Origin: Minisyncoccota bacterium
GTDB taxonomy: Bacteria; Patescibacteriota; Minisyncoccia; Phycocordibacterales; UBA2100
Reading direction: 5' to 3'
Length of the DNA: 64,000 bases
NCBI GenBank assembly: GCA_035708165.1
Contig: DASSSZ010000005.1
Span: 112,840-176,839 of the forward strand
In this document: positions 1 to 64,000 of the stretch, piece by piece
Layout of the letters: the number at the start of each line of letters is the position of its first letter
Numbering within the stretch: position 1 is the stretch's first letter
The notes under the pieces: generated by a model
Seen by the model: the letters and a program-made list of their open reading frames with translations, nothing else
What the model was told of the DNA's origin: nothing
Databases searched by the model: none
Translations under genes and position numbers: made by a program

Positions 1-723
1 CGCACCGAGATCACGCAGTACGACCTCATCCGCTCCATCGAGAAGGTCATGCTCGGCCCCGAGCGCCGGAGCCACGTGCTCAATAAGAAGGAGAAGGAGA
101 TCACCGCATACCACGAAGCGGGGCACGCGGTGCTGGCGAGCGTCCTGCCGTACGCCGATCCGGTGCACAAGGTCTCCATCATCTCGCGCGGCCGCGCGGC
201 AGGCTACACGCTGAAGCTCCCGCTCGACGAGCGACGCATGCAGACCAAGCGGGAATTCCTCGACGATATCGCCGTCTCGATCGGCGGCTACGTGACCGAG
301 CAGCTGATCTTCGACGACCTCACGACCGGCCCGTCGAACGACTTGCAGGTCCTCACCGGGCTTGCGCGCGACATGGTCGCCCGCTGGGGGATGTCCGAGT
401 CCGTCGGCCCGATCGCGCTCACGAGCAATGGCGGCCGGCCGCTCTTCGGCGGCACCGGCGTCGAAGGGTCGGAATACTCCGAGCAGGTCGCCGCGCAGAT
501 CGATGACGAGGTGAGGCGGATCATCACTGAGGCCTACGACCGCGCGAAGACGGAGATCACGAAGCATCGCGACCTTCTCGAAGCGATCGCGAAGCGCCTG
601 GTGGATGTGGAGACGATCGAGCGCGAGGAGTTCGAAGGCATCCTGCGCGCGCATGGCGTGACGCCGAAGCACCGCGAGGACGCGATCGACCTCGTCTCCG
701 AAGCGCCATCCATCCAGGAGTAG
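1..723 (+). CDS. ftsH: ATP-dependent zinc metalloprotease FtsH, C-terminal part (5' end outside window)
   Basis: Frame 1 is open from position 1. HEAGHA zinc-binding motif and M41 peptidase-domain sequence are present. Stop at 721-723. Confidence 0.9.
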   Translation, partial: RTEITQYDLIRSIEKVMLGPERRSHVLNKKEKEITAYHEAGHAVLASVLPYADPVHKVSIISRGRAAGYTLKLPLDERRMQTKREFLDDIAVSIGGYVTEQLIFDDLTTGPSNDLQVLTGLARDMVARWGMSESVGPIALTSNGGRPLFGGTGVEGSEYSEQVAAQIDDEVRRIITEAYDRAKTEITKHRDLLEAIAKRLVDVETIEREEFEGILRAHGVTPKHREDAIDLVSEAPSIQE

Positions 724-737
724 CACCGCTGCTTCCT

Positions 738-1790
738 ATGCACACGCACGCCGCCATCCCCATGGCGGCGTGCGGTATACTGGACGGCATGGATGCCGTA
801 GAAAAAATGAGTCCCGAAGACGCTGCGAAGATGGCAGCGATCAATGAGAAGATCGATGCGCGCCGCGCAGGCGCGATGAACGTGATGCCGGATGCGCCCG
901 AAGCCGCGCCGGCCCCGAGCAGCGCGCGCGAGCAGCTGCACGGCAACGACAGCTTCCTCGCGAAGTTCATGCCGCACCGGAAGGAGGCGAATGGGGATCA
1001 GCCGGCGGACGAAGCGGCCATCGAGGCTGCGGCGGGCTCGATCAAGGACGAGCAGGTCGCTGCGGAAGCCCCGGCCCCGGCTCCTGCGCCTGAAGCGGCG
1101 CCGGCGGCAGGCGGCATCGATCCCTCGCTGACGCCCGAACAGGCCGAAGCCCGCGCAGCGGGCGGCATTGCGCCGGTCATGGCGATGCCGCGCATGGAAG
1201 CGCCTGCTGCACCGGCCGCTCCCGCTCCTGCGAACGAGCAGGCACCGGCTGCGTCCTCGGACACGGATGCACTCCGGAAGCAGTACGAAGACCAGCTGAA
1301 TACGATGATGAACGCACCGGCAGCCCCTGCCGCGCCGAGCGAGGCTGCACCGGCCGCTTCCGTTCCTGCGCCGGCAGAGCGGCATGATGTGCCGGCCCCC
1401 GCGAAGCCGTCGGTGAGCGATCGCCTCACGGAAGCGCTCGAGCGCGAGCACGCGAAGACAGGCCAGGATGCCGCGAAGCCGGAGGCCGTGCCGGCAAAGC
1501 CGATTGCCGCTGCACCGAGCGTCGCTCCCGCAGAGGTCGCGCCGCATGCCGTTGCGAAGAGCGAGTCTGCGCACGAGCACGCGAAGGCCGAGGCAGCTCC
1601 GCATGCGGATGCCGATCTCGTGAAGCTGATGGAGCGCCTCGACAAGGAAGAGGCTGACGCGAAGCAGGCGCTTGCCGCGATCACGCAGAAACGCGAGCGC
1701 TTCCTCGAAGCGAAGAAGAAGCTCGACGCGCTCCGCGCGCAGGAAGCCGCAGAGAAGCAGAAGCTCGAGGAGCTGCTGAAGGCCGCGTAG
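738..1790 (+). CDS. hypothetical Ala/Pro-rich protein with C-terminal coiled coil
   Basis: 350-aa ORF directly downstream of ftsH. Low-complexity APAPAPEAAPA tracts and a charged helical C-terminus. A rho-independent-like hairpin follows at 1809-1837. The exact start is uncertain. Confidence 0.45.
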   Translation: MHTHAAIPMAACGILDGMDAVEKMSPEDAAKMAAINEKIDARRAGAMNVMPDAPEAAPAPSSAREQLHGNDSFLAKFMPHRKEANGDQPADEAAIEAAAGSIKDEQVAAEAPAPAPAPEAAPAAGGIDPSLTPEQAEARAAGGIAPVMAMPRMEAPAAPAAPAPANEQAPAASSDTDALRKQYEDQLNTMMNAPAAPAAPSEAAPAASVPAPAERHDVPAPAKPSVSDRLTEALEREHAKTGQDAAKPEAVPAKPIAAAPSVAPAEVAPHAVAKSESAHEHAKAEAAPHADADLVKLMERLDKEEADAKQALAAITQKRERFLEAKKKLDALRAQEAAEKQKLEELLKAA

Positions 1791-1808
1791 CCTCTCGCGC
1801 CCGCATGA

Positions 1809-1837
1809 AACGGCCGCTCCCTTTGGGAGCGGCCGTT
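1809..1837. terminator. GC-rich hairpin (aacggccgctccc-ttt-gggagcggccgtt), bidirectional terminator candidate
   Basis: Perfect 13-bp stem with a 3-nt loop between convergent ORFs. Confidence 0.55.
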
Positions 1838-1839
1838 CG

Positions 1840-1935
1840 CTACTGCGCGAGCACGCGGTAGCGCTTCACTGAAGCAAGCCGCCGGATGACAAGCATCGCG
1901 ATACACGCGATAAGGACGATGGCACAGAACAGCAT
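1840..1935 (-). CDS. possible 31-aa hydrophobic small membrane peptide
   Basis: Hand translation gives MLFCAIVLIACIAMLVIRRLASVKRYRVLAQ. GGAGAG precedes the ATG. It is below the ORF-track size cutoff. Confidence 0.25.
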   Translation of the reverse strand: MLFCAIVLIACIAMLVIRRLASVKRYRVLAQ

Positions 1936-2022
1936 CCGCCTCTCCTATGGTGCGAACGGCTGCATGATACGGCTGCTGGCAGCTCGGTGCAATCCTTGAC
2001 CGGTCTGCTATAGTAGCCGCAT

Positions 2023-2096
2023 CCGCCCGTAGCTCAGCTGGTTAGAGCTCGGAGCTTATACCTCCGCGGTCCTTGGTTCGAATCCAAGCGGGCGGA
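2023..2096 (+). tRNA. tRNA-Ile, anticodon UAU (gene TAT)
   Basis: Hand-folded cloverleaf. Acceptor CCGCCCG pairs with CGGGCGG. D-arm is GCTC/GAGC and T-arm is CTTGG-TTCGAAT-CCAAG. Anticodon loop is CTTATAC. No CCA is encoded. Confidence 0.75.
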
Positions 2097-2193
2097 CACG
2101 CATTCGCAATTCGTACGAGCGGCACCAGGGTGGCGTGGGATATTCCGCCGCGGTCCTTGGTCGGATCAGTGGGCAGGCGTGCACCGCAAGGAT

Positions 2194-4509
2194 CTACTCC
2201 TGGTGCAGCGCCTGCGCGATCGCGCGCGTGCGTGCGCGCAAGGCAGGGTGCGCATCGAGCGCAGGATCGGCTGCGAGGACGGCTGCGGCTTCCGCGCGCG
2301 CTGCCTCGATCAGGCGCGGGTTCTTCAGCGCTTCCATGCCGAGATCTGAGACGCCCCACTGCGAACGACCGTAGAGGTCGCCGGCGCCACGGTTCGCGAG
2401 ATCTGCTTCCGCGAGGGCGAACCCGTCCGCGCTTCTCTCGAGCGCCCTGAGGCGGCTGAGCGATGCCTGCGAGCTCGTGTCCGGCAGGAGGTAGCAGAAG
2501 GCATCGAACGCGCTGCGCCGCACGCGGCCGCGCAGCTGGTGGAGCTGCGAGAGCCCGAAGCGCTCCGCGCCCTCGATCGCGATCACGGTCGCGTTGGGGA
2601 CATTCACGCCGACTTCGATCACCGACGTGGCTACGAGGATCTGCGTCTCATTCGCGGCGAATGCCGCCATTGCCGCGTCCTTCTCGTCCGGCTTCATCTT
2701 GCCGTGGATGAGCCCGACCGCGTATTCGGGGAAGACATCCGCAGCGAGGCGTTTCGCTTCCGCGATCGCGCTCTTCGCCTGGAGCGCCATCTCCTTGGCC
2801 GGATCCGGCTCATCGATGCGCGGGCAGACGATATACGCCTGCCGGCCTGCCGCGAGCTCGCGGCGGATAGCCGCGTACATGGCATCGCGCTCGCTCTTCT
2901 TCACGAGTGTCGTGGTGATTCCTGCGCGCTGCGGCGGCAGCTCGTCGAGGACGCTGATATCGAGGTCGCCGTAGATGGTCAAGGCGAGCGTGCGGGGGAT
3001 CGGGGTCGCGGTCATGCTGAGGAAATGCGGCGCGCCATTCGCCTGCGATCGGCGCGCTTCCTCGCTGCGGCCCACCTGCGCCTCGGCTACAGCCCGCCGG
3101 TGCGCATTCTTCGGCGCATTCCCCGCGCCTCGAACCGCATCCGATTCCGGACGGATTGAATTCTTCTGCGCGAGCGCCTGTCTCTGCCGCGTCCCGAACC
3201 GATGCTGCTCATCCACGATCGCGTAGGCGAGGTTGCGGAACTTCACCGTCTTCTGGATCAAGGCGTGCGTGCCGACGACCATCGCGATCTCGCCTCCGGC
3301 GACCCATTTGAGGAGCTGCGCGCGGGAGATCTTCGTCGGCTCGGTGCGATTCACCTTCGAGGGGTACTTCCAGCAGCCGCTCCCGGTGATGAGGGCGAGC
3401 GAGATCGGGAGCTCCTTGAAGTACTCGATGAACGAGCGGAAGTGCTGCCCGGCGAGGATCTCGGTCGGCGCCATGTAGGCGACCTGCAGGGTCCCGCTCT
3501 CGCGCCCGGCCGGGCGGCTGGTAACCGCGGCGTAGCTCGTCACGGCGGCGACGGCAGTCTTGCCGGCGCCCACGTCGCCCTCGAGGAGGCGCGCCATGGG
3601 GTGCGGCTTCCGGAAATCCGCGAAGATCTCGGCGATCGCGCGCTTCTGCGCGCCGGTGAGCGCGTAGGGGAAGGTCGCGGCGAATCGCGCCGCCTGCGCC
3701 TCATCGGCATCGATCGCAGGCGCGCGCATCGCATCGTTCTCGCCGCGCTCGAGCCGCTTGCTCGCCTGGATCACGAAGATCTCCTCGAACGCGAAGCGCT
3801 TCCGCGCGGCCTCGGCGTCGCGCAGGTTCTGCGGCGTGTGCATATAGATGAGCGCAGCGGGAAGCGCGGGGAGATGCAGCTTCTCGGCGACATCCGCCGG
3901 GATCGGGTCGTCGAGCGTATCCTGCAGGCCCGCTTCGAAGAGGCGCCGCACGGCATGGTAGAACCATCTGCTCGTGATGCCCTTCGTCTCCGGATAGACG
4001 GGGTAGAGCGTATCGTCCCCATCCGGTTCTCCGAGCAGGGGGGCGGGGATCGCCGAGCGCGAGATCGGCTCGATCTCCGGGTTCGTGATGTAGGGCTTGT
4101 CCTTGCCGGCGACGGTGCCGGTGAGCCGGACAGGGACGCCCATGGGCACCATCTTCGCGATATACGGCTGGTTGAACCACAGCACCTTGATCCTGCCGGT
4201 GCCATCCTCGAAGTAGCCTTGCGCCACGTTGCGCTTGCTCTTCCAGAGCTTCTTCGCTTCGAGCCTGCTCAGCTGCCCGTAGAGCGTGACGTGCTGCCCG
4301 CTCTCTAGCGCGGCGACGCTGCCGCCCTCGCCTGCGCGCTCATGCCGGACAGGGAAGTGGCGCAGCAGGTCCTCGAGCGTGACGAGCCCCAGGCGCTTGA
4401 GCGCGCTCTGCTGCACCGGCGTCAGCCGGAACTGCTGGATGATCGGATCCGTCGCGCGCATGCGGGCAGTATACCCGCTAGAGGAAGATGCGTGCGAGAC
4501 GGATGTCAT
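2194..4509 (-). CDS. recG: ATP-dependent DNA helicase RecG
   Basis: 771-aa ORF with an N-terminal wedge region, GDVGAGKT Walker A and a DEQHRFG-type DExH box, plus helicase C-terminal motifs. Confidence 0.9.
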   Translation of the reverse strand: MTSVSHASSSSGYTARMRATDPIIQQFRLTPVQQSALKRLGLVTLEDLLRHFPVRHERAGEGGSVAALESGQHVTLYGQLSRLEAKKLWKSKRNVAQGYFEDGTGRIKVLWFNQPYIAKMVPMGVPVRLTGTVAGKDKPYITNPEIEPISRSAIPAPLLGEPDGDDTLYPVYPETKGITSRWFYHAVRRLFEAGLQDTLDDPIPADVAEKLHLPALPAALIYMHTPQNLRDAEAARKRFAFEEIFVIQASKRLERGENDAMRAPAIDADEAQAARFAATFPYALTGAQKRAIAEIFADFRKPHPMARLLEGDVGAGKTAVAAVTSYAAVTSRPAGRESGTLQVAYMAPTEILAGQHFRSFIEYFKELPISLALITGSGCWKYPSKVNRTEPTKISRAQLLKWVAGGEIAMVVGTHALIQKTVKFRNLAYAIVDEQHRFGTRQRQALAQKNSIRPESDAVRGAGNAPKNAHRRAVAEAQVGRSEEARRSQANGAPHFLSMTATPIPRTLALTIYGDLDISVLDELPPQRAGITTTLVKKSERDAMYAAIRRELAAGRQAYIVCPRIDEPDPAKEMALQAKSAIAEAKRLAADVFPEYAVGLIHGKMKPDEKDAAMAAFAANETQILVATSVIEVGVNVPNATVIAIEGAERFGLSQLHQLRGRVRRSAFDAFCYLLPDTSSQASLSRLRALERSADGFALAEADLANRGAGDLYGRSQWGVSDLGMEALKNPRLIEAARAEAAAVLAADPALDAHPALRARTRAIAQALHQE

Positions 4510-6202
4510 CGAAGGAGTAGGAGGAACCGAGCTTCGACTTGGCGGCGCCGAGCGGCATCTCGCCGCCGCGGCTCTTCGCGATGCCCTCGAGCGCCGTTTT
4601 CATCTTCCCGAAGCGCTTCGCCTCCGGCTTGAGGTATTCGATGTCCGCACGCGTGATCTTCCCTTCGCCGAGCAGCTTCTCGACATGCCCGATGATCGTG
4701 CCTTCCGTGAGGCCGCGCGCCTTCGCCATCTCGGCGATGCCGCGCTGCTCATTGATGAGCGCGCGCGTCGCGTCGAAAGTCGCGCCGGGCTTCTGCTTCG
4801 GGCGGGGCTCCGCGGAGGGCGCGTACGCGATCTCTTTGAGAGAGCCTCCCGCCGCACGCAGGAAATTCTCATGGAGTGTCGCGAGCTCGGCGGGATCGAG
4901 TGCGGCGAACTGCTCCGCAGCCGCATCGGACCGCTCGCGGAAGGCAGCGTCGGCCGCGAGGATCTCGGGATGCACTTCGAGCGCGCGCTTGTTAAGGCCG
5001 GCGAGCGAAAGGCCCTCGAGCGAGCGCACGCGCGAGAGCGCCACGTATCCCTGTCCGTACTCGAAGACGTCCGAGAGGTCCATGTGCGCCGCATCGAGCG
5101 ACATCCCTTGGCTCTTATGCACCGTCATCGCCCAGGCGAGCCGCAGCGGCACCTGCCGGATCGAGGCGAGCACGCGGCCGCCTTCTTCGAGGCGCCATTC
5201 ATCGGGCTCCGCGACGATCGTCGCGCCATCGTGCGTCCGTACGATCGGGTAGCCGCTCCCGTCCGCGAAGCCGGCCACTTCGCCCAGGGTGCCGTTCGCG
5301 TAGCGGTGCATTGCCGCATCGTTCTTCGTGAACATGACGCGGGCGCCTTCCTTCAAGACGAGCGTCTCGGGAGAGAGGCACCCGCGCACCAGGGCGGCGA
5401 CCAGGTTCGCGGGCCCGGCGCTCGTCATCGAGAATGCGCGTCTGTCGCCGGCAAGCGCGCCAAGAGCGCGATCGTTCAGAGCGTCCACGTTCGCGTTCCT
5501 GCTGTAGAGCTGCGTGACGCCCGGAGCAGGGCGCGACGCGTAGCGCGTGCGCAGGAGCGCGAGGTGCTGCTCGCCGTGCGTGCCGCTCCTCACGGCGTTG
5601 AGGAATTCGAGGAACGGCTCATCGCTCTGACGATGCTGCTCGGTGAGGTAGCAGATGAGCGGGTCGAGCGCGTCCCATGCCGCGCTCCCGAAGGCGAAGC
5701 GCGGCGCGGGAGGCGCGTCGTCATAGACGATCTCCTGAGCGGCGCGCTGCTCGCTGCCCTTTGTCTCGACGGGCGGCAGCTGGAAGAAATCGCCGACGAG
5801 CACCACAGTGAGGCCGCCGAATGGGCGCGCATCGCGCCGCACTTCGCGGCAGACAGCGTCCACCATGCTGAGCGTCGCCGCTGAGAGCATCGAGATCTCA
5901 TCGATGATGAGGACCGCGGGTGCGGTGATCCGCTTCACCGCGTTCTTGTTCTGGCTGATCGCATCGAGGTCGTACGCGCTGAGGTCGCGCTTGATGCCGA
6001 TGCCGCTCCAGGAGTGGATGGTCATGCCGCCGATGTGCGTCGCGGCGATGCCGGTCGAGGCGGTGATCGCCGGCTCGAGCCCGTGGCGGCGCAGGTATTC
6101 GACGAATCGGTTGATCGTGTACGTCTTGCCCGCGCCCGGCTCGCCGGTAAGGAAGGCGGATGCGCCGGTCTTCAGTATCGCGAGCGCTTCATCCTGCGTC
6201 AT
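4478..6202 (-). CDS. PIF1/RecD-family ATP-dependent DNA helicase with a C-terminal HTH-like extension
   Basis: Walker A GEPGAGKT, Walker B LIIDEISM and the PIF1 signature GDFFQLPPV. Its 3' end overlaps the recG start by 32 nt. Confidence 0.8.
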   Translation of the reverse strand: MTQDEALAILKTGASAFLTGEPGAGKTYTINRFVEYLRRHGLEPAITASTGIAATHIGGMTIHSWSGIGIKRDLSAYDLDAISQNKNAVKRITAPAVLIIDEISMLSAATLSMVDAVCREVRRDARPFGGLTVVLVGDFFQLPPVETKGSEQRAAQEIVYDDAPPAPRFAFGSAAWDALDPLICYLTEQHRQSDEPFLEFLNAVRSGTHGEQHLALLRTRYASRPAPGVTQLYSRNANVDALNDRALGALAGDRRAFSMTSAGPANLVAALVRGCLSPETLVLKEGARVMFTKNDAAMHRYANGTLGEVAGFADGSGYPIVRTHDGATIVAEPDEWRLEEGGRVLASIRQVPLRLAWAMTVHKSQGMSLDAAHMDLSDVFEYGQGYVALSRVRSLEGLSLAGLNKRALEVHPEILAADAAFRERSDAAAEQFAALDPAELATLHENFLRAAGGSLKEIAYAPSAEPRPKQKPGATFDATRALINEQRGIAEMAKARGLTEGTIIGHVEKLLGEGKITRADIEYLKPEAKRFGKMKTALEGIAKSRGGEMPLGAAKSKLGSSYSFDDIRLARIFL

Positions 6203-6229
6203 GCCCGCATTCTAGCAAACGCAGCAGGC

Positions 6230-7456
6230 TTAGAAATCGATCTCGATATGCTCAGGCCTGAATCCGAGACCGATGACACGCGCGGGGATGCGGCGCAGGA
6301 TCGGGAACCAGGCGAGGAACCGGAACGGCAGCGGCATGCGCACTCCTTTCTTCGCGCGAAGGATGGGGGCGAGGAACCGGTCCTGCAGCAGGACCTGCAG
6401 CTTCTGCATGCGCAGCGCCGCCGGCGCGCGCCTCGCCTCGACGGCGTTGAGCGTCGCGAGCGGGAGCGCGCCCTTCTTGGCGCGTAGCGCGGGCACGAGG
6501 ATGTTCGCGGCTCCGATCGCATCCGCGATCGCGTAATTGATGCCGACGCCGCCGACGGGGGACATCGCGTGCGCCGCGTCGCCGATCAGGAGGATGCCGT
6601 CCGCGGCCCACGGCGATACGTGATCAACCGCGACCGAGAGGAGCTTCACGTCGTCCCAGCTCTCGATGCCGGCGAGCGCGCCTTGGGGGAGCTTCGCGAG
6701 CGTGGCGATCGAGGAGCGGAACGCGTCCAGCCCTGCGGCCTTGATCGCATCGAATGCGCCTTTCTCGATGATGAATCCGCACTGCCAATAGTCGTGGCGG
6801 TCGAGCATCACGAGCGCGCCGCCTGCTTCCGTATACGCCAGCGATTCGCGCGTGTCGGCGTCGTGCCGGTCGATCCGGAACCAGAGCACATCGATCGGGA
6901 CGCCGAGCGCCGCGACCTTCGCGCCGAGCGCGTCGCGCATCGTCGAGTGGCGGCCGTCGGCGCCGATCACGAGATCCGCGCTGATATCGAACGCGCCATC
7001 GGCGTCGCGCGCCGTAATGCCGGTGATGCGGCCGCTCTCGTCGCGGATGAGCCCGGTCGCATCCGTCGCCATCAGGAGGGTGAACGCAGGGAACGCGGCG
7101 GCTTTGGTGGCGAGGAAATTGAGGAAATCCCACTGCGGGATGAACGCGATGAAACGCGCGCGAGTGGGGAGGTGCGAGAAATCGGCGACTGCCACTTCAT
7201 CGGGGCCTACGGTGAGCGACATACGCGCCATCTCGCTGTGCGGGAGCGCCAGGAACTCATCGAGGAGCCCGAGCTCGGCGAGCGCATCCATCGTGCTCGG
7301 GTGGATGGTATCTCCGCGGAAGTCGCGGAAGAAGTCCGGCCATTTCTCGAGCACGATGACGCTGATCCCGGCTCGCGCGAGGAGATAACCGAGCATGATG
7401 CCTGCGGGCCCGCCGCCGGCGATGCAGACGCGGGCCTCCTTGTGTCGTGTGTCCAT
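6230..7456 (-). CDS. FAD-dependent oxidoreductase (geranylgeranyl-reductase/UbiH-like)
   Basis: N-terminal Rossmann motif CIAGGGPAGIMLGYLLARAG. The likely start is MDTRHKEARV at 7456; the ORF extends to 7549. Confidence 0.7.
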   Translation of the reverse strand: MDTRHKEARVCIAGGGPAGIMLGYLLARAGISVIVLEKWPDFFRDFRGDTIHPSTMDALAELGLLDEFLALPHSEMARMSLTVGPDEVAVADFSHLPTRARFIAFIPQWDFLNFLATKAAAFPAFTLLMATDATGLIRDESGRITGITARDADGAFDISADLVIGADGRHSTMRDALGAKVAALGVPIDVLWFRIDRHDADTRESLAYTEAGGALVMLDRHDYWQCGFIIEKGAFDAIKAAGLDAFRSSIATLAKLPQGALAGIESWDDVKLLSVAVDHVSPWAADGILLIGDAAHAMSPVGGVGINYAIADAIGAANILVPALRAKKGALPLATLNAVEARRAPAALRMQKLQVLLQDRFLAPILRAKKGVRMPLPFRFLAWFPILRRIPARVIGLGFRPEHIEIDF

Positions 7457-7543
7457 GCCCTCAGTATACCCGTATCGGAGCGATCGGCGCCGGGAGCCCA
7501 CAGCACCGCTCTTCGCTGCGCAGAGATACGATACAATAGGCAT

Positions 7544-8389
7544 ATGCATGCACGTGCACTGTCATGCTGCCGGATCATCCTGGCATGCTTCGCGATTGCC
7601 ATAACCGCCCCTTCGGCGGCTATCGCTGCACAGCCCGCGGACGGGCTCGGCAGCGCGGTCGCGGTGACGGTCCCGTTCGCGGCAGCGCCGGGGGATATCA
7701 TCGCGTACGACGATGCGAGCGGCGCATACCGCCTCGCGCAGGAAGGTGACAGCGCCATCGCGGGCGTAGCTGTCGCGGATCCGCCCATCGTGCTCTTCAG
7801 CGGCACCGCAGCGAGCGGGACGCCGATCACGCGAAGCGGCAGCGTGCCGGTGCTGGTCTCGCTCGAGAATGGCCCGATCGCGGAAGGAGATGGCATCGCG
7901 ATCTCATCCGTCCCGGGCATCGGCATGCGAGCCGGCGCCTCGAGCAGCGCGGCAGTCGGCACTGCGCAGGAAGCGTTCGACGGGACGGATGCGACGGGCA
8001 CGCTCGCGATCGGCGGCCGCGCCGTGCCGGAAGACGCGATCAGCGTCATGCTCGCGGAGGCAGGTCCGGGCGCAGGCGGCGACGAGGGAGAAGGAGGCAT
8101 CGCCTGCACCGCTGGCGCGACCGCGTGCGCGATCATGGCGAAGATCAATGCTGCGCCGCTTGTCGCGCTGGTGCGCTACCTGCTCGCCGCCGCGCTCGCG
8201 TTCGGCTCGCTCTTCGTGGCCTTCCGGATCTTCGTCGCGAATGCGATCAACGGCATCGTCTCGATCGGGCGCAACCCGCTCGCCAAAGGCGCGATCCAGG
8301 CGATGATCATCCTCAACGCCGTGCTCGCAGCGTTCATCATGGTCGCGGGCGTCGGGGCGGGTATCGCCATCCTGCTCGTCCAGGCATGA
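7544..8389 (+). CDS. secreted/membrane protein with a C-terminal hairpin resembling ATP synthase subunit c (no carboxylate)
   Basis: Signal peptide MHARALSCCRIILACFAIAITAPSAAIAA is followed by an Ala/Gly-rich domain. The C-terminal two helices ...SIGRNPLAKGAIQAMIILNAVLAAFIMVAGVGAG resemble the c-subunit loop ARQPExKG...AVAE. The position that should hold the ion-binding Glu/Asp is Ala. The gene sits immediately upstream of atpF. Confidence 0.5.
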   Translation: MHARALSCCRIILACFAIAITAPSAAIAAQPADGLGSAVAVTVPFAAAPGDIIAYDDASGAYRLAQEGDSAIAGVAVADPPIVLFSGTAASGTPITRSGSVPVLVSLENGPIAEGDGIAISSVPGIGMRAGASSSAAVGTAQEAFDGTDATGTLAIGGRAVPEDAISVMLAEAGPGAGGDEGEGGIACTAGATACAIMAKINAAPLVALVRYLLAAALAFGSLFVAFRIFVANAINGIVSIGRNPLAKGAIQAMIILNAVLAAFIMVAGVGAGIAILLVQA

Positions 8390-8396
8390 CGCCCGC

Positions 8397-9080
8397 GTGC
8401 TAGCATATCCACGTATGATCCCTCTCGTCCTCTTCGCGATCGCCTCACTCGCTGTCCTGCTCATCGCGGCGGCGCTCGCGCTTGCGGCATACGCGTGGCT
8501 GCGCGGCCGGGGGGACGCGGCGCTCGCAAAGGAGGATGCGCGCCTGCGGGCCGAGCGCGAGGCGGCGGGCATCGTCGCGCATGCCGAGGACGAAGCGCGC
8601 GACCTCATGGGCGAGGCGCAGGAGGCGAGCATGCGGCTCGCATCCGCCCGCGCGTCTGAGGATGAGAAGGCGGCGCGCGCGTTCGAGGCGCGCTTCGATG
8701 CGCTCCTCGCGAAGCTCGAAGCCAGGCTCGATGCCACGGGCGAGGCGATCGCCGCGGCCGAGCAGCACGCGAGCGCCGAGGCCCTCGCGCGGCTCAAGGC
8801 ATCCGGCGAGACGGCACAGGCGCATCTCGAGGAGGCGCTTGCCGCGCTCGGGAAGGATGCATCCGCGCGGATCGAGACGGAGGTGGCGCAGGCGTTCTCA
8901 GCCGCGCGCGACGCAGCGGCGCAGTACGTCGCAGCGCGCACCGCGGCCGTGGATGCGCAGATAGGCGCGCTCATCAGCGAGACAGTGAAGGCGGTCCTCG
9001 GGAAAGACATGCCCGAGTCACTGACGGTCGAACTCGCGCAGAAGGCGCTCGAGGAGGCGAAAGCAGCGCATGTCTTCTAA
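8397..9080 (+). CDS. atpF: F0F1 ATP synthase subunit b-like
   Basis: One N-terminal TM helix followed by a long Ala/Glu/Arg-rich helix. Position is at the head of the atp cluster. Confidence 0.6.
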   Translation: MLAYPRMIPLVLFAIASLAVLLIAAALALAAYAWLRGRGDAALAKEDARLRAEREAAGIVAHAEDEARDLMGEAQEASMRLASARASEDEKAARAFEARFDALLAKLEARLDATGEAIAAAEQHASAEALARLKASGETAQAHLEEALAALGKDASARIETEVAQAFSAARDAAAQYVAARTAAVDAQIGALISETVKAVLGKDMPESLTVELAQKALEEAKAAHVF

Positions 9081-9570
9081 GAAGGAGGAGGTGGGAGCCG
9101 ATGCGCTGCTCGCGTCTCTCATCGCGAGCGCGTACACGCTGACGGATGCGCACGCCTGCATCCGCGCGCTTGCGGATGCCGTCGAGCGATCCCGTTTCGG
9201 CGCCGCTGCAGAAGACGCGGCGCGGGCTGCGCTGCCGTGGGGTGCCGCGACTATGCACGCGCTCGCGGGAGGGGAGGACGCGCACGATACGCTCACGGAG
9301 CTTGCGCGCAGGGCAGACGCCCTGCCAGTCCTGGTGCTCTATGTCCCGGCCGCGCTTTCTGCCGCCGGGGTCGAGCGCCTCGGCCGATGGTGCCGAGCGA
9401 ACATCGATCCGTCCCTCATGCTCTCGCTGCATACCGATCCCGCGGCGGCAGGCGGCTGCATCTTCGCTTGGCAGGATCATCTGCATGATTTCTCGCTCAG
9501 CTACTTCCTCGCGAAGGAGCGCGATGCCTTCTCGCGCGTGCTTGCAGCGCACGCCCCGGCTGTCGTATGA
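9070..9570 (+). CDS. atpH: F0F1 ATP synthase subunit delta-like (divergent)
   Basis: 166-aa helical protein between atpF and atpA, overlapping both neighbours by a few nt. The call rests on synteny. Confidence 0.5.
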   Translation: MSSKKEEVGADALLASLIASAYTLTDAHACIRALADAVERSRFGAAAEDAARAALPWGAATMHALAGGEDAHDTLTELARRADALPVLVLYVPAALSAAGVERLGRWCRANIDPSLMLSLHTDPAAAGGCIFAWQDHLHDFSLSYFLAKERDAFSRVLAAHAPAVV

Positions 9571-11017
9571 CTGATCGAACCGATACCCGCGGGACTGAAG
9601 TCGGCTTCATCGTCGAGGCGAAGCAGTACGTGCTCACGATCGAGGGACTGCCATCCGCGCGCGTGCACGACGTGATCGTAAGCCAGTCGGGGAGCCGGGC
9701 GCTCGTGCGCTCGCTCGCCGATGATCGCCTGACCGCGCTTGCGCTCGACCCGGTGGCGCCGCGCGTCGGCGATCGGTACGGCTTCCTGCCGGACGATCGC
9801 ATCTTCGCGCTCGGCGAGCATCTCTTCGGGCGGACGATCACGGTCCTCGGCGAGCCGATCGACGGCGGCGCGCCGTTCCCGGCCGGGAATGCCCGGCTCA
9901 CGCTCGATGCGCAGGCGCCGGGCATCGACGTGCGCGCGCCTATCGCCGGCATGCTCGAGACCGGCGTCACGCTGATCGACGCCTTGATCCCGATCGCCAA
10001 AGGCCAGCGGCAGCTCCTCTTCGGCGGCGCGCCGGGGAGCAAGGCATCGTTCCTCGAGGATGTCACGCTGCACCAGGCGTCGCTTGGCGCGGTATGCATC
10101 TACGCCGCGATCGGCATGTCGCTTTCCGAGCTCGAGCGCATCGAGCGGCGCGTCATGCGTGCTGCCACAGGCGATGTCATCCTCATCGCGGCGCTCTCGG
10201 ACCAGCCTTCGGCGCGCATCATGCTCGCGCCGGCGATCGCCTTCGAGATCGCCGCGCATTTCCAGGGGCAGGGGCGGGACGTCCTCGTCATCCTCGACGA
10301 TCTCGACGTCCATGCCAAGTACCTGCGCGAAGTGGCGCTGCTCGAAGGGCGGCTGCCAGGGCGCGAATCATACCCGGGCGATCTCTTCTATGAGCATGCG
10401 CACCTCCTCGAGCGTGCCGGCACCTTCGTCCCGGAGTTCGGCGGCGGCTCCATCACGGCCTTGCCGGTCATCAGGAGCGATCCCAATGCGGCGCTCGGCA
10501 TCGTCTCCACCAACCTGATGTCGACGACGGACGGTCATCTCGCGTTCGACCCCGCGCTCGAGCGCGAAGGCGCGTACCCCGCCGTGGACGAAGCAGCGTC
10601 CATCACGCGCGTGGGCCGGCTCTCGCAGACGCTCCTCGAGAAGCAGCTCTCGCTCGAAGTACGCCAGCGGCTCGCGGAGGCGAAGCGCCAGCGCCAGTAT
10701 GCTGCATTCGGCGCGCCGCTCGGCAAGGCAGCTGCCGACGCCGTGCGCCAGGCGGACATCATCATGGCGCTCTTGCGCCAGCGGCCGGGCGAGCGGGTCC
10801 CGCGCGACCTGGAGACGCCGCTCCTTACGCTCGCATTCACACCACTCCTCCTTTCCAAGGATACGGCGTTCGCGGCGGCCAAACGGCAGCAGCTCCTCGA
10901 CGGGCTCGGGGCCGATCCTGCGCTCGCCGAGCTGCGGACGAGCGCGCGGGAGGGGAGCATGCCGTTCGATGCGTTCCGGCGGCTGGTCGAAGGGAAGCAG
11001 GCAGCATTCGAAGCGCT

Positions 11018-11030
<13 letters not shown>
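9567..11030 (+). CDS. atpA: F0F1 ATP synthase subunit alpha (degenerate P-loop)
   Basis: Alpha/beta-family sequence with ...LLFGGAPGSKASFLEDV... where GDRQTGKT is expected. C-terminal alpha-type helices are present. Confidence 0.8.
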
Positions 11031-13607
<2,577 letters not shown>

Positions 13608-13662
13608 CGCTATCCCCAATCGAAGCCCGAACAGAGCCGAAAAATCATGGGAGCTTGCTATC

Positions 13663-16600
13663 ATGAGTCCCATGCCACGCTACACGCATGAGAAGACAGC
13701 CGCACCTCGGCGCGCTCGCGGTACGACCCGCCTCGGCGGGCTGCTTCTTGCGCTCATCGTGGTGCTCGCCGGCGTCGCTTCAGGCGTGCCGGGCCGGTTA
13801 ATGACACTCGCCTCGGTCCCGCGGACGCCGCTCCTTGCCGCTGCCGCAGCAGCAGATGCGACCGGTACCGCACCGATAGGTGCTGCCGCAACGAGCATGC
13901 CAGCGCTCGCGGGCGCGCCGAGCAAGCTCGGCATCAACGTCCCGCTCGAGCTCTCGCGTCCGCTTTCGGCGCAATCGGCTACCTTCGCGAAGGATGTGTC
14001 GGCGAACTCCCTCACGATCTCCGGCAGCGCGACCTTCGGGTCGCCGCTCTCGAGCCACGGCCCGGCGACGATCGACGGGCTGCTCGAAGCCGAGGGCGGC
14101 GTCTCGACGAACGGCGCCGATATCGACCTCGGCGGCGGCAAGCTGTTCGCGTCGAACGTGCTTTCCGGGATCACTGCGGGCACGAACGTCACGATCACCG
14201 GGCCGGCGAACCACCCCACGATCTCCGTCAGCATGCCGCAGCAGCAGGCGCCGATCTTCTTCGGTGGCGGAGGCGGCGGCCTCAGCTCGATCACGGCAGG
14301 GAGCGGGCTCTCGGGCGGCACGATCACGGGCGCTGGCACGCTCGCGCTCAACCTCGCCAGCGCGAACGTCTGGAGCGCGCTGCAGTCGTTCGGAGCCGGC
14401 GCATCGACGACCGATCTCGTCATCGCCGGCACCGCGACCACGAGTGCGCTTTCGATCACGAGCGCGACATCCACGCTGCTGAAGACCGATGCGAGCGGCG
14501 CCGTCATCCCGGCAATAGCGGGCGTGGACTACGAGCTGCCGGGCGGCCCGAACGCGGCCGACTGGCTCGTTACGGATGGCGCGCTCTCGCCGACATCCAC
14601 GATCGGCATCCTTATCGGGGCGAGCTCAACCGTGGGCGACGGCTCGCAGGCAGGCGGCCTCACGGTAGCGGGCGGCGCGACGACGACGGGGGACGCATAT
14701 ATCGGAGGGAACATGGCTGCAGCCGGTGCCCTTTCGATTACCGGCACGACGACGCTCGCGAGCATCGCCTCAGGCCTCGTGAAATCGGTCGGCGGCGTGC
14801 TCTCGGCGGCTATCGCCGGGACCGATTATGTCGCGACGTCGACCCTGGGCAGCTATTTCTCGCTTCCTGACTGGTATGCGACGACGACCGATGCCCTCGC
14901 CGAAGGCCCTACGAACAAGTACTACACCGACGCCCGCGTGCAGTCGTATCTCGATTCGCTCAGCAAGGGCTACTACTTCGGCACCACCTCAGCCGCATAC
15001 TTCCTCTCGCAGAACCAGGGCCTCGCGTTCTCTACTTCGTCCGCTAACTACCTTCTTTCTACGAAGGGCTACGGCACCTTCGGTTACCTCTTCCCGAACG
15101 ACGCGACGACGACCGGCCTCGGTTTCTATGCGTCGACGACGATCGGAGATGGGACGCAAGCCGGCGGCCTCACGATCGCCGGCAACGCGACGACGACCGG
15201 CTCTCTTACCATTTCAGGCACAGCGACCTCGACTTTCGCCAGCGGCATCGATCTCGCGAGCGGCTGCCTTGCGGTGAATGGCGCCTGTGTCGGCTCGGAC
15301 CCGTGGGTGGTGAGCGGCGCGGCGATCTCCTACGGGATGGGTAACGTGGGTATCGGGACGACGACGACGCCGTATGCGCTAACGGTCGCGGGCGATGGCA
15401 GCGTCTCCGGCGCGTTCACGGCAAAGAGCACGTTCATGGCTGGCGAGTACACCCGAGCGCTGCCGTGGCTCGATCGCACGGAAGCGGGTACACGCGATTG
15501 GGCTCCCGTCACATCCTCTTCGGATGGAACGCATATCGCCGCAGCGGTATATGGGGGTGATATCTATACCTCGACCGACGATGGCGCGACGTGGACTGAT
15601 CGCACGGCTGCCGGCAGCCGTAATTGGCAGTTCATCACGTCATCTTCCGACGGCATGAAGCTCGCAGCAGTAGTCAACGGCGGCGACATCTACACCTCGA
15701 CTGATGGCGGCGCGATCTGGACCGATCGTACTGCTGCCGGCAGCCGCAGTTGGCAGTCCGTTACCTCATCTTCCGACGGCACGTACCTTGCAGCGGCTGC
15801 CTATAACGGCGATATCTACACCTCGGCCGATGGCGGCGCGACGTGGACCGACCGCACCGCTGCGGGCGCGCGGTATTGGCGCTCCGTCACTTCATCTTCC
15901 GACGGCACGAGACTCGCGGCTGCGGACGGCGCCGCCGCCGGGTACATCTACACCTCTACCGATGGCGGCGCGACGTGGACAGTACGCACCGCTGCGGGCG
16001 GGCAGCGGTACTGGCAGTCCATCACTTCCTCCTCCGACGGCATGAAGCTCGCAGCGGTAGTCAACGGCGGCGACATCTACACCTCGACTGATGGCGGCGC
16101 GACCTGGACCGATCGTACTGCTGCCGGCAGCCGCAGTTGGCATGCCATTGCCTCGTCCGCTGACGGCTCGCTGATCATCGCGAGCGCGGATAATGGGAAT
16201 GTCTATACATCAAGCGACTCCGGTGCGACCTGGACGGAACAAACGGCGCTCGCTTCAGGTCGCTGGCTCGGCGTCAGCATGTCTGCTGACGGTACCAAGC
16301 TGGTAGCGGCAGCTCTTGGCGGCGATATCTGGGTATACGATGCTGCAGGCATCCAGACCCCTTCGTTCATCGTCGACTCGACGACCCACAACGTCGGCGT
16401 CGGCTCGACGACGCCTGGATCGCTCCTCGCCGTCGGCGATAGGAACGGCATCAATTTCTCGACCGCCACGAGCACGTTCTCTTCGATCGGCGGCATCAAC
16501 CTCTCTGCCGGCTGCTTCGCCGTCGATGGCACGTGCATCGGCACGGTCCCCTGGGCCACCAATGGCTCGGCTATTTCCTATACCGCCGGCAATGTGGGGA

Positions 16601-19011
16601 TTGGGACGACGACGCCGTTCGCTGCGCTTTCCGTCGCCGGCAATACGTTCCTCGGCGGTACGCTCACCGCGACCGGCACCGTCTCCTTCGCGAACGCTCT
16701 CGGTATTTCTTCCGGCGGCACGGGCCTCGGCACTGCTCCTGCCTATGGGAATCTGCTCCTCGGCAACGCGAGCGGCGGATACGATCTCGTCGCCACCAGC
16801 TCGCTCGGGATCAGCGCGCCGTGGACCACCAACGGTTCCACCGTCTCCTACATTGCCGGCAACGTCGGCATCGGCACCACTTCGCCCTTCGCGAAGCTCG
16901 CAGTCGCAGGCGATGGCTACTTCACGGGCGGGCTCACGGCATCGAGCTCCCTCGTGGCAGGCTTGTGGCAAACGTCCGTAGGAGGCGGATTCGGGACGCC
17001 GGTCTGGACCGACCGGACTTCTGCAGGCATTCGCAACTGGCATGCCATCACATCCTCTTCCGATGGCACGAAGCTCGCTGCTGTTGACGCTAGCGGCTAT
17101 ATCTACACCTCCACCGATTCCGGTGCTACCTGGACAGCTCGGGCAGCTACCGGCAGCCAGGAGTGGCAATCCATTACTTCTTCCGCCGACGGCACGAAAC
17201 TCACAGCTGCTGTTGCTTACGGCGATATTTTCACCTCCACCGATGGCGGCGCCACCTGGACCGATCGCACCGCTGCCGGCAGCAAGGTGTGGTACGCCAT
17301 CTCTTCTTCCGCCGACGGCACGAAACTCGCAGCTGCTGTCTATGCGGGTGATATATTCACCTCCGCTGATGGCGGCGCCACCTGGATCGACCGCACCGCT
17401 TCCGGCAGCCGAAATTGGGTTTCCATCACCTCCTCTTCCGACGGCACGAAACTCGCGGCTGTTGTCAATGGCGGTGATATCTATACCTCCACCGACTCCG
17501 GCGCTACCTGGACCGACCAGGCTGCCGCTGGCAGCCGCGATTGGATGAGCATCACCTCGAGCAGCGACGGTACGAAGCTTGCAGCAGCAGCCGGCAACGG
17601 CGATATTTTCACCTCCACCGATGGCGGCGCCACCTGGATCGACCGCACCGCTGCCGGTACACGCCGTTGGACTGCCATCACGTCATCTGCTGACGGCACT
17701 GCATTAGCAGCTGCGGTAAATTCTGGCGGCCATATCTACACCTCCGCTGACGGCGGCGTTACCTGGACCGACCAGACCGTCGCCGGTGGCCGCTCTTGGA
17801 CAGCTATTGCTTCCTCCGCCGACGGCGCAAAGCTCGCGGCCGCCGTCTATAACGGCGATATCTACACCTATAACGCCCCCTACACCCCGCCCACCATCAC
17901 GAAATATGCGACGTTCACGGTGGACGGATCGACTCACAACGTCGGCGTCGGCACGACGACGCCTTCGATGACGCTTCAGGTCGCCGGCTCGATCGGGCCG
18001 ACCGCCTCCTCGACCTATAATCTCGGATCTGCCACGTACAATTGGGGCTGCCTCTACTACGACGGCGGCACGCTCGGCACCTGCGCATCCGACGAGCGGC
18101 TGAAGACGAACATCCACGCGCTCAGCTTCGACATGGGCAGCTCGACGGCGCTCGATCAGATCGCGGGCCTCTCGCTGCATTCCTTCGCGTACAAGACGGC
18201 GAGCACGACCATCTACCATGGCTTGATCGCGCAGGAGGTGCGGAACGTGGCGCCGGAGCTCGTCGCCGTGAATGCTGCGACAGGCTTCTTCGAGGTGCGA
18301 TACGGCGACGTGCAGTGGCTCATGCTCGAGGCGCTGCAGCAGCTCATCGCGAAAGTGGATGCGCTCGAAAGCGCGGTCGCAGGCTTCGCGCAGGCGTTCG
18401 CTTCCGACAAGCTCACGGCGGGCAACGAGCTGTGCGTCGGCGACACGTGCGTGACCCCGGCGCAGTTCAAGGCGATAGTCGCAGCGGCGGGTGTGGCTGC
18501 GGCAGGCACGAGCACTGAGGCCGCCACCCCCGCTCCGACCATCACCCTCCTCGGCGCCAACCCCGCCGCCGTCTCCCTCAACGCCACCTACAACGATCTC
18601 GGCGCCACCGCGAAGGACGCCGAAGGCCACGACCTCGGCATCACGTACACAGTGAACGGCTCCACCACGCCTGCCGTCTCCCTCGATACCTCGACCAGCA
18701 CCACCTACACCATCATCTATACGGCTACTGACACGGACGGCCGCTCCGCTTCCGCTACCCGTACCGTGTATGTCGGCGCTGCGACCTCGACTGCACCGAC
18801 AGGCACGGACGCGACGAGCACGCCGAAGGGTTCGGATGGTACGGCGCCGGGCACTGAGCAGGATCAGACGAATGCGAACGATACCGCCTCTTCCACGCCG
18901 AGCGTGAGCGCCGATGCGAGCTCGACGCCATCGGCAGGCTCACTCGCCAGCAGCACGCCATCCGTGTCTTCTGATGCGACGAGTACGGCTGCGACCTCGA
19001 CGCCGAAGTAG
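13663..19011 (+). CDS. giant cell-surface protein: fiber-like Gly/Thr repeats, ~17 BNR/Asp-box repeats, an S74-type intramolecular-chaperone autoproteolytic domain, an Ig-like (DUF5011-type) domain and a Ser/Thr-rich tail
   Basis: Start ATG at 13663 with GGGAG about 11 nt upstream. N-terminal TM/signal segment LGGLLLALIVVLAG. Repeated VGIGTTTP...L(T/S)VAG units. About 17 repeats of S-x-D-G-G-A-T-W...W..I(T/A)SS(S/A)DG. An SDERLKTNI...GLIAQEV chaperone/autocleavage motif near aa 1480. TVNGSTTPAVSLDTSTSTTYTIIYTATDTDG Ig-like domain. Confidence 0.8.
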   Translation: MSPMPRYTHEKTAAPRRARGTTRLGGLLLALIVVLAGVASGVPGRLMTLASVPRTPLLAAAAAADATGTAPIGAAATSMPALAGAPSKLGINVPLELSRPLSAQSATFAKDVSANSLTISGSATFGSPLSSHGPATIDGLLEAEGGVSTNGADIDLGGGKLFASNVLSGITAGTNVTITGPANHPTISVSMPQQQAPIFFGGGGGGLSSITAGSGLSGGTITGAGTLALNLASANVWSALQSFGAGASTTDLVIAGTATTSALSITSATSTLLKTDASGAVIPAIAGVDYELPGGPNAADWLVTDGALSPTSTIGILIGASSTVGDGSQAGGLTVAGGATTTGDAYIGGNMAAAGALSITGTTTLASIASGLVKSVGGVLSAAIAGTDYVATSTLGSYFSLPDWYATTTDALAEGPTNKYYTDARVQSYLDSLSKGYYFGTTSAAYFLSQNQGLAFSTSSANYLLSTKGYGTFGYLFPNDATTTGLGFYASTTIGDGTQAGGLTIAGNATTTGSLTISGTATSTFASGIDLASGCLAVNGACVGSDPWVVSGAAISYGMGNVGIGTTTTPYALTVAGDGSVSGAFTAKSTFMAGEYTRALPWLDRTEAGTRDWAPVTSSSDGTHIAAAVYGGDIYTSTDDGATWTDRTAAGSRNWQFITSSSDGMKLAAVVNGGDIYTSTDGGAIWTDRTAAGSRSWQSVTSSSDGTYLAAAAYNGDIYTSADGGATWTDRTAAGARYWRSVTSSSDGTRLAAADGAAAGYIYTSTDGGATWTVRTAAGGQRYWQSITSSSDGMKLAAVVNGGDIYTSTDGGATWTDRTAAGSRSWHAIASSADGSLIIASADNGNVYTSSDSGATWTEQTALASGRWLGVSMSADGTKLVAAALGGDIWVYDAAGIQTPSFIVDSTTHNVGVGSTTPGSLLAVGDRNGINFSTATSTFSSIGGINLSAGCFAVDGTCIGTVPWATNGSAISYTAGNVGIGTTTPFAALSVAGNTFLGGTLTATGTVSFANALGISSGGTGLGTAPAYGNLLLGNASGGYDLVATSSLGISAPWTTNGSTVSYIAGNVGIGTTSPFAKLAVAGDGYFTGGLTASSSLVAGLWQTSVGGGFGTPVWTDRTSAGIRNWHAITSSSDGTKLAAVDASGYIYTSTDSGATWTARAATGSQEWQSITSSADGTKLTAAVAYGDIFTSTDGGATWTDRTAAGSKVWYAISSSADGTKLAAAVYAGDIFTSADGGATWIDRTASGSRNWVSITSSSDGTKLAAVVNGGDIYTSTDSGATWTDQAAAGSRDWMSITSSSDGTKLAAAAGNGDIFTSTDGGATWIDRTAAGTRRWTAITSSADGTALAAAVNSGGHIYTSADGGVTWTDQTVAGGRSWTAIASSADGAKLAAAVYNGDIYTYNAPYTPPTITKYATFTVDGSTHNVGVGTTTPSMTLQVAGSIGPTASSTYNLGSATYNWGCLYYDGGTLGTCASDERLKTNIHALSFDMGSSTALDQIAGLSLHSFAYKTASTTIYHGLIAQEVRNVAPELVAVNAATGFFEVRYGDVQWLMLEALQQLIAKVDALESAVAGFAQAFASDKLTAGNELCVGDTCVTPAQFKAIVAAAGVAAAGTSTEAATPAPTITLLGANPAAVSLNATYNDLGATAKDAEGHDLGITYTVNGSTTPAVSLDTSTSTTYTIIYTATDTDGRSASATRTVYVGAATSTAPTGTDATSTPKGSDGTAPGTEQDQTNANDTASSTPSVSADASSTPSAGSLASSTPSVSSDATSTAATSTPK

Positions 19012-19025
19012 CGGCACGCATACGA

Positions 19026-19052
19026 AACGCCCCGCCTGAATGGCGGGGCGTT
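19026..19052. terminator. bidirectional rho-independent terminator hairpin
   Basis: aacgccccgcc-tgaat-ggcggggcgtt is a perfect 11-bp stem between convergent genes, followed by a T-run. Confidence 0.65.
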
Positions 19053-19068
19053 CTGTATCGCTCGTGCG

Positions 19069-20862
19069 TTAGATCGTGAGGAGCGAAGTGATCGACGAGA
19101 GAAGGGAACAGGTCTCGCCGCAGGAGCCGCCCGGCGTCGTGCCGGTCATGGCCTCGAAGTGGCTGTCGATCTCGGACTGGCTGAGGAGGCGGTCATACAC
19201 CGCGACCTTGCCGACGGCGCCCTTGAAGAAGGTATCCATCGCCATCGTGCCGATATCGAGCGGCGAGCCGCCGGCCTTCGGCGTGATCTTGTACTGGCTC
19301 ATGCAGCCGGTCGGTGCATGGTCCGCGAAGCTCTGCTTCACGCCGTCGACCCAGATGCTGATCGAGCCAGGGTACTGCGAGGAGCAGCCCGACGGCGTCG
19401 TCTTCGTCTGGTACTCGGCGACGACATAGACCCACTCGCCGGAAGCGATCTGTCCCTTCGACGGCTGCCAGTCCGCGGCGCTGCCGAGGCCCGCCGACGG
19501 GTTGAAGACGTAGGCCGAGAGGCGCTCCGGACGGCCCTCGGCCGTATCGGATCCGTAGATGCGGGCCTCCCACTCGCACGAGGGCGAGTAGTCCTCGCAC
19601 TTGCCCATCCAGTCCACGTAGCCGTCATCGCTATCCTTGGGGAAGGAGAACGTGTCGGCGCGGACCCAGCCTTCCCAGGTGAGCGCGCCCGTGGCGGGGA
19701 TGGAGAACGAGCGATCGGACGGGACAGTCAGGTACTGGCTCGTGCCGTTGAAATCGGCCGCCGTATCACCGTTCGGGAGCGTCGCCGAAGACGGCGTGCC
19801 GCCCTTGTAGGTGCCAGTGTGGCCGTTGCCCGAGAGGTCCTGCTCATGGCCGGAAGCCATGCCATCCATCGCGAGGTAGAGGACAGGCTTCGCGGCAAGG
19901 ATCGTCGCGTCGTACGCGGTGCCGGCCTTGGTGCTGCTCGTGCCGCTCTCAGCCGGAGCCGGATCGGATGCGACAGGGTCGCTCGATGCGGCCGCTGCCG
20001 ACGCCGCTGTCTCGAAGTTATCGAAGACGAGGTCGCCGAAGGTGCTCTCGATGCCGGCCGTACCAGCCTTCGCGAGCGTCGCGTCCGAGTCGAGCGCGGA
20101 CGCCGCGAGGGTCCAGCGGCCGGTCCAGCCGATGTCGGTGTAGAGGCTGAGCTTCTGGCCCTTCGACGTGTTGGTCACGTCGAGCTTGAGGCCGACCCAC
20201 TTATTGAGCGGGATCAGATCGGCATCGCCGCTCGCGCTCCATGTGCCCGGAAGCACCTTCTTCACGGCGAGCGTGGTGAACGAGCCGTTCACCTTGCGCT
20301 TGATGACGACATTGCCGTCAGCGCGGATGCCGGCGTAGTAGTAATCATTCCCGTCCTGGTAGCGCGCGATGACGGACTCGCCGTTGTACGCGTGCCGGTT
20401 CGCCGCGTTCGACAGGTTGTCGCGGATGCGGTCGAAGTAGGCGGAGACGGACCCGTCCGCGAGCGCCTGCTTCGTCAGCATGAGGAAGCTGTTCTGCGGA
20501 TGCGTGCCGCTATCCGACCAGACGGCGCTGCCGCTGCGCTTCTGCGCTCCTTGGAGCGTCTGGCCGCGGCCGCCCTTGATCACGAGGGCGTCGCCCTCCG
20601 CGAGCCAGAAGTACGGGCTCGTGCTATTCGCAGGAGAGGACGCCTCACGCAGGGTGCCGGCGCTGTTGAACGTATAAAGGAAGGGATTCGGCACTGCGCT
20701 CTGCGCGGTTGCCGGCGCTGCCGGGACGAGCACGGCTGCTGCCGTGATCACGCCCGCAAGCGCGATGCCGAACGTGCCGAGGGCGCGGAGCGCCTGCGGA
20801 CGAGCGGCATGGGATAACGGAGGGTTCATAGGATCACGTCCGGGGCGGAGCGAAGGCTCCAT
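19069..20862 (-). CDS. secreted protein with concanavalin A-like lectin/glucanase (LamG-like) jelly-roll domains
   Basis: N-terminal signal/TM (LGTFGIALAGVITAAAVLVPAAPATA). The C-terminal half has the LamG-like pattern (TWEGWVRAD...VYVVAEY...SIWVDGVKQ...AVYDRLLSQSEI). The start (MEPSL versus MNPPL) is uncertain. Confidence 0.6.
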   Translation of the reverse strand: MEPSLRPGRDPMNPPLSHAARPQALRALGTFGIALAGVITAAAVLVPAAPATAQSAVPNPFLYTFNSAGTLREASSPANSTSPYFWLAEGDALVIKGGRGQTLQGAQKRSGSAVWSDSGTHPQNSFLMLTKQALADGSVSAYFDRIRDNLSNAANRHAYNGESVIARYQDGNDYYYAGIRADGNVVIKRKVNGSFTTLAVKKVLPGTWSASGDADLIPLNKWVGLKLDVTNTSKGQKLSLYTDIGWTGRWTLAASALDSDATLAKAGTAGIESTFGDLVFDNFETAASAAAASSDPVASDPAPAESGTSSTKAGTAYDATILAAKPVLYLAMDGMASGHEQDLSGNGHTGTYKGGTPSSATLPNGDTAADFNGTSQYLTVPSDRSFSIPATGALTWEGWVRADTFSFPKDSDDGYVDWMGKCEDYSPSCEWEARIYGSDTAEGRPERLSAYVFNPSAGLGSAADWQPSKGQIASGEWVYVVAEYQTKTTPSGCSSQYPGSISIWVDGVKQSFADHAPTGCMSQYKITPKAGGSPLDIGTMAMDTFFKGAVGKVAVYDRLLSQSEIDSHFEAMTGTTPGGSCGETCSLLSSITSLLTI

Positions 20863-21101
20863 CCGGACTGCTGTTCATTGGTCGTGTAATCAGCGGGTGG
20901 CATACGTTCCTGAGTTTGAGATGAACGCACCGCAGGGTCATGTTCGCGCAGCGGCTACGGAGAATCAAATGAAGCCGCCACCATGAACAAGCCGCTCATA
21001 TTCATATGCGGTTCACCGGGGCTGCATACCATAGCACTAACGCCACGATCCTCTGTATGAAGTTATCAAGACTCGTCTTTGCATAATCGAACACGATCCA
21101 T

Positions 21102-22925
21102 ATGAATCCCAGGCCCTTTGCAGTGTGGGGGTTGGTGTGCCTGTTCGTGCTTGCGCCCGCCGTCTCGGCTGCGGCGACGCTTCGCGTGCGCACGGAGAGC
21201 GCGCTTCCGCTGCAGATGCTGCGCGATAAGGATGTCACGGCGCCGATCGGCGCCTCGATACGTCCCGCACGCATCCCCGCGAGCGCGCCGCTTCTGCAGA
21301 TGCACGCGCTCTCCGTGGCGCAGCCGGCGCAGCAGAACCTGATCGGCAACGCTTCGCTCGAGACAGCCGGATCGAATGGCATGCCTGCCGGCTGGCACCA
21401 AGGCGGCTACGGCTCGAACACGCGCACCTTCGCGTACCCGGCATCGCCCGCGCACGACGGCAGCGTCGCCGCATCGGTCTCCATCACGAAATACGGAAGC
21501 GGTGACGCGAAGTGGTACTTCGACCCGGTGCCCGTTACCGGGGGAGCGACGTACCAGTTCTCGGACTGGTACGTGTCGACCGTACCGTCCGAAGTGGACG
21601 TGCAGGTCACGCATACGGACGGTTCGATCACGTACCTCGTCCTTGGCGCGCCCGCGGCGAGCGCGACGTATGCGCAGTTCAGCGCCTCGTTCACTGCGCC
21701 GTCGGATGCGGCGTCCGTCACCATCTTCCATGTGATCGACTCCGTGGGCACGCTCACGGTGGATCAGTATGCGCTGACGGATGCCGCCGATGACACGCCC
21801 GTGAACGACGTGCCGAACGGGAATCTCGATGCGGAGGAGGACGGTATGCCGGTCGGCTGGATCGAAGGGGGATACGGCGACAGCACGCGCACGTTCACCT
21901 ACCCGGTGCCGGGCGTCTCGGGGAATGCCGCGTCCCTTACGGTCACTGATTACGTGAACGGCGACGCGAAGTGGGGCCCGCCGTACGCGTCCGTCCCAGC
22001 CGGCGCCTACCTCTATGAGGACGACTACGAATCGGATGCGCCCACGGTCCTCACGGCCGACTTCGCGCATGCCGACGGGACCGACCAGTACGTGGACCTC
22101 GCCGTGCTCCCGGCCGAGCGCAGCTGGACGCACGTACGCCTGCCGTTCACGGTACCGGCGGATGCGATCGGCGTGCGCGTGTTCCATCTGCTCGACCGAG
22201 ACGGCACCCTCACGATCGACAATACCTCGATCACGCCGCAGCCCGGGAGCGATCAGGGCATCTTCAAGACGGGCGCGGTCACCTTCCGCTTCGATGACGG
22301 CAGCGTGGACCAGTACGACAACGCTGCGCCGGTGCTTCAGGTGGCGGGATTCACAGGCACCTTCTATATCGTCTCGCACCAGGTGAAGGACAACGGCTAC
22401 AGCGGCTACATGTCGATCGCGCAGGTGAAAGACCTCTACGCGCGCGGCTTCGAGATCGGCGCGCACACGCGCACGCATCCCTTCCTCTCGCAGGAGAGCG
22501 CCGCAAAGCAGCAGGATGAGATCGCCGGCTCGCGGCAGGACATCCTCGGCTGGAATGTCGGGCCGGTGGATTCATTCGCGTATCCCTATGGCGATTATGA
22601 CGCGACCACCACGCGGATCGTCGAGAATGCCGGCTTCACGAGCGCGGCAGCCACCATCTCCGGCGATGTGACGCCTCTCTCGGACCACTACCAGCTGCAG
22701 TACGAGGAGGTGAAGCAGGGCGTGACGCTCGCGCAGGTGCAATCGTGGATCGACACGGCCAAGAAATCGCACACCTGGCTCATCCTCACGTTCCATCAGG
22801 TCTCCGCGACCTCGAGCGACTCGTACGCGTCCTCGCCAGCGCTCTTCAAGCAGATCGTCGCGGCCGTGCAGGCATCCGGGCTCCCCGTAGTCTCCGTCTC
22901 CGAAGGGATGCAGTCCATGCCCTAG
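21102..22925 (+). CDS. secreted polysaccharide deacetylase (NodB/CE4) with two N-terminal CBM4/9-like carbohydrate-binding modules
   Basis: Signal peptide MNPRPFAVWGLVCLFVLAPAVSA. A duplicated ~150-aa module (NLxGNxxLE...MPxGW..GGYG..TRTFxYP...DAKW). The C-terminal NodB domain carries FRFDDG...HTRTHP...YPYG motifs. Confidence 0.8.
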   Translation: MNPRPFAVWGLVCLFVLAPAVSAAATLRVRTESALPLQMLRDKDVTAPIGASIRPARIPASAPLLQMHALSVAQPAQQNLIGNASLETAGSNGMPAGWHQGGYGSNTRTFAYPASPAHDGSVAASVSITKYGSGDAKWYFDPVPVTGGATYQFSDWYVSTVPSEVDVQVTHTDGSITYLVLGAPAASATYAQFSASFTAPSDAASVTIFHVIDSVGTLTVDQYALTDAADDTPVNDVPNGNLDAEEDGMPVGWIEGGYGDSTRTFTYPVPGVSGNAASLTVTDYVNGDAKWGPPYASVPAGAYLYEDDYESDAPTVLTADFAHADGTDQYVDLAVLPAERSWTHVRLPFTVPADAIGVRVFHLLDRDGTLTIDNTSITPQPGSDQGIFKTGAVTFRFDDGSVDQYDNAAPVLQVAGFTGTFYIVSHQVKDNGYSGYMSIAQVKDLYARGFEIGAHTRTHPFLSQESAAKQQDEIAGSRQDILGWNVGPVDSFAYPYGDYDATTTRIVENAGFTSAAATISGDVTPLSDHYQLQYEEVKQGVTLAQVQSWIDTAKKSHTWLILTFHQVSATSSDSYASSPALFKQIVAAVQASGLPVVSVSEGMQSMP

Positions 22926-22984
22926 CGGTTATCCACCGCATGCGTGCTCATGAGCTTGCTACTGAGCACGCTCAGTAGCAAGCT

Positions 22985-23155
22985 ATGGTCATGATCATGA
23001 CGTTCATCAGGAAGCTCACGCGCAGCGGCGGGGGCCGGAGCCTCTCGGTCATCATCCCGGCGGAGATCGTGAAAGAGCTCAAGCTTCGCGAGCATCAGAA
23101 GCTCGCCATCCATCGCCGCGGCGCGGAGATCATCATCAGGGATTGGCGGGGGTGA
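22985..23155 (+). CDS. AbrB/MazE/SpoVT-family swapped-hairpin DNA-binding protein (56 aa)
   Basis: Hand translation gives MVMIMTFIRKLTRSGGGRSLSVIIPAEIVKELKLREHQKLAIHRRGAEIIIRDWRG. The RKLTRSG-SL-V-IPAEI-KELKL core is typical of AbrB/MazE antitoxin-like domains. It is below the ORF-track cutoff. Confidence 0.55.
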   Translation: MVMIMTFIRKLTRSGGGRSLSVIIPAEIVKELKLREHQKLAIHRRGAEIIIRDWRG

Positions 23156-23549
23156 GGCCGTGCATCCGCAGGAGCGCAGCGCAATCGGTCGTCGTTGCCG
23201 ATTGGTCGCACGAGGGGAGCCGGGCAGGGCTCACGGAGTAGCGGCCGAGCAGTACGTCCCAGAGGGTGTACGGATTCACCTGCATGCGGTCGGGGATGCC
23301 GGTGAAGACGACCGTGCCGCGCAGGAGATCGGAAAGCGGCGGCGGGGTGATGCTGAACGGGCAGAGCGCATACACGGGCACCTGCGTGCCGTCCGGCGCA
23401 CGCGCCGTCTGCGGATGCGCGAGCTGGTATTCGCACGCTTCGCGCGCGCGTATGACCGCGTACCGATGGTACGAGTACCAGGAAGCATAGCCGGCAAGCG
23501 CAGCGATGCACGCGATGCCGATCATGAGCGTGATCCGTCCCGCAGCCAT
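23136..23549 (-). CDS. hypothetical small membrane-anchored protein
   Basis: 137-aa ORF with an N-terminal TM helix (ITLMIGIACIAALAGYASWY). It converges on, and overlaps, the AbrB-like gene by 20 nt. Confidence 0.35.
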   Translation of the reverse strand: MAAGRITLMIGIACIAALAGYASWYSYHRYAVIRAREACEYQLAHPQTARAPDGTQVPVYALCPFSITPPPLSDLLRGTVVFTGIPDRMQVNPYTLWDVLLGRYSVSPARLPSCDQSATTTDCAALLRMHGLTPANP

Positions 23550-23625
23550 GATTCTTGTATGCGTACCATTCTATACCATGCTCGAATGACGATAGACCTA
23601 TCCTATGGTATCGTGTGGCCGTACA

Positions 23626-23712
23626 GGAGACGTGGCTGAGTGGTCGAAGGCACCTCACTGCTAACGAGGCGGGGTCTCAAAGCCCCCCAGGGTTCGAATC
23701 CCTGCGTCTCCG
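23626..23712 (+). tRNA. tRNA-Ser, anticodon GCU (class II, long variable arm)
   Basis: Acceptor GGAGACG pairs with CGTCTCC. Anticodon loop is CTGCTAA. Long variable arm GGGGTCTCAAAGCCCC. T-arm is CAGGG-TTCGAAT-CCCTG. Discriminator is G. No CCA is encoded. Confidence 0.85.
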
Positions 23713-23780
23713 CAAAAATAATGAGGGCGAAGCGTCAGCTCCGCCCGATTATATTTTTGCCGGAGACGCAGGGATTCGAA
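23707..23780. repeat. 74-nt structured repeat, copy 1; it starts inside the tRNA-Ser 3' end and ends with an inverted copy of the tRNA T-arm/acceptor (ggagacgcagggattcgaa)
   Basis: ctccgcaaaaataatgagggcgaagcgtcagctccgcccgattatatttttgccggagacgcagggattcgaa. Nested palindromes: caaaaataat/attatttttg and gagggcg/cgccc. Confidence 0.7.
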
Positions 23781-23879
23781 AGCCGCAGCCCCGTGGAGCG
23801 GGGCGAGGCGGGGTCGCGAACGCTTGCGGGGTTCCGAGCCGGAGGCGAAGGAACCCGTCAAGCGATTCGTGACCGAATC

Positions 23880-23952
23880 CTCCGCAAAAATAATGAGGGC
23901 GAAGCGTCAGCTCCGCCCGATTATATTTTTGCCGGAGACGCAGGGATTCGAA
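23880..23952. repeat. structured repeat, copy 2 (identical 73 nt), preceded by a degenerate T-arm fragment (cgaatcc)
   Basis: Exact direct repeat of copy 1, 173 nt downstream. The same peptide string KIMRAKRQLRPIIFLPETQGFE appears in two spurious ORFs. Confidence 0.7.
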
Positions 23953-23961
23953 GCTGCGCGT

Positions 23962-24351
23962 CTACCGCTCCCGCGTCGCGAGGAAGGCAGCCATCGTGGG
24001 CCAGTTGCGCACGCCGGTCGCGGGCGTGCCGGATTCGCGCAGGATCTCATGCAGCCGCTCGGGCGAGGTGCGCGCGAGCGCGCCGTACGAGCGGATCCCG
24101 TGCGCGGCGAGCGCATCGGCGACCGTCGGGCCGATGCCCGGGATCTTCTTGAGGTCGTCAGCGTGCCCGTCCCCCTGATCGGGCATGCGTGCAGGGAGCG
24201 CTGCGGCGGAGGAACGGCGGAAGCGCCCGTTCGGCGCAAGGAGCGTGCGGCCGAAGAGCGCGCCGAGCGCGAACGCGATGAGGAGGCCGAGCAGGAACAT
24301 GCCTGCGCCCCCTGCGGCATCGAATGCGTGCGCTGCGCCGATCCCTTCCAT
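23962..24351 (-). CDS. membrane-anchored helix-hairpin-helix (HhH) DNA-binding protein, ComEA-like
   Basis: Start MEGIG at 24351 with GGAG 10 nt upstream. N-terminal TM MFLLGLLIAFALGALF. C-terminal LKKIPGIGPTVADALAAHGIRSYGALA HhH motif. The gene lies adjacent to comFC. Confidence 0.55.
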   Translation of the reverse strand: MEGIGAAHAFDAAGGAGMFLLGLLIAFALGALFGRTLLAPNGRFRRSSAAALPARMPDQGDGHADDLKKIPGIGPTVADALAAHGIRSYGALARTSPERLHEILRESGTPATGVRNWPTMAAFLATRER

Positions 24352-24388
24352 GTGCCCTGAATCTACTCCAAATCGCGAGACAGCGCCA

Positions 24389-25042
24389 TCAGGCCCGTGC
24401 AAGGGCGAGCGCGGTCACCGCGGCCCCTTGCGTGCGCAGCGTGCGGGCCGCTTCCGTAAGCGTCGCCCCGGTCGTAGTGACGTCGTCGATGAGGATCGCG
24501 TGCACGCCCTGGTACGCGGCCCTCGGGAGGGGCGCTGCGAACGCGCCTTTGACGTTGGTGAGCCGCGCATGCCGCGAAAGCAGGGTCTGCGGCGTCGTCT
24601 CCCGGGTGCGCGCGAGGAGATCGGCGCGCACCGGGAGCGCGATGCCGAGCGCCGGGAGCTCCGCGAGGGAAAGCGCGATCTGATTGTAGCCGCGCTCGCG
24701 GAAGCGCCGCTTCGCAAGCGGCATCGGGACGAGCACGAGCGCTCGCGCATCGAATGCGTCCTCCTCGCCCATGAGCTCGAGCAGAAAATCGGCGAGCAGC
24801 CCTGCGAGCTGGCGCGCTGCAGCGCGGCTCTTCTCATACTTGAGCGCCTGGATCGCGTCGGCGATGGATGAATCGCGGTACAGCGAAAGCGCGATGATCG
24901 CATCGTCCGTCGCGGCAGGCGCAGCGGGGAGCGGGCGGCGCGCGTTCCTGCGTACGCGCCGCTCGCGCGCGGACGGCGGGAACACGAGATCAAGGATCGC
25001 ATTCCCGGCATGCACTGCTTGTGCACCGAGAGGGATGCGCAT
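24389..25042 (-). CDS. comFC: ComF-family competence protein (phosphoribosyltransferase domain)
   Basis: PRTase motif ILIDDVTTTGATL and ComFC-like core. It is divergent from pilM. Confidence 0.75.
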   Translation of the reverse strand: MRIPLGAQAVHAGNAILDLVFPPSARERRVRRNARRPLPAAPAATDDAIIALSLYRDSSIADAIQALKYEKSRAAARQLAGLLADFLLELMGEEDAFDARALVLVPMPLAKRRFRERGYNQIALSLAELPALGIALPVRADLLARTRETTPQTLLSRHARLTNVKGAFAAPLPRAAYQGVHAILIDDVTTTGATLTEAARTLRTQGAAVTALALARA

Positions 25043-25086
25043 GCAGCCACTATAGCGGATTACCCGATGCTATACTGTGTACATCT

Positions 25087-26238
25087 ATGCCACGGATCGG
25101 TCTTTCGCAGATCCTCAGCAAGGCGCAAGCCTTCCTCGGCCAAGGGACGCCGACATCGGTGCTCGGCATCGACGTCGGCTCCTCGTCGCTGAAGGTGGTG
25201 CAGCTGAAGATGGTCCGCGAGACGGTCGTGCTCGAGACGTACGGCGAGATCGCGCTCGGGCCGTATGCGAACCAGCCCGTCGGCAAGACGGTGCGGCTCG
25301 ACCCTGAACAGATCGCGGCGGCGATCGGCGACCTCTCGAAGGAGGCGAACGTCACGGCCACGCACGCCGGCGTCGCGATCCCGTTCTCCTCGAGCCTCGT
25401 CTCGATCATCGACATGCCCAAGGTGGGGGAGAGCCAGCTCTCGCGCATGATCCCGATCGAGGCGCGCAAGTACATCCCGGTCCCGATCACGGAAGTGACG
25501 CTCGATTGGTTCGTCATCCCAGAGAAGCACGAGGAGGACGCGTTCGATCGCGTGCAGGAAGAGACTGAGATGCAGAAGACGGGGCGCGAGGTGCTGATCG
25601 CCGCGATCCACAACGAGACGATCCGGAATTTCCAGACCACCATGGAGACCGCGAAGATCGCCGTCTCCTTCTTCGAGATCGAGATCTTCAGCACGATCCG
25701 CTCCGTGCTCGGCACGGGCATCGAGCCGGTCGTCGTGGTGGATATCGGCGCCTCGACGACCAAGATCTACGTCGTCGAGCGGGGGATCGTGCGCGCATCC
25801 CACCTCGTCTCGATCGGCTCGCAGTCGCTCACGGAGGCAGTCGCTCGCTCGCTCGGGTGGACGTTTGAGAAAGCGGAGCGCATGAAGCGCGAGTGGGGGC
25901 TCACCGACTCGGATGCGTACAGCCGCGATGAGAACGATCGCATGCATGAAGCGATGCTATCCACATTGTCGCGTATCTTCGCGGAAGTGAATCGCGTATT
26001 ATTGACGTACGGGAAGCGGTACAACAAGAACGTCTCGCAAGTCGTATTCGTCGGCGGAGGCGCAGCGTTGGCCGGGCTTGCCGATATCGCGACGAAAGAG
26101 CTGAACGTGGATACCGTCATGGCCGCGCCGTTCGACAAGGTCGAGGCGCCGGCGTTCCTCGATGGGGTCCTGCATTCGATCGGGCCGGGATTCGCAGTCG
26201 CAGTCGGCGTCGCGATGCGGCGCCTGAGGCAGGGATAG
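25087..26238 (+). CDS. pilM: type IV pilus assembly protein PilM (actin-like ATPase)
   Basis: LGIDVGSSSLKVVQL N-terminus and an actin/FtsA-like fold signature. The in-frame start is MPRIGLSQ at 25087. Confidence 0.85.
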   Translation: MPRIGLSQILSKAQAFLGQGTPTSVLGIDVGSSSLKVVQLKMVRETVVLETYGEIALGPYANQPVGKTVRLDPEQIAAAIGDLSKEANVTATHAGVAIPFSSSLVSIIDMPKVGESQLSRMIPIEARKYIPVPITEVTLDWFVIPEKHEEDAFDRVQEETEMQKTGREVLIAAIHNETIRNFQTTMETAKIAVSFFEIEIFSTIRSVLGTGIEPVVVVDIGASTTKIYVVERGIVRASHLVSIGSQSLTEAVARSLGWTFEKAERMKREWGLTDSDAYSRDENDRMHEAMLSTLSRIFAEVNRVLLTYGKRYNKNVSQVVFVGGGAALAGLADIATKELNVDTVMAAPFDKVEAPAFLDGVLHSIGPGFAVAVGVAMRRLRQG

Positions 26239-26253
26239 ACCCGACCATACCGC

Positions 26254-27021
26254 ATGGAATCGCAGATCAAGTCATCATTCATACCGCAGGACGTCGGCAG
26301 GCCGGCAGCATCGGTGCGCCGCACCGGCAGCGGCGGCGAGCTCCTGGTGCTCGGCGCCATCATCCTCGTCGTCGCATCGGTCGCGCTCGGGGCGTCCGTC
26401 TTCCTCTATACGCAGTATCTCAATAATGCGATCAGCAGCCAGCAGCAATCGATCGATCGGGCGCGCGCGGCGATCGAGCCATCCCTCATCGATGAGCTCA
26501 CCCGCCTCGATCAGCGCATGAAGACGTCCGATACGCTCCTGCAGCAGCACGTCGCGCCTTCGATCCTCTTCAATTACCTCGAGCAGGTGACGCTCCAGTC
26601 GGTCACCCTCAAGTCGCTCGAGATGAAGATGGTCTCGCCGACCAAGATCGAGCTCACGATGAAAGGCGCGGCGGCGAGCGTCAACGGCATCGCGCTGCAA
26701 TCCGATCTCCTCGGCAAGAGCGGCCTCATCACGAGCCCGATCTTCTCCGATATCAATCGCGGTGCCGATGGACTGATGGATTTCCAGGTGAACGCGGGGA
26801 TCGATCCCTCGTCGCTTCGCTACGAGCAGCTCGTGAGCGGCGGCCAGCCGGCAGCAGGCGCGCAGCTTTCGGCACCGCAGCAATCATCCGCGACGAACGG
26901 GAGCGCCGCTGGCGGCCTGCCGCAGTCCTCGGCGCCAGCGACGAGCGGCACGCAGGCGACCAGCACCGGCGCTGCGTCGTCGGCCGCAGCATCAGTCCCG
27001 ACGTTCACCCCCACCCAGTAA
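26254..27021 (+). CDS. pilN: PilN-like pilus assembly protein
   Basis: Short cytoplasmic N-terminus, single TM (LLVLGAIILVVASVALGASVFLY) and a coiled-coil periplasmic part. Synteny pilM-N-O. Confidence 0.55.
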   Translation: MESQIKSSFIPQDVGRPAASVRRTGSGGELLVLGAIILVVASVALGASVFLYTQYLNNAISSQQQSIDRARAAIEPSLIDELTRLDQRMKTSDTLLQQHVAPSILFNYLEQVTLQSVTLKSLEMKMVSPTKIELTMKGAAASVNGIALQSDLLGKSGLITSPIFSDINRGADGLMDFQVNAGIDPSSLRYEQLVSGGQPAAGAQLSAPQQSSATNGSAAGGLPQSSAPATSGTQATSTGAASSAAASVPTFTPTQ

Positions 27022-27024
27022 CGT

Positions 27025-27624
27025 ATGTTCAAGCTCTTCACGACCATCCTGCTCCTCCTCGTCGCTGCCGTGGTGTTCTTCGGCTATACGAAGCCGGCGT
27101 ACTCGCATGTGCAGGAGCTCCGCGCGCAGTCCGGGCAGCTCAACCAGATCCTCTCCGAGGCGAGCGAATTCCAGAAGCTCAAGTCGCAGCTGATCGCGCG
27201 CTACAACGCGCTGCCCTCGGACAAGCTCGCGCGCCTCTCGAAGCTCCTGCCCGATCATGTGGACAACGTGCGGCTCATCCTCGATATCGACTCACTCGCC
27301 GGGCAGAACGGCCTCGCGCTCGAGAACGTCGTCATCAATTCCGGCACGGGCGCTTCAGGCTCAGGCTCAGGCTCGGACTCCGACTCGAGCGACGCCCCGA
27401 CAGCGCTCGGCGCGGCGAGCGCGAACCAGGTCCCGTACGGCACGCTCACCATGCAGTTCAAGACCGAAGGGTCGTACCAGCATTTCCTGCAGTTCCTGCA
27501 CGGGCTCGAAGGCAGCCTCCGGCTCGTGGACGTGACGGATCTCACGGTGAGCCAGGGCAGCAGCGCGTCGGCGCCGGATTCCTACGCGTACGCGATGACC
27601 ATACAGACCTACTGGCTCAAATAG
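27025..27624 (+). CDS. pilO: PilO-like pilus assembly protein
   Basis: N-terminal TM (LFTTILLLLVAAVVFFGY) and a coiled coil, with a GSGSGSDSDSS linker. Synteny. Confidence 0.5.
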   Translation: MFKLFTTILLLLVAAVVFFGYTKPAYSHVQELRAQSGQLNQILSEASEFQKLKSQLIARYNALPSDKLARLSKLLPDHVDNVRLILDIDSLAGQNGLALENVVINSGTGASGSGSGSDSDSSDAPTALGAASANQVPYGTLTMQFKTEGSYQHFLQFLHGLEGSLRLVDVTDLTVSQGSSASAPDSYAYAMTIQTYWLK

Positions 27625-27633
27625 CACCTGCTT

Positions 27634-27999
27634 ATGATAGACACGCTCAAATCGCATAAGGTCGTCGCCATCGTGATCGTCGTCATCGTCCTCGGCGGCC
27701 TCTGGTACATCATGGGCGGCGGGGGAAGCAGCAGCCAGCTCTTGGAGAGTTCGGACGCGTCAGCATCGGCATCCGGAGACGCGACCGTCGCGGCGGTGGA
27801 TCAGGAGCTCCAGTCCACCCTCGCGAAGGTGCGCGCGATCTCGCTCGATGATTCGATCATGAGCGACCCGGCATTCCTCGGCCTTACCGACATCGGCCAG
27901 CAGATCGTCTCCGAGCCGTTCGGCCGCTCAGACCCGTTCGCGCCGATCAGTTCGCGCTCGGGCGCGAGCAGCGATGCGGGCTCGGCGGGCAGCAACTAG
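27634..27999 (+). CDS. small membrane-anchored protein (PilP-like position)
   Basis: Single TM VVAIVIVVIVLGGLWYIMG and a Ser/Ala-rich tail. It lies between pilO and pilB. Confidence 0.35.
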   Translation: MIDTLKSHKVVAIVIVVIVLGGLWYIMGGGGSSSQLLESSDASASASGDATVAAVDQELQSTLAKVRAISLDDSIMSDPAFLGLTDIGQQIVSEPFGRSDPFAPISSRSGASSDAGSAGSN

Positions 28000-28047
28000 C
28001 CCGCGCACGCCGCGCATGCGGCAGCATCGGGTACAATACGTAGACGT

Positions 28048-29919
28048 ATGCCGAACGACCTAGCGCAATCTGCCGCTCCAGCGCCCGTGCCGGTGCCGCC
28101 TGCAGCCGCTGCACCGGCCGCGCAGGAGCAGGACGGCATCCCCGTGCGATCGCTCAAGCCGGATGAGAAGATCCCGTACGAGGTCCTGCGCATGGTGCCG
28201 CAGGAATCCGCCGAGCATTACAGCTTCGTGCCGCTCGACGTGGACGAGAACGTCCTCGAGGTCGGCATGCTCGACCCGGAGAACCTCCAGGCCATCGACG
28301 CCCTCAATTTCATCACCCGCCAGAGCGGGATGCCATACAAGATATTCCGCATCTCCCGGGAGGATTTCGATACGGTCCTCAAGATGTACCGCGGCCTCTC
28401 CGGAGAGGTGGACGAGGCGCTCTCCGAGCAGGCAGGCGTCGCCGGTGCGGCAAAGCAGAGCGGCTTCACGCCGGAAGGCGCCGATACGCCGCTCGATCTC
28501 GATGATCCGAATGCGGGCATCCAGCAGTCGGAAAGCGACCAGCAGGGGAAGGGGAAGAAGGGCGAGATCGAGATCCGCGTCGACGCGCCCTCGATCAAGC
28601 TCGCATCGACCATCCTGCGCTACGCGATCGACGGCAAGGCATCCGACGTGCATATCGAGCCGACCTCCGCCGGCGTGCGCGTGCGCTACCGCGTGGACGG
28701 CACGCTGCATACGAGCGTGGTCCTGCCGATCGGCGTGCATCGCTCGCTCGTCGCGCGCATCAAGGTGCTTTCCTCGATCCGGCTCGACGAGCAGCGCAAG
28801 CCGCAGGACGGCCGCTTCGCCGCACAGATCGACAACCGCAAGATCGACTTCCGCGTCTCGACGCTTCCGTCCTACTACGGCGAGAAGATCGTGATCCGCA
28901 TCCTCGACCGGCAGGAGGGCCTGATCCCGCTCGATACGATCGGGATGCCGGAAGACATGCTCCGTATCACGCGCGAAGCGCTCGCGCAGCCGCATGGCCT
29001 CATCCTGATCTCCGGCCCGACCGGGTCCGGCAAGTCCACGACCCTCTACTCCATGCTCTCCGAGCTCAATCGCGAGGAGAAGAACGTGCTCTCGCTCGAG
29101 GATCCGATCGAATACAACATGGACGGCGTCACGCAGTCGCAGGTGCGGCCGGAGATCGGGTACACGTTCGCGAACGGGCTGCGCACCACCCTGCGCCAGG
29201 ACCCGGATATCATCATGGTAGGCGAGATCCGCGACGGCGAGACGGCGAAGCTCGCCATCCAGGCGGCGCTCACGGGCCACCTCGTGCTCTCGACCATCCA
29301 CACAAACAGCGCCGTCGGCACGATCCCGCGCCTCATAGACATGGGCGTCGAGCCGTACCTCATCCCGCCCACGCTCATCCTCTCGATGGCGCAGCGTCTC
29401 GTGCGCAAGCTCTGCCCGGACGGCGGCGAGCCGACGCCCGTCACCGAGAGCGTGCGCGACATGCTCGCGAAGGAGTTCGCCGACCTGCCGGAGCACAAGC
29501 GGCCGGCCATCCCTGACACGGTCTACGAAGCGCGCCGGACCCCGAGCTGCCCGAACGGCACGCGCGGGCGCCAGGCCGTCTTCGAGATGCTGCCGATGAG
29601 CTCGCCGCTCGAGCGCATCATCCTCAAGGAGCCGATCGAGTCCGAGCTATGGGCAGTCGCGCGGCAGGAGGGCATGCTCACGATGAAGGAGGATGCTATC
29701 CTCAAATCGTTCGCCGGCGAGATCCCGTTCTCGGAGGTGAACGCGCTCGGCACGACCCTCCTCATGGACGAGGAGACCGACGAGGCGCTCGACACGGCGG
29801 CGGAAGCGCCTGTCTCGGCGGCGGGCGAGACGAATGCCGACCCGACCGCCGGGATGGTGCCTGCGCCGCAGACGATCGACCTCGAGGACGAGTCCGGCGG
29901 CGAGCCGCCGACCGCCTAG
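28048..29919 (+). CDS. pilB: type IV pilus assembly ATPase PilB (GspE family)
   Basis: GSPII_E N-terminal domain. Walker A ISGPTGSGKSTTLYSML. Asp and His boxes. Tetracysteine-like CPDGG...CPNGTRGR. Confidence 0.9.
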   Translation: MPNDLAQSAAPAPVPVPPAAAAPAAQEQDGIPVRSLKPDEKIPYEVLRMVPQESAEHYSFVPLDVDENVLEVGMLDPENLQAIDALNFITRQSGMPYKIFRISREDFDTVLKMYRGLSGEVDEALSEQAGVAGAAKQSGFTPEGADTPLDLDDPNAGIQQSESDQQGKGKKGEIEIRVDAPSIKLASTILRYAIDGKASDVHIEPTSAGVRVRYRVDGTLHTSVVLPIGVHRSLVARIKVLSSIRLDEQRKPQDGRFAAQIDNRKIDFRVSTLPSYYGEKIVIRILDRQEGLIPLDTIGMPEDMLRITREALAQPHGLILISGPTGSGKSTTLYSMLSELNREEKNVLSLEDPIEYNMDGVTQSQVRPEIGYTFANGLRTTLRQDPDIIMVGEIRDGETAKLAIQAALTGHLVLSTIHTNSAVGTIPRLIDMGVEPYLIPPTLILSMAQRLVRKLCPDGGEPTPVTESVRDMLAKEFADLPEHKRPAIPDTVYEARRTPSCPNGTRGRQAVFEMLPMSSPLERIILKEPIESELWAVARQEGMLTMKEDAILKSFAGEIPFSEVNALGTTLLMDEETDEALDTAAEAPVSAAGETNADPTAGMVPAPQTIDLEDESGGEPPTA

Positions 29920-29949
29920 CGCCGCTACTACTACCGTAATCAATACCGT

Positions 29950-30348
29950 ATGACCGAATCCGAACCCTACTCCGTACTCCTGCTCGATGACGACCAGTTC
30001 CTGCTCGATATGTATGCGAAGAAGTTCTCCGACGAGGGCTACGAGGTCCAGTCGTGCCAATCCGTGCCGGAAGCGGTCCAGATCCTCGAGAAAGGTTTCC
30101 CGGCCGATGCCATCGTCTTCGACCTCACCATGCCGCAGGACGACGGCTTCGCGCTTCTGCAGCTCCTGCGCGAGAAGCAGCTCTCGCCGGCTGCCGTGAA
30201 GGTGGTCCTCACGAACCAGAGCAGCGAGGAAGAGGAAGCGAAGACGAAAGCGCTCGGCGCCGACGCATACATCGTGAAGGCGACGATGATCCCGTCCGAG
30301 GTATTCGCGACCATCAACGGCATGGTCGCGAGCCGCCGCGGCGCGTAG
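29950..30348 (+). CDS. stand-alone response-regulator receiver domain protein (PilH/CheY-like)
   Basis: LLLDDDQFL...DLTMPQDDGFALL...KVVLTNQ...GADAYIVKA is a receiver-domain pattern with the phospho-acceptor Asp. There is no output domain. Confidence 0.8.
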   Translation: MTESEPYSVLLLDDDQFLLDMYAKKFSDEGYEVQSCQSVPEAVQILEKGFPADAIVFDLTMPQDDGFALLQLLREKQLSPAAVKVVLTNQSSEEEEAKTKALGADAYIVKATMIPSEVFATINGMVASRRGA

Positions 30349-30397
30349 CGGGTTGTGCAGTGGATACTGCAGCTGCGCGTTCCCGCGATAGGGTACA

Positions 30398-31474
30398 ATG
30401 AGAGCGATCGCTATGGACTACGCAGCCACGCTCCAGAAGTACACGAACGTCCTCTCGCATGAGGGCGGCTCCGATCTCCACTTCTCGGTCGGCACGCATC
30501 CTACGATGCGTATCGCAGGCGAGCTCGCCCCGCTCCTGAAGGAGCCGGTGCTCACGCCGAAGGATACCGAGGGCTTCCTCGCCGCCCTGGTGAACGACGA
30601 GCAGATGGCTGTGTTCCGCGAGCGCCAGGAGATCGATTTCGCATACCAGATGGATACCGGCACGCGGTTCCGCTGCAACGCGTTCTACCAGCGCGGCACG
30701 ATCGGCATCGCGATGCGCCTCATCGCCCGAGATATCAAGACCGTCTCCGAGCTCGGGCTCCCGCCGGTCCTCGAGACCTTCGCGCGGCTCCAGCAAGGCT
30801 TCTTCCTCGTGGTGGGGCCCGTGGGGCAGGGGAAGTCCACGACGCTCGCCGCGCTCATCGAGCTCATCAATACGGAACGCACGGAGCATATCGTCACGAT
30901 CGAGGACCCGATCGAGTACTCCTTCGAGCCGAAGCGCTCGATCATCGAGCAGCGCGAAGTCGGGATCGACTCGCATACGTTCGCTGCGGCGCTCCACTCC
31001 GCGTTCCGGCAGGACATCGACGTCCTCATGGTGGGCGAGATGCGCGATGCGGAGACGATGGGCGCAGCCGTGACCGCGGCAGAGACCGGCCACCTCGTCT
31101 TCTCGACGCTGCATACCAATAACGCCAGCCAGACGATCGACCGCATCATCGACTCGTTCCCGGCCGAGCAGCAGGACCAGATCCGGCTCCAGCTCGCCGC
31201 ATCGCTCGCAGGCGTCTTCAGCCAGCGCCTGATCCCGCGCGTCTCCGGCGGCCTCATCCCTGCGTGCGAGCTCCTGATCAACAACAAAGCGGTCGCGAAT
31301 CTCATCCGCGAGAAGCGGACCCAGGAGATCGACGTCGTGATCGAGACCTCCTCGCAGGACGGCATGATCGACATGAACCGCTCGCTCGCGGACCTCGTGC
31401 AGCGCGGCGAGATTACCGTCGAGGAGGCATACGCGCATTCGCTCACCCCGCAGGTCCTCGATCGCCTCATCTAA
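30398..31474 (+). CDS. pilT: twitching-motility retraction ATPase PilT
   Basis: Walker A VGPVGQGKSTTLAALI, Walker B/Asp box and a His box (HLVFSTLHTN). Confidence 0.9.
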   Translation: MRAIAMDYAATLQKYTNVLSHEGGSDLHFSVGTHPTMRIAGELAPLLKEPVLTPKDTEGFLAALVNDEQMAVFRERQEIDFAYQMDTGTRFRCNAFYQRGTIGIAMRLIARDIKTVSELGLPPVLETFARLQQGFFLVVGPVGQGKSTTLAALIELINTERTEHIVTIEDPIEYSFEPKRSIIEQREVGIDSHTFAAALHSAFRQDIDVLMVGEMRDAETMGAAVTAAETGHLVFSTLHTNNASQTIDRIIDSFPAEQQDQIRLQLAASLAGVFSQRLIPRVSGGLIPACELLINNKAVANLIREKRTQEIDVVIETSSQDGMIDMNRSLADLVQRGEITVEEAYAHSLTPQVLDRLI

Positions 31475-31487
31475 GCCGCCACCTCTC

Positions 31488-32693
31488 ATGCAATTCGCCT
31501 ACAGTGCCCTCGATTCTGAAGGGAAGCAACGCAAAGGCACCATCGATGCGGTGAACGAGGACATCGCGATCGCCGCGCTGCAGCGCCGCAACCTCATCAT
31601 CTCTTCGATCGAGCGCATGGATCAGCGCTCGTTCTGGGAGCGGGAGTTCTCCACGCTGAATCACGTGAAGAACGAGGATATCGTGATGATCAGCCGGCAG
31701 ATCACCACGCTCTTCGAGGCGCAGGTCTCCGCATTGCGCGCATTCCAGCTCCTCGCCGCGCAGGCGCGCACGCAGACGATCGAGCAGATCCTGACGGCGA
31801 TCGCGAACGACATCCAGGCCGGCAGCTCGATCGCCGACGCCTTGGGCAAGCACCACGAGATGTTCTCGGATTTCTATGTGAACATGGTGCGCGCCGGCGA
31901 GGAATCGGGCCGTCTCGACGAGACATTCAGCTTCCTCGCGAACTATCTCGACCGCAGCTACGAGGTGACCGCCAAGGTGCGCAACGCCCTGATCTACCCG
32001 GCATTCGTCATCGTCACGTTCGTCGCGGTGATGCTCCTCATGATGACCATGGTCATTCCGAAGCTCGCCTCGATCCTCGGCGACGTGGGGCAGAACGTGC
32101 CGATCTACACGCGCGTCGTCATCTCGGTGAGCCAGTTCATGCGCCACTACATCTGGTTCATCCTGATCGTGATGGCAATCGCGCTCATCCTCGCGGTGCG
32201 ATACCTGCAGACGGAGAAGGGACAGCAGCAGGTCGCGATGATCCTCCTCGATACGCCGTACGTCGGTGGGCTGTACCAGAAGCTCTATATGTCGCGCATC
32301 GCCGACAACCTCGCGACGATGCTTGCCTCCGGCATCCAGATGGTGCGCGGCTTCGAGATCGCGGCGTCCGTCGTGGGGAATCCCCGCTACGAGAAGGTGA
32401 TGCTCGAGGTCGCCGAGAAGATCAAGGGCGGCATGCCGGCGTCTGAAGCGCTCGCGCAGTACCCGGATATCCCGAAGATCATGAGCGCGATGATGAAGAT
32501 CGGCGAGGAGACCGGCAACCTCGGCAACGTGCTCGGCACGATGGCGAAGTTCTACCGCCGCGAAGTGGATAACGCCGTGGATACGCTGGTGGGCCTGATC
32601 GAGCCGGTCATGATCGTCGGTCTTGCCGTGGGCGTCGGCTTCCTCCTCGCCTCGGTCCTGATCCCGATCTATAACATCGCGGGCAGCTTCTAG
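31488..32693 (+). CDS. pilC: type IV pilus platform protein PilC (GspF family)
   Basis: Two GspF repeats and three TM segments. 401 aa. Confidence 0.9.
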   Translation: MQFAYSALDSEGKQRKGTIDAVNEDIAIAALQRRNLIISSIERMDQRSFWEREFSTLNHVKNEDIVMISRQITTLFEAQVSALRAFQLLAAQARTQTIEQILTAIANDIQAGSSIADALGKHHEMFSDFYVNMVRAGEESGRLDETFSFLANYLDRSYEVTAKVRNALIYPAFVIVTFVAVMLLMMTMVIPKLASILGDVGQNVPIYTRVVISVSQFMRHYIWFILIVMAIALILAVRYLQTEKGQQQVAMILLDTPYVGGLYQKLYMSRIADNLATMLASGIQMVRGFEIAASVVGNPRYEKVMLEVAEKIKGGMPASEALAQYPDIPKIMSAMMKIGEETGNLGNVLGTMAKFYRREVDNAVDTLVGLIEPVMIVGLAVGVGFLLASVLIPIYNIAGSF

Positions 32694-32756
32694 GCCCGAA
32701 AGAGGGGGATGCGGCCGGAAACTTATCCACAGCAGCGTTTCCGGCCTAGTCCGTGC

Positions 32757-32846
32757 CCTTCTATAATGTGAGGCACACCAGGTCGTGTGCCTCTAATTCA
32801 ATAAAGGCTTACTAATTACTCATTTCATTCCATTCATTTCATCTTT
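32757..32846 (+). promoter_or_regulatory. AT-rich promoter/leader region of the pilin gene with a TATAAT box and palindromes
   Basis: ttctataatgtgaggcacaccaggtcgtgtgcctctaattcaataaaggcttactaattactcatttcattccattcatttcatcttt. Local GC is far below the background. The inverted repeat ggcacacc/ggtgtgcc overlaps the -10-like box. Confidence 0.45.
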
Positions 32847-33305
32847 ATGAAGAATACCAATACGGGCGCACGAGGCTTCACCCTCATCGAGCTCCTCGTC
32901 GTGATCGCCATCATCGGCATCCTTTCGGCGGTGGTGCTCACGTCCCTCAACTCGGCCCGCACGAAGGCACGCGACGCACGGCGTCTCTCAGATCTCGCTG
33001 AGATGGCGAAGGCAGCGCAGATCATCGATAACGGGAAGGCCGTCTCGTTCGTCGGCTGCACGGCTGCGAATGCGGCAGTGACCACGTGCACCACGCCGGA
33101 TCTCAGCAAGTACAAGGATCCGGCAGGCGCAACGACGGCATGCACGGGCAGCTCGAGCGCTACGTGCGAGTACTCGGTCAAGGCAGCGAACTCGACGACT
33201 GAGAACTTCGAGATCTGCACCTATCTTGAGAACGGCGGGGGTCCGAGTTCGGGCGCCGGCTTGGTCAATGTGAACCAGGACGGTACGATCTCGACCGGCT
33301 GCTAG
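32847..33305 (+). CDS. type IV pilin (prepilin with class III signal, GFTLIELLVVIAIIGIL)
   Basis: Prepilin leader MKNTNTGARG|FTLIELLVV with Glu5. Two Cys pairs sit in the C-terminal half. Confidence 0.8.
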   Translation: MKNTNTGARGFTLIELLVVIAIIGILSAVVLTSLNSARTKARDARRLSDLAEMAKAAQIIDNGKAVSFVGCTAANAAVTTCTTPDLSKYKDPAGATTACTGSSSATCEYSVKAANSTTENFEICTYLENGGGPSSGAGLVNVNQDGTISTGC

Positions 33306-33322
33306 CCTCAGTAATCCTACGC

Positions 33323-33805
33323 ATGCATCCTATGAAAACAACGAACACAAGCAGCCGAGGCTTCACCCTCATCGAGCTCCTCGTCGTGATCGCCATCATC
33401 GGCATCCTTTCGGCGGTGGTGCTCACGTCCCTCAACTCGGCCCGCACGAAGGCACGCGACGCACGGCGCGAGTCGGACATGAAGTCGGTCCAGCTCGCAC
33501 TCGAGCTCGAGTATGACAAGAGCGGCGGGTACCCGACAGCGCTCACCGCTCTCGTGACAGATGATTTCCTCCCGAGCGTCCCGACCGACCCGTCGAGCGC
33601 GAATAACGGGTATGGATATGTAGCGCTCCCGAGCGGCTGCAACAACAGCTCGAGCATGTGCACCAGCTACGTGCTCGCGGCAATCCTTGAGGGTGGTGCT
33701 GGTGTGGTGCCTGACAACGCCTACACGGGCAGCCAGGCGATCACGATCGGCGCAACTTCAGCTAACTGCAGTTCGACGGCCGGCATCTACTGCCTCAAGC
33801 CGTAA
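33323..33805 (+). CDS. type IV pilin paralogue
   Basis: Leader ...SSRG|FTLIELLVV. The first ~114 nt of the mature-pilin coding region are identical to the upstream pilin gene. Confidence 0.8.
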   Translation: MHPMKTTNTSSRGFTLIELLVVIAIIGILSAVVLTSLNSARTKARDARRESDMKSVQLALELEYDKSGGYPTALTALVTDDFLPSVPTDPSSANNGYGYVALPSGCNNSSSMCTSYVLAAILEGGAGVVPDNAYTGSQAITIGATSANCSSTAGIYCLKP

Positions 33806-33840
33806 GGCCTGAGTGACAGAGTCCGTGAACGCTCCGCCAC

Positions 33841-34704
33841 ATGGCGGAGCGTTCGCATTGGTGGGGTATACTGAGCCGCGTGGACGCGTATCTCCTCTGC
33901 TTCTACGGCATCCTAGGGCTCATCGTCGGGAGCTTCCTCAATGTGCTCGTGCTGCGCACCGGCAGCGGGCGCTCGCTCGGCGGCCGCAGCTTCTGCGATA
34001 CGTGCGGGATGCAGCTCGCCTGGTACCACCTCGTGCCGGTCGGCTCGTGGATCCTCCAGCGCGGCCGCTGCAGCAGATGCAAGGCGAGGATCAGCGCGCA
34101 GTACCCGGCCGTGGAGGCGCTCACCGGGATCGCGTTCGCGGTGATCGGCTCCGCGATCCTGCCGATCGCCGCGACAGCGCTCGCGCTCCTCGCCGCAGCG
34201 CTCCTGATCGCGATCAGCGTCTACGACCTCAGGCACACGATTATCCCGGATGCCTGGTCGTACCTGCTCGCCGCGGTCTCGCTCGCGTTCGCGATCGCGA
34301 TCGCGCCGCCCGCCTCGCCCGAGGGCTGGCTCGCGCTGCTCGTGAGCGGGCCGGCGGTCGCGCTGCCGATCTACGCGCTCTACGCGCTCTCGCGCGGGTC
34401 CTGGATGGGGCTCGGCGATGTGAAGATCGCCCTGTCGTTCGGATGGCTTCTCGGCCCTGCGTGGGGTCTCGCCGCACTCATGGGCGCGTTCGTGATCGGC
34501 GCGGTCATCTCGGTCTGCATCCTCCTGCCGCTGCCGCGCATCGCGCGTGCGGCGCGCGCTCTCAACATGCCGCTCTTCGGTGCCTCGCGCGGGCGGTTTA
34601 CAATGACAAGCGAGGTCCCGTTCGGCCCCTTCCTCGCATGCAGCCTCTCTCTCGCCTGGTACGCACACTTCGTCCTGCACCTTCCCCTGATGGTGCTCTC
34701 GTAG
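33841..34704 (+). CDS. pilD: prepilin peptidase PilD (A24 family)
   Basis: GLIVGSFLNVLVLR...CDTCGMQLAWYHLVPVGSWILQRGRCSRC zinc-finger region. DL..HTIIPD and GLGDVK catalytic Asp motifs. Multiple TM segments. Confidence 0.85.
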   Translation: MAERSHWWGILSRVDAYLLCFYGILGLIVGSFLNVLVLRTGSGRSLGGRSFCDTCGMQLAWYHLVPVGSWILQRGRCSRCKARISAQYPAVEALTGIAFAVIGSAILPIAATALALLAAALLIAISVYDLRHTIIPDAWSYLLAAVSLAFAIAIAPPASPEGWLALLVSGPAVALPIYALYALSRGSWMGLGDVKIALSFGWLLGPAWGLAALMGAFVIGAVISVCILLPLPRIARAARALNMPLFGASRGRFTMTSEVPFGPFLACSLSLAWYAHFVLHLPLMVLS

Positions 34705-35354
34705 CGCGCCGGACACAGGGCGGCTTCACGCTGATGGAGCTTCTGGTGGTGACGGCGATCATCATGATCCTCTCCGCCGTCCTCTTGACGCGCAATAGCG
34801 CGTTCGGCGGCGTCATCATCCTGCGCAGCCTCGCCTATGACGTCGCGCTCTCGGTCCGCGAGGCGCAGACGTACGGCATCTCCGTGCGCCAAGCCACGAC
34901 GAAGGAGTTCTCGAATGCCTACGGCGTGCACTTCATCCCTTCGGCCGGCCTCACGAACGATTTCTACTGGCTCTATGCGGACGTGACGCCGAACGGGCAT
35001 TACGATGGCGGTACGCTCGGATCAGGCGGCGAGCTCGTCACGCGCTACTCGCTCGCGAGCGGGTATCGCGTCAAGGACCTGTGCGTGACGGATTACACCG
35101 GCAAAGAGACGTGCGGCCACTCGCAGGTGGACATCGACTTCCTCCGGCCCGAACCGGATGCCTGCATCGGCGCCGATGGCGTCGGCACGATCGCGCACGA
35201 GGGGGATGACCCGGCCGGCAAGCTCGTCTGCGACACGAGCGGCATCAAGTCATCCGACCGCACCTACCAGGAGGCGCGCATCGTGCTCCAATCGGCGGAT
35301 GGCAGCACGGCGAGCATCGTGGTCGAGAATACCGGGCAGATCACCGTGAAGTAA
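34638..35354 (+). CDS. type IV minor pilin/pseudopilin (GspH/FimT-like)
   Basis: GGFTLMELLVVTAIIMIL prepilin motif. The only upstream in-frame ATG (34638) gives a 28-aa leader and overlaps the pilD 3' end by 67 nt. The start is uncertain. Confidence 0.6.
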   Translation: MQPLSRLVRTLRPAPSPDGALVARRTQGGFTLMELLVVTAIIMILSAVLLTRNSAFGGVIILRSLAYDVALSVREAQTYGISVRQATTKEFSNAYGVHFIPSAGLTNDFYWLYADVTPNGHYDGGTLGSGGELVTRYSLASGYRVKDLCVTDYTGKETCGHSQVDIDFLRPEPDACIGADGVGTIAHEGDDPAGKLVCDTSGIKSSDRTYQEARIVLQSADGSTASIVVENTGQITVK

Positions 35355-35355
35355 T

Positions 35356-36024
35356 ATGAAGGGCATGCTGCAGCAGCAAGGGACCCGCAGGGTGACGCCG
35401 GCGCGCGTACGCGCCTTCGGCGGCATGGCACCTCATACGCGTGAAGCAGGCTTCACATTGGTCGAGATGCTCGTCTCGATCGCGCTCTTCTCCGTGGTGA
35501 TGCTCGTATGTACGGGGTCCCTGCTCGCGCTCGTCGCAGCGAATAAGAAAGCGCAGGCGCTGCATTCCGTCATGGAGAACCTCAACATCGCGACCGACAG
35601 CATGGTGCGCGCGGTCCGCATGGGCAGCGCCTATCACTGCGGATCGCTGGGCGACCCGAGCACCACGCGGGATTGCACGAGCGGCGATTCATACTTCTGG
35701 TTCGAGCCGTTCAATGGCTGGCCCGGTGAAGAGGTGTACTACTTCGCGGACGACGGGAACGGGATCGGACGCCTGTACCGGGCGGAGAGCACGCAGAGCG
35801 GCGTCGCGGCCAATCCGAGTACGGGCGTGCCCGTCACGTCGGCGGAAGTGAATCTCACGAGCGTCCAGTTCTTCGTCTATGGCTCGACGCCGCAGGAGGG
35901 GACGCAGCCGAAGGTCGTTATCATATTCAAAGGGGAAGCGAATACCGGAAATGCCAGCGACCCCACCTCGCAGACCTCATTCACCGTGCAGGCGACCGCG
36001 AGCCAGCGCGCCCTCGACCTCTAG
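35356..36024 (+). CDS. type IV minor pilin/pseudopilin
   Basis: AGFTLVEMLVSIALFSVVML prepilin motif. 222 aa. Confidence 0.65.
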   Translation: MKGMLQQQGTRRVTPARVRAFGGMAPHTREAGFTLVEMLVSIALFSVVMLVCTGSLLALVAANKKAQALHSVMENLNIATDSMVRAVRMGSAYHCGSLGDPSTTRDCTSGDSYFWFEPFNGWPGEEVYYFADDGNGIGRLYRAESTQSGVAANPSTGVPVTSAEVNLTSVQFFVYGSTPQEGTQPKVVIIFKGEANTGNASDPTSQTSFTVQATASQRALDL

Positions 36025-36027
36025 CCT

Positions 36028-36602
36028 ATGCAGCATCGAACCAATGAATCCGGCTTCACCCTGATCGAGACTCTGGTCGCGATCACGGTCCTGGTCATCG
36101 CGGTCGTCGCGCCGATGTCGCTCGTCGCGCAGAGCTTGACGGTCTCGTACTACGTCCGCGATGAGGTGACCGCATCCTATCTCGCGCAGGAAGCCATCGA
36201 GACCATCCGCAATATCCGCGACTCGCGCGTGGACCAGGATCTCCTTTCGGGTACGAACGGCGACCCCTTCCGCGACCTCGATGGCGGGACCGGCGGGACC
36301 GTCTTCACGAACAACAAGCCGTTCCGCGTCGATGCGCACATCATCGGGAGCGATTATGCCGATGCGCTCCTCTCGTGCAGCAGCACCTGCCCGCCGGTCC
36401 AGACTGACGGCACGTTCTACGGCTATGGCACCGGCTGGGCGAACACGCGCTTCACGCGCACCGTGACCGCGCACTACATCGACCCTGGTCCCAACACGGA
36501 TCTCCTCATCACCGTGACCGTTACCTGGCAGACCGGCGGCTTCGCCAGCCGATCGCTCACCCTGACGGAGAACCTTTATTCCTGGGCTGAGATCAGCACA
36601 CC

Positions 36603-36606
<4 letters not shown>
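36028..36606 (+). CDS. type IV minor pilin/pseudopilin (GspI/PilV-like)
   Basis: SGFTLIETLVAITVLVIAVV prepilin motif. Confidence 0.65.
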
Positions 36607-39435
<2,829 letters not shown>

Positions 39436-39446
<11 letters not shown>

Positions 39447-40857
39447 TCCTATGCCGGATCTCGACACGCTCACCATCACTGAGGCGCGTCGCGCGCTTGA
39501 CGCCCGCGAAGTGAGCGCGGTCGATCTCGCGCATGCCTACCTCGAGCGCATCGCGGAGCGCAACGAGGAGCTCAATGCCTACCTCGAGGTCTACGATGAC
39601 GTGCGCGCGCAAGCGGAAGCGGCGGACAGGATGATCGCGGAGGGCCGGGCGCAGCCGCTGACCGGCATCCCGATCGCGATAAAGGATAATCTCCTCAACG
39701 AAGGGAAGCGCGCGACCAGCGCCTCGAAGATCCTCGAAGGGTACGTCGCGCCGTATACCGCGACAGCGGTCGCGAAGCTCAAAGAGCAGGGCGCCGTGAT
39801 CCTCGGGCGCGCGAACATGGATGAGTTCGCGATGGGCGGCTCGACCGAGCACTCGGCGTACGGCCCTTCGCGGAACCCGCACGACCCGTCCCGCATCCCG
39901 GGCGGCAGCTCGGGCGGCTCGGCCGTCGCCGTTGCGGCCGGCCTCGCGCTCGCAGCGCTCGGCTCGGATACCGGCGGCTCCATCCGCCAGCCTGCGAGCT
40001 TCTGCGGCGTGGTAGGGCTCAAGCCCACGTACGGCAGCGTCTCGCGCTACGGGCTGATGGCGATGGGCAGTAGTCTCGACCAAGTGGGGCCTATCACGAA
40101 GACGATCGCGGATGCGAAGCTGCTCTTCGAGGCGATCCGCGGCCACGATGCGAATGACGGCACCTCGCTGCCGGACGGCTTCTATCCGGCGCCGGGCGCG
40201 CCGAAGCGGATCGGCGTGCCGCGCGCGTTCCTCGGCGACGGCGTCGATCCGGCCGTGCTCGACCGGTTCGAGGCGATGCTCGCCCGTGCGCGCGATGCAG
40301 GGTACGACGTCGTCGATATCGACCTGCCCGCGCTCGCGGCGACGCTCGCGGCGTACTACATCATCATGCCAGCCGAGAGCTCCACGAACCTCTCGCGCTT
40401 CGACGGCATCCGCTACGGATTCTCGGCCGAGGCCGAAGCCATCCAGGAGACGTACGAGGAGACGCGCGCGCGCGGCTTCGGGCCGGAGGTCCGCCGCCGC
40501 ATCCTCACGGGCGCCTTCGTGCTCTCATCCGGCTACGTGGATGCCTACTACCGACGCGCGCTCGCGATCCGCGAGGCGCTCCGCGATGAGCTGCGCGCCG
40601 CGTTCGCATCCGTCGATGCGATCGCGCTGCCGACCGCCCCGACCGTTGCCTGGCATATCGGCGAAGTCACCGATCCGGTCGCGATGTACGCGTCGGACAT
40701 CTTCACCGTCCCGGTGAACCTTGCCGGCGTCCCGGCCGTCTCGATCCCTGCCGGCACGGCCGATGCGGAAGGTACCGACATGCCGGTGGGCTTCCAGCTC
40801 ATCGCGCCGTGGGGCGCCGAGGAGACGCTCTTCACGCTCGGCGAAGAGCTCGCTTAG
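39436..40857 (+). CDS. gatA: Asp-tRNA(Asn)/Glu-tRNA(Gln) amidotransferase subunit A
   Basis: Amidase signature [14 protein letters not shown] and the Ser-cisSer-Lys triad region. The start may be the second Met (39451). Confidence 0.9.
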
Positions 40858-40904
40858 GCACAGCGGCTCTCTCAGGCGCGATCGGCCTTCGGTATACTAG
40901 AGCG

Positions 40905-41705
40905 ATGGAGTTCTCGACGAGCACGTCGGTCGCCATTCAGGATGGCATCCTCACGGTGCTCATTTTCATATCGAACCTCGTCTTCAAATGGGTGCCGGCG
41001 GCGATGAACGTGCTGCTCGCGCAGCTGACGGGGACGGCAGTACCGGCCGCGGTCACGAGCGGCACGGGGACGCAGGTCGGGCTTGAGGCGAGCAGCTACG
41101 CGCCGAGTGGCATCGAGACCGGCACGACCGCGCTCGGCAGTGCGGCGACGACCGCGCCTGCGACGCCTGCAGCCGAGACGATCTCGTTCGGGAGCCAGAC
41201 GCTGCATACCGCATGGAGCATCTTCGCGCCGCTCTCCATCTTCATCTCGCTCCTGATCGCGACCTGGGTGGTCTACGCGCTGATCCGGCTCTCCCAGGTG
41301 AAGCGCGCCGAGAAGCAGGCGCTGGCCGCAGTGAGGGAGCGCCCGACGCCGCACATCGCTGCACAGCCGGTCGAAGCCGGGCCAAGCGACGCGCAGAAAC
41401 GCTGGGCAAGGATCGAGACGCAGATCGCGAGCGATAACGAGAACGAATGGCGCCTCGCCATCCTCGAGGCGGATATCATGCTCGACGAAGCGCTGGAGCG
41501 CGCCGGCTATACCGGCGATACCATCGGCGACAAGCTGAAAAGCGCGCAGCGAGGCGATTTCAAGACTCTCGACCTTGCCTGGGACGCGCACAAGGTGCGC
41601 AACCACATCGCGCATCGCGGCACGGCGCACGATCTCAACCAGCGCGAGGCCAAGCGCGTGATCGGGGAATACGAGCAGGTATTCCATGAATTCAACTTCA
41701 TATAA
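40905..41705 (+). CDS. hypothetical membrane protein with a C-terminal helical domain carrying an Rx4H motif (HEPN-like?)
   Basis: Start MEFSTST at 40905. TM segments near the N-terminus and at IFAPLSIFISLLIATWVVYALI. C-terminal ...KVRNHIAHRGTAH.... Confidence 0.45.
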   Translation: MEFSTSTSVAIQDGILTVLIFISNLVFKWVPAAMNVLLAQLTGTAVPAAVTSGTGTQVGLEASSYAPSGIETGTTALGSAATTAPATPAAETISFGSQTLHTAWSIFAPLSIFISLLIATWVVYALIRLSQVKRAEKQALAAVRERPTPHIAAQPVEAGPSDAQKRWARIETQIASDNENEWRLAILEADIMLDEALERAGYTGDTIGDKLKSAQRGDFKTLDLAWDAHKVRNHIAHRGTAHDLNQREAKRVIGEYEQVFHEFNFI

Positions 41706-41758
41706 GCGCGGCGCATGCCTTGACCGGAGGCTCCGCGAGAGGTACCCTATGGATACAC

Positions 41759-41829
41759 AGCGGGGTGGAGGAGCGGTACCTCACGAGGCTCATAACCTCG
41801 GGACCCTGGTTCGAATCCAGGCCCCGCAA
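41759..41829 (+). tRNA. tRNA-Met, anticodon CAU, initiator-like (unpaired A1•A72)
   Basis: D-arm GAGG/CCTC. Anticodon stem CGAGG/CCTCG with loop CTCATAA. T-arm CCTGG-TTCGAAT-CCAGG. Acceptor AGCGGGG/CCCCGCA leaves positions 1:72 unpaired, as in bacterial initiators. Confidence 0.65.
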
Positions 41830-42190
41830 CAAGCAAACGAGAACCCGGCGCATGCCGGGTTCTCGTTTGCGCGGCGCGGGGAAGAAGGCAGCCTGCGCTG
41901 CCTTCGCCTGGATCCGAACAGGCGGAGCCGTATCGCGCGCAGCGAAGCGAGCACGATCGGCGAGCCCGGGGAGGAAGTCCTTAACGAGCGGAGCGAGTTT
42001 AGGAACTTGACCCTCGAATCCAGGCCCCGCAACAAGGAAACACGAGCGGCCATTCGGCCGCTCGCGTTCTTCGTATTTCTCGTAGGTGCGGGCAGGTGCC
42101 GTCCGGAGTCGACTTTCCAGGCCCACAACTGCTGCTCCACCCTCCAATAGCAACGATCCGATAGGCAAGCCTATCGGATCGTTGCTTATG

Positions 42191-42264
42191 CGCGAGTGAA
42201 GGGACTTGAACCCTCGGCCTCCGCCGTGACAGGGCGGCGCTCTAACCAGCTGAGCTACACCCGC
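42191..42264 (-). tRNA. tRNA-Asp, anticodon GUC
   Basis: Reverse complement folds as GCGGGTG-TA-GCTC..GAGC-G-CCGCC-CTGTCAC-GGCGG-AGGCC-GAGGG-TTCAAGT-CCCTT-CACTCGC-G. Confidence 0.85.
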
Positions 42265-42483
42265 ATTGAAACTGGGTCGCAGGTCTCCCGCAGCGGGGCG
42301 GAATGACTATAGCATAACCATGCCCCGCGAACACATCCGCATCAGGTGGATGCGAACGATGCGATTGTAGCAGAAAAAGCTTCCCGTGTCGTGTGCCGAG
42401 CGGCCATCCTGGCGGCCGCTCTACTGCGTGCACCACGTGCCGCGGGTACGGCTCTGGCGGGCGCGTCCGCCCTTGGTCTTGTG

Positions 42484-42557
42484 TGTCGGGGGTGGGGCAT
42501 GATCCCACGACCTTAGCGTTATGAATGCTACGCTCTAACCAGCTGAGCTACCCCGAC
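42484..42557 (-). tRNA. tRNA-Met (elongator) or tRNA-Ile2, anticodon CAU
   Basis: Reverse complement has a fully paired acceptor GTCGGGG/CCCCGAC, anticodon loop TTCATAA and T-arm GTGGG-ATCATGC-CCCAC (unusual T-loop). Confidence 0.7.
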
Positions 42558-42755
42558 AAATGAGGAGCGAGGTAAATGTACCACAGTTACCTCCTCCGAA
42601 CGCCACCGGGGCGCGATGCTCTTGCTCCGGCCCCTCAGGAACAGATTGAGAATACCAATTCCTCGCCTCTTTCTCAAATAGGCTCTCTATTGACTGGGAC
42701 GCTTCTGCGCTGCATAACGAAGACGGATACGGAGATCCGAGAGAGGGGATTCAGC

Positions 42756-43325
42756 ATGGAGAAAAACGGTTTCTTGCGCACCATCAGAAGAGTGCCGCCA
42801 GGCTCTCAAGTGGAGCTGATCCAGCTCTGGCATGGCGATCGTCCGGTTGCGGAAGTCACGGTGCCGCACGGCCGGGAGCGGGATTTTGCGGCCATTGCGG
42901 ACGCGTTACGCCAGCTACAGACCGCGGGGTTCCATTTCCTGCCACTTGCTAAGGCGGATGCTACGGTGTCCCGCTGCTTCGTCTCGCACGAGAAGGATCT
43001 GGTGCAGAAAGCACTCGAGGCGGCGCGCCGCGGCGATCACCGGCAGTTCGGAGAGATGATGGGATTCCCGGCTTCCGCGATCGATGCGTTCGTGCACAAG
43101 GAAGCGATGCTTTCTGAGGAAGACATCAGTGCTTCGATCGGGTTTAGGAATTGGCATTTCCATCTGCGTTTCGCGAAAGCACATCCGGAAGACATGCACG
43201 CGTACCTCGCCCGGGGCTACGCGCACCTGCTCGACGATGCGCCTGATCTCATGCTCGACATGCTCCCGAAGGAAGAGGATCCGCGTGCGTACCTCGCGTC
43301 CGTCAGGCAATTCGTCGGCGCGTGA
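42756..43325 (+). CDS. hypothetical protein
   Basis: ATG at 42756 is preceded by GAGAGGGGA. 189 aa. No recognisable motif. Local GC is somewhat below background. Confidence 0.45.
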   Translation: MEKNGFLRTIRRVPPGSQVELIQLWHGDRPVAEVTVPHGRERDFAAIADALRQLQTAGFHFLPLAKADATVSRCFVSHEKDLVQKALEAARRGDHRQFGEMMGFPASAIDAFVHKEAMLSEEDISASIGFRNWHFHLRFAKAHPEDMHAYLARGYAHLLDDAPDLMLDMLPKEEDPRAYLASVRQFVGA

Positions 43326-43363
43326 TCATGTCTGTTGCAGAGGCCGCTTCAAAGCGGCCTCTT

Positions 43364-44401
43364 CTATTTCTTGGGAAGCACCAGCATCCCGTCGCCGAAG
43401 GAGAAGAAGCGGAAACCGTGCTGCTTCGCGAGCTCATAGAGCTCGAAGAGCTTCGCCCGGCCGATCATGGCTGCCACGAGCATGAGAAGGCTCGACTTCG
43501 GCACATGGAAATTGGTCATCAGGCCATCGGCTGCTCTGAATCCGTACCCCTCGCGGATGAAGAGCCGGGTCGAAGCGGAGCCGGCCTCGATGCGGCCGCT
43601 TGCATCTGCGGCGGACTCGATCGTGCGCAGCGCCGTCGTGCCGACGGGGATCACCGGGCGGCCTTCGGCCTTCGCGCGGTTGATCGCGTCAGCTGCCTCA
43701 CGCGGTATCTCGTAGCGCTCCTCGTGGAGCTGCCCGGTCGCGAGCGCCTCATCCGTGAGGGGAAGGAACGTGCCGAGGTTCACATGGAGCGTGACGAACG
43801 CCGTCTCGATCCCGGCATCGGCAAGCTTCTGCAGGAGCTCTGGCGTGAAGTGGAGCGACGCCGTGGGCGCTGCGATCGAGCCCTCGGCGCGCGCGAAGAC
43901 GGTCTGGTAGCGCGTCCGAAGCGCATCCTCGGAGAGCGGCGTCTTCTTGAGATAGGGCGGGATCGGCGTCCTGCCGTTCTCCTCGAGGATGCGCGCGAGG
44001 CTGCCGCTCGCCTTGAAGCGGTAGCGGCCGGCGGTATCGATCACGGTGAGCGTCTCGGCGCCGACTGAAAGGACTTCATCCAAGGCGAGCTTCTTGTTCG
44101 TGAGCGCAGTCGCGGTGTCCGTGCTGAGGTCGAGCTCGGTCATGAGCACCTCGACCGTGCCGCCGGTCGCGCGGGTCGCGAAGATGCGGGCAGGGATCAC
44201 CTTCGTGTCATTGAAGACGAGGAGCGCCCCGCGCGGGAGATAGCGGGGCAGGTTCGCATAGGTGTCGTAGCGCGCAGAGCCGTCCTCGGGCGAGTAGACG
44301 AGGAGCTTCGCGGAATCGCGCGGCTCGGCAGGGGAGAGGGCGATCTGCTCGTCGGCGACCTCGTAGTCGTAGAGCGCGAGGAGCTGCTCGAGAGGAGTCA
44401 T
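43364..44401 (-). CDS. queA: S-adenosylmethionine:tRNA ribosyltransferase-isomerase QueA
   Basis: 345-aa protein with the QueA N-terminal LYDYEVADEQIALSPAEPRD and conserved core. Confidence 0.9.
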   Translation of the reverse strand: MTPLEQLLALYDYEVADEQIALSPAEPRDSAKLLVYSPEDGSARYDTYANLPRYLPRGALLVFNDTKVIPARIFATRATGGTVEVLMTELDLSTDTATALTNKKLALDEVLSVGAETLTVIDTAGRYRFKASGSLARILEENGRTPIPPYLKKTPLSEDALRTRYQTVFARAEGSIAAPTASLHFTPELLQKLADAGIETAFVTLHVNLGTFLPLTDEALATGQLHEERYEIPREAADAINRAKAEGRPVIPVGTTALRTIESAADASGRIEAGSASTRLFIREGYGFRAADGLMTNFHVPKSSLLMLVAAMIGRAKLFELYELAKQHGFRFFSFGDGMLVLPKK

Positions 44402-44410
44402 GGCGAAATG

Positions 44411-45559
44411 CTAGAGCTCGTCGTTGCCGATGCGCTCCCGCAATTCCCGTGCGAGCGCATTGAAGCGGAAGACGTTGTGCATGGAGAGGAGCATCGCGCC
44501 CGATGGCTCGTGCGCGTGCACGAGGTGCGCGATGTACGCGCGCGAATAGGTCGTGCAGACCGGGCAGGCGCACGCTGGGTCGAGCGCGATGTGCGTCGCG
44601 GCAGGTTCGCGATGGATCGCCTTGCCCATGTCGAGGCGGCCCTCGCTCGTGAAGGCCGTCCCGTGCCGGGCGTAGTGCGTGGGCGTAATGCAATCGAACG
44701 TATCCGCGCCGCCTCTCGCGATGTAATCGAAATCCTCCGGGTGCCCGACGCCGAGGAGGTGCCGGGGTTTCCCGGCCGGCAGGGCATCCGTGACGACCTT
44801 CGCCATACGCTCGAGCGACTCCTTGTCGTAGCCGAATTCGCCGCCGATGCCGAAGCCGGAGAATCCTTCCATCGCGCCGATCACCTCGGCGCTCTGCCGG
44901 CGCAGCTCGGGGACGCCGCCGCCTTGCACGATCCCGTAGAGGGCCTGATCGGTCGCTTTGGCTGCAATGCACTGCGCGGCCCAGCGATGGGTCTTCTCGA
45001 GGGACTGCTCGAGGTACGCCTGATCCGCGAGCGGCGAAGGGCACTCATCGAAGGCGAACATGATATCCGAGCCGAGCGCTTCCTGGATCGCGATCGATTC
45101 TCTCGGGCCGAGGAACAGCTCGCGGCCATCGAGAGGCGAACGGAAGAAGACGCCCTCTTCGGTGATCCGCACGCGCCGCGGCTGCGCGCCGGCAGCGAGC
45201 GTCTTCTGACCCTCTTCCTGGAGGATCTTGCCCATGCCGTGATCCATGCCGAATCCCATGCTGAAGACCTGGAAGCCGCCCGAGTCCGTGAGGATCGGCT
45301 TCTCCCAGCCCATGAATGCATGCAGGCCGCCCGCCTCCTTCACGAGCGCTTCGCCCGGCGTGAGATGCAGGTGGAAGGTGTTGCAGATGAGGAGCTGCGT
45401 GCCGAGTTCGGCCGCTCGCTCGCTCGGGATAAGCCGCACCGAGCCGCGAGTCGCGACCGGCACGAACGCGGGCGTCTCGATAGCGCCATGCGGCGTCTCG
45501 ATGACGCCGAGCCGCGCGTTCGAGCGCGATGATTGCTTGAGGATCTTGAATGAGATCAT
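44411..45559 (-). CDS. tgt: queuine tRNA-ribosyltransferase Tgt
   Basis: Start MISFKIL at 45559. Zinc-binding CxCxxC...H near the C-terminus. Conserved catalytic Asp region (LICNTFHL...). Confidence 0.9.
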   Translation of the reverse strand: MISFKILKQSSRSNARLGVIETPHGAIETPAFVPVATRGSVRLIPSERAAELGTQLLICNTFHLHLTPGEALVKEAGGLHAFMGWEKPILTDSGGFQVFSMGFGMDHGMGKILQEEGQKTLAAGAQPRRVRITEEGVFFRSPLDGRELFLGPRESIAIQEALGSDIMFAFDECPSPLADQAYLEQSLEKTHRWAAQCIAAKATDQALYGIVQGGGVPELRRQSAEVIGAMEGFSGFGIGGEFGYDKESLERMAKVVTDALPAGKPRHLLGVGHPEDFDYIARGGADTFDCITPTHYARHGTAFTSEGRLDMGKAIHREPAATHIALDPACACPVCTTYSRAYIAHLVHAHEPSGAMLLSMHNVFRFNALARELRERIGNDEL

Positions 45560-45694
45560 GGCCGTAGCATACACAGCGCGGCGGTGCTTGGCGAACCCTA
45601 GGCCTGCTCGCGCTGCGAGGCGCTGCCGTTTCCGCAAGAGAGGAGTGCCCTGCGGTTGAGCGTGCTGCGTTCGTATAGTATCCTACCCCGCAGC

Positions 45695-45767
45695 GCCATC
45701 TTAGCTCAGTAGGTAGAGCACGCCCATGGTAAGGGCGAGGTCCCCGGTTCGATCCCGGGAGATGGCT
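45695..45767 (+). tRNA. tRNA-Thr, anticodon GGU
   Basis: GCCATCT-TA-GCTC..GAGC-A-CGCCC-ATGGTAA-GGGCG-AGGTC-CCCGG-TTCGATC-CCGGG-AGATGGC-T. Confidence 0.9.
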
Positions 45768-45800
45768 CCCGGCCGCGATGCCGTGCTAGTATCGTGGCAC

Positions 45801-45873
45801 GCCACCTTAGCTCAGTTGGTAGAGCGACGCACTCGTAACGCGTAGGTCCCCAGTTCAATCCTGGGAGGTGGCT
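45801..45873 (+). tRNA. tRNA-Thr, anticodon CGU
   Basis: GCCACCT-TA-GCTC..GAGC-G-ACGCA-CTCGTAA-CGCGT-AGGTC-CCCAG-TTCAATC-CTGGG-AGGTGGC-T. Confidence 0.9.
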
Positions 45874-45950
45874 CAAAGAGATTCATCAGATCCATTCGCT
45901 CCGATTCGGAGCTCCAGGGGTGGAGGGTGATGCGAGCGCGCGCAGCATCG

Positions 45951-45997
45951 CCCACTCGTACCTCACGGTGCCAGTTCAATCCTGGGAGGTGGCTCAA
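45951..45997 (+). pseudogene. partial tRNA-Thr(CGU) duplicate (anticodon-loop-to-3'-end fragment)
   Basis: cccactcgtacctcacggtgccagttcaatcctgggaggtggctcaag. The last 27 nt are identical to the 3' end of the intact tRNA ~100 nt upstream. The 5' part is degenerate. Confidence 0.6.
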
Positions 45998-46042
45998 GTG
46001 GAGAAGGCGCCTGCGGCACCTTTCTGAGTTGGTATACTGCCT

Positions 46043-47230
46043 TTGATGGATGTGCACGAGGAAGCGCGCGAGGTCCTGCGGAGGAACCGCCGCACCACGA
46101 GCGGCCACCAGTACACGGTCCCCGCACCCGATACGTACCCGTACCAGTGGCTGTGGGATTCGTGTTTCCACGCGATCGCGCTCGCGACATTCGAGCCTGA
46201 AGCGGGGGCGGCTGAGCTCCGCTCGCTCGTCACGAAGCAGTTCGAGAACGGGATGATCCCGCACATGATCTATTGGGAGCCGAGCCCGCTCTACGATTTC
46301 GCCTGGGGCACGAGCGGGACGAGCGCACTGACCCAGCCGCCGATGCTCGCGTATGCCGCGCGAGCAGTCGCCGATCGGCTGCCGGACGGGCACGCATTCC
46401 TCGAGGAGCTCTTCCCGAGCATGATCGCGTTCTACCGCTTCCTCGTGGATAAGCGGGATCCGCGCGATCATCACCTGATCGGCATCATCAATCCGGATGA
46501 GTCCGGCGAGGACAACTCGCCGCGCTTCGATGCGATCCTGCACGTGCCGCCGGATATCGCGCTTGCCGATCACCTCAAGCGCCGCCTCGAGCTCGTGGAT
46601 GCGAACCGGACGTGCAACTTCGATGCGGAGCGCTGCATGCGCAAATACTTCTGGGCGAAGGACGTGCCCTTCAATGCGATCATGATCGAGAACCTGCGCT
46701 CGCTCGAGGGGATCGCCCGCGAGCTTGCCCGTGAGGATGACGCGCGCTTCTGCGCGCTCAATGCCGACCTCATCGCGCGCGCCATGCACGACCTGCTGTT
46801 CGCCGACGGCATCTACTGGTCCGCGAAAGGCATCGATTACGAGAAGCTGCGCGTCGCGACCTGGGCGCATTTCGCGCCGCTCTTCGCCGGCCTGTACTCG
46901 CCGGACGAGGCCCGGTGCCTCATCGAGGAGCATTTCACTGATGAGACGACGTTCCGTTCGCCATGGGGGATCCGCACCACCTCGGCGAAGGAGCCGTCGT
47001 ACCGGCCCGATGGATTCTGGCGGGGCCCGGTGTGGATGGCGCCGCACTGGTTCATCTATCATGGCCTCATCCGCTACGGATTCAACGATGAGGCGGCATG
47101 GATCCGTGAGCGCAGCGAGGCGCTGCTCGCGCACTCAGGATTCCGCGAATATTTCGACCCGGAGACGGGGCAGGGATGCGGCGCGCACGACTTCACGTGG
47201 GGGGCGTTGATTCTTGCTATGATGAGCTGA
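46043..47230 (+). CDS. GH63-like glycoside hydrolase (alpha/alpha-toroid; mannosyl-/glucosyl-glycerate hydrolase or debranching-type)
   Basis: YQWLWDSCFHAIAL, FENGMIPHMIYW and ...GFWRGPVWMAPHWFIYHGL are motifs typical of GH63/GH37-type (alpha/alpha)6 hydrolases. Confidence 0.7.
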   Translation: MMDVHEEAREVLRRNRRTTSGHQYTVPAPDTYPYQWLWDSCFHAIALATFEPEAGAAELRSLVTKQFENGMIPHMIYWEPSPLYDFAWGTSGTSALTQPPMLAYAARAVADRLPDGHAFLEELFPSMIAFYRFLVDKRDPRDHHLIGIINPDESGEDNSPRFDAILHVPPDIALADHLKRRLELVDANRTCNFDAERCMRKYFWAKDVPFNAIMIENLRSLEGIARELAREDDARFCALNADLIARAMHDLLFADGIYWSAKGIDYEKLRVATWAHFAPLFAGLYSPDEARCLIEEHFTDETTFRSPWGIRTTSAKEPSYRPDGFWRGPVWMAPHWFIYHGLIRYGFNDEAAWIRERSEALLAHSGFREYFDPETGQGCGAHDFTWGALILAMMS

Positions 47231-47231
47231 T

Positions 47232-48155
47232 ATGGAAGGCGATGTGGAAGGACGGCAGCTGGCGTACCAGCCTCAAGTGGCGGGGCACGTCCAGCCGCAC
47301 GCGGCCGTCGTCGTAGGCGGCATGGGCGGCTCCGGGCTCGCGGGCCGCGCGGCGCAGTGGCTCGGGGTCCCGCACGTGCTGCGCCATGCCAGCTACGACC
47401 TGCCGCCGGCGCTGCCGCCGCACGCGCTCTACGTCGCGATCTCCTATTCGGGGAACACGGAAGAGACGCTCTCGTTCGCCGAGGCGGCCCTCGCGCAGCA
47501 CCTGCCGCTCGCGGCGATCACTGCAGGCGGGCGGCTCTCGCAGATGGCGGTGGAGCGGCAGCTGCCGCACGTGCTCGTGCCCGGCGGGATGGTGCCGCGG
47601 GATGCGTTGATCGCGCAGACCAAGGCGCTGGTCGCGCTGCTCGGCGCCTCGCTCGATTGGGATGCGCGCGATGAGCCGGCGCATGGCGCGATCACGACGG
47701 ATTCCGAACGGCTCGCCCGCGCGCTTACGGGGAAGGTCCCGCTCGTCTACGCAGGCCCAGGCAGCGAATTCCTCGCGTATCTCTGGAAGACGACGCTCAA
47801 CGAGACGGCGAAGGTGCCTGCGTTCAGCAATGTCTTCCCGGAGTGGAATCACAACGAGCTGCAGGGGATCGACCCCACGGGTCCCTTAGGACAGGCGATA
47901 CCGGTCGCGCCGGTCATCCTCGAGTCCGAGCAGGACGACTCGCGCATCCGTCACCGCATGGAAGCATTCGCACGCGTGTTCGTCGAGCACGGGGGAGCGG
48001 AGCCGCTGGTGATCCCGCCGCCGGTCGCGCCGCGGGCAGGGACATTCATCTACCATTGGGCGCTCGCTCGCGCTGTCGCGCACGCGCTCGCAGCCCGCTA
48101 CCATGCGGACCCGGATGCGACGCCCCTGATCGAGGCATTCAAGAAGGAACTCTGA
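47232..48155 (+). CDS. SIS-domain bifunctional phosphoglucose/phosphomannose isomerase-like protein
   Basis: VVVGGMGGSGLAG...YVAISYSGNTEETL is a SIS-domain pattern. 307 aa. Confidence 0.7.
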   Translation: MEGDVEGRQLAYQPQVAGHVQPHAAVVVGGMGGSGLAGRAAQWLGVPHVLRHASYDLPPALPPHALYVAISYSGNTEETLSFAEAALAQHLPLAAITAGGRLSQMAVERQLPHVLVPGGMVPRDALIAQTKALVALLGASLDWDARDEPAHGAITTDSERLARALTGKVPLVYAGPGSEFLAYLWKTTLNETAKVPAFSNVFPEWNHNELQGIDPTGPLGQAIPVAPVILESEQDDSRIRHRMEAFARVFVEHGGAEPLVIPPPVAPRAGTFIYHWALARAVAHALAARYHADPDATPLIEAFKKEL

Positions 48156-48156
48156 T

Positions 48157-48957
48157 ATGGCGAAGATCGTATTCGACATCGGCGGGACGAACATGCGCGT
48201 AGCGCGCTGGCAGGACGGCGCAGTCGCGGACGCGCACAAGGAGCCGACGCCGCGCGGGCGCGAAGCGGGCCTCAGCAAGCTTCTCGAGCTCGCCCGCGCG
48301 ATCGCAGGCGAGGAGCCGATCGAAGCCGTGGCCGGCGGCTTCGCCGGCGTCATCGGCCCGCGCGGCACCATCCTGCATTCCCCGCACCTGCCGGGCTGGG
48401 AGGGCTGTTCGATCGCTGATGCGTTCGTGCCGCTCGCCGAGCGCGTCTCGGTCACGAATGACGCCGCGGCAGGCGCACTCGGCGAAGCCGTTTTCGGCGC
48501 AGGCAGCGGGAGCCGCGTGGTCGCGTATGTCGCGATCGGCACCGGCGTCGGCGGTTCGCGCATCGTGGACGGCCAGGTAGACTCGCCTGCGCACGGCTTC
48601 GAGCCCGGGCATCAGATCGTGGAGGTGAGCACGGACTCCACGCTCGAGTCGCGCGTCTCGGGGAGCGCCATGACTGCGCGGTATGCCATGCATCCCTCGC
48701 TCCTGCCGCGCGAGGCGTACGATGGCGCGCTGCCGTACCTCGCGGCAGGCCTGTCCAACATCCTCATGCTCTGGTCGCCCGATATGCTCGTCCTCGGCGG
48801 CTCGATGATGAACGAGGAGAACGGCTATCGGCTCGCGGATATCACGGCGGCGGTCCGTGAGCTCGCCCTGCCGCACATCGAAGTGCCGCCTATCGCGAAA
48901 GCGGAGCTCGGCGACCAGGCCGGCCTCTACGGCGGAGGCGTGCTATTGCAGCGATAA
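48157..48957 (+). CDS. ROK-family sugar kinase (glucokinase-like)
   Basis: N-terminal IVFDIGGTNMRVA and the ROK core. 266 aa. Confidence 0.8.
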   Translation: MAKIVFDIGGTNMRVARWQDGAVADAHKEPTPRGREAGLSKLLELARAIAGEEPIEAVAGGFAGVIGPRGTILHSPHLPGWEGCSIADAFVPLAERVSVTNDAAAGALGEAVFGAGSGSRVVAYVAIGTGVGGSRIVDGQVDSPAHGFEPGHQIVEVSTDSTLESRVSGSAMTARYAMHPSLLPREAYDGALPYLAAGLSNILMLWSPDMLVLGGSMMNEENGYRLADITAAVRELALPHIEVPPIAKAELGDQAGLYGGGVLLQR

Positions 48958-49000
48958 GCGTACGCGTGCTATACCGCACGGAGCACTCACGGAGGCTCGC

Positions 49001-49228
49001 ATGATCGTACTGCAGCTCTTCTTGCCGGACGGCACGCCCATCACCGATGGCTCCCATGCCGTCATGAACCTTCTGATCGACGTGCCATCCGAAGCGTTCG
49101 AGTGCGGGGACTATCCAATCGAGATCAATGGATACCCGTACCGGTTCCGCGCCATCCGCAAGAACGCCTTCCTCGATGATTCCGGCGAGGTGCTCGATGT
49201 GATCGAGCTCGTCAAGAAGCCGAACTGA
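49001..49228 (+). CDS. hypothetical small protein (75 aa)
   Basis: ATG at 49001 is preceded by CGGAGG. A terminator-like hairpin gcgccctcgggcgcg follows at ~49240-49256. Confidence 0.4.
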   Translation: MIVLQLFLPDGTPITDGSHAVMNLLIDVPSEAFECGDYPIEINGYPYRFRAIRKNAFLDDSGEVLDVIELVKKPN

Positions 49229-49316
49229 CAGCAGCTGCGCCCTCGGGCGCGGCTTTCGCATCGGTTATGCACGTATCGCGGTTGCGGCGCACGCAGCCGT
49301 CCTGCAGTATCAAGGC

Positions 49317-50486
49317 ATGCACCGCGCGCGCCAGCACCCCTTCCTCGCAGCCGCGCTCGGCATGCTCTGCGTACTGCCGTTCCTCGCTGCCATGCCGCAA
49401 CGGGCGGTCGCGGCCGATCTCTCGCTTCCGCAGCTCGTCTCGCTCTTCATCTCGCTGGGGATCATCCCGGCAGAGAAGGCGGATGCAGCGCGCGCAGCGA
49501 TCGCACGCATGGGCGCCGGGAGCGGGAGCGCCGCGGCGTGCGCGGATATCTCGCATGCGCTCAGCCTCGGCTCGACCGATGCGGCGACCAGCGGCGATGT
49601 CTCGGCGCTCCAGCGGCTCCTCACGCAGACCGGCGACTATGCGTACCGCACGATCACCGGCTACTTCGGCCCGGTCACGCAGCAGGCGCTCGAGCGCTAC
49701 CAGGCGCGGCTCGGCATCGTCTCTGCCGGCTCGCCGGCGACGACCGGGTACGGCCGTGCCGGCCCTGCCACGCGACGCGCGATGCGCTGCGCGGCCGCAG
49801 GCACGGGGAGTGCAGCCGTGCCCGGCTCGAGCGAGGCATCAACGCTGCCCGGCAGCTCCGCGGCGGCATCATCTACCGCAGCGGCATCCACGGCATCCGC
49901 GACCATCGATGACGTGCCGCTCTCGGTCGAGACCGGCGACCTCATCCTGACCGGCTCGGCCACCGGGACCGCATCGCTCATCCCCGTCATCATCCCGGGA
50001 TCGTACGATGGCCCGACGAACTGGCTTTCGATCGGCGGCGTGCTCTCGGGGCAGAGCCACGGCGAGCTCGACGGCACGTCCGTCTATGCGTTTACCGTCC
50101 CGGTCGTCGGCGGCCGCTGGTTCACCTACTTCACGGGCCTTCTGCCGGGCGCGTACGACGTGCTCGTCTATGATGCGCTCCCGGCATCGCACCCCTTGGT
50201 CACGACGGGCGAGGTCACTATCGCAAGCGCGACGAGCACGAGCGCGACCTGCACGCTCAGCCCGAGCGCGACGACGACATCGGTCGGCACTCCCTTCACG
50301 CTCGCCTGGACGAGCGACGGCGTGGAGGCGCCCATCCTCTATGAGAACGACGCCCAGGTGGTCTCCGCGCGCGAGATCCCGGCGGATGGCTCGCTCCCGT
50401 ACCAGGACTCGCAGCCGACGGTGCACGTGTTCGGCATCGGCGACACCCACTCGGTTTACTGCCACGCGACTGTCTCTACGCGCTAG
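49317..50486 (+). CDS. secreted protein with a putative peptidoglycan-binding (PG_binding_1-like) domain
   Basis: Signal peptide LAAALGMLCVLPFLAAMPQRAVAA. GDVSALQRLLTQTG...GYFGPVTQQALERYQARLGI resembles PGRP-type PG-binding repeats. Ser/Thr/Ala-rich beta domains follow. Confidence 0.5.
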   Translation: MHRARQHPFLAAALGMLCVLPFLAAMPQRAVAADLSLPQLVSLFISLGIIPAEKADAARAAIARMGAGSGSAAACADISHALSLGSTDAATSGDVSALQRLLTQTGDYAYRTITGYFGPVTQQALERYQARLGIVSAGSPATTGYGRAGPATRRAMRCAAAGTGSAAVPGSSEASTLPGSSAAASSTAAASTASATIDDVPLSVETGDLILTGSATGTASLIPVIIPGSYDGPTNWLSIGGVLSGQSHGELDGTSVYAFTVPVVGGRWFTYFTGLLPGAYDVLVYDALPASHPLVTTGEVTIASATSTSATCTLSPSATTTSVGTPFTLAWTSDGVEAPILYENDAQVVSAREIPADGSLPYQDSQPTVHVFGIGDTHSVYCHATVSTR

Positions 50487-50525
50487 TCCTGCTATACTGC
50501 CGGTGGAATCGCACAGGGGGATCCC

Positions 50526-50948
50526 ATGCTCTCGCAGTATCTTTTCCTCGGCGTAGCCGTGGTCGGGCTCGCATTCGCCAGCTCGTTCGTGATGACAATC
50601 CGGTTCGGCCGCGCGCTCGCCGTCCCGGGACGCCAGATGCGCACCGACGCCCATCGCCGATGGGCGAGCATGACCGTCGCGGCGCTGATCGCATTCGTGC
50701 TCGCCGCGGAGGCGTTCGCGGATCTCGGCGGCATGGCGCGATCGTTCGACCAGCCGGTCTTCTGGGTGCACCTTCCGAGCGCGCTGCTCGTGGCCGTGCT
50801 CCTATTCACGCTGCGCATGCGCTACACGGGGCTCGCGAGCCCGCGGATGCACCGCGTGCTCATCTATTGGCTCCTCATCCCGGCGTTCGTCGTGATGTGC
50901 GCGACCGGCATCGTGCTGTTCGTGCCGATCACGGGCCAGCTCTTCTGA
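50526..50948 (+). CDS. hypothetical 4-TM membrane protein
   Basis: 140 aa with four hydrophobic segments. A terminator-like hairpin gccgcgcctccgggcgcgg follows at ~50966-50984. Confidence 0.45.
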
Positions 50949-51006
50949 CAGGCTTCCCAGCCACAAGCCGCGCCTCCGGGCGCGGTTTTGCTATACTGGC
51001 AGCATC

Positions 51007-51906
51007 ATGCCGGGCAAGGAGGAGCTGGAAGCGCGCATCGCTGCGATCGAATCGAGCATGTCGCAGCCCGACTTCTGGAACGACAAGGAGCGCGCGCAGG
51101 CGGCGATCCGCGAAATGCAGGACCTCAAGGCGAAGCTCGAAGGCGCTGATGCGTACGACAGGGGCAACGCCATCATCTCGATCATGAGCGGCGCCGGCGG
51201 GGATGATGCGGAGGATTTCTCCGCGATGCTCTACCGCATGTACCAGAAGTACGCGGAAGCGCGCGGCTGGACGACTGCCCTCATCCATGAGAATACGAAC
51301 GACCATGGCGGCTATCGCAACGTCTCCTTCGAGGTCGCCGGGAAGAATGCGTACGGCACGCTGCGGAACGAATCCGGCGTGCATCGCCTGGTGCGCGTCT
51401 CGCCCTTCAATGCGCAGGCGAAGCGCCAGACCAGCTTCTCGATGGTCGAAGTGGTCCCGGTCCTGCCGCCCCTCGGCGATATCGAGATCGATGAGAACGA
51501 TCTCGAGGTGGAATTCTCCCGCGCCGGCGGCAAGGGCGGCCAGAACGTGAACAAGGTGGAGACAGCCGTGCGCCTCACGCATGCGCCGAGCGGCATCACC
51601 GTGCGCGTCACGAGCGAGCGCAGCCAGCAGCAGAACCGCGAGCGCGCGCTCCAGATGCTGCGCGGGAAGCTCTACCGCAAGCAGGAGGAGGACCGGCAGA
51701 GGCAGGCACGCGGGCTCTCGCCGGCCTCCGGCACCTCGATCGAGTGGGGGAATCAGATCCGCAGCTACGTCCTGCACCCGTACAAGCAGGTGAAGGACCA
51801 CCGCACCGAGTACGAGAGCCACGATCCCGATGCGGTGCTCGAGGGCGATCTCCAGGGGTTCATCGATGCGGAGCGGAGCTTGGACGGCTCCGAACGTGGG
51901 GTATAA
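51007..51906 (+). CDS. prfB: peptide chain release factor 2 (short form, no programmed frameshift)
   Basis: SPF tripeptide motif ([16 protein letters not shown]) and GGQ ([10 protein letters not shown]). Only 299 aa, with a truncated N-terminal domain 1. There is a direct ATG start and no CUU-UGA-C frameshift site. Confidence 0.85.
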
Positions 51907-51922
51907 TAGGCAACGCGTTCCT

Positions 51923-52603
51923 ATGATCTATTTCGATAAGGTGACTAAGGCATATGGCGACGGAGTCCCGGCCGTCGAGGACATCGAGCTCTCGATCGAG
52001 CCGGGCGAGTTCGTCTCGATCGTCGGCCACTCGGGCGCTGGCAAGACGACCCTCCTCAAGATGCTCTTCGCCGAGGTCGCGCCGACCGCCGGCGCGGTGT
52101 ATTTCGGCTCGCGCGATATCAGCCAGCTGCGGCCGAAGGAGCTCCTCGAGATGCGCCGCATCATCGGCACGGTCTTCCAGGATTTCCGCCTGCTGCCCAC
52201 CAAGAACGTGTACGAGAACATCGCGTTCGCGATGGAGGCGGCCGGGCGGCTCGATGAGGATATCGAGGCGGATGTCCCGCACGTGCTCGATCTCGTCGGG
52301 CTCGCGGATAAGATGTGGAGCTTCCCGCACGAGCTCTCGGGCGGCGAGCAGCAGCGCGTCGCGATCGCACGCGCCATCGTCAACCAGCCCGATATCCTCA
52401 TCGCGGATGAGCCGACCGGCAACCTCGACCCGATCAATACGTACGAGGTGGTGCAGATCCTCAAGAAGATCAACGACCTGGGCACGACCGTGCTCCTGAC
52501 GACGCACAACAAAGGCGTCGTCGATTCTATCAATCGCCGCGTCGTCACGATGGACCAGGGGCGCATCGTGCGCGACGACCCGGCTGGCAAGTACGTCCTC
52601 TAA
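51923..52603 (+). CDS. ftsE: cell-division ATP-binding protein FtsE
   Basis: Walker A GHSGAGKTT, ABC signature LSGGEQQR and Walker B ILIADEPTGNLD. Start MIYFDKV at 51923. Confidence 0.9.
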   Translation: MIYFDKVTKAYGDGVPAVEDIELSIEPGEFVSIVGHSGAGKTTLLKMLFAEVAPTAGAVYFGSRDISQLRPKELLEMRRIIGTVFQDFRLLPTKNVYENIAFAMEAAGRLDEDIEADVPHVLDLVGLADKMWSFPHELSGGEQQRVAIARAIVNQPDILIADEPTGNLDPINTYEVVQILKKINDLGTTVLLTTHNKGVVDSINRRVVTMDQGRIVRDDPAGKYVL

Positions 52604-52606
52604 TCT

Positions 52607-53536
52607 ATGCAGCATCTCTGGCTCTCAGCGAAACGCATCGGCCGCTACGGCCTCATCGGGTTCTTCCGCAACGGCTTCGTCACGCTGGCGGCGATCCTCA
52701 TCATGACGATCACGCTCGCCGTGATCGGGACGATGATGGTCACGGGCGCCGCGCTCTCAGCGACGCTTTCGACGCTCTCGGACAACGTCGATATCAGCGT
52801 GTACTTCACGCCTGATGCGCCGGAGGACCGCATCATGCAGGTCAAGAGCGCGCTCGAGGCGCTCCCTGAGGTGGCGAACGTCACCTACACGACACGCGAC
52901 CAGGCGCTCGAGCAATTCAAGGCGCGCCATCAGAACGACCAGCTCACGCTCCAGGCGCTCGATGAGCTCGCGGACAACCCGCTCGGCGCATCGCTCTCCA
53001 TCCAGGCGAAGGACACGAGCGAGTACCAGGCGATCGATACCTTCCTGCAGACCGCGCCGGGCGTCGGCGAGGGATCGGATAGCATCATCGACAAGGTGAA
53101 CTTCGCGCAGAACAAGACGGCGATCGAGCGGCTCTCGAACATCATCGCGACCGCGCGCACGGCGGCGATCGCGATCGCGATCATCTTCGCGATCGCATCC
53201 ATCCTCATCGCGTTCAACACCATCCGGCTCGCGATCTATACGAGCCGCGAAGAGATCGGCGTCATGCGGCTCGTGGGTGCCGGCTCGTGGTACGTGCGCG
53301 GGCCGTTCGTGGTCGCCGGCGTGCTCTACGGCATCATCGCCGCGATCCTGGTGCTCGTCCTCATGTACCCGGTCACGTTCTACCTCGGCGGGCCGTCGGA
53401 GCGATTCTTCGGCACGTTCAATACCTTCACGTACTACATGCACGCGTTCCCGCTCATCTTCTCGATCATCCTCGGCACCGGCATCGTGCTGGGCGCGCTT
53501 TCGAGCTTCCTCGCAGTGCGCCGCTACCTGCGATAA
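52607..53536 (+). CDS. ftsX: cell-division permease FtsX
   Basis: Four TM segments with a large periplasmic loop. It lies immediately downstream of ftsE. Confidence 0.85.
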   Translation: MQHLWLSAKRIGRYGLIGFFRNGFVTLAAILIMTITLAVIGTMMVTGAALSATLSTLSDNVDISVYFTPDAPEDRIMQVKSALEALPEVANVTYTTRDQALEQFKARHQNDQLTLQALDELADNPLGASLSIQAKDTSEYQAIDTFLQTAPGVGEGSDSIIDKVNFAQNKTAIERLSNIIATARTAAIAIAIIFAIASILIAFNTIRLAIYTSREEIGVMRLVGAGSWYVRGPFVVAGVLYGIIAAILVLVLMYPVTFYLGGPSERFFGTFNTFTYYMHAFPLIFSIILGTGIVLGALSSFLAVRRYLR

Positions 53537-53567
53537 GCGGGGATTCCGGGAAAAGAAGGCCGCCGAA

Positions 53568-53921
53568 TCATTCGGCGGCCTCTCGTTTGGGGGCGCGGTA
53601 GCGCAAGAACGAGCCCGCGATACGCTCGACGAGCATGACATAGGCATCCGTCCCGTCAGGGACAGCGAAGCGCCGCGTGGTGCGTCGCAGCTTCGTGCGG
53701 ACGCTCTTCTCGAATGACGAGAGAGCGACGCTCCCGTTGATGCGGGCCTCGATCAGCTTGCTGTCATGCACGACCTTGAGAAGGATCGTCCCGTCCGGAT
53801 GCCGCCCGCGGCGGACCATGAGGCCGTCGCGCTTCCACGCGTCGACTACCTGCTGCGGGATGATCCGTTCCGCCTCCTCGCGGATGCGAGGGTCCTGCGG
53901 CGGGAACTTCTCGGTCTCCAT
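53568..53921 (-). CDS. hypothetical protein
   Basis: 117-aa ORF, basic. No recognised motif. Confidence 0.4.
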   Translation of the reverse strand: METEKFPPQDPRIREEAERIIPQQVVDAWKRDGLMVRRGRHPDGTILLKVVHDSKLIEARINGSVALSSFEKSVRTKLRRTTRRFAVPDGTDAYVMLVERIAGSFLRYRAPKREAAE

Positions 53922-54055
53922 TGCTGTACTCCTTCAAAAAAGAAAAGGCCTTGCAGGGATGCAAGAACCTCGTGCCCTTTCTATTGTACGCATCCGCTCG
54001 GCTGCGGCAAGGCCGGCATGTGCATTACCCGAGCGGCACCTGCTATGATGCGGCA

Positions 54056-54787
54056 ATGGCGCTCTCGCTTATCTCTCTCAATATCGAGCGGGACCGGCAC
54101 CTGCCCGCAGTCGAGGCGCTCCTGCAGGAAACGGCACCGGATGTGGCTTGCCTCCAGGAGGTTTTCGAAGCAGACCTGCCAGCACTCGCGAAAGCGGCCG
54201 AGGGTGAGGCGCTCTTCGTGCCGCGCATCCGCTATCCGAGCCCGCGCGGCCTCATGCCGGAAGGGCTCGCGATCATTTCCCGACGAGGGCTCTCCGATCA
54301 GGCATCAGCATGCTATGCCGGCGAGAAGGCCGCGATCCCGATCGCGGCGATCGACGGCTCCGTCGAGGAGAAGCAGCGCGACCAGCGCTATAGCATCGCG
54401 TCCTGCCTCGTCGAGAAGGATGGCGCCTCTTACCGCATCGTGACGACGCATTTCCCCTGGACGCCCGACGGCGAAGCGGATGCGTTCCAGCGCGATGCGC
54501 TCGCAGGGCTCTTCAGCGTGCTCGAGCCATTAGGCGAATTCGTGCTGACCGGCGATTTCAATGCGCCGCGCGGCAAGGAGATCTTCAGTGCGATCGCCGA
54601 GCGGTACGCGGATGCCGTGCCGCCCGCGTATGGATCTTCGATCGACGGACGCATCCATCGCGCCGGACCGATCCCGTACATGGTGGATGGCCTGTTCTCG
54701 ACGCAGGACTATCGCATCTCGGACGTCGTGATGCGCTGCGGCGTCTCCGATCACTGCGCGCTCGCCGGGGCAATCGAGCGCGCCTGA
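54056..54787 (+). CDS. endonuclease/exonuclease/phosphatase (EEP) family protein
   Basis: Start MALSLISLNIE at 54056. ...CLQEV..., VTTHFPW, LTGDFNAPRG and VSDHCAL are motifs typical of the EEP fold. Confidence 0.7.
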   Translation: MALSLISLNIERDRHLPAVEALLQETAPDVACLQEVFEADLPALAKAAEGEALFVPRIRYPSPRGLMPEGLAIISRRGLSDQASACYAGEKAAIPIAAIDGSVEEKQRDQRYSIASCLVEKDGASYRIVTTHFPWTPDGEADAFQRDALAGLFSVLEPLGEFVLTGDFNAPRGKEIFSAIAERYADAVPPAYGSSIDGRIHRAGPIPYMVDGLFSTQDYRISDVVMRCGVSDHCALAGAIERA

Positions 54788-57084
54788 TTCCCGCCGAGCC
54801 GCTCCGCGATGCCGTCCTCGACAGCCATCAGCGGCGCGCCGAAGGTGAGGCGGGAGAGCTCGGCGAGCTTCTCCGCGACCTCGGGGCTGCCGCGCGGAGG
54901 CAGCGGGATCGTCATATTGAACGCGCGCGTGGGCTGCCCGTGCACCAGGGGGCGGATGATCGCGTGCAGATTGGGGAGGGTGATGAGGTCGGTCGAGGCG
55001 AAGTTCGGCGCCATGTGCTTCTCCAGGGCCTCCGCGTCCTCGGTCCCCACGCGGAAGGAGACCAGCGTGCCCGCATTGCCGAAGACCGCATCGCGGATAT
55101 GCTCCGGCAGCTGCCCGAGGTACTGGTGCGCGATGGTGAGATTAAGGCGGTACTTGCGCGCTTCGGAGAGGATGGTCGTGATGGAGTCGGTGGTGAAGTT
55201 CTGGAATTCATCGATATAGAGGTAGAAGTCGCGCCGTTCCTCCTGCGCGACGTCATCGCGCCCGAGCGCAGCCATGAGGAGCTTGCCGGTGATCACCATG
55301 CCGAGCAGGTTCGCATTGATCTCGCCGATCCTGCCCTTCGGGAGCTTCACGATGAGGATCTTCCCTTCGTCCATCACCTGCCGGAAATCGAAGGCGCTCT
55401 TCACCTGGCCGATGATCGGCCGCATGTAATCGTTGCCGATGAAGCCGCCGAACTTCGAGGTGATATAGGGCGTCATGTTCGCGAGCGCGCCTTCGCCGCC
55501 GGCCTTCTCGGCCTCTTCGCGCCAGAAATTCGCGACGACAGGATTCCGGCAGCGCTCAAGCTTCGCGCGGCGCCACGCGGCATCGGTGAAGATGCGCGGG
55601 ACCTCGACGAGCGTCGCCGGCTCGACGGCAGCGTCTTCCATGAGCAGGAGGAGCGCGTTGCGCATGTACTGCTCGAACATCGGGCCCATCGTCTCCTCTG
55701 AGTAGAGGCGATTGAAGATGGATTGCATCTCGTTCACGATGAAGGTCTTCTGCTCCGGGCGGCTGGGGTCGAACTCGAGCATGTTGAGCCCGAGCGGGCG
55801 GCCGAGCTCCGAGGGGTCGAACACGATCACGTCCTCGATGCGCTCCGCCGGCACGAGCCCCAGGATCTCATCGGCGAGGTCGCCGTTCGGATCGATGAGG
55901 CACGCACCAGCGCCGCGCGCGATATCCTGCGCGAGCATGCCGCGGATGAGCGTGGACTTGCCGGTGCCTGTCTGGCCCACCATGTACACGTGCCGCCGTC
56001 TATCCTCGTCCGTGAGCCGCACGTCGCGATGCTCGCCCCGGAACTCGCTTTGGCCGAGCATGATGCCTTCGGCGGGGAGCGCCGGGGCTTCCGCTGAACG
56101 CGCCGAGTGCCAGGCGATGCGCGGGATATCCAGATCGGCAGTAGGCAGGTGGAAGATGCTCGCGAGCTCCTCGGTGTTCATCGGCATGGCGCCTTCGCCC
56201 GGCTCGCGGAACGCGTAGCGATACGCGAGGCTTTTCATATCCCGCGGCTTCTTCAGCCCGAACGCGTTCCGGGTAGGGCCGGCGAACTGGCCGAAGCTTC
56301 CGGCGATATCGAGCAGGAGGTCAGCCGCGCGGTCGCTCGATTCGGCTGCGACGATGATGCGCACTTCCGCCGAGAGCAGCGGCTTCGCGATCTTGCGCTC
56401 GAGCGCCTGCACGGCTGCATCATCGATAGGGCGGAAGCGCTCTTCATGAGGGTCCTCCTTGCGCGGGCTTCCCGCGAAGGCCTTCTTCACGTCGGTGAAC
56501 GCATTCTCGCTGAGGATGGCGGAAAGCTTCTCGCCGCCCTGCACGCGCTCGATCGCGCTCCGGACGGATTTCGCGAAGCTGCCAGGGGCAGGGCTGACGA
56601 TGATCTGGAGCGCGGCCCCGTCGCCTGCATCATTGAGCTTCCCCAGAGAGGAGAGGATCCCGGCGAACGTGTCCACCTCCGCTTCCGCATACGTGCGGAT
56701 CGGGAGAAGCGGCTTCTCTTTCATGGTGAGCGTGCCCCCGGCCGTCCGGCTTCCTTGGCCGAAGATCGTATAGTCGTCCGTCTCCTCGACGCGCGCACGG
56801 GGGAATAGCCCGAGGATCTGCTGCTCGGCGAAGCTGCGCTTCGCGCGGGGCACGGCGATATAGAAATGGATATCAGTCCCGACATTGTGCACCGCGACCT
56901 CGAAGACGAACGGTTCGCCGAGCGAGAGCAGGGATGCGAAGAGCTGCTCGCTGCGCTTGATATCGGAAAGCTCGTTCCGCGGATCGCGCTCCTCGCCGGC
57001 CGGACGCGGCAGCGTGATCTCGAGCAGCCGGAGCTCGAGCTGCTCCGCGAGATGCTTCTTGGAGAAGGGGAGAGCGAAGGCCAT
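54751..57084 (-). CDS. FtsK/HerA-superfamily P-loop ATPase, TraD/VirD4-like (type IV coupling protein/DUF87-type)
   Basis: Walker A VGQTGTGKST and Walker B YLYIDEFQNF. A ~330-aa N-terminal region of unknown function. 777 aa. Confidence 0.5.
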   Translation of the reverse strand: MAFALPFSKKHLAEQLELRLLEITLPRPAGEERDPRNELSDIKRSEQLFASLLSLGEPFVFEVAVHNVGTDIHFYIAVPRAKRSFAEQQILGLFPRARVEETDDYTIFGQGSRTAGGTLTMKEKPLLPIRTYAEAEVDTFAGILSSLGKLNDAGDGAALQIIVSPAPGSFAKSVRSAIERVQGGEKLSAILSENAFTDVKKAFAGSPRKEDPHEERFRPIDDAAVQALERKIAKPLLSAEVRIIVAAESSDRAADLLLDIAGSFGQFAGPTRNAFGLKKPRDMKSLAYRYAFREPGEGAMPMNTEELASIFHLPTADLDIPRIAWHSARSAEAPALPAEGIMLGQSEFRGEHRDVRLTDEDRRRHVYMVGQTGTGKSTLIRGMLAQDIARGAGACLIDPNGDLADEILGLVPAERIEDVIVFDPSELGRPLGLNMLEFDPSRPEQKTFIVNEMQSIFNRLYSEETMGPMFEQYMRNALLLLMEDAAVEPATLVEVPRIFTDAAWRRAKLERCRNPVVANFWREEAEKAGGEGALANMTPYITSKFGGFIGNDYMRPIIGQVKSAFDFRQVMDEGKILIVKLPKGRIGEINANLLGMVITGKLLMAALGRDDVAQEERRDFYLYIDEFQNFTTDSITTILSEARKYRLNLTIAHQYLGQLPEHIRDAVFGNAGTLVSFRVGTEDAEALEKHMAPNFASTDLITLPNLHAIIRPLVHGQPTRAFNMTIPLPPRGSPEVAEKLAELSRLTFGAPLMAVEDGIAERLGGNQARSIAPASAQ

Positions 57085-57089
57085 GCGGC

Positions 57090-57485
57090 TTAGATGAGCC
57101 CGCGCTGCGAGAGGGCATCGTAGAGCTTATCGACCAGCGCATCATGGAAGGCATCGAGGATGTACGGGTCTTTCGTGCGCGCATCCGCGATCGCAGCTGC
57201 GATGCCTTTCTCCTGGATCTCATCGATGAGCGCATTCACCGAGGCGGCGGTTGCCGGATCCGTATGGTCAAGGTAGCTGCCGCTCGAAGCCGCGGGATCC
57301 GCGGGGGCGGCAGCCGCCTGCGCGGCATCGTGCAGCGCATTGCCGATCGCCGCCTTGGCGATCTCCTGTGATGCGGCGCTTTCGATGCCGGCTTCGCGCT
57401 CGAGCACGCTGCGGCGCGATGCGATTTCCGTATTGATCGCTGCCACTTCCGCCTCGAAAGCGGGCGAGAATCGCTCCGGTTCCAT
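57090..57485 (-). CDS. hypothetical protein co-oriented immediately upstream of the TraD-like ATPase
   Basis: Start MEPERF at 57485. Helical and Ala-rich. 131 aa. Confidence 0.4.
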   Translation of the reverse strand: MEPERFSPAFEAEVAAINTEIASRRSVLEREAGIESAASQEIAKAAIGNALHDAAQAAAAPADPAASSGSYLDHTDPATAASVNALIDEIQEKGIAAAIADARTKDPYILDAFHDALVDKLYDALSQRGLI

Positions 57486-57569
57486 GCGCCAAGTATAGCA
57501 GCTTAGCGTTGAAGGAAGCCGTCGTTTCATGTATGCTGTGCAGACGCTGAGTCCGCCGACTCGGCGTAT

Positions 57570-57640
57570 TGCCGGATCGTCTAATGGTAGGACAACGGAT
57601 TCTGGCTCCGTTTATCTAGGTTCGAGTCCTAGTCCGGCAG
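57570..57640 (+). tRNA. tRNA-Gln, anticodon CUG
   Basis: TGCCGGA-TC-GTCT-AATGGTA-GGAC-A-ACGGA-TTCTGGC-TCCGT-TTAT-CTAGG-TTCGAGT-CCTAG-TCCGGCA-G. Confidence 0.85.
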
Positions 57641-57715
57641 CAGCTTAGTTTAGTATCGAAGGACCTAGAGGGGTATAAATGCTTCTGTTTCTACTCACCC
57701 CCCGAAAGGCCTATA

Positions 57716-60529
57716 ATGTATGGGTTGCCCATTATGGATTCTTACAAGTATGGGTCTAAATGGCGTAGGTGGGATTTGCACCTACATACACCAGAAACCC
57801 TAAAAGAAGATCAGTACACTGGAACGACGCCCGAGGAAAAGTGGGAGAATTTTTGCAATGATATAAACTCCACCGACGCTGAAGTATCGGTCGTGGGCGT
57901 AACCGACTATCTCCTCATCGATAACTACAGGAAATTCCACTCCTTCATCGATTCAGGGAAGATCACCAAGAAATTCGACCTTGTCATCCCAAACATCGAG
58001 CTTCGGCTTACCCCGGTGACCGGAAGCGGGACAGCCTTGAACCTCCACCTATTAATCGATCCTGCGTTCGTGGACCAGCTCGAGTCCCGCATTTACTCAA
58101 AACTCAAAATCAAAAGCGGCACGACGGAATACACCGCTCTTCGGGCTGACTTGATTCGTCTCGGTAAGACGATAGATGCGGCAGCTTCAGACGACGTCGC
58201 GTACAAGAAAGGAGCCGAGCAGTTCGTCATCGATTTCGATACCCTCAAAGGAGTCTTTGATAACGATCCCGACCTGCGTAACCACTGCCTCATTGTGGTG
58301 GCTAACAGCTCGCATGATGGAGCCACGGGTGTAACGCACCACGCAAGCTTCTTCACGGCTACCGGCTCGAGCCTCGATACTAAGCGACAGGCGATTTACA
58401 AATTTGTTGACGCTATATTCTCCGCTAATCCTAGCGACCGTACATACTTCCTCGGTAAGTCTTCCAGCGATACACGCGACATCGTCATCGACAAGTGCGG
58501 AAGTCTCAAGCCGTGCGTGCACGGATGCGATGCGCATACTAACGCGAAGATCTTTAAGCCGGATCAAAATCGATATTGCTGGATAAAGGCGAATCCTACG
58601 TTCGAGGGCCTACGACAAATCCTATTCGAGCCGGAGGAGCGCATCTGCGTTCAAGAGCTACAGCCGGATGAGAAGGAGCTTTATCGCGTTATCGACAAGG
58701 TGAAGCTGACCGATGCGAATTTCACTGCCGAGCCGCTCGAACTCAATCCGAATCTGAACGTAATTATCGGCAGCCGCTCATCAGGAAAAACGACGCTGCT
58801 TAACAGCATTGCTAAAGCGGTAGACGTATCTGAATACGAGCTGCGTCATAAAGATTCCCCGCCCATAAAGGAACCTCCAAGCGCAAACGTGTTCTGGCTC
58901 GACGGCGCGGAAAGCGGTGCTGCAGAAACGCAGAAAGGCATTACCTACATACCTCAAAACTACATAAACAGCCTCGCCGAAGCGACCGAGGAAAATTCGC
59001 CCATACTTGAGATCGCCGAGAATGCGCTCTTCGACAGCACAGGCGGCATTGCTCAGGAAAGGAAGGATTTAAATCTCAAAATCGAGCAACTTAACCGCAC
59101 CATCGGTAACGACGTCTACCAGCTTTTTGTTACCCGGAAGCAGATCGCCGAGCAGAAGGAGAAGATCAAAAAGATCGGCGACAAAAAAGGTATAGAGGAG
59201 CAAATCAAGAAAGTCGAAGCCGAAATCGCGAAGCTTCAAAAGGACCTTACCAAAGCTGAGGCTGCTACTTTAAAGAAGCTCCGTGAAGAGTATGCGGACA
59301 ATAAAAAGCAAATCGAGACCATTACTGCTGATGTCGAGACGCTGACCGAGGAAACCGCTGATGTCGAAAGGGGTGCCAGCTTTTTTGAGGAAAGATCGCT
59401 CAGCTTGAAATCCGAGGAGCTGTCACGAGAGCTTGGCGAATTCACTGGCAAGCTCCAGGATGAATACCTGCAAAAGTACGTAGCGTTCGTTAATAGGAAA
59501 AAGGAGGAGCTGGCCAAGGAAAAGAAAAAACTCGAGGAAGACAATAAGAAAATACTCGACAACAACAAGGTCCTTATTGATAAGGCAAAGCAGAACACGG
59601 CCGCCGATCAGAAAGTGAAGGAGAAGGAGGCTCAGGACAAAAAGCTCGCGGAAATATCGTCGGCAGAGAAGGCGCTCAAGACCAGCGAGGATGCGCTATT
59701 GGCCACGCTCACAAAAATCGTTCTGGCGCACAAGGAGCGCTCTAACGCCCGACATGCCTTCGTCGCGAAAGCAACCGGAGATCTGGAAGGGATCGAGTAC
59801 CGCGCAGTGGTGGGGATCGACACGGTGAAGCTCGATAAGTTCATGACGGATTTCGTGAACTTCCACAACTCAACCGGCGCACGTACCCAGCTCAATGCGA
59901 TTCCTGGCTATAAAACGGGCGAGGACACGGATGTTTCGACTCTGATAAAAAACGACAACATTAAGACAACCGCCGAACTTATTCTTAGCGATACCTTGAA
60001 GCTTAAAGCCGGCATCGATTTGCAGCGCGCCATCGAGGGACTGTTCGGCGACTTTGAATTCATCAACTACTCTCTCAAATATGAGGGCGACAACTACCCT
60101 GAAATGACCCCAGGCAAGAAATCTCTCGTCGTATTAAAGCTGCTCGTCGAATCCAGCGAGGATAAATATCCGATTCTCATAGACCAGCCAGAGGACGATC
60201 TCGATAGCCGTTCAATATCGGGCGAAATCGTCGATTTCTTACGCTCCAAAAAGAAGGAGCGACAGATTATCCTCGTCACACATAACGCGAACATTGCTAT
60301 CAAGGCAGATGCGGAGGAGATCATTGTCGCCAACCGTCACTCTACGCAGCATCCGAACAAGAATGCTGTCATGTTTGATTACACGACAGGCGCTATCGAG
60401 ACGAGCTTCGTAAATCCGTCTGCCGCATTTTCTCTTGACAAAATGGGTATGCGCGAGCATGCATGTGAACTTCTGGAAGGTGGTGAGGAAGCGTTCGAGA
60501 ATCGGAAGAATAAATATAATCTAAAGTAA
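57716..60529 (+). CDS. PHP-domain phosphoesterase fused to an SMC/OLD-like ABC ATPase (single-protein anti-phage defense candidate, Ppl-like architecture)
   Basis: N-terminal PHP motifs (WDLHLHTPET, ...SSHDGATGVTHHASF, CVHGCDAHT). ABC ATPase with Walker A IIGSRSSGKTTLLNSI, a ~250-aa coiled-coil insertion, Walker B/D-loop ILIDQPEDDLD and H-loop LVTHNAN. A TATAAT box lies 6 nt upstream. Confidence 0.8.
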   Translation: MYGLPIMDSYKYGSKWRRWDLHLHTPETLKEDQYTGTTPEEKWENFCNDINSTDAEVSVVGVTDYLLIDNYRKFHSFIDSGKITKKFDLVIPNIELRLTPVTGSGTALNLHLLIDPAFVDQLESRIYSKLKIKSGTTEYTALRADLIRLGKTIDAAASDDVAYKKGAEQFVIDFDTLKGVFDNDPDLRNHCLIVVANSSHDGATGVTHHASFFTATGSSLDTKRQAIYKFVDAIFSANPSDRTYFLGKSSSDTRDIVIDKCGSLKPCVHGCDAHTNAKIFKPDQNRYCWIKANPTFEGLRQILFEPEERICVQELQPDEKELYRVIDKVKLTDANFTAEPLELNPNLNVIIGSRSSGKTTLLNSIAKAVDVSEYELRHKDSPPIKEPPSANVFWLDGAESGAAETQKGITYIPQNYINSLAEATEENSPILEIAENALFDSTGGIAQERKDLNLKIEQLNRTIGNDVYQLFVTRKQIAEQKEKIKKIGDKKGIEEQIKKVEAEIAKLQKDLTKAEAATLKKLREEYADNKKQIETITADVETLTEETADVERGASFFEERSLSLKSEELSRELGEFTGKLQDEYLQKYVAFVNRKKEELAKEKKKLEEDNKKILDNNKVLIDKAKQNTAADQKVKEKEAQDKKLAEISSAEKALKTSEDALLATLTKIVLAHKERSNARHAFVAKATGDLEGIEYRAVVGIDTVKLDKFMTDFVNFHNSTGARTQLNAIPGYKTGEDTDVSTLIKNDNIKTTAELILSDTLKLKAGIDLQRAIEGLFGDFEFINYSLKYEGDNYPEMTPGKKSLVVLKLLVESSEDKYPILIDQPEDDLDSRSISGEIVDFLRSKKKERQIILVTHNANIAIKADAEEIIVANRHSTQHPNKNAVMFDYTTGAIETSFVNPSAAFSLDKMGMREHACELLEGGEEAFENRKNKYNLK

Positions 60530-61798
60530 AATTAGGTTTTTATTTTCCAGCTGTAGTTGGGATTTCAGGCAAGTGAGAAGATCTCGCCTCTCAAATATCG
60601 ACCCTTCGGTTAGCAGGTACTTCGCGTAGTTGCGAATATCGGCGTCCTTCACAGAATAATTCTCGTCTGCCTTGCCCATAATCCCTGAATGGAACTTCTT
60701 ATGCCGCTCAATCTCAGCCTCGAGCTTTTTCTTGATACCAGAGCGGTCAAGATCTATCTGGTCAATAATTTCCGTTAGTTGCGAGATAAGGACCTTCTCC
60801 TCAATGTAGCCTTCTTTGCAGTTGATATTCCGTGAGCGAGTGCAACCATAGTAGATGTACTTGGCGATCGAACCGTCCTTCAGGGTCTTGAATTTCTCTT
60901 GGGCCGTCACACCGGATCCGCAGGTTCCACAGGAGAGCAAACGAGTGAAAGCGAACTCTTTGTTTTTGCCTCGGGCTTTGATTTGAAGGTGAAGCTGCTT
61001 CTGCACCTCTTCGAAAAGTTCTCTGGATATGAGTGGCGTATGCTTACCCTGGAACCATCGGCCGCTGTTCTTGGGGTATTCAAAAGTACCGTAGTAGAAG
61101 TGGTTATTGAGAATGACGTATACGTTGCTCAGAGTTAGAGGTTTGCCGGTACGGGTAACGAATTTGATTTCCTTGAGCCAGCGATATACTTTCCTACCAC
61201 TCCAGCCTTCATTGGCTACTTTCTGAAAGAGTTCCTTCATAACAGGGGCTCGATCAGGATCTACGAACACCACGCCTTTCTGATCCTTATTTTTTGAATT
61301 GAGATAACCGGTTGGGGCTACTGAAGGCCAGAGGCCGAGCTCGCACTTGGTTTTGAGCCCGCGCTTCACATTGATGCTCTTGTTGTCGTTCTCCAGCTTC
61401 GCCTGGCTACCAAGGATCATGAGAAGGAACTTCTCATTGGGGTTGTTAGTGAAGCGTTGACTGTAAGTACGAATTTCAATGAGCTTCTTCTGGTCGAAGA
61501 GATCCACGATCGCCCCAAGGTCGCCGGCATTGCGGGATAGACGGTCCGGATGCCACACCAAGATCCCATTGAATTTACCCTCCCGAATATTGAGAAGGAG
61601 CTGGTTGAACACAGGCCGCTGGCCGGCATCCTTTGCGGAGTGCGATTCTCGGTACATATCGACCACATTCAGTCCGTCTCGCTGCGCTAAGGCCAACATC
61701 TCCTTAAGCTGGGAATCTATCGAAAGCGCCTGTTTTTCCTCGGCTTCGCTCGATTTTCGGGCGTACAGGCAGTACCTGACTGGCTCCTGGTTTTCCAT
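60521..61798 (-). CDS. large serine recombinase (serine integrase)
   Basis: Resolvase catalytic N-terminus VRYCLYARKSSEAEEKQALSIDSQ (nucleophile Ser). Recombinase domain. Zinc-ribbon CGTCGSGV...YYGCTRSRNINC plus a coiled coil. The start could alternatively be 61843. Confidence 0.85.
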   Translation of the reverse strand: MENQEPVRYCLYARKSSEAEEKQALSIDSQLKEMLALAQRDGLNVVDMYRESHSAKDAGQRPVFNQLLLNIREGKFNGILVWHPDRLSRNAGDLGAIVDLFDQKKLIEIRTYSQRFTNNPNEKFLLMILGSQAKLENDNKSINVKRGLKTKCELGLWPSVAPTGYLNSKNKDQKGVVFVDPDRAPVMKELFQKVANEGWSGRKVYRWLKEIKFVTRTGKPLTLSNVYVILNNHFYYGTFEYPKNSGRWFQGKHTPLISRELFEEVQKQLHLQIKARGKNKEFAFTRLLSCGTCGSGVTAQEKFKTLKDGSIAKYIYYGCTRSRNINCKEGYIEEKVLISQLTEIIDQIDLDRSGIKKKLEAEIERHKKFHSGIMGKADENYSVKDADIRNYAKYLLTEGSIFERRDLLTCLKSQLQLENKNLILL

Positions 61799-61911
61799 AC
61801 AACACAACACATGCCCGAAGCCGGGGAAGAAGTCCATACCCAAGCTGGTGGTAAGAAATACGGCTTTAAACCAAGGCGATTTCGTGATAAAATCATGAAA
61901 ATCCTTATTTT

Positions 61912-63510
61912 ATGGCCACGTTGAATTGGATCGGAAAAGAGGCGGTGGCAAACCACGACAAAGAGGTGCCTTTCAAGTTGCTTGAGAAAGTCCCGAGCGC
62001 ATCCGTCGGTAAGGAATCAAAGAATCTCGTCATTCACGGCGACAATCTAGAAGCACTTAAAGCACTTTTGCCTTTCTATCAAGGCGAGGTTAAGTGCATT
62101 TATATTGATCCTCCATACAACACCGGAAACGAGGATTGGGCATACAACGATAATGTAAGTTCTCCCAAAATTCGAGAGTGGATCAAGAAAACTGTGGGGC
62201 GAGAAGGGGAAGACCTCACTAGACATGACAAGTGGCTTTGCATGATGTATCCCCGTCTTAAACTCCTTCGTGATCTTTTACGGGATGACGGGGTCATATT
62301 TGTCAGTATCGATGACAATGAACAGCACCACCTCAAGATACTGATGGATGAGATTTTCACAGCTCGGAATTTTATTGGGCAGATTACCGTCGTTGGAAAC
62401 CCACGAGGTAGAGATTATGGTGGAATTGCGCGCATGCACGACTACCTTCTTGTTTACTCGAAGGAGTTTGGAAAGGCAGATATCAACAACTTGAACGATC
62501 CTGATAAGGAGTTTCCTTTTGAGGACAGCAGGGGAGGTTTTGAGATTCGCGAGCTACGCAATCGCAATATTGCTTTCCATATAGGGAATAGGCCTAATCT
62601 TCATTACCCCTTTTATGTCAATCCAAAGAAGAAAGACGAGAATGGTTTTTTTGAGATCTCGCTTGAGAAAAAGAGTGGCTGGACTGAAGTTTTTCCGAAA
62701 GAATCTCAGGGATTTAAGACTGTTTGGCGTTGGGGGAAAGCGCGTTCTCAGCAAAATCTGAATACTGAAATTGTTGCAAAGAAGATGATGGATGGTGGTT
62801 ATCAGATTGTTGAAAAGTATCGTGAGAGAACACGGATGGCTCGATCTGTCTGGTGGGACAAAGATGATAATACTGAAAAAGGAACGCTGGAGGTTAAGAA
62901 TCTTTTTGATGGCAAGAAAGTGTTCAATTTCCCTAAGTCCATGGAAATGGTACGGAAGGTGGTTGAGATGGGTACTGGACCAGACGACATTGTCCTTGAT
63001 TCGTTTGCGGGATCGGGTACAACAGGCCACGCTGTGCTCGATTTAAACAAAATGGATGGCGGACACCGTCGCTTTATTTTGGTTGAAATGGAAGATGACG
63101 TCGTGAAGAAAATCACTGCTGAAAGGATCAAGAAAGCTATAAAAAAGTACGACTATGACGGAGGCTTTGAATATTGCGAGCTCGCTTCCGCCCTTTTTGA
63201 TCAGAATGGATTGATAAATGAGTCGTGTTCATATGCCGACTTGGCTTCTTACATTTTCTTCACCGAGACGCAAACAAACGTCGATAAAAAAGCAATCAAA
63301 AATCCATTCGTTGGTGAGAGTGGCGGGATTTCCTACTACCTCGTTTACGCTGGCCGTGGAAAAAATGACTTAACTCGAGCTTCACTCAGCAAGCTCAAGA
63401 TCGCCGGTCCTGCAGTCGTATATGCTGATCGTTGTCTTGTGGACGAGGATGAACTGAAGGAGAAAGGTATTACCTTCAAACAGATCCCGTACGAGATAAC
63501 AATCTACTAA
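61912..63510 (+). CDS. mod: Type III restriction-modification system methyltransferase (Mod), N6-adenine type
   Basis: Motif IV DPPYN, motif I FAGSGTTG and Mod-like overall architecture. 532 aa. Confidence 0.9.
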   Translation: MATLNWIGKEAVANHDKEVPFKLLEKVPSASVGKESKNLVIHGDNLEALKALLPFYQGEVKCIYIDPPYNTGNEDWAYNDNVSSPKIREWIKKTVGREGEDLTRHDKWLCMMYPRLKLLRDLLRDDGVIFVSIDDNEQHHLKILMDEIFTARNFIGQITVVGNPRGRDYGGIARMHDYLLVYSKEFGKADINNLNDPDKEFPFEDSRGGFEIRELRNRNIAFHIGNRPNLHYPFYVNPKKKDENGFFEISLEKKSGWTEVFPKESQGFKTVWRWGKARSQQNLNTEIVAKKMMDGGYQIVEKYRERTRMARSVWWDKDDNTEKGTLEVKNLFDGKKVFNFPKSMEMVRKVVEMGTGPDDIVLDSFAGSGTTGHAVLDLNKMDGGHRRFILVEMEDDVVKKITAERIKKAIKKYDYDGGFEYCELASALFDQNGLINESCSYADLASYIFFTETQTNVDKKAIKNPFVGESGGISYYLVYAGRGKNDLTRASLSKLKIAGPAVVYADRCLVDEDELKEKGITFKQIPYEITIY

Positions 63511-63514
63511 TCCT

Positions 63515-64000
63515 ATGAAGCTCAAGCGTTATCAAACAAACGCAATAGAAACGCTGGATCAATTCCTGGATCTCGTCAGGAAGATGAAGCCGCGGCATGC
63601 CTTCAATGAGATAACGGAGCAGGTCTACAACCATGAGTGGTTCGGGGACGTACCTTTTGTGTGTATTCGTATCCCCACGGGCGGCGGAAAAACGTTCGTT
63701 GGCTGCAAGGCAGTCGAACGGATCATGAGCACAGTCCTCCAGAACAAGATGGACACCGGCATTGTGATGTGGTTCGTACCATCAGACTCCATCAAGACTC
63801 AAACGTTGAAGAAGTTCCGAGATCCTAAAGATGCCCACTACCAAGCGCTGAACGAAGCATTCGGGACGAAGTTCAAAGTCTTTTCAAATGAAGAGGCTTT
63901 GACAATTTCGCCGGAGGACGTGACGAATAATCTCTGCGTTATCGTCGCCAGTCTCGATGCATTCAGGAAAGACGCGTCTATTCAGAAAAAGTACAAGGTC
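63515..64000 (+). CDS. res: Type III restriction enzyme Res subunit (helicase/ATPase), 3' end outside the window
   Basis: ATG 5 nt after the mod stop. Walker A IRIPTGGGKTFVG and the beginning of a DEAD-like helicase. Confidence 0.8.
   Translation, partial: MKLKRYQTNAIETLDQFLDLVRKMKPRHAFNEITEQVYNHEWFGDVPFVCIRIPTGGGKTFVGCKAVERIMSTVLQNKMDTGIVMWFVPSDSIKTQTLKKFRDPKDAHYQALNEAFGTKFKVFSNEEALTISPEDVTNNLCVIVASLDAFRKDASIQKKYKV

Follow-up and report, generated by a model that had tools for sequence, protein, structure and literature searches.

The tRNA-Ile gene and its surroundings

A tRNA-Ile gene lies on the forward strand at positions 2023-2097 of the 64-kb window, the whole stretch of DNA that was analysed, and its anticodon, encoded as TAT at 2057-2059, is predicted to read the isoleucine codon AUA. 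ARAGORN reported a tRNA-Ile with anticodon tat at 2023-2097 on the + strand, and the Rfam family RF00005 matched it over the full model with zero non-canonical pairs and a score of 66 bits (E=3.9e-12), which passes the family threshold (gathering score 29). An earlier sequence-only reading of this DNA had proposed a tRNA-Ile with a genomically encoded UAU; the two programs agree with it, and the anticodon returned by the tRNA finder is the one proposed. The tRNA has a C1-G72 pair, U12-A23 and the discriminator A73, and CCA is not encoded. The 7-nt anticodon loop CUUAUAC (about 2054-2060) carries T-A-T at positions 34-36 together with U33, A37 and C38. A73, A35, U36, A37 and U12-A23 agree with the isoleucine identity elements known from E. 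coli. The gene is 73/75 identical to that at locus L037 and 72/75 to that at L054 (L numbers denote loci of other genomes). As judged by its sequence, it is a canonical, working tRNA-Ile gene with a built-in UAU. We infer both its charging by IleRS and the modification state of its U34; ileS is absent from the 64-kb window.

The ftsH gene of the window is truncated, and the tRNA also has as neighbours recG and a gene for a 350-aa Ala/Pro-rich protein. No match to the latter was found in genome or metagenome contigs, and an exact look-up returned one 2.5-kb Logan contig. RecG is 100% identical to a protein that NCBI names from a Candidatus Paceibacterota MAG, the next matches being from Minisyncoccia and Kaiserbacteria, and a type IV pilus cluster and other gene content of the window also fit Candidatus Paceibacterota (Patescibacteria/CPR). 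An actinobacterial (e.g. Bifidobacterium) affiliation, prompted by the high GC content and the literature, was ruled out by the names of the RecG matches and by synteny.

Conservation of the gene and predicted decoding of AUA

The same tRNA was found in at least 120 species-representative genomes, at least 104 of which bear Patescibacteria/CPR names, in what is a sample of the taxonomic distribution of tRNA-Ile(UAU) and not a census. Among the matches listed, 57 of 120 loci have ftsH close to the tRNA, and the exact order seen in the window, ftsH(+)/tRNA(+)/recG(-), recurs in 19; it is also kept in the closer relatives L151 and L154. In the stems of 70 distinct Patescibacteria members of the family, 99.3% of cells are paired, as compared with 24-46% in a slid-partner control, 15 of 21 pairs show compensatory changes altering both sides (366 cells), and the covariation score is 0.69 versus 0.15 in shuffles, figures for which the anticodon and D-arm carry no test, having been fixed by the search pattern. 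UAU genes had been described in the sequence-only reading as rare and known from reduced genomes. The window does come from a reduced-genome lineage, but within that lineage the gene is not rare.

Isoleucine in the core genes of the window is encoded by AUA 19 times, AUU 12 times and AUC 694 times, out of 13,111 codons, which makes AUA commoner than AUU. In an alignment with the solved ligases of E. coli and T. filiformis, the residues opposite the three AUA codons of LigA are L/V, V/V and L, and one of these positions is the residue after the catalytic Lys of the KxDG motif. As judged by these counts and this alignment, AUA is a live sense codon at isoleucine-like positions. Being lineage-wide, syntenic and strongly covarying, and with AUA a live codon, the tRNA is, on sequence evidence, ordinary for Patescibacteria. 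The tRNA at 2023-2097 would then be the organism's working decoder of AUA, and the UAU state would be usual in the phylum and inherited vertically at a conserved ftsH-recG site.

Since UAU is written in the gene, no conversion of the cytidine of a CAU anticodon to lysidine would be needed. The 64-kb window contains zero Pfam matches to TilS and zero ORFs with an SGGxDS motif. In other phyla the arrangement tilS-hpt-ftsH is common; upstream of ftsH in 10 relatives, neither this arrangement nor any TilS-like ORF was found. The PP-loop ORFs in 0.97 Mb of relatives' loci are QueC-like only. The two CAU tRNAs of the window resemble the initiator and the Met elongator, and those of the relatives' loci likewise fall only into initiator-like and Met-elongator-like classes. 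tilS may be absent from the genome as a whole, as the sequence-only reading had suggested. A search of the literature for links between lysidine or tilS and Patescibacteria/CPR returned nothing relevant.

Alternatively, the gene might be a dispensable extra, recruited or acquired horizontally (e.g. from phage) and redundant with a tilS-dependent tRNA-Ile2(CAU). The two systems co-occur in some bacteria (Taniguchi 2013, PMC3575796), tRNA-Ile(UAU) genes are present on phage contigs, and the UAU gene of L015 differs from a neighbouring GAU gene at position 34 only, hence recruitment does happen. We nevertheless consider redundancy unlikely here, given that both synteny and structural selection of the gene are seen across the phylum, that AUA is commoner than AUU in core genes, that phage genes belong to other sequence types and all lack the junction described below, and that the only CAU tRNAs in the window and in the relatives' loci are those of the initiator-like and elongator-like classes. 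It is on its conservation that we base the claim that tRNA-Ile(UAU) would be the sole decoder of AUA.

A decayed 3′ half downstream of the gene

Positions 2057-2077 of the tRNA recur, ungapped and 84 nt further on, at 2141-2161 with 19 of 21 identities, and the exact 14-nt core of this repeat (2148-2161) has E=0.013 over both strands of the whole window, which bears out the 14/14-nt core noted previously. When the segment around 2140-2175 was aligned to the tRNA, as the sequence-only reading had advised, the gapped local alignment matched 2141-2174 with tRNA positions 34-71, with 30 matches, 4 mismatches and 3 gap positions (30/37). Its score of 43, as compared with a shuffle mean of 17.3, was reached by 0 of 2000 shuffles. 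Chance similarity is ruled out by this result together with the E value of the exact core. The segment had been taken for a 23-nt copy of the T-arm region; the repeat is real, but it extends further than was thought, since the alignment takes in the complete 3′ half, beginning at the anticodon and reaching the acceptor strand. The feature at 2141-2178 (+ strand) is best described as a decayed, putatively non-functional outer 3′ half of a former tRNA-Ile(UAU) copy, running from the anticodon TAT to the 3′ strand of the acceptor stem. Indels in its T-loop destroy the T-arm, and its acceptor strand reads CGGGCGG versus GGGCAGG in the adjacent gene.

The same kind of 3′-end duplication had been claimed for three other tRNAs of the window. 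These repeats exist: the initiator-like tRNA-Met (41759-41830) has a 20-nt exact direct copy at 42014-42033, tRNA-Thr(CGT) (45801-45874) a 25-nt exact direct copy at 45971-45995, and tRNA-Ser(GCT) (23626-23713) a 20-nt exact copy that is inverted and occurs twice, at 23761-23780 and 23933-23952. They are of another kind, however, as they start in the T-arm and are exact, whereas the tRNA-Ile copy starts at the anticodon and is decayed.

Nested tRNA genes in relatives

A recurrent order was found at tRNA-Ile(UAU) loci of relatives, namely outer 5′ half, arm, complete tRNA, arm and outer 3′ half, with up to three layers, and this architecture is intact in L153 and L154, the relatives of the window. 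Among the 132 tRNA-Ile(UAU) genes of the loci listed, 24 have 3′ halves downstream and 19 have 5′ halves upstream, while the reverse polarity occurs in 1 and 0 cases, respectively. The upstream 5′ halves stand in mirrored order in L010, L046, L076, L112, L116, L122, L123, L153 and L154. The outer halves pair with each other and not with the inner gene; in L010, for example, the outer acceptor stem is GGGTGTG/CACACCC and the inner gene has GGGCATG. Multilayered nests are present in L019, L122, L123 and L127, and the order in L112 is 5′A, 5′B, (C), 3′B, 3′A. Outer halves are also found in decay: those on the 5′ side are truncated in L019 and L112, the stems of L125 contain mismatches, and a 19-nt palindrome lies inside the outer D-arm of L153.

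The layers break at TA in the anticodon loop. The left part always ends ...GAGCTTA(T)(A) and the right part always begins TATACC. The sequence shared by the junctions amounts to 2-4 nt (TA) only. All ten metagenome contigs with the right-junction pattern (10/10) were nested. Left and right arms form a hairpin of 15-25 pairs, where shuffled sequences give 8-12, and z is <=-2.2 for 11 of 14 cassettes. Stem sequences vary among cassettes, a GAGCGA/GAGCGA internal-loop motif recurs, the right arm carries an unpaired 9-nt tail, and the same arm is kept across genomes of 34% to 67% GC. Arms are missing from the non-nested relatives L037, L054, L050 and L152.

An Rfam search of the arms of 8 nested loci gave no match at E<=0.1, and sub-threshold 'Plastid-ycf2' matches were dismissed as the antisense of tRNA. 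Neither a bulge-helix-bulge motif nor the splice-site rule of group I introns was seen on inspection of the junctions. TA at both junctions and complementary arms recall a TA-duplicating miniature transposon (IS630/Tc1-type MITE), but the right-arm tail is unpaired, and in ~1.2 Mb of loci the arm motif occurs only next to tRNA-Ile(UAU). A phage origin of the cassette was rejected, with 0 matches to the junction pattern in viral contigs and phage tRNA-Ile(UAU) genes of other sequence types. No relevant description of nested tRNA halves was found in the literature.

Putative traces of a nest in the window

The remnant in the window occupies the position of the outer 3′ halves in L153, L154, L110, L010, L046, L076 and L116. 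Between it and the tRNA lies a 43-nt trailer (2098-2140, + strand), which corresponds to the right arm. Its sequence ACGCATTCGCAATTCGTACGAGCG is 20/24 identical to the right arm of L153 at the same position, and it also matches L154, L110, L125 and L127 (p<=0.0005). The motif occurs once in the window, and elsewhere in ~1.2 Mb of fetched loci only directly after tRNA-Ile(UAU).

Upstream of the gene, 1932-1969 (+ strand; CCGCCTCTCCTATGGTGCGAACGGCTGCATGATA) may be a very decayed outer 5′ half. It occupies the site where L153 and L154 carry theirs, and its end, ...ATGATA, directly precedes the arm-like CGGCTGCTGG; when the 5′ half of the tRNA was aligned locally to the 160 nt upstream, the match was not significant (p=0.15). 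The leader at 1970-2022 (+ strand) is in the position of the left arm. It starts with TA followed by CGGCTGC..TG.GCAGC and thereby resembles the start of the L153 left arm, TA followed by CGGCGGCTAGTGAGCAGC, a likeness that is again not significant (p=0.5). A TATAGT box like a -10 element is present at 2010-2015, and a consensus scan of the leader detected no sigma-70 promoter. On folding, the leader no longer pairs with the right arm, and no inter-arm pairs were obtained in the window. Suggestive by eye, the 5′ remnant and the left arm were set aside on these p values, and only the right arm and the 3′ half were used to place the window, provisionally, in the nested family.

Origin of the nested arrangement

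The reading that we favour, and regard as probable, is that the window carries a working AUA tRNA and the remnant of an older copy that was split by a tRNA-carrying insertion, whose spread may be of the homing type. Segment 2141-2178 would be the 3′ half, now displaced, of a tRNA-Ile(UAU) gene that stood earlier at the same site and had been split at TA in its anticodon loop by a short insertion; to judge from well-kept relatives, this insertion would measure ~130-170 bp and contain a complete tRNA-Ile(UAU) between a left and a right arm. As the insertion brings a full replacement tRNA, loss of the essential resident gene would be tolerated, and the inserted gene would use the old promoter and terminator. 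The anticodon loop is unchanged in the new gene, which is thus open to further hits, and repeated hits would build onion-like nests with 5′ halves upstream and 3′ halves downstream. The event in the window would be old, with its outer 3′ half decayed, its outer 5′ half barely recognisable and its arms unpaired.

Three other origins of the partial copy were weighed. If an element with a tyrosine integrase and a tRNA 3′ half had integrated at the anticodon loop and its body had later been deleted, leaving 43 nt, the intact gene would consist of the host 5′ half and the element 3′ half, with the host 3′ half displaced. The copy does run from the anticodon loop to the 3′ end, as att duplications do, and 2141-2174 is an att-type direct repeat of that part of the tRNA. 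An 825-nt one-gene island lies between the tRNA and an exact 39-nt 3′ half in L027, three further tRNAs of the window have exact 3′-end repeats, and a recombinase-bearing island adjoins tRNA-Gln. However, no integrase element lies between the repeats of the window or adjacent to them, only 43 nt separating them and the neighbours being recG and the gene for the 350-aa protein, and this spacer is the conserved arm common to fully nested relatives and not a random leftover. Integration also does not predict upstream 5′ halves, yet these are found in mirrored order at the nine loci named above, and in relatives with the same arm they pair with the downstream 3′ halves, unlike an att-type chimera, which displaces no 5′ part. 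The intact gene of L110, L010 and L123 is not a host/element chimera, since its 5′ strand is unable to pair with the displaced 3′ half. An integration scar is unlikely on this evidence.

The upstream 5′ halves are equally unexplained by a local tandem duplication, in which slippage or unequal exchange copied the segment from the anticodon to the 3′ end together with the spacer (84-nt period) and the second copy decayed, with no mobile element involved. The remnant does resemble the 3′ half of the adjacent gene (CGGGCGG vs GGGCAGG), and in L014 the 3′ half of tRNA-fMet is duplicated along with its terminator. But the spacer should recur after the remnant and none was seen, and neither the outer acceptor stems that differ from that of the inner gene nor the same arm in genomes of such different GC content are accounted for; in L153 and L154 the acceptor or T stems of inner and outer copies differ, suggesting different origins. 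We consider duplication very unlikely. Still less credence, to the point of being highly improbable, is given to a single functional gene in which the outer halves are exons of a second tRNA-Ile(UAU), from which RNA processing removes the arms and the inner tRNA. The insert does sit in the anticodon loop, a frequent site of group I introns in Patescibacteria (PMC13011429), the hairpin made by its arms is conserved and has covarying stems, pairing is possible between the conserved tail UAUCGAAGA and the CUUAU of the 5′ part, and the outer halves still give a perfect cloverleaf in L046, L010 and L123. Against this, outer halves decay freely (the T-loop indels of the window; L019, L112, L153, L125), the arms hold no ribozyme or other Rfam family, and the junctions do not follow the U...G rule of group I introns, inserts ending in A, C or G before TATAC. 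We know of no protein-based tRNA splicing pathway in bacteria.

The nested architecture is seen directly at the loci, while its origin by insertion, which we favour over these three, is inferred from the sequences, as is the mode of spread. The most likely route would be that a break in the tRNA gene is repaired, in the manner of homing, from an allele that bears the insertion, the outer halves providing the homology; alternatively, a small hairpin cassette would insert site-specifically. The enzyme would be supplied in trans, and candidates are the small GIY-YIG nucleases encoded beside the tRNA in some relatives. In L051, GIY-YIG ORFs (Pfam PF01541, E=1.7e-12) separate the current tRNA from an older, disrupted copy; in L114 such an ORF separates the full tRNA from a 5′ fragment (positions 1-17), and in L029 one stands between the tRNA and a copy of its 3′ end. 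These insertions sit at the D-loop or T-loop, not the anticodon loop; there is no GIY-YIG gene in the window, and the anticodon-loop cassettes encode no enzyme. The inner tRNA keeps an intact target site, which a simple 'immune allele' model of homing does not predict.

Comparison with known systems

A gene-encoded UAU tRNA-Ile2 has been reported in Mycoplasma mobile and tRNA-Ile(TAT) in Bifidobacterium and Neorickettsia (PMC3575796), and the same tRNA class is named 'Ile3(UAU)' in the paper on tRNAscan-SE 2.0 (PMC8450103). The two papers list 9 and 17 genomes with UAU, which fall into three clades and represent isolated losses (PMC3575796, PMC8450103); for M. mobile, the absence of tilS, the type of IleRS and the state of U34 were established (PMC3575796). 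These organisms resemble the source of the window in having reduced genomes and an encoded UAU tRNA-Ile that reads AUA without lysidine, a reading that here is predicted. Unlike those isolated losses, the UAU gene of Patescibacteria is phylum-wide and syntenic, and is known here from sequence alone.

As regards the nests, they share with integrase elements the target in the anticodon stem-loop, a direct copy of the 3′ part downstream and preservation of gene function. They differ in that the insert is ~130-170 bp without an integrase and brings a whole tRNA and not a matching 3′ part, leaves a 5′ half upstream, and has junctions that share only 2-4 nt (TA). tRNA genes are reportedly used as integration sites by integrase-encoding elements, with sublocations at the anticodon loop and T-loop and a displaced partial 3′ copy (Reiter 1989; Williams 2002).

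Phage T4 Seg proteins are free-standing GIY-YIG homing endonucleases, SegB being encoded in a tRNA gene cluster. The likeness lies in the small GIY-YIG genes next to or within disrupted copies of tRNA-Ile(UAU) in L051, L114 and L029, and an insert flanked by the halves of its target would be accounted for by spread through break repair. The difference is that no nuclease gene is present in the anticodon-loop cassettes or in the window, and any role of GIY-YIG proteins here is suggested by the genes.

Group I introns occur in the anticodon loops of Patescibacteria tRNA genes (PMC13011429), i.e. in the same phylum and insertion region, and they too are structured inserts with a tail that pairs with the end of the 5′ part. 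The nested insert, however, has no ribozyme core, is too short for one of these introns and holds a complete tRNA, and its flanking 'exons' decay. Archaeal split and permuted tRNA genes (reviewed in PMC4033280) similarly have halves that break at the anticodon loop and complementary flanking sequences. The archaeal halves are functional and are joined by a splicing endonuclease, whereas the bacterial halves described here flank a complete gene and are decaying.

Implications

A wider reading is put forward tentatively, as a possibility and not as an expectation: that AUA is read by UAU without lysidine throughout the phylum, and that an undescribed selfish hairpin cassette of ~150 bp repeatedly overwrites a single-copy essential gene, leaving nests of dead halves and moving foreign tRNA-Ile alleles between lineages.

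The usual view is that nearly all bacteria have TilS and lysidine and need them; only a few genomes have been published as exceptions (PMC3575796, PMC8450103). Patescibacteria account for a large share of bacterial diversity. Should this phylum read AUA through an encoded UAU, current ideas on how AUA and AUG are kept apart in decoding would change, and so would the range of bacteria for which TilS can be taken as a marker or drug target. For a mobile insertion, the nested architecture would be a novel means of inhabiting an essential gene: where integrases restore part of the target and introns splice themselves out, this insertion supplies a complete spare gene. Near CPR tRNAs, annotators and tRNA-finding programs should expect half-genes and duplicated fragments, and the inner tRNA may have a history unlike that of the surrounding genome.

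The tRNA-Ile(UAU) gene and its conservation

ARAGORN identified eight tRNA genes in the window, including one for tRNA-Ile with the anticodon tat at positions 2023-2097 on the plus strand, and the Rfam tRNA model matched this gene over its full length (2023-2096; 66 bits, E=3.9e-12) with no non-canonical pairs. The sequence, CCGCCCG TA GCTC AGCTGGTTA GAGC T CGGAG CTTATAC CTCCG CGGTC CTTGG TTCGAAT CCAAG CGGGCGG A C, includes a C1-G72 pair, A37, C38 and the discriminator A73, and CCA is not encoded. The genomically encoded UAU anticodon proposed in the sequence-only reading was thus borne out by both programs. The gene is an unexceptional representative of a known type, the bacterial isoleucine tRNA whose UAU anticodon is gene-encoded.

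The gene is preceded by the C-terminal part of ftsH (1-723) and a gene (738-1790) for a 350-aa Ala/Pro-rich protein that lacks any Pfam match, and is followed by recG (2194-4509, minus strand); genes for a PIF1-like helicase and an FAD monooxygenase are further neighbours. The 350-aa protein is of low complexity with a coiled-coil-like C-terminus, and no relatives of it were found in genome and metagenome scans, the sole exact match being one short Logan contig. F-type ATPase subunits, a type IV pilus cluster, ligA, gatA, queA, tgt, a release factor and ftsEX are encoded elsewhere in the window. An NCBI protein named Candidatus Paceibacterota bacterium shares 100% identity with RecG of the window, and the next named matches are from Minisyncoccia, Patescibacteria group and Kaiserbacteria. 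As the RecG matches carry these names, the window (GC about 0.66) can be assigned to a high-GC member of Patescibacteria/CPR. Directly after the tRNA-Gln(CTG) gene (57570-57641), the GC falls from about 0.65 to 0.45-0.51 in a region encoding an AAA/SMC-like ATPase (57620-60526), a large serine recombinase (60524-61909, minus strand), an N6/N4 DNA methylase (61891-63507) and a ResIII helicase (from 63500 onwards). AUA and AUU codons are far commoner in this region (57570-64000), which has the appearance of a restriction or defence island that integrated at a tRNA gene.

GTDB genomes, one per species, were scanned with a pattern fixing only the D-arm, the CTTATA loop, GGTC and the T-loop. At least 120 loci matched, and 104 of the matches listed bear Patescibacteria-type names, while a few of the remaining listed loci are probably mislabelled bins. 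An encoded UAU anticodon, regarded as rare in the sequence-only reading, is therefore the rule in this lineage. Published lists include nine bacterial species (Taniguchi 2013, PMC3575796) and 17 genomes (tRNAscan-SE 2.0, PMC8450103), with no CPR members in the supplementary table, and the former study also reported 371 unassigned TAT tDNAs in metagenomes. The rule for Patescibacteria seems unwritten in the literature searched. The closest genes among the matches listed, L037 and L054, are identical to the window gene at 73 and 72 of 75 positions, respectively, and many listed relatives share its unusual CCGCCCG...CGGGCGG acceptor stem and CUUAUAC loop.

The location is conserved as well. Among the 120 matches listed, ftsH adjoins the tRNA gene in 57 loci, in 38 of these on the same strand and just upstream, and the exact order ftsH, tRNA, reversed recG of the window was found in 19. 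In all relatives fetched by RecG homology (63-69% identity), tRNA-Ile(tat) lies near recG, and L151 and L154 share with the window its placing between ftsH and recG. As the search pattern had set the anticodon and D-arm, covariation was assessed in the acceptor, anticodon and T stems alone. The cloverleaf of 70 distinct family members is 99.3% paired, compared with 24-46% of cells when partners were slid; 15 of 21 pairs changed on both sides (366 cells), and the covariation score was 0.69 versus 0.15 in shuffles. The gene is under structural selection and is inherited at a conserved place. On a Flavobacterium-labelled contig (L015, 1519-1670), a tRNA-Ile(TAT) gene lies 38 nt from an inverted tRNA-Ile(GAT) gene, differing solely at position 34, which looks like recent recruitment of a UAU decoder via a single anticodon mutation.

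AUA codons and their decoding

In the confidently framed core genes (13,111 codons), AUC, AUA and AUU occur 694, 19 and 12 times; AUA is rare yet commoner than AUU, an unusual order for a 66% GC genome. One of three AUA codons in ligA specifies the residue after the catalytic lysine (KIDG, as compared with KLDG in Escherichia coli and KVDG in T. filiformis), and at the other two positions the ligases of these species have V/V and L, a pattern that fits isoleucine. As AUA is in use at isoleucine-like sites, a decoder is needed, and tRNA-Ile(UAU) is the obvious predicted one.

Neither Pfam analysis of almost every credible ORF nor the PP-loop motif SGGxDS revealed a TilS-like protein in the 64-kb window. 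In 0.97 Mb of relatives' loci the PP-loop ORFs were QueC-like only, but at roughly one genome-equivalent this sample is too small to be informative. In other phyla, tilS often lies just upstream of hpt-ftsH. None of ten relatives has tilS upstream of ftsH, the genes there being unrelated (S1-domain protein, YibE/F, DnaJ, phosphoglucomutase and others). In Patescibacteria, the encoded AUA decoder is instead just downstream of ftsH (same strand in 38 of the 120 listed loci), which may be coincidence. No literature linking lysidine or tilS with Patescibacteria was found.

Two classes of CAU tRNA are present in the window and in relatives' loci, one initiator-like and the other made up of elongators that resemble tRNA-Met. 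The elongator-type gene of the window (42483-42557, minus strand) has an odd T-loop, AUCAUGC, with A54 and U58 in place of the usual U54 and A58, as well as an A31-C39 mismatch; the same A31 mismatch is present in its counterparts in L026, L089 and L030. By its sequence it may be either Met or Ile2.

A decayed copy of the 3' half downstream of the gene

The repeat noted 3' of the gene in the sequence-only reading is real. Positions 2141-2161 are identical to 2057-2077 in 19 of 21 nt at an offset of 84 nt downstream, and the reported 14-nt exact core is present (E=0.013 over the whole window). However, the copy is not confined to the T-arm. In a gapped alignment it extends over 2141-2174 and tRNA positions 34-71 (30 of 37 columns identical), with a score of 43 compared with 17.3 in shuffles, none of 2000 of which reached 43. 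The segment is therefore a copy of the entire tRNA 3' half from the anticodon onward, and owing to its T-loop indels it is predicted to be non-functional.

Between gene and copy, the trailer ACGCATTCGCAATTCGTACGAGCG (2098-2121) is identical in 20 of 24 nt to the segment at the same position in L153, the right arm of a nested unit described below, and also matches right arms of L154, L110, L125 and L127 (p<=0.0005). The window has a single instance of the arm motif, and in all fetched loci the motif is found solely directly after tRNA-Ile(UAU). The expected outer 5' half, at about 1932-1969 (p=0.15), and the left-arm start, TA followed by CGGCTGCTGG (p=0.5), are only suggestive, and folding indicated that pairing between the arms is gone. 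The window gene can be placed in the nested family, and the event would be old, given the indels, the unpaired arms and the faintness of any 5' traces.

Nested tRNA genes in relatives

Partial copies of tRNA-Ile(UAU) are common in relatives and strictly polar, and in one class the break falls right at the anticodon. Of 132 tRNA-Ile(tat) genes in fetched loci, counted separately from the unbiased GTDB sample, 24 are followed by a 3' half within 350 nt and 19 are preceded by a 5' half; the reversed placings occur in 1 and 0 cases. L046 has a 5' half (positions 1-38), 80 nt, the complete tRNA, 16 nt, a 3' half from TATAC and a terminator. In L010, the outer acceptor strands GGGTGTG and CACACCC pair together and the inner gene has GGGCATG/CATGCCC. 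Multiple layers are found in L112, with the order 5'(A) 5'(B) complete C 3'(B) 3'(A), and in the 3' halves of L019 (two layers). The older gene's promoter and terminator flank the entire unit in L010, L046 and L076. Every outer 5' part has ...GAGCTTA(T)(A) at its end, and every outer 3' part has TATACC at its start; hence, 2-4 nt around TA are shared by both junctions. A complete tRNA with its arms thus lies within a split older copy repeatedly, in one orientation and at the same dinucleotide.

The right-junction pattern TATCGNAGNTATACCTCNNNGGTCCNNGGTTCGA was found in ten metagenome contigs (GC 0.34-0.57), all nested and several multilayered, one of which holds an 'empty' arm pair; viral contigs gave no match. 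Among the nearest relatives, the nest is intact in L153 and L154 (RecG 65% and 63% identical to that of the window), L153 having outer halves of the CCGCCCG type of the window gene, L151 retains an arm stub, and L152 has none. As the state differs among them, the nest has been gained and lost.

The left arm (about 20-35 nt) separates the outer 5' half from the inner tRNA, and the right arm (about 36-46 nt) separates the inner tRNA from the outer 3' half. As the arms are complementary, the inner tRNA lies at the tip of a long hairpin prolonging its acceptor stem; the whole unit of L019 folds at -75 kcal/mol (z=-6.7). With a linker in place of the tRNA, 15-25 inter-arm pairs formed in 11 of 14 cassettes (both arms plus inner tRNA) versus 8-12 with the right arm shuffled (z<=-2.2). 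Stem sequences vary between cassettes and the layout recurs: an outer stem, a small loop, a 2-bp GC/GC step with facing GA dinucleotides on each side, giving a GAGCGA motif on both strands, and an inner stem. At the end of the right arm, the tail (T)ATCG(A/T/G)AGA is unpaired and able to pair with the CUUAU closing the 5' part. Rfam gave no match to the arms. They are absent from un-nested relatives (L037, L054, L050, L152), whose promoter and terminator are plain. GC-rich palindromes of the type CTGCCTGCCGGCAGGCAGG or CCTGCCCGC...GCAGGCGGG are inserted inside dead tRNA pieces or beside tRNAs in several Patescibacteria loci (within the outer 5' half of L153, at L114 6160-6196, and near tRNAs in L038 and L050) and may be a REP-like small repeat.

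Repeats at other tRNA genes

Copies of 3' ends had also been reported at three other tRNAs of the window, and all are present. The initiator-like tRNA-Met (from 41759) has an exact 20-nt direct copy at 42014-42033, tRNA-Thr(CGT) (from 45801) an exact 25-nt direct copy at 45971-45995, and tRNA-Ser(GCT) two inverted 20-nt copies. The Met and Thr genes with their copies span 41759-42035 and 45801-45997. The copies, 183 and 96 nt after the gene, are exact and span the T-loop to the 3' end (20-27 nt). The tRNA-Met insert holds an inverted T-arm-like piece (CCTGGATCCGAAC), with TTGACC directly before the copy, and inserts of the same build as those at Met and Thr occur in L100, L102, L113 and L046. 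These units are a second family, mini-inserts or integration scars at tRNA T-loops, and the repeats at the two window genes are probably explained by integrase-type events. Downstream of tRNA-Ser(GCT), within 23705-23952, lies a palindrome of about 75 nt in which the inverted tRNA 3' end (CCGGAGACGCAGGGATTCGAA) forms the far arm; the palindrome recurs in full 172 nt further on.

Origin of the nests

That tRNA-Ile(UAU) is redundant and recently acquired is unlikely, being contradicted by the phylum-wide synteny and covariation. Taken alone, the window would be accounted for by a plain integrase scar, and classical integrase-type events do occur in the phylum (in L027, an 825-nt island lies between exact 39-nt repeats); local tandem duplication would also account for the window alone. 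However, the upstream halves, the inner/outer acceptor mismatch and the conserved arm in relatives are explained by neither, which leaves the scar quite improbable and the duplication more doubtful still. An intron-like functional arrangement of the nest is the least credible reading, since the outer halves decay freely and Rfam detects no ribozyme.

The cassette could spread by two routes. In a homing-type route, a break in an intact tRNA gene would be repaired from an insert-bearing allele, with the outer halves as homology arms; this would explain host-type outer halves with sometimes differing inner genes, and one arm family across very different genomes. Alternatively, a small hairpin cassette would insert site-specifically or transpose, with a 2-nt crossover or duplication. 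No enzyme genes are encoded in the cassettes. Small GIY-YIG nuclease genes (Pfam PF01541, E=1.7e-12) lie at tRNA-Ile(UAU) at analogous sites in three relatives: between an older disrupted tRNA copy and the current gene (L051), between tRNA positions 1-17, preceded by the promoter, and the complete tRNA (L114), and between the terminator after the tRNA and a copy of its 3' end (L029). As these insertions are at the D-loop or T-loop, not the anticodon loop, the nucleases are a lead rather than proof, and by analogy candidate enzymes for cassette spread. In the Peribacteria loci L051, L063 and L022, the intact gene is preceded by one to three 5' tRNA fragments that break in the D-loop (GGGCCAGTAGCTCAGTTGG), and the same insert of about 75 nt comes after each fragment; the D-loop thus adds a third sublocation to those at which this gene carries insertions.

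We infer from the compared sequences that the partial copy is the edge of a self-compensating insertion family that repeatedly overwrites the tRNA-Ile(UAU) gene. The whole would be a variation on known kinds, tRNA-targeted mobile insertions and lysidine-independent AUA decoding. The insertion would survive by bringing a spare copy of the essential gene that it destroys, and, because the new copy would itself be open to further hits, nests would arise.

Follow-up and report, generated by a model that had tools for sequence, protein, structure and literature searches.

The window, a 64,000-nucleotide stretch of DNA, contains an open reading frame (ORF) at 13663..19011 that probably encodes a Sec-exported, N-terminally anchored, homotrimeric surface fibre of a Paceibacterota (CPR) bacterium. 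The protein resembles the mosaic adhesive trimer (MAT) fibres of Bdellovibrio and would be processed by its own S74 domain. It is likely a fibre of the same kind as phage tail fibres and Bdellovibrio MAT fibres. Domain content, catalytic residues, family-wide conservation, shaft homology to MAT fibres and a chromosomal context that is not that of a prophage were observed directly. That the protein trimerises, is cleaved, has this membrane topology and serves in adhesion is inferred, as are the fate and role of a released Ig-bearing fragment. The C-terminal cassette is new in that the S74 domain is internal and has a conserved module behind it, a departure from known terminal S74 fibres.

How CPR bacteria (Patescibacteria) recognize and hold their hosts is largely unexplained, and the literature that was found concerns type IV pili. 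A large family of mosaic fibres that resemble those of phages, often present as several paralogues in one genome, provides candidates for what determines host range in uncultured symbionts. Bdellovibrio recognizes its prey with fibres to which this family is homologous, and the family may have a role in attachment to the partner cells of this probably symbiotic bacterium. An S74 domain in an internal position, with a highly conserved Ig/tail cassette behind it, conflicts with the picture of a terminal, disposable chaperone and could point to a further stage in how the fibre is assembled or sorted.

Gene and chromosomal setting

All coordinates given here are positions in the window on the forward (+) strand. 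The ORF is unbroken and translates into 1782 aa plus a stop. It corresponds to the NCBI protein HET8581460.1 (1779 aa), for which the start was placed 3 aa downstream of 13663. This protein comes from a Candidatus Paceibacterota MAG, in agreement with the assignment of the host to these CPR bacteria. An in-frame ATG is also present upstream, at 13582, where it overlaps atpC, and it is unlikely to be the true start. The gene begins 55 bp past atpC, directly downstream of the ATP synthase operon (atpA-G-D-C). Its neighbours encode LamG and CBM/deacetylase surface proteins, and the flanks consist of housekeeping and surface-protein genes. Phage genes for capsid, tail or terminase were not found among the flanking genes. 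The GC content is in line with the host region. No sigma-70-like promoter was found upstream, and a weak terminator-like hairpin is present 3' of the stop (19033-19050).

N-terminus, shaft and stalk

A Kyte-Doolittle scan identified a single hydrophobic segment in the protein, aa 24-42 (13732..13788), which is preceded by the basic tail RRARGTTR. It is probably a signal-anchor or signal peptide that would leave the remainder of the protein extracellular. If it is a cleaved signal peptide, which it could be, there would be no obvious anchor left. The first 130 aa are Ala/Pro-rich and of low complexity, with no relative among the retrieved proteins. There are eight Cys residues in the whole protein, arranged as four close pairs, which fits with export and an extracellular location.

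Shaft region 1 (aa ~130-558; 14050..15336) is rich in Gly, Ala, Thr and Ser and holds the Cys pair 535/542. Its modules reappear, shuffled and repeated, in other giant proteins of Patescibacteria. It is followed by the first MAT-type beta-helix/capping-loop repeat (aa 559-590; 15337..15432), GNVGIGTTTTPYALTVAG. Three more repeats (aa 902-956, 972-1011 and 1055-1096) are located in shaft region 2 (16366..16950), along with the Cys pair 951/958. The best of the protein's MAT-type repeats is in the pre-cleavage stalk (aa 1410-1475; 17890..18087), which contains the Cys pair 1463/1474 and ends at the predicted cleavage site. This brings the total to five units. The VGIGTT fibre-like repeats reported by the first-pass annotation are indeed present, with five occurrences of [VI]G[IV]G[ST]T.

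When a family profile of the stalk alone was compared with the PDB, the only matches were Bdellovibrio MAT crystal structures, which share the repeat motif GNVGIGTTxP...L.V.G. These were Bd2133 8ond (E 1.5e-16) and 8ojn (4.6e-10), and also 8oml, 8ol4 and 8on4. A PDB search with the single sequence of the inter-propeller shaft gave no match, and the MAT homology was seen only with the family profile. On the evidence of this profile comparison, the shaft repeats are homologous to those of Bdellovibrio MAT fibres.

Asp-box propellers

Asp boxes of the canonical form S-x-D-x-G-x-x-W number 12 in the protein and fall into two sets of six, spaced 42-44 aa apart. Each array has a seventh blade without a canonical box. 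The result is two 7-bladed propellers, at aa ~601-895 (15463..16347) and aa ~1112-1405 (16996..17877), and 14 blades where about 17 had been counted. The segments that bear them, aa 555-935 and aa 1060-1440, are 61% identical. In an AlphaFold model of propeller 1 (pTM 0.75), seven four-stranded blades were found. Its closest structures are Ycf48, with a TM-score of 0.60 (query-normalised) or 0.73 (target-normalised), and Foldseek matched the propeller model to Ycf48 at E 1.6e-15. GH74 propellers were present among the fold matches as well.

PSII_BNR and Sortilin-Vps10 were the Pfam matches in the propellers. BNR_2, a family that had been proposed for checking, has no Pfam match in the protein. 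The top NCBIfam match was F510_1955 "glycosylhydrolase", at 135 bits, which is under its cutoff of 175. A sialidase or endosialidase (GH33/GH58) propeller was considered and rejected. It needs six blades, an F/YRIP motif and catalytic residues, and here there are seven blades, no FRIP/RIP motif, no BNR_2 and best structures that are Ycf48.

S74 domain and predicted cleavage

The S74 intramolecular chaperone/autoprotease occupies aa 1476-1580 (18088..18402). Pfam Peptidase_S74 (PF13884) matches aa 1476-1534 (E 7e-10, 39.4 bits against a cutoff of 22), and the Ser-Lys dyad is intact within SDERLK (aa 1476-1481, codons 18088-18105). Both the chaperone domain and the dyad proposed earlier were therefore found. 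Ser1476 (18088-18090) and Lys1481 (18103-18105) are five residues apart, the same spacing as in endoNF (S911/K916) and MyRF (S587/K592). Of the supporting active-site residues, the aromatic pair Y615/Y617 of MyRF has its counterparts in F1508 and Y1510, and the G-x-I-A-Q-E strand (GVIAQE) aligns with G1520-L-I-A-Q-E. A profile of the cassette matched solved S74 domains at E 7e-18 to 2e-4. These include the 8jov tail fibre (7e-18), the MyRF ICA 7dc3 (2e-14), 6f45 (4e-12), T5 pb1 8hqz and GA-1 3gud. In the AF2 monomer model, a long helix spans aa 1547-1580 (pLDDT about 90). Its hydrophobic residues have the 3-4-3-4 spacing of an a/d heptad pattern. In a Foldseek search of the PDB, the C-terminal model matched through its Ig domain only and the S74 part was unmatched, because the pTM of this model is low (0.39).

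MyRF is cleaved N-terminal of its catalytic Ser, between P586 and S587 (PMC8326128). By analogy, the cut is predicted here between Ala1475 and Ser1476, just before the Ser and not after it as the first-pass annotation had it. The domain does not have the extreme C-terminal placement of phage and MAT usage. From Ser1476 onward the protein has 307 residues, of which about 200 come after the chaperone helix, and the earlier remark that this internal position is atypical among phage proteins holds.

Cassette behind the S74 domain

The element that follows (aa 1581-1612; 18403..18498), which is covered by no Pfam family, consists of an L-C-V-G-x-T-C-V-T hairpin with Cys1591/Cys1596 and then a short helix. 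Next is an Ig-like beta-sandwich (aa 1626-1705; 18538..18777), which had been anticipated as a DUF5011-like domain. PF16403, formerly DUF5011, matches aa 1627-1704 (E 9e-12, 45.3 bits against a cutoff of 27). The AF2 model of the domain has a pLDDT of about 95. Foldseek gave Ig-like matches, such as 5fq7_H with a target-normalised TM-score of 0.76, and the closest folds include the SraP adhesin and SusCD-associated BT2261-4 domains. The protein ends in a disordered Ser/Thr/Ala/Pro tail of 77 aa (18778..19008), ...DATSTAATSTPK, in which Ser and Thr make up 45% of the residues. The tail is thus as Ser/Thr-rich as had been noted, and it is possibly glycosylated. No LPXTG-type sorting motif is present in the protein. 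The C-terminus, ...TPK, is a variant of the family-wide ...ATSTxQ-COOH and lacks its Gln.

Spread and conservation of the family

The arrangement of S74 domain, coiled coil, Cys hairpin and Ig domain was found in at least 163 of 378 retrieved proteins, which range from 402 to 7214 aa. In these 163 proteins it follows N-terminal parts that are unrelated. The named carriers are mostly Patescibacteria, with some Alphaproteobacteria. A profile scan of GTDB species genomes, for which the query was a five-sequence alignment, gave more than 394 confirmed stretches, with two or more paralogues in several genomes. A one-off domesticated or chimeric phage-fibre fusion, as first suggested, does not fit with this recurrence or with a shaft that is homologous to MATs. 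Some relatives form a subgroup with the S74 domain and hairpin and without the Ig domain. Among phage records, 214 match the S74 part and none covers the cassette beyond it. The Methylocystis homologue adjoins an integrase gene. Nothing relevant was found in the literature joining S74/PF13884 with Patescibacteria, CPR or DUF5011, and CPR and DUF5011 are unmentioned in the supplements of the MAT paper (PMC10769870).

Because the homologues were collected by searching with a profile of this very cassette, their apparent conservation is inflated: Ser1476 (228/228), Lys1481, Gly1520 and Ala1523 (229/229 each) are invariant, position 1508 is always aromatic, Cys1591 and Cys1596 are each kept in 192 of 197 sequences, and mean pairwise identity is 55% in the Ig domain, 47.5% in the S74 core and 37% in the stalk. 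The Ig domain is the best-conserved segment of the cassette, and the remainder of each protein is hypervariable. This order is odd for a pro-peptide that is purely disposable, and it suggests some further function. A C-terminal Gln within A-T-S-T-x-Q was found in 48% of the 163 full-cassette proteins, compared to 6-11% of the other retrieved proteins (binomial P ~3e-69 on a 3.5% Gln background).

Comparison with known systems

Cellular S74 fibres are already known from the S74 subgroup of the Bdellovibrio bacteriovorus MATs, for example Bd3182 (Caulton et al. 2024, PMC10769870). Like them, the protein is cellular rather than a phage protein, appears to be exported and is about 1000 aa or more. 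The beta-helix shaft repeats are homologous, with the capping-loop motif GNVGIGTxxP...L.V.G, and the S74 domain contains SDxxxK in both. Both also form multi-paralogue families with swapped, mosaic modules, and the hosts of both live by contact with other bacteria. There are differences, however. MATs end at the S74 domain, whereas about 200 residues more (Cys hairpin, PF16403 Ig domain and S/T tail) are found here, and the shaft is interrupted by two BNR propellers. The organism is of the CPR, with a monoderm-like envelope. A beta-rich N-terminal domain of about 130 aa directly after the signal peptide is common to all 21 MATs (PMC10769870), and the N-terminal 130 aa here, unique and of low complexity, may or may not correspond to it.

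The phage S74 proteins (K1F endoNF, T5 pb1 and GA-1 gp12; MEROPS S74) share the same domain with the same Ser-Lys spacing, and it is preceded by a beta-helical stalk, trimeric in phages and predicted to be so here. In endoNF, too, stalk and chaperone occur together with an Asp-box propeller. In phages, however, the protein terminates with the S74 domain (133-153 aa), and its N-terminus attaches to the virion. The protein described here has an N-terminal membrane/export segment, its conserved domains continue past the S74 domain, and its propellers have seven blades, like Ycf48, rather than the six of a sialidase. For an internal S74 domain with sequence downstream, the ICA of MYRF/MrfA is a eukaryotic precedent, and this is the solved domain matched above at E 2e-14. 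MyRF cleavage requires trimerisation via a C-terminal coiled coil (PMC8326128). MYRF differs in being a membrane-tethered transcription factor. Its cleavage frees an N-terminal DNA-binding part, and the part downstream consists of a TM helix and a luminal domain. In this protein the membrane segment is N-terminal and all else is probably extracellular. Ycf48 and GH74 proteins have the same 7-bladed Asp-box fold. Here, however, the propellers are repeated modules inside a fibre, with no shared functional residues and an identity of only 15-21%.

Proposed architecture and alternative explanations

In the proposed architecture, the five MAT-type repeats and the other Gly/Thr-rich modules would form a trimeric shaft. 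The two propellers of each chain would stand out as lateral knobs, in two tiers of three per trimer, and are likely the heads that bind ligands, possibly glycans. The S74 domain would leave the translocon last, and its coiled-coil helix would trimerise and act as a template on which the stalk folds. A cut between Ala1475 and Ser1476 by the Ser1476-Lys1481 dyad would come next. The predicted products are a fibre of ~142-146 kDa and a C-terminal fragment of ~31 kDa with the S74 domain, Cys hairpin, Ig domain and S/T tail. The variable shaft and propellers could serve in partner-cell recognition and the constant C-terminal cassette as an assembly module.

The cassette could instead be a conserved sorting or docking module, a tentative reading that is rather unlikely to be correct. 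Some constant part of the cell's own envelope or of an export/assembly machine would be bound by its Ig domain and ...ATSTxQ tail, and S74 autoproteolysis would free the finished trimer, with a logic like that of the T9SS C-terminal domain or of MYRF release from its tether. At its widest, and with the same small chance of being true, S74 domain, coiled coil, disulfide hairpin, PF16403 Ig domain and ...ATSTxQ-COOH would be a sorting/docking signal for giant surface fibres of Patescibacteria and some Alphaproteobacteria. It is a similarly speculative step that the Ig domain and tail would hold nascent C-termini at an envelope or export component and that trimer-dependent self-cleavage would deploy the fibre. 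This would be a new protein-targeting principle in monoderm-like ultrasmall bacteria, and it would name the main family of candidate CPR host-recognition fibres. The conserved Ig domain in otherwise hypervariable proteins, the terminal Gln, the retained hairpin and the absence of the Ig domain from sequenced phages point in this direction. However, PF16403 is a common, generic surface-protein module, some relatives lack it behind S74 and hairpin, and the protein itself does not end in Gln. Furthermore, no conserved partner gene (sortase, peptidase or transporter) adjoins 79 related loci, for which the ORFs up to 5 kb downstream were clustered. It is quite unlikely that the C-terminal fragment stays attached, uncleaved or non-covalently, with the Ig domain and a glycosylated tail as a distal adhesive tip and the S74 domain as the trimeriser. 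An N-terminal anchor would make the C-terminus distal, Ig-like domains are often adhesin tips, and strong conservation and the SraP and BT2261-4 folds are consistent with this. However, the invariance of Ser and Lys argues for selected cleavage. In endoNF, T5 pb1 and Bd3182 the chaperone departs after cleavage; Bd3182 cuts itself at the SDxxxK Ser, and the departure exposes its binding cleft (PMC10769870). Recognition of diverse partners would also be expected to bring variability, and the Ig domain is the constant part.

Endosialidases unite a BNR propeller, a trimeric stalk and an S74 domain. A fibre that is itself an enzyme, a depolymerase or glycoside hydrolase with catalytic propellers in the manner of endosialidase tailspikes or GH74 xyloglucanases, would also account for the F510_1955 and GH74 matches. 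This is very unlikely, as the F510_1955 score is under its cutoff and the propellers have neither the blade number nor the motifs of a sialidase. About 210 aa of shaft lie between the propellers, and therefore no GH74 two-propeller cleft is possible. The repeats are near-idealised, with no evident active-site asymmetry. The S74 domain and GIGTT repeats are classic phage tail-fibre traits, and the phage records and the integrase beside the Methylocystis homologue could likewise suggest that the gene encodes a tail fibre of a prophage or of a phage remnant. That reading is extremely improbable and was rejected on gene context, given the ATP synthase operon, the surface-protein genes and the lack of phage genes. 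The N-terminal export/anchor segment, the GC content and the ending of phage records at the S74 part of the cassette also argue against it. A MAT-like, self-processed trimeric surface fibre is the preferred reading. The ORF clusters downstream of the 79 related loci, of 8-11 loci each, were syntenic housekeeping genes and a transposase-like ORF. By eye, the housekeeping ORFs were identified as apparent GAPDH, RpiB-like, epimerase-like and transketolase-like genes.

Sequence and C-terminal domains

The open reading frame at 13663-19011 (+ strand) is uninterrupted and translates to a product of 1782 aa. An in-frame start at 13582 is unlikely since it would run into the preceding gene. The protein is NCBI HET8581460.1 ("immunoglobulin-like domain-containing protein", 1779 aa), encoded on a 178.7-kb contig of a Candidatus Paceibacterota MAG and forming a singleton cluster at 90% identity. 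Its sole hydrophobic stretch, aa 24-42, is preceded by a basic N-tail. All eight cysteines fall in four close pairs (535/542, 951/958, 1463/1474, and 1591/1596). Thus, it fits an exported protein with its bulk outside the cell. Residues 1-130 are unique to it when compared with the retrieved relatives.

Pfam places a Peptidase_S74 domain at aa 1476-1534 (39.4 bits, cutoff 22). Codons 18088-18105 encode SDERLK, so the SDxxxK Ser-Lys dyad of the chaperone domain proposed in the first-pass annotation is intact. Its spacing is that of S911/K916 in endoNF and S587/K592 in MyRF, a eukaryotic protein with an S74-type ICA domain (PMC8326128). An AlphaFold model of the C-terminal 383 aa predicts the S74 fold with confidence, together with a long helix (aa 1547-1580) whose hydrophobic residues are spaced 3-4-3-4. 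A profile of the C-terminal cassette (S74, coiled-coil helix, Cys hairpin, and Ig domain) matched solved S74 structures in the PDB: tail fibre 8jov (7e-18), the MyRF ICA domain 7dc3 (2e-14), long tail fibre tip 6f45 (4e-12), T5 pb1 8hqz, and GA-1 appendage 3gud. The scissile bond of MyRF lies immediately N-terminal of the Ser, at P586-S587 (PMC8326128). By this analogy the predicted cut is at Ala1475-Ser1476, before the Ser and not after it as was first suggested. Cleavage would yield one fragment of ~146 kDa, or 142 kDa if the leader is removed, and another of 30.8 kDa.

The S74 domain is internal, as was first noticed. In the C-terminal model the helix is followed by a beta-hairpin with Cys1591 and Cys1596, a short helix, and an Ig-like sandwich (pLDDT about 95). 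Pfam identifies PF16403, Bact_surface_Ig-like (formerly DUF5011), at aa 1627-1704 (45.3 bits, cutoff 27). Ser and Thr make up 45% of the final 77 residues, which are disordered in the model. In essence the first-pass observation holds, since neither of the results that would have refuted it, a missing S74 domain or a missing dyad, was obtained. To our knowledge, the only precedent for an internal S74 domain is eukaryotic MYRF, in which a membrane anchor follows the domain and a transcription factor is freed by cleavage.

Propellers and shaft

Sortilin-Vps10/BNR repeats were detected by Pfam (E 1e-20). The 12 canonical Asp boxes form two arrays of six, with a spacing of 42-44 aa, and each array has a seventh blade that lacks a canonical box. 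An AlphaFold model of aa 555-935 is a 7-bladed propeller with four strands per blade (pTM 0.75, core pLDDT >90), and the closest structures are 7-bladed Ycf48 proteins (E 1.6e-15). Thus, there are 14 blades in two propellers and not the ~17 counted earlier.

The shaft (aa ~130-558 and 896-1100) consists of Gly/Ala/Thr/Ser-rich modules, which reappear shuffled and multiplied in other Patescibacteria (CPR) giant proteins. The segment at window 14860-15070 (aa ~400-470) reads ...TTDALAEGPTNKYYTDARVQSYLDSL... and has no Pfam model. Similar segments occur in many copies in further giant proteins of CPR, such as the relatives P0007, P0013, and P0031. The motif [VI]G[IV]G[ST]T is present in five copies, in agreement with the fibre-like repeats reported at first. 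A profile of the stalk before the Ser found five units, at aa 559-590, 902-956, 972-1011, 1055-1096, and 1410-1474.

Similarity to mosaic adhesive trimer fibres

The stalk-only profile matched five structures in the PDB and nothing else, all of them mosaic adhesive trimer (MAT) fibres of Bdellovibrio: Bd2133 8ond (1.5e-16, three repeats), 8ojn, 8oml, 8ol4, and 8on4. The stalks share the motif ...id.sGNVGIGTtaPtskLhV.G... with these fibres. B. bacteriovorus has 21 MAT fibres, of which 13 end in S74 with SDxxxK (Caulton et al., 2024; PMC10769870). They are described as adhesins that trimerise and have diverse tips promoting predator-prey interactions, and one of them, Bd3182, cleaves itself at S782 while an S782A mutant is uncleaved (PMC10769870). 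With stalk matches to MAT fibres only and an S74 domain bearing SDxxxK, the protein is best regarded as a MAT-like S74 fibre from a CPR bacterium. Four features set it apart from MAT fibres: an S74 domain that is not terminal but followed by the conserved hairpin, Ig domain, and tail; two BNR propellers inserted in its shaft; its N-terminal region; and its host lineage.

Family and conservation

A full-length search found PF13884 and PF16403 together in dozens of Patescibacteria proteins, each 1000-3000 aa long. In an iterated search, S74, helix, Cys hairpin, and Ig domain were contiguous and mostly ended a few residues from the C-terminus. The cassette profile gave 8,969 matches at E<=1e-30, tandem-Ig proteins included, among 1.84 billion cluster representatives. 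The complete cassette is present in 163 of the 378 retrieved proteins (402 to 7214 aa), and a subgroup of relatives has S74 and the hairpin without the Ig domain. More than 394 stretches were confirmed in GTDB species genomes. The 79 loci that were kept, two each from several genomes, are mostly labelled Paceibacterota, Kaiserbacteria, Adlerbacteria, Nomurabacteria, Parcubacteria, or Saccharibacteria. Judged by sequence, the protein therefore belongs to a large and mosaic family of MAT-like surface fibres, presumably trimeric, which come mostly from Patescibacteria and share a constant cassette. This replaces the first-pass picture of a chimeric or domesticated phage fibre.

The full cassette is found in some Alphaproteobacteria as well, among them the isolate Methylocystis suflitae NLS-7. 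Its protein (locus L030, 234-9850) has 1147 aa, with S74 at aa 855-911 and PF16403 at aa 1024-1103. The gene adjoins a tyrosine integrase, a trypsin-like protease, and a HerA/TrwB-like ATPase, which suggests that the cassette is island-borne outside CPR. Among 50,697 phage records, 214 matched, all within the S74 part, and none contained the cassette beyond it.

The sequences compared were retrieved with a profile of the same cassette, which qualifies the following figures: Ser1476 is kept in 228/228 and Lys1481, Gly1520, and Ala1523 in 229/229 each of 229 relatives, residue 1508 is aromatic in every case, Cys1591 and Cys1596 are kept in 192/197 each, and mean pairwise identity among 162 full-cassette proteins is 37% for the stalk, 47.5% for the S74 core, 35% for the coiled-coil helix, 40% for the hairpin, and 55% for the Ig domain. 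The invariant Ser-Lys dyad argues for selection on autoproteolysis across the family. Conservation is highest in the Ig domain, on proteins that are otherwise hypervariable, which argues for a constant partner or role of this domain.

Gln is the C-terminal residue in 79 of the 163 full-cassette proteins (48%), typically in ...ATSTAQ or ...ATSTSQ, against 6-11% of the other retrieved proteins and a background of 3.5% (binomial P about 3e-69 for the full-cassette set). Relatives P0173, P0180, P0264, and P0265 are examples of the ...A-T-S-T-x-Q-COOH ending. The protein studied here ends in ...ATSTPK (window 18970-19008). The ...ATSTxQ ending may serve as a signal for processing, sorting, or glycosylation.

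Several relatives (P0153, P0092, P0048, P0216, P0038, and others) have an apparently cytoplasmic HTH_17/excisionase-like DNA-binding domain before the ectodomain. This explains why some giant S74 fibres are named "helix-turn-helix domain-containing protein" at NCBI. The layout recalls membrane-tethered MYRF, but S74 would be across the membrane, on the opposite side. Databases label the proteins of the family "tail fiber domain-containing" or "DUF5011 domain-containing". The literature search found no paper linking S74 to Patescibacteria or to DUF5011.

Possible assembly and function

In the best-supported model, the protein would be exported by Sec and held by its single N-terminal hydrophobic segment. 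By homology with endoNF, T5, MyRF, and Bd3182, the S74 domain would trimerise through the coiled coil and template a trimeric beta-helical shaft. The Ser1476-Lys1481 dyad, present and invariant together with its supporting residues, would then cut Ala1475-Ser1476. In the mature fibre, the Ycf48-like propellers may stand in two tiers of three and act as heads that bind a ligand on a partner cell. Nothing in the data yet demands a new mechanism. The fibre family supplies candidates for host recognition in CPR that can be tested.

The cassette poses the question of what comes after the "terminal" chaperone. The ~200 residues behind it could possibly be a disposable extension or a retained distal tip. 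A sorting or docking signal shed by cleavage is rated lower: the conservation pattern, with Ig foremost, and the family-specific ...ATSTxQ ending point to it, but no conserved neighbour gene supports a dedicated machine. That the fibre is an enzyme (depolymerase) is a weak alternative to binding heads. An NCBIfam glycosylhydrolase model does match, but at 135 bits, under its cutoff of 175; the FRIP motif is absent, the propellers have seven blades, and shaft separates the two.

Genomic context

The fibre gene begins 55 bp past atpC, which closes an F-type ATP synthase operon; Pfam confirmed the alpha, beta, and epsilon subunits. Downstream, at 19069-22925, are putative surface/glycan proteins: a convergent gene for a 597-aa Laminin_G_3 (ConA-like lectin) protein, and then one for a 607-aa CBM_4_9/polysaccharide deacetylase. 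The window also contains RecG, a PIF1-like helicase, a type IV pilus cluster, LigA, and a GatA-like amidase. No phage structural genes were found around the fibre gene, and GC is uniform (about 63-67%) across the locus. Thus, this is a chromosomal gene, and a prophage tail fibre is ruled out.

Downstream of the fibre gene, at a distance of 6-13 kb, is the type IV pilus cluster (25021-32693). Pfam confirmed two of its members, PilM (25021-26238) and a PilB-type T2SSE ATPase (28048-29919), and further ORFs follow. The Saccharibacteria studies found in the literature search deal with type IV pili as the attachment system.

Directly past a tRNA-Gln (57570-57641), GC drops from about 65% to 45-50% (57570-64000). 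This low-GC stretch encodes an AAA_21/SMC-like ATPase (57716-60529, + strand) and a large serine recombinase (60521-61843, - strand). It probably represents a genomic island that integrated at this tRNA gene. At 2023-2097, ARAGORN located a tRNA-Ile (anticodon TAT), and Rfam confirmed a tRNA there.

Follow-up and report, generated by a model that had tools for sequence, protein, structure and literature searches.

Organization of the tRNA-Ser(GCU) locus

The locus is built around a tRNA-Ser(GCU) gene, behind which copies of its own 3' end recur in direct and inverted form. All coordinates refer to the window, by which we mean the entire 64-kb stretch of DNA that was analyzed. The tRNA call of the original prediction holds, as both ARAGORN (anticodon read as GCT) and the Rfam tRNA model (51.8 bits) recover the gene, which lacks an encoded CCA. 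Its surroundings comprise a 137-aa ORF without a Pfam match, a polysaccharide deacetylase and a convergently oriented gene for a HhH protein. The locus lies at a synteny break, and tRNA-Ser is inverted relative to the copies found in relatives. Its parts, together with a second unit in the window, are as follows.

23626-23713, plus strand: tRNA-Ser(GCU) gene
23693-23713, plus strand: X, the last 21 nt of tRNA-Ser, from the T-loop to the discriminator
23714-23761, no strand assigned: T1, an A-tract, a GC hairpin (core 23725-23746) and then a T-tract, bidirectional and terminator-like (terminator scan, folds)
23762-23780, plus strand: X'1, exact reverse complement of 23693-23711 (repeat search, R1 alignment)
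23781-23872, plus strand: psi, the conserved three-way-junction core (R1 match, MFE fold, family covariation, motif)
23873-23884, plus strand: X'', the 3' end of the tRNA copied in direct orientation (cgaatcc..tccg) and lacking 7 nt (ctgcgtc) (sequence reading, R1 alignment)
23885-23933, no strand assigned: T2, the second copy of the terminator-like hairpin (within the 73-nt exact repeat; minus-strand terminator call)
23934-23952, plus strand: X'2, the second exact inverted copy of the tRNA tail (repeat search; Logan contig L001 at the HhH junction)
41874-42041, plus strand: family member 2, behind tRNA-Met(CAU) at 41759-41830 (R1 match 41900-42032, 23 bits, E 3e-5; repeats D1, I4 and I6)

The 19-mer TTCGAATCCCTGCGTCTCC is present at 23693-23711 on the plus strand and as exact reverse complements in X'1 and X'2, which amounts to three matches against 0.03 expected and bears out the earlier claim that the last 19 nt of the tRNA return downstream in inverted orientation. 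The inverted arms can be followed over 26 nt at 92% (23693-23718 / 23755-23780), with T1 at the center of the resulting X/X' palindrome. The stable stem between the tRNA tail and the downstream DNA that had been proposed is likewise seen in our folding calculations: the 88-nt X-T-X' segment reaches -61.9 kcal/mol (z = -11.3), and the whole region 23626-23960 has z = -9.9. The MFE fold of psi has z = -5.5. Recombination between X and X' was considered as the cause of the inverted orientation of tRNA-Ser and rejected, as it would flip only T or psi and not the body of the tRNA.

A direct repeat of 73 nt, 100% identical, connects 23708-23780 with 23880-23952 at a start-to-start distance of 172 nt; the duplication described in the original prediction is real, with 73 nt in place of 74 nt and a spacing of 172 nt in place of 173 nt. 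This repeat, which had been taken for the element itself, consists of T and X' only. The actual unit is X'-psi-X'' (23762-23884), of which psi had been missed; it starts 48 nt past tRNA-Ser and lies on the same strand. Within psi, a 3-bp helix (GCC at 23782-84 with GGC at 23807-09) is accompanied by hairpin A (23789-23803) and hairpin B (23812-23874), the latter carrying a GAGC..GCGAA motif at its apex. X'1 forms the 5' strand of a closing helix and X'' its 3' strand, and both the MFE fold and the R1 alignment pair X' with X'' (GGGAUUC/GAAUCC). The degenerate T-arm fragment reported ahead of the second copy exists and is this partly decayed X''; owing to the damage, X' pairs better with tRNA-Ser itself. 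X'2 is followed by neither psi nor X'' and therefore represents a truncated second unit, whose end and the HhH stop codon (23962-23964) lie 9 nt apart.

The inner hairpin T has the form of an intrinsic terminator, a GC-rich hairpin plus a T-run, and the terminator scan picked up both copies on the minus strand; read in the plus direction, 6-7 nt separate the T-run from the GC stem. T2 sits approximately 30-80 nt beyond the stop codon of the convergent HhH gene.

Two contigs from an independent short-read assembly (Logan, SRR25158513) match the window exactly, L002 over 22451-23737 and L001 over 23923-28902. Both break inside a T copy, so that the outer junctions are confirmed and the segment 23738-23922 is known from the source assembly only.

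Within the 64-kb window, only the two adjacent copies of the element exist. A 21-mer spanning the T/X' junction yielded a single chance match inside a coding region (L003) when searched in GTDB genomes, the 24-nt hairpin core had no matches in JGI metagenomes, the strict palindrome pattern had none in viral contigs, and blastn against phages and plasmids gave no match. The copy-number check that had been suggested thus recovered no other copy in GTDB representative genomes, JGI metagenomes, phages or plasmids. No target-site duplication surrounds the 73-nt block, in which the tail of the tRNA makes up the inverted repeat.

A second unit behind tRNA-Met(CAU)

The second unit of the window begins 44 nt past tRNA-Met, again on the strand of the tRNA, and no convergent gene adjoins it. 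It contains an acceptor-5'-like GCGGGG (41876-81) and an extra hairpin (41885-41904, loop CCUGCGC), followed by X' (41906-41919), psi and X'' (42014-42041). The latter reproduces the 3' end of tRNA-Met plus its trailer over 28 nt in direct orientation, at 96%. Direct repeats of a tRNA tail flank the intervening DNA at both loci: X (23693-23713) and X'' (23873-23884) at tRNA-Ser, and 41811-41838 and 42014-42041 at tRNA-Met. In the Met unit, X'' is kept whole while the two flanking T hairpins have diverged, a pattern that points to X'' being under selection or subject to gene conversion.

The unit family across contigs

For a view of the unit beyond the window, we relied on a covariance model, R1, derived from eight metagenome units with the window left out. 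MAFFT alone mis-aligned the units, and a sub-alignment combined with the covariance model was used in its place. R1 matches the window at 23762-23891 over its full length (1-124) with 65 bits (E ~4e-18). It detects 74 non-overlapping units in 765 kb, 52 of which are positioned 24-69 nt behind a same-strand tRNA, and 14 more of which are found in arrays. The order tRNA–T–X'–psi–X'' is present in more than 100 independent contigs and involves Ser, Arg, Gln, Val, Tyr, Lys, Ala, Asp, Leu and Pro tRNAs. Rfam searches of 18 such loci returned tRNAs only.

Each unit is tailored to its tRNA. X'' tracks the sequence of the neighboring tRNA, even for tRNAs beyond the search pattern (Leu, Pro, Lys-UUU and His), and at 50 of 109 loci the last 13 nt of the tRNA reappear with at most one mismatch no further than 400 nt past X'. 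X'' copies are general in the family, often fuller than X', and often include CCA and the tRNA's own trailer. X' mostly consists of 11-15-nt arms that span T-loop, T-stem and a portion of the acceptor, and the mimicry of the tRNA is therefore partial. At greater distance the tRNA tail does not return: flanks of up to 13 kb contain no X'' copy beyond a distance of 400 nt, so that larger elements with such an end are not seen. Full arrays occur at other loci (L074 and L087), and L055 likewise has an array, whereas only T and X' are repeated in the window.

Covariation in the helices is strong. In an alignment that was fitted to the model, 91.6% of cells form pairs, double changes occur at 29 of the 32 pairs, and the covariation score is 0.301, while shuffled controls reach 0.09 and slid ones do not exceed 0.057. 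A strand signal is evident from 74 G-U against 28 A-C pairs, and in 61 of 72 units folding favors the tRNA-sense over the antisense strand (p = 5e-11). Unrelated contigs carry the psi sequence …GAGTCGGGGTCGCGAA…TTCGTGACCGAATCC… behind tRNAs for Tyr, Val, Gln and Asp as well as behind further tRNA-Ser genes. A scoring of acceptor-stem compensation among X', X'' and the tRNA met with interference from register shifts and inserted hairpins.

Canonical terminators occupy the position of T at other loci. A terminator-like hairpin is located upstream of the unit in 39 of 71 cases and after it in 16 of 71, and a promoter scan found no sigma-70-like promoter. As the hairpin mostly stands between tRNA and unit and less often behind the latter, co-transcription with the tRNA would need read-through or an unseen promoter.

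Among relatives at 62-77% PilM identity, a unit is present behind tRNA-Ser in L004 and absent from L132 and L133. Since the orthologous tRNA-Ser of these two more distant relatives has no unit behind it, gain and loss of units occur. In L133, a tyrosine integrase adjoins this same tRNA-Ser. No recombinase was found within or beside the element, and no gene is common to the neighborhoods across loci.

Discussion

Literature searches returned no description of a general family of such units, and the layout seen here is known so far from the RtT RNA of Escherichia coli (rttR; RF00391), which is encoded by the 178-bp repeats of tyrT/tyrV. Both RtT and the units of the window are situated directly 3' of a same-strand tRNA. 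In both, the 3' end of the unit is a direct copy of the last ~19 nt of the tRNA and the 5' end a partial complement, the two forming a closing helix that leaves a tRNA-like single-stranded 3' tail; the RF00391 consensus closes with the complement of the T-stem/acceptor of tRNA-Tyr paired with the copy and then continues into CCACCA. RtT units are repeated in tandem, as are units in the full arrays at other loci of the family, with the repetition in the window confined to T and X'. RtT and the window also have in common an internal GAGC-N-GCGAG motif, which in the relaxed form GAGC-N-GCGA(G/A) is found in RtT, in both units of the window and in 19 of 100 psi regions, compared with none among 100 antisense and none among 100 shuffled sequences. 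The rtT RNA is reportedly freed by processing of the tyrT transcript.

There are differences as well. E. coli has a plain 59-nt spacer after the tRNA where the window has a terminator-like hairpin, its inverted copy comprises ~10 nt and not the full 19-26 nt of the window, and the internal folds are distinct, the new unit being a three-way junction with a GNC/GNC helix. The host of the new unit is a CPR bacterium (Paceibacterota). RF00391 does not match the window between 22500 and 25000 at E<=1, nor does it match any of 11 loci related to it, compared with 134-138 bits for the E. coli sequences; conversely, R1 does not match E. coli RtT. The two thus share an arrangement of parts with no detectable sequence homology. 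Two other Rfam families, neither of which has been described as tRNA-tailored, may represent further recorded glimpses of the same class: sX4 of Xanthomonas (RF02223) scores 36.8 bits over tRNA, T and X' of the window, and Clostridiales-2 (RF02937) scores 33.5 bits on the psi of L012. Both values are far under the gathering thresholds (70 and 58.6, respectively). sX4 has been detected as a transcript by dRNA-seq and northern blots (PMC3300014).

On balance, we lean toward regarding the tRNA-Ser locus as a tRNA-linked structured unit of the RtT kind, a tRNA-trailer-encoded RNA with a tRNA-like 3' end, and the present state of the locus is best read as a unit that has partly decayed and has partly been duplicated. 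Among the three possibilities raised by the original prediction, a tRNA-mimicking terminator or processing element comes closest, in that a terminator-like hairpin is combined with a conserved unit of RtT layout. The suggestion of a MITE-like repeat finds no support. Like MITEs and REP-type repeats, the element is small, non-coding, palindromic and repeated, yet no further, dispersed copies were found in the window or in the collections searched, it lacks both a target-site duplication and its own terminal inverted repeats, and its family is fixed behind tRNAs with a sequence matched to each of them.

A more serious competitor, though in our estimate a rather unlikely one, interprets the locus as a miniature integrative or mobile DNA element. 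Site-specific recombination in the T-loop would have brought a segment X-T-X'-psi of ~170 nt into the tRNA gene, the insert supplying a new tRNA 3' end plus a terminator and the displaced original end surviving as X''. In its single-stranded, folded form the X/X' hairpin might act as an attachment site comparable to those of CTX phage and integron attC, and both the repeat and the arrays would reflect repeated integration. The direct copies of the tRNA tail indeed begin in the T-loop (TTCGAA), where the outer edge of the inverted repeat also falls in most loci, and this start coincides with a classical crossover position of integrases; the T-loop is a sublocation in tRNA genes for elements with tyrosine integrases. 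The fullness of X'', with its frequent CCA and trailer, the arrays, the presence or absence of units at orthologous tRNA-Ser genes, the synteny break with its inverted tRNA-Ser and the integrase in L133 all fit such a history, and a circular X-T-X'-psi would presumably fold as a closed rod. The attL/attR ends left by elements with tyrosine integrases share the direct repeat starting in the T-loop, the intact tRNA gene and the break in synteny, but they do not come with a ~170-nt element that has an inverted copy of the site, a covarying structured core and no integrase. The psi helices covary across tRNA types and GC contents with the strand bias of a transcribed strand, no recombinase or other gene is consistently close by, double-strand integration leaves the match of X' to each tRNA unexplained, the exact element is missing from all other collections searched, and the intact Met X'' between diverged hairpins is unlike a neutral scar. 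The attachment-site scar of the original prediction thus accounts for the T-loop start of the direct copy and leaves the covarying structure, the strand bias and the lack of a distant X'' unexplained. The likeness to integron attC and CTX-phage attP (imperfect palindromes, site arms, arrays of palindrome plus short insert) is one of resemblance only; the window has no integron integrase or Xer context, its arms are a tRNA tail, and the insert psi is conserved as well. We also rejected X-T-X' as the left end of large islands, given that the tRNA tail does not return beyond 400 nt in up to 13 kb and common downstream genes are missing, and we rejected a group II intron, an IS200/605-TnpB guide, an IS110 bridge RNA, a CAST homing spacer and a retron, whose protein partners are absent nearby and for which no Rfam family fits.

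The remaining explanations are less likely. One would see nothing more here than a bidirectional terminator placed where tRNA-Ser and the HhH gene converge, with a stem lengthened by template switching, a replication error that extends palindromes, and then duplicated locally. This would be in keeping with the typical A-tract/hairpin/T-tract design, the high stability of the palindrome, the minus-strand terminator character of both T copies and the position of T2 just beyond the HhH stop codon. It explains neither psi, which scores 65 bits against an independently built model, nor X'', nor the Met unit with no abutting convergent gene, nor the same order of parts at more than 100 loci; the R1 match in the window and the R1 survey have already largely refuted this improbable reading. 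Less probable still is an origin of 23781-23884 as the decayed 3' half of a duplicated tRNA-Ser, with the inverted 19-mers as remains of convergent copies. Such debris might be recognized in a similarity of 23804-23834 to the variable arm of the tRNA (12 nt exact, 31 nt at 74%) and in the T-arm-like end at 23873-23884. Against it speaks that tRNAs for Tyr, Val, Gln and Asp, and further tRNA-Ser genes, are followed by the same psi, X' is a perfect complement of the 3' strand and not itself a tRNA 5' half, and ARAGORN and Rfam give one tRNA per locus, which also led us to dismiss X' as part of a convergent tRNA. Least credible of all is an assembly artefact, in which mis-joined reads would have created palindrome and repeat. 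The short-read Logan contigs from the same sample do break inside both T copies, which leaves the middle without independent confirmation; the tRNA-T1 and T2-X'2-HhH junctions are nevertheless confirmed by these contigs, and over 100 independent contigs, as well as E. coli K-12, show the same order of parts.

A unit of the RtT kind lends itself to the following model. Behind the tRNA and T, an element of ~120 nt provides X', the complement of the T-loop, T-stem and 3' strand of the acceptor, and X'', the copy of that strand, whose pairing closes the three-way junction psi with its conserved junction nucleotides. The tandem-GA-like character of this junction hints at a partner protein. RNA synthesis in the tRNA-sense direction would read through T or start just ahead of X'. 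In the folded RNA, the closing helix and the 3' tail would imitate the T-stem, the acceptor and the 3' end of a tRNA, and the enzymes that process tRNA ends might then cut the unit out as a stable small RNA, as is reported for the E. coli rtT RNA. Arrays would expand and contract through unequal recombination between X and X'' copies. In the window, the first unit would have lost 7 nt of X'' and the second would have been reduced to T and X', resulting in the 73-nt exact repeat; the end of this truncated unit would meet the rearrangement breakpoint beside the HhH gene, with T doubling as the terminator of this convergent gene.

Going one step further, RtT could be, rather than a peculiarity of enterobacteria, a single branch of a very widespread and unrecognized superfamily of tRNA-tethered structured RNAs, each matched to its tRNA, in CPR bacteria, gut Firmicutes and Proteobacteria, a proposal that we put forward tentatively. 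If true, it would imply a dedicated copying of the tRNA tail, either by gene conversion or by a T-loop-specific recombination/hairpin mechanism, and a function tied to resembling the end of the particular tRNA, for instance hijacked processing, a role as decoy or sensor for enzymes acting on tRNA 3' ends, or pairing with the tRNA. At the same time, these units pose the mechanistic question how one element can acquire both strands of the 3' end of its neighbor. On the practical side, palindromes and repeats of this type cause short-read assemblies to end at tRNA genes, and they can pass for integration scars.

Judged from its sequence, the tRNA-Ser locus belongs to a widespread and scarcely described kind of element. 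Should its reading as a unit of the RtT kind be correct, then many bacteria would possess small, tRNA-matched elements behind their tRNA genes that annotation has missed, and the tyrT repeats and rtT RNA of E. coli, a puzzle for 45 years, would gain a context. E. coli would thereby become a tractable model for a class of elements that is also found in unculturable CPR bacteria.

The tRNA-Ser(GCU) Palindrome and Its Partial Duplication

The original prediction placed the tail of a tRNA-Ser(GCU) gene within inverted and direct repeats, and this is borne out by our analysis. The last 19 nt of the gene (23693-23711; X) return as exact reverse complements (X'1 and X'2) at 23762-23780 and 23934-23952, giving three matches to the 19-mer where 0.03 are expected, and a block of 73 nt is repeated exactly (23708-23780 and 23880-23952, 172 nt apart). 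The initial description thus holds, with its length and spacing each one base off. X and X'1 flank a hairpin (T1; its second copy is T2), the inverted arms around T1 extend to 26 nt at 92%, and the X-T-X' palindrome folds at -61.9 kcal/mol (z = -11.3). A terminator scan recognizes both copies of the inner hairpin as a minus-strand terminator.

Features at the tRNA-Ser(GCU) locus
23136-23549, - strand: flanking gene, 137-aa ORF with no Pfam match
23626-23713, + strand: tRNA-Ser(GCU) (ARAGORN; Rfam tRNA, 51.8 bits)
about 23965-24300, - strand: flanking HhH-domain gene, convergent with tRNA-Ser(GCU)

Two Logan contigs of SRR25158513 are identical to positions 22451-23737 and 23923-28902 of the window, and both end within a copy of the inner hairpin. 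The outer junctions are consequently confirmed independently, which contradicts an assembly artefact, and the 73-nt repeat evidently acts as a repeat in de Bruijn assembly.

Genomic Context of the Locus

The host is a Candidatus Paceibacterota (CPR/Patescibacteria) MAG, in which ComF-like and PilM genes come after the HhH gene. We compared the locus with that of relatives whose PilM proteins are 62-77% identical (L004/L005, L006, L007, L132 and L133). In these, tRNA-Ser(GCU) is co-directional with the HhH/ComF genes, whereas in the window (region 23626-23964; compare L004 4538-5096) it faces the HhH gene, opposite to all five relatives; the window thus carries the tRNA gene in inverted orientation. 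This inversion of the tRNA together with its units cannot be put down to recombination between X and X'. Gene order past the tRNA also differs from that of the relatives, and RecG (3124-4461) and a p252 homologue (54062-54784) are displaced. No unit of the kind described below is present behind the orthologous tRNA-Ser of L132 and L133. In the Kaiserbacteria-like L133 (2505-3732), a tyrosine integrase gene (Phage_integrase) has its end 30 nt away from the 3' terminus of this tRNA with no X'/psi unit beside it, so that tRNA-Ser(GCU) is also an ordinary integration site in this lineage. L006 carries a LAGLIDADG homing-endonuclease-like ORF (106-939) between the HhH gene and tRNA-Ser.

Two further tRNA genes of the window have conspicuous flanks. 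The last 24 nt of tRNA-Thr(CGU) (45801-45874; tail 45851-45874) recur exactly 97 nt downstream at 45972-45995, with weaker similarity back to the anticodon-loop ACTCGTA, no inverted copy and no match to the covariance model introduced below; the tail may have been duplicated here in a different way, or an element integrating at the anticodon-loop position may have left a scar. Directly past tRNA-Gln (57570-57641), GC falls from about 0.65 to 0.45-0.51, and the stretch 57570-64000 looks like a foreign island inserted beside this tRNA.

Genes in the low-GC stretch past tRNA-Gln
57716-60529: SMC/AAA_21-like ATPase
60521-61843, - strand: large serine recombinase
61912-63510: N6/N4 DNA methylase

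Metagenome Loci With the Same Layout

When metagenomes were scanned for the 3' half of a T-arm followed 55-85 nt on by its own reverse complement, at least 120 contigs matched. Among the matches listed, contig GC ranges from 0.25 to 0.67 and nearly all contigs carry just one tRNA (Ser, Arg, Gln, Val, Tyr, Lys, Ala, Asp or Leu), which excludes convergent tRNA pairs as their source; the inverted arms measure 11-28 nt, with the outer edge mostly at the T-loop TTCGAA. The parts follow in constant order: X, T, X', a structured sequence of 70-200 nt (psi), and a direct copy of the tRNA 3' end (X''), which often extends through CCA and is at times followed by T and another unit. Of 109 pattern-derived loci, 50 have the last 13 nt of the tRNA (at most one mismatch) again no more than 400 nt past X'; farther away, in flanks of up to 13 kb, the sequence recurs in none of them.

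At first sight, the interval 23781-23884 of the window resembled a decayed 3' half of tRNA-Ser (repeat D2). However, the same psi is recognizable behind tRNA-Tyr (L109), tRNA-Val (L113, L019), tRNA-Gln (L067), tRNA-Asp (L071, L110) and other Ser tRNAs, with the shared pattern GGGATTCGAA-AGNCGGAG-hairpin-CGAGNCGGGGTCGCGAA-hairpin-TTCGTGACC-GAATCC; this contradicts an origin as debris of a duplicated tRNA.

Several contigs hold three to five units (L074 3170-4567, L087 3770-4167, L101 82-2259, L037 654-8665), some as tandem arrays with a period of about 150 nt, others behind separate tRNAs of one cluster and each fitted to its own tRNA. Near-identical contigs (L066/L070/L073/L120, L095/L105, L046/L118, L107/L117) have tRNA, T and X' in common and diverge abruptly 6-25 nt into psi; as they differ there by deletions or replacements, turnover just past X' is fast. 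The only match in the viral collection (IMG/VR, 48.5 kb; L129 791-997) reads tRNA-Arg(CCG)-T-X'-psi-X'' and scores 21 bits with the covariance model; within phage-like contigs or at their edge, such units therefore seem rare. A 21-mer probe had a sole match in GTDB genomes, a chance match within a Thermoplasmatota coding region (L003 3600-3620), from which it follows that the GTDB species representatives do not include the window's own genome.

A Covariance Model Recovers Both Units of the Window

A covariance model (R1) was built from eight metagenome units with the window left out (alignment A2). It matches 23762-23891 over its full length (65 bits, E about 4e-18) and also reveals 41900-42032, behind tRNA-Met(CAU), as a second unit; both matches contradict a plain extended terminator.

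Features of the tRNA-Met unit
41759-41830: tRNA-Met(CAU)
41906-41919: X', complementary to the T-arm of tRNA-Met
42014-42041: X'', 28-nt direct copy (96%) of the tRNA-Met 3' end and trailer

Over 100 sources, R1 detects 74 non-overlapping units, 52 of them 24-69 nt behind a tRNA on the same strand and 14 farther along arrays. Behind Leu, Pro, Lys-UUU, Arg-GCG and His tRNAs, which lie outside the search pattern, X'' fits the differing T-loop of its own tRNA. In some units (window 41885-41904; L004 4469-4490; L055, behind tRNA-Ser-CGA), X' is interrupted between its acceptor-5'-like and its T-stem-5'-like part by an additional hairpin, whose 7-nt loop, CCUGCGC, is conserved and which stands where the D and anticodon arms would be in a tRNA.

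RNAalifold predicts four elements on A2.

Predicted structural elements
Closing helix: pairing of X' with X''
GNC/GNC helix: 3 bp, the middle pair covaries
Hairpin A: reached via a GGA/GAG internal loop, tandem-GA-like
Hairpin B

In an alignment of 74 rows, 91.6% of cells are paired and double changes are seen in 29 of the 32 pairs. The covariation score reaches 0.301; shuffled controls give 0.09 and slid controls 0.057 or less. All these figures are somewhat inflated, as the alignment had been fitted to the model. The results of two strand tests concur. A-C mismatches (28) are fewer than G-U pairs (74), and in a comparison that needs no alignment, 61 of 72 units fold better as the tRNA-sense strand than as its antisense (mean -5.5 kcal/mol, p = 5e-11). 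The Ser unit is predicted to fold as a three-way junction (z = -5.5). The simplest account of such a conserved, predicted fold of the single tRNA-sense strand is an RNA.

Relation to RtT and Other Known RNAs

In the window and in 18 loci of this layout, tRNAs are all that Rfam scores above threshold. The 178-bp repeats of E. coli K-12 tyrV/tyrT (RtT) run spacer, GGGGAAGGAT, about 100 nt, TAATCCTTCCCCCACCACCA, where GGGGAAGGAT is the complement of the tRNA-Tyr T-stem/acceptor and TAATCCTTCCCCCACCACCA copies the tRNA tail. In Rfam, the RtT model (RF00391) has precisely this helix of complement and copy as its closing one and ends in unpaired CCACCACCA. The architecture is that of our units. The motif GAGC-N(1-6)-GCGA(G/A) occurs in all three RtT units, both window units and 19 of 100 psi regions, and in none of 100 antisense and 100 shuffled controls. 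RF00391 does not detect window-type units, nor does R1 detect E. coli RtT; the likeness is consequently one of design, at most of remote homology, and not Rfam membership. There are also sub-threshold matches, of sX4 to tRNA+T+X' and of Clostridiales-2 to the L012 psi, a hint that this class includes further recorded sRNAs; sX4 was seen as a transcript in Xanthomonas (PMC3300014).

Discussion

On balance, we lean toward reading the locus as an RtT-like unit, that is, a predicted structured RNA encoded in the trailer of a tRNA. Its ends, the complement and the copy of the 3' strand of the tRNA T-stem/acceptor, would make the closing helix and the 3' tail of the RNA resemble a tRNA, which probably lets tRNA-processing enzymes set its termini. 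The first unit would be slightly decayed by a 7-nt deletion in X'', for which reason X'1 now pairs best with tRNA-Ser itself; the second would survive as T and X' only, which explains why 73 nt are repeated exactly. The truncated end of this second unit lies 9 nt away from the stop codon of the HhH gene, presumably at a rearrangement breakpoint, and T probably serves this gene as terminator too. This comes nearest to the tRNA-mimicking processing element among the three options originally considered, although the unit was wrongly delimited there. The MITE-like option fails: no other copy was found in the 64-kb window, GTDB representatives, JGI metagenomes, phages or plasmids.

The preferred reading has its weak points. 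A terminator precedes the unit in 39 of 71 cases and follows it in 16 of 71, no promoter was found for the unit, X' mostly spans part of the acceptor only, and L132 and L133 lack units behind the orthologous tRNA. A miniature integrative DNA element is a serious alternative. The tail copies begin in the T-loop, the classical crossover position of integrases, X'' is frequently more complete than X' and takes in the tRNA's own trailer, units form arrays, and an X-T-X'-psi circle would fold into a closed rod; the locus is, moreover, a synteny break, with a tyrosine integrase at the orthologous tRNA in L133. Yet such an element does not explain why psi covaries and shows a strand bias, and must account for X' tracking each tRNA; there is no associated recombinase at the loci, no large element bears such an end, and the X'' of the Met unit is intact beside diverged T hairpins.

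As an RtT-like unit, the element is a CPR example of the RtT-type tRNA trailer repeats, an obscure but already known kind. No general account of such tRNA-linked units was found in the literature searched, and our comparative data suggest that they are much more widespread and regular than this literature indicates.

Follow-up and report, generated by a model that had tools for sequence, protein, structure and literature searches.

The window, by which is meant the whole 64,000-nucleotide stretch of DNA analyzed here, belongs to a “Candidatus Paceibacterota” (CPR) MAG. The locus of interest has the local order ligA, gatA, a gene for a conserved hypothetical protein, tRNA-fMet, an insert, and then, on the minus strand, tRNA-Asp, tRNA-Met, queA, and tgt. 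The hypothetical protein (ORF 40809 to 41705, plus strand) is 100% identical to protein VFL98_03395; it contains no Pfam domain and has 691 homologues in CPR genomes, which lie in the syntenic arrangement ligA-gatC-gatA-ORF-tRNA-fMet in the relatives checked. Beyond the insert, a perfect 18-bp inverted repeat (42149 to 42186; AGCAACGATCCGATAGGC / GCCTATCGGATCGTTGCT) adjoins the end of the minus-strand tRNA-Asp gene and is probably its terminator. The features of the tRNA-fMet gene and the insert are listed below, with the evidence for each in parentheses; A' denotes the segment complementary to the 3' end of the gene.

41759 to 41829, plus strand: initiator-type tRNA-Met(CAU) gene, 71 nt (ARAGORN; Rfam RF00005, 57.1 bits; alignment with related initiator tRNAs)
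41811 to 42013, plus strand: whole putative inserted element, 203 bp (repeat boundaries; family architecture; analogy with empty and filled topA alleles)
41811 to 41838, plus strand: repeat copy 1 (A1), from the T-loop at about position 55 through the acceptor 3' strand and discriminator into the trailer (repeat search)
41835 to 41868, plus strand: hairpin 1, the tip of the long A1/A' hairpin (inverted repeat; MFE fold)
41869 to 41881, plus strand: acceptor part of A' (inverted repeat; MFE fold)
41884 to 41905, plus strand: hairpin Ha, with a 9-bp stem and a CUGC loop (conserved in the family)
41906 to 41919, plus strand: T-arm part of A', GCCTGGATCCGAAC (inverted repeats)
41920 to 42013, plus strand: conserved core with two domains, P2 and P3/Hc (covariance model, 95.5 bits; covariation)
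42014 to 42041, plus strand: repeat copy 2 (A2), probably the displaced native tRNA 3' end with its trailer (repeat; topA alleles; following terminator)
42043 to 42064, plus strand: hairpin 2, probably the native intrinsic terminator of the tRNA gene (terminator scan; empty sites in relatives)

ARAGORN and Rfam agree on a tRNA-Met(CAT) at 41759 to 41829/30, the Rfam score standing well above the gathering score of 29; the tRNA has a 7-nt D loop and a 4-nt variable loop, and its CCA is not encoded. Bacterial initiator tRNAs canonically combine an unpaired C1xA72 with an A11:U24 pair and three consecutive G:C pairs at 29-31:39-41. The window tRNA has A1xA72, which is shown as nonstandard in the Rfam alignment, and A11:U24 in the D stem (GAGG...CCTC), which is kept in relatives. 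Its anticodon stem (A29:U41, G30:C40, G31:C39) contains two G:C pairs, a pattern found in all relatives. These comparisons are based on an alignment with 7 or 8 related initiator tRNAs; position 1 is an A in all eight, opposite A72 in six and opposite G72 in two. The initiator identity proposed in the first-pass annotation is supported by A11:U24, G30:C40, G31:C39, and the unpaired 1:72 position, a mismatch that is conserved in 8/8 related tRNAs. The A:A that it noted at 1:72, in place of the usual C1:A72, is likewise seen, with either A or G at position 72 in the lineage. Judged from this alignment, a purine-purine 1:72 mismatch (A1xR72) replaces the canonical C1xA72 throughout this lineage, a small oddity that may bear on formylation and initiation there. 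The second tRNA-Met(CAT) of the window (42483 to 42557, minus strand) has G1:C72 and is elongator-like.

Initiator tRNA genes of relatives harbor insertions of other kinds (L labels denote loci in other assemblies). At L001 (Logan SRR28401846_219668, 4844 to 5167), the orthologous initiator tRNA is split after CAT in the anticodon loop by a group I intron (RF00028, 58.7 bits, 4867 to 5123), so that ARAGORN misses the gene. This agrees with a report that group I introns occur in tRNAs of Patescibacteria, whereas group II introns are absent from the phylum (PMC13011429). At L023 (ENA ERZ869946 NODE_144, 6841 to 7119), a small GIY-YIG-like ORF lies directly upstream of the initiator tRNA, and 12 nt of the tRNA 5' end (ATAGCGGGGTGA) are duplicated ahead of this ORF; the gene thus seems to have received another insertion, of a type unlike the first.

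Two further observations were made elsewhere in the window. The GC content drops from ∼65% to 45 to 50% right after tRNA-Gln (57570 to 57641), and the region 57570 to 64000 encodes an SMC/AAA ATPase (57716 to 60529), a large serine recombinase (60521 to 61843, minus strand), and an N6/N4 DNA methylase (61912 to 63510), with a VirD4/TraG-like coupling protein (54751 to 57084, minus strand) just upstream of the tRNA. This region looks like a genomic island beside a tRNA gene. In addition, a tRNA-Ile with the anticodon UAU is encoded at 2023 to 2097 (plus strand, 66 bits). Such tRNAs are rare in bacteria, where AUA is usually decoded by a lysidine-modified CAU tRNA, and its presence suggests TilS-independent AUA decoding in this CPR organism.

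The tRNA-fMet locus contains the downstream duplicate of the tRNA 3' end already pointed out in the first-pass annotation. The 22-mer CGAATCCAGGCCCCGCAACAAG has exactly two matches in the window, at 41812 to 41833 and 42015 to 42036, with a spacing of 203, and none would be expected by chance. Extended to 28 nt (41811 to 41838 and 42014 to 42041), the two copies are 96% identical, and beyond the exact repeat, the similarity fades gradually (CAAG-C/G-AAAC-(AC)-GAG). The similarity to a possible third, degenerate copy past hairpin 2 (42037 to 42150) was not significant (z of about 2). The upstream copy, A1, is the one in use in the window tRNA. Each copy is followed by its own hairpin, as had been described. 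Hairpin 1 has a 15-bp stem and a GCAT loop, lacks a following T-run, was not called as a terminator, and forms part of a 28-nt inverted repeat (41822 to 41849 and 41854 to 41881). Hairpin 2 has a 9-bp stem with 8 G-C pairs, followed by a T-rich tail, and it alone of the two scored in the intrinsic terminator scan. The whole region folds far better than shuffled sequence (z = −9; MFE).

Within the insert lies A', an antisense copy of the gene end. GCGGGG at 41876 to 41881 is complementary to CCCCGC in the acceptor 3' strand of both repeat copies (41822 to 41827 and 42025 to 42030). After the interruption by Ha, which splits A' into its acceptor and T-arm parts, the T-arm part is antisense to the T-arm of the tRNA at 41809 to 41822 (13/14) and to copy 2 at 42014 to 42025. 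Thus, in the window, A' extends 2 to 3 nt upstream of the start of the repeat. Ha, with its CUGC loop, recurs at five other loci (L004, L018, L013, L010, and L027), and its stem sequence covaries completely between copies.

The question was widened from one locus to an element family by L004, where the initiator-tRNA site is empty and yet a shared ∼50-nt sequence (GGGGAGGAAGTyCTTAACGAGCGGAGCGAGTTTAGrAACTTGACCC) lies behind tRNA-Asp, flanked by one inverted and one direct copy of the tRNA-Asp 3' end. Further copies were found with a metagenome scan using a 20-mer from the core, with a search using the in-frame translation of the core, and with a covariance model, in assemblies from JGI, ENA, NCBI, and Logan. 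The covariance model has a single match in the window, the core itself, and additional matches elsewhere. The targets include tRNA-fMet (the window, L018, L015, and L025), tRNA-Asp (L004 and L015), tRNA-Gly (L012 and L027), tRNA-Phe (L010), and both tRNA-Leu and tRNA-Val at L035, as well as two protein-coding genes, topA (L013/L014/L020) and clpP (L027 and L036). The same architecture was found at at least 12 independent sites, comprising at least six tRNA species together with topA and clpP. Moreover, the in-frame core translation (EPGQEVLNERSEFRNL) matches 44 spurious small ORFs, implying that many more copies exist. By these searches, the element family is widespread in Paceibacteria/CPR assemblies. 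That the core encodes this peptide was considered and rejected, given an in-frame stop at L012 and changes in the stems that are compensatory rather than synonymous.

The copies share a common layout, which begins with the 3' end of a gene (A1) and continues through a hairpin, present in some copies, to A', which Ha may split, and then to the core, in most cases A2, and a terminator. A2 is a direct copy of the gene end, 19 to 95 nt long, and its start lies in the T-loop at all tRNA targets. No motif is common to the left junctions. Elements range from 130 to 200 bp, the one in the window being about 203 bp, and every copy examined runs in the same direction as its upstream gene. In 7 of the 8 copies examined, A' extends 2 to 7 nt upstream of the insertion point and matches the intact target there. 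Stacked arrays of copies occur at L013, L027, and L035, and nested and decayed copies were also seen. Some copies deviate from this layout. Element 2 of L035 lacks a recognizable downstream repeat. At L004, a 6-nt patch sets the downstream copy apart from tRNA-Asp, the copy is incompatible with the 5' half of tRNA-Asp as it now stands, and the element site contains a repeated block of 77 nt; extra events are therefore required at this locus.

The surroundings of the element are rearranged in several assemblies. At L015 (Ga0210057_1050842), two elements point toward each other, with one bidirectional terminator shared between them, and the end of an IS3-family transposase gene, with terminal repeats, is inserted just upstream of the fMet-type hairpin 1 (1 to 170), so that the element is split from its tRNA. 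In the window (42190 to 42557) and at L015, the minus strand carries the tRNA-Met(elongator)/tRNA-Asp pair, whereas at L004 (6034 to 6267), L022, and L023 (7275 to 7471), the plus strand does; at L025, it is the fMet and Met genes that are inverted. These strand differences indicate that the block adjoining the element has been inverted repeatedly.

The core, about 94 nt long, consists of two helical domains with purine-rich internal loops. P2 (41921 to 41966) has the form GGC[GGA]GCC, a variable hairpin, and GGC[GA]GCC. P3/Hc (41968 to 42013) begins with a 3-bp outer helix and an AGG/GAC internal loop, followed by a hairpin with a conserved bulged A on its 3' strand (42004 in the window), 8 to 9 nt before the 3' junction. 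The top of this hairpin, CUUAAC-GAGCGGAGCGA-GUUUAG, is conserved, with its loop at 41986 to 41996. Across nine copies, 97.6% of the cells at 19 pairs are paired, and 12 pairs show changes on both sides; none of 500 shuffles scored as high, and slid partners were 10 to 44% paired. Independent MFE folds recovered both domains in 7 of the 9 copies. The GACCC of the window, which reads GACGCC in most copies, is explained by a compensatory change from GGC/GCC to GGG/CCC. One-sided changes produced G.U on the gene strand three times against a single A.C, and the clpP copy contains two G.U pairs in P3; that such changes give G.U on the gene strand points to the sense strand as the one that folds, whether as RNA or as top-strand DNA. 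On the strength of the covariation and the shared layout, the interior of the insert is under structural selection, and the window carries an intact copy of the element. The statement in the first-pass annotation that the ∼200 nt between the repeats encode nothing convincing holds for proteins but overlooks this conserved structured element, documented by the family, the covariation, and the covariance model.

Part of the P3 hairpin is also found in other settings. At L010, the GAGCGGAGCGA loop module sits in a different hairpin. Outside the element, CTTAAC-GAGCGGAGCGA-GTTTAG occurs in a tandemly duplicated ∼108-nt spacer between tRNA-Leu(UAA) and tRNA-Arg(ACG) in human-gut contigs (L009/L016/L019/L008); L007 is a further locus with the hairpin top outside the element, and at L011, in a different bacterium, REP-like repeats contain it with the loop GAGCGAAGCGA. 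A match at L017 is a chance coding match. From these occurrences, the CTTAAC/GTTTAG hairpin top looks like a modular motif of wider distribution.

Comparison of empty and filled sites indicates which copy of the gene end is native. At tRNA-fMet, the comparison with relatives proposed earlier yielded four loci at which the gene runs directly into a terminator (L004, L001, L022, and L023), in the order tRNA, CAAGnAAA trailer, and terminator with a T-run. A functional interior kept in all relatives, for example, a structured sRNA, had been named as the alternative to an insertion. The interior is indeed a conserved structured element, but several relatives lack it at this locus, and it turns up at other genes, so that an insertion fits better than a locus-specific sRNA.

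The most informative alleles are those of topA. Within one 90%-identity cluster from nearly identical strains of “Ca. Campbellbacteria,” TopA has either 729 aa (...NPHKLKKK) or 728 aa (...NPHKLIK or ...NPHKLNK). The 729-aa allele (L041/L043) lacks the element and ends in ...aatccgcataaattgaaaaaaaaataa, followed by a terminator. The 728-aa allele (L020) has a different 3' end of ∼70 nt, followed by Ha, A', and the core, and the 729-type end with the same terminator appears only after the core. The end of the empty topA allele thus reappears behind the element in the filled one, which identifies the copy behind the core as the native end, now displaced, and A1 as a part brought by the element; topA is the only target at which this displacement was observed directly. 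In protein-coding genes, A1 and A2 differ at synonymous sites. For clpP, one allele is empty (L037/L040), two others, which differ in subtype (L027 and L036), are filled, and in both filled alleles, A' perfectly matches its own A1, even where the two A1 sequences differ. Neither the ClpP C termini nor a sliding identity plot of clpP told the native end from the replacement. None of the 16 contigs of the species concerned lacks the clpP copy. At L036 (Ga0654430_0000002, 2040 to 2390), an extra ORF of ∼105 aa lies between the element and rny; since it is absent from the empty allele and from the other filled clpP allele, it could be cargo.

In the window, the two repeats are identical to each other over the 22-mer, and the loci compared include no close relative of the window genome; the native copy there is therefore argued from the topA analogy and the terminator. 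By that analogy, we infer that 42014 to 42041 and hairpin 2 are the native tRNA 3' end and terminator, pushed downstream, and that A1 came with the element. This reading draws on two facts: only hairpin 2 looks like a terminator, and empty relatives read tRNA, trailer, terminator.

Searches of databases and of the literature placed the element in no known family. In Rfam 15, the region 41700 to 42180 gave only the tRNA as a significant match at E values of up to 10, permissive thresholds yielding chance miRNA and sRNA matches on the hairpin, and only tRNAs were found in eight loci carrying the element; as a positive control, the group I intron at L001 was detected. No match was obtained with blastn of the insert against plasmid and phage collections, in scans of IMG/VR with two core motifs, or in scans of genome contigs for the upstream ORF or a degenerate tRNA pattern. 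Literature on mobile elements in CPR tRNAs, on structured RNAs in Patescibacteria, and on miniature elements contained no description of the family, the one relevant paper found being that on group I introns in Patescibacteria tRNAs (PMC13011429). No integrase lies inside the insert, whose 203 bp hold only spurious ORFs, and its neighbors are gatA, the hypothetical gene, tRNA-Asp, tRNA-Met, queA, and tgt; no recombinase, transposase, or reverse transcriptase could be linked to the element.

Several specific identities were considered and rejected. A group I intron in the T-loop is contradicted by the lack of an omega-G or U at the possible boundaries and of an RF00028 match. A minus-strand, tmRNA-like reading (“GGAUUCGA”) reflects the reverse complement of the near-palindromic T-loop and has no ARAGORN or Rfam tmRNA hit. 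A likeness to group II domains V/VI (GAGCCGUAU, bulged A) fails because the size, the linker, and the strand that bears the bulge do not agree. Finally, a TR/VR arrangement of a diversity-generating retroelement (DGR) was discarded because the differences between A1 and A2 are not adenine specific.

Taken together, the segment from about 41811 to 42013 is probably a 203-bp noncoding insertion element that lies inside the T-loop of the initiator tRNA gene and carries a replacement 3' end for that gene, a reading held with some confidence. We infer the mobility of the element from its distribution among genes and assemblies. Under this model, the element would have the composition replacement 3' end, A', and core and would insert inside the 3' end of its target gene by Campbell-type recombination between the element-borne copy of the target and the chromosomal target. 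In the window, the empty site would then have run from the tRNA 5' half into ...CCCCGCAACAAGGAAACACGAGCGGCC. Recombination fits the variable length of the repeats, their fading similarity, the synonymous differences between A1 and A2, and the stacked arrays, whereas duplication by a staggered cut does not. Because the element contains no ORF, the enzyme would have to be supplied in trans. The conserved fold and the A1/A' duplex could be the cis-acting features that are recognized, probably in single-stranded form, either as single-stranded DNA (ssDNA) or as a transcript: a single strand would fold into a duplex image of the target (A1/A'), with hairpin 1 capping one end and the core the other. 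Such a folded single-stranded intermediate or recognition form is favored by the conservation of stems rather than sequences, by the sense-strand G.U pairs, and by the A1/A' duplex. That A' in the window matches 2 to 3 target nucleotides upstream of the insertion point suggests that the intact target is read by base pairing.

Two other interpretations were weighed against this one. In the first, which appears unlikely, the insert is a structured RNA module that serves the host as a 3' trailer or 3' UTR: it would be cotranscribed with the upstream gene, A' would pair with the 3' end of that gene, for example, in processing, stability, or termination, homologous recombination would spread the module in a purely passive way and leave the downstream repeats as by-products. 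The constant co-orientation with the upstream gene accords with such a role, as do the one-sided changes to sense-strand G.U pairs, including the two in the clpP P3, the perfect complementarity of A' to its own A1 in L027 and L036, and the occurrence of the clpP copy in 16/16 contigs of the species. No terminator lies between topA or clpP and the core, so that the core is cotranscribed with these genes; at several tRNA targets, however, a terminator does separate the tRNA from the core. A host function is also hard to reconcile with the presence or absence of the element among strains whose TopA proteins fall in one 90% cluster, with the many relatives that do without it at the initiator tRNA, with unrelated genes being hit and their native ends displaced, and with the stacked, nested, and decayed copies.

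In the second, also a doubtful proposition, the insert is a self-guided mobile RNA or ssDNA that needs no protein of its own. The core would serve as a scaffold of the ribozyme or guide-RNA type, and A', masked in cis by A1, as a programmable guide; either the element would insert itself or an RNA-guided enzyme of the host would insert it. Such a mechanism would explain how one core came to colonize at least six tRNA species together with topA and clpP in genome-reduced CPR, and the conservation of the core across such different targets is difficult to account for with a sequence-specific integrase. It would also give a role to the 2 to 7 nt of intact target matched by A' upstream of the insertion point in 7/8 copies, to the conserved purine-rich loops and the bulged A 8 to 9 nt before the 3' junction, and to the loop module that moved to another hairpin at L010. 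However, the complementarity to the target follows trivially from the A1/A' hairpin, the core matches no known ribozyme or guide-RNA family in Rfam 15, and neither a catalytic activity nor a partner protein has come to light; group II introns, moreover, are reported to be absent from Patescibacteria (PMC13011429).

The first-pass annotation itself had suggested an attL/attR-type scar or a nested insertion; as a scar, the repeats would be two attachment sites left by a larger island or prophage after deletion of the interior. One part of that proposal stands: the repeats do bracket DNA inserted at a tRNA 3' end, relatives have empty sites, and classical tRNA att sites likewise show the tRNA 3' end directly repeated from the T-loop onward. 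A low-GC island with a recombinase is also present in the window, but at tRNA-Gln, 16 kb from the insert. The scar itself is very improbable, as the interior belongs to an element family that has the same compact layout and boundaries at at least 12 independent sites and is under structural selection, and as the insert contains no integrase remnant and matches no phage or plasmid. Local tandem duplication or misassembly, conceivable for a MAG contig, in which short repeats can be joined wrongly, is hardly credible when the interior duplicates no neighboring sequence and the same architecture recurs in independent assemblies from four sources (JGI, ENA, NCBI, and Logan).

If the locus is, as argued, an insertion element that brings a replacement 3' end, it is of interest because CPR/Patescibacteria have tiny genomes with few recognized mobile elements. 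A protein-less element of ∼200 bp that repeatedly enters the 3' ends of essential genes (initiator and elongator tRNAs, topA, and clpP) without destroying these genes would represent a new route to persistence for selfish or regulatory DNA. It would also account for duplicates of tRNA 3' ends, for pseudo 3' ends, and for small ORFs wrongly annotated in CPR genomes (...EPGQEVLNERSEFRNL...). Finally, the combination of a compact conserved fold with a guide-like segment makes the family a testable candidate for RNA-guided or structure-guided recombination.

Several known systems share individual features with the element. Group II introns consist of domains I to VI, span about 400 nt or more, and have the domain V bulge on the 3' strand; compared with a group II (IIC) intron, the core has only 94 nt and no RF00029 match, and the bulge of its variable hairpin is on the 5' strand. 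The palindrome-associated elements of the IS200/IS605 type (PATEs) and REP sequences are, like the present element, hairpin-rich miniature elements, and the GAGCGAAGCGA-loop hairpin is found in REP-like repeats; unlike them, the element has no conserved tetra- or pentanucleotide at its junctions and does have a long target repeat, and no TnpA, TnpB, or RAYT was found near it, so that the likeness is one of principle. CIMEs derived from ICEs and miniature elements of the Correia or RPE type are small nonautonomous elements, and the family described here resembles MITEs and CIMEs in being small, multicopy, protein-less, presumably mobilized in trans, and cotranscribed with its neighbors. It differs from MITEs in that terminal inverted repeats and a short fixed duplication are replaced by a target repeat of 19 to 95 nt, with the target changing together with A1/A'. 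The inverted complementarity is internal (A1/A') rather than terminal, which places the element outside the definition of a MITE. With integron attC sites and the attP(+) of CTX phage, the element has in common the primacy of structure over sequence, a hairpin that forms a duplex image of the site, and an extrahelical segment, Ha, that interrupts one arm; this resemblance is one of principle only, the element having no attC-type R and L boxes.

The closest parallels in organization are with elements that integrate into the 3' ends of genes. Williams in 2002 reportedly distinguished a T-loop sublocation class among tRNA integration sites. Genomic islands and P4-type prophages carried into tRNA genes by an integrase likewise show a repeat from the T-loop to the 3' end, supply the 3' part of the gene, displace the native end, and have empty sites. 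In contrast to these, the window element is ∼200 bp long, lacks an integrase or any ORF, and belongs to a family in which one core is combined with many targets; it also contains an internal antisense copy of the att sequence and a covarying RNA-like fold. In protein-coding genes, e14 and phage 21 integrate in icd of Escherichia coli and leave an icdC pseudogene, e14 being a 15-kb prophage remnant with its own integrase. Although the present elements are noncoding and only 130 to 200 bp long, their insertions in topA and clpP follow the same plan as e14 in icd: insertion in the 3' end of a protein-coding gene, an alternative end whose differences are mostly synonymous, and a downstream relic of the native end.
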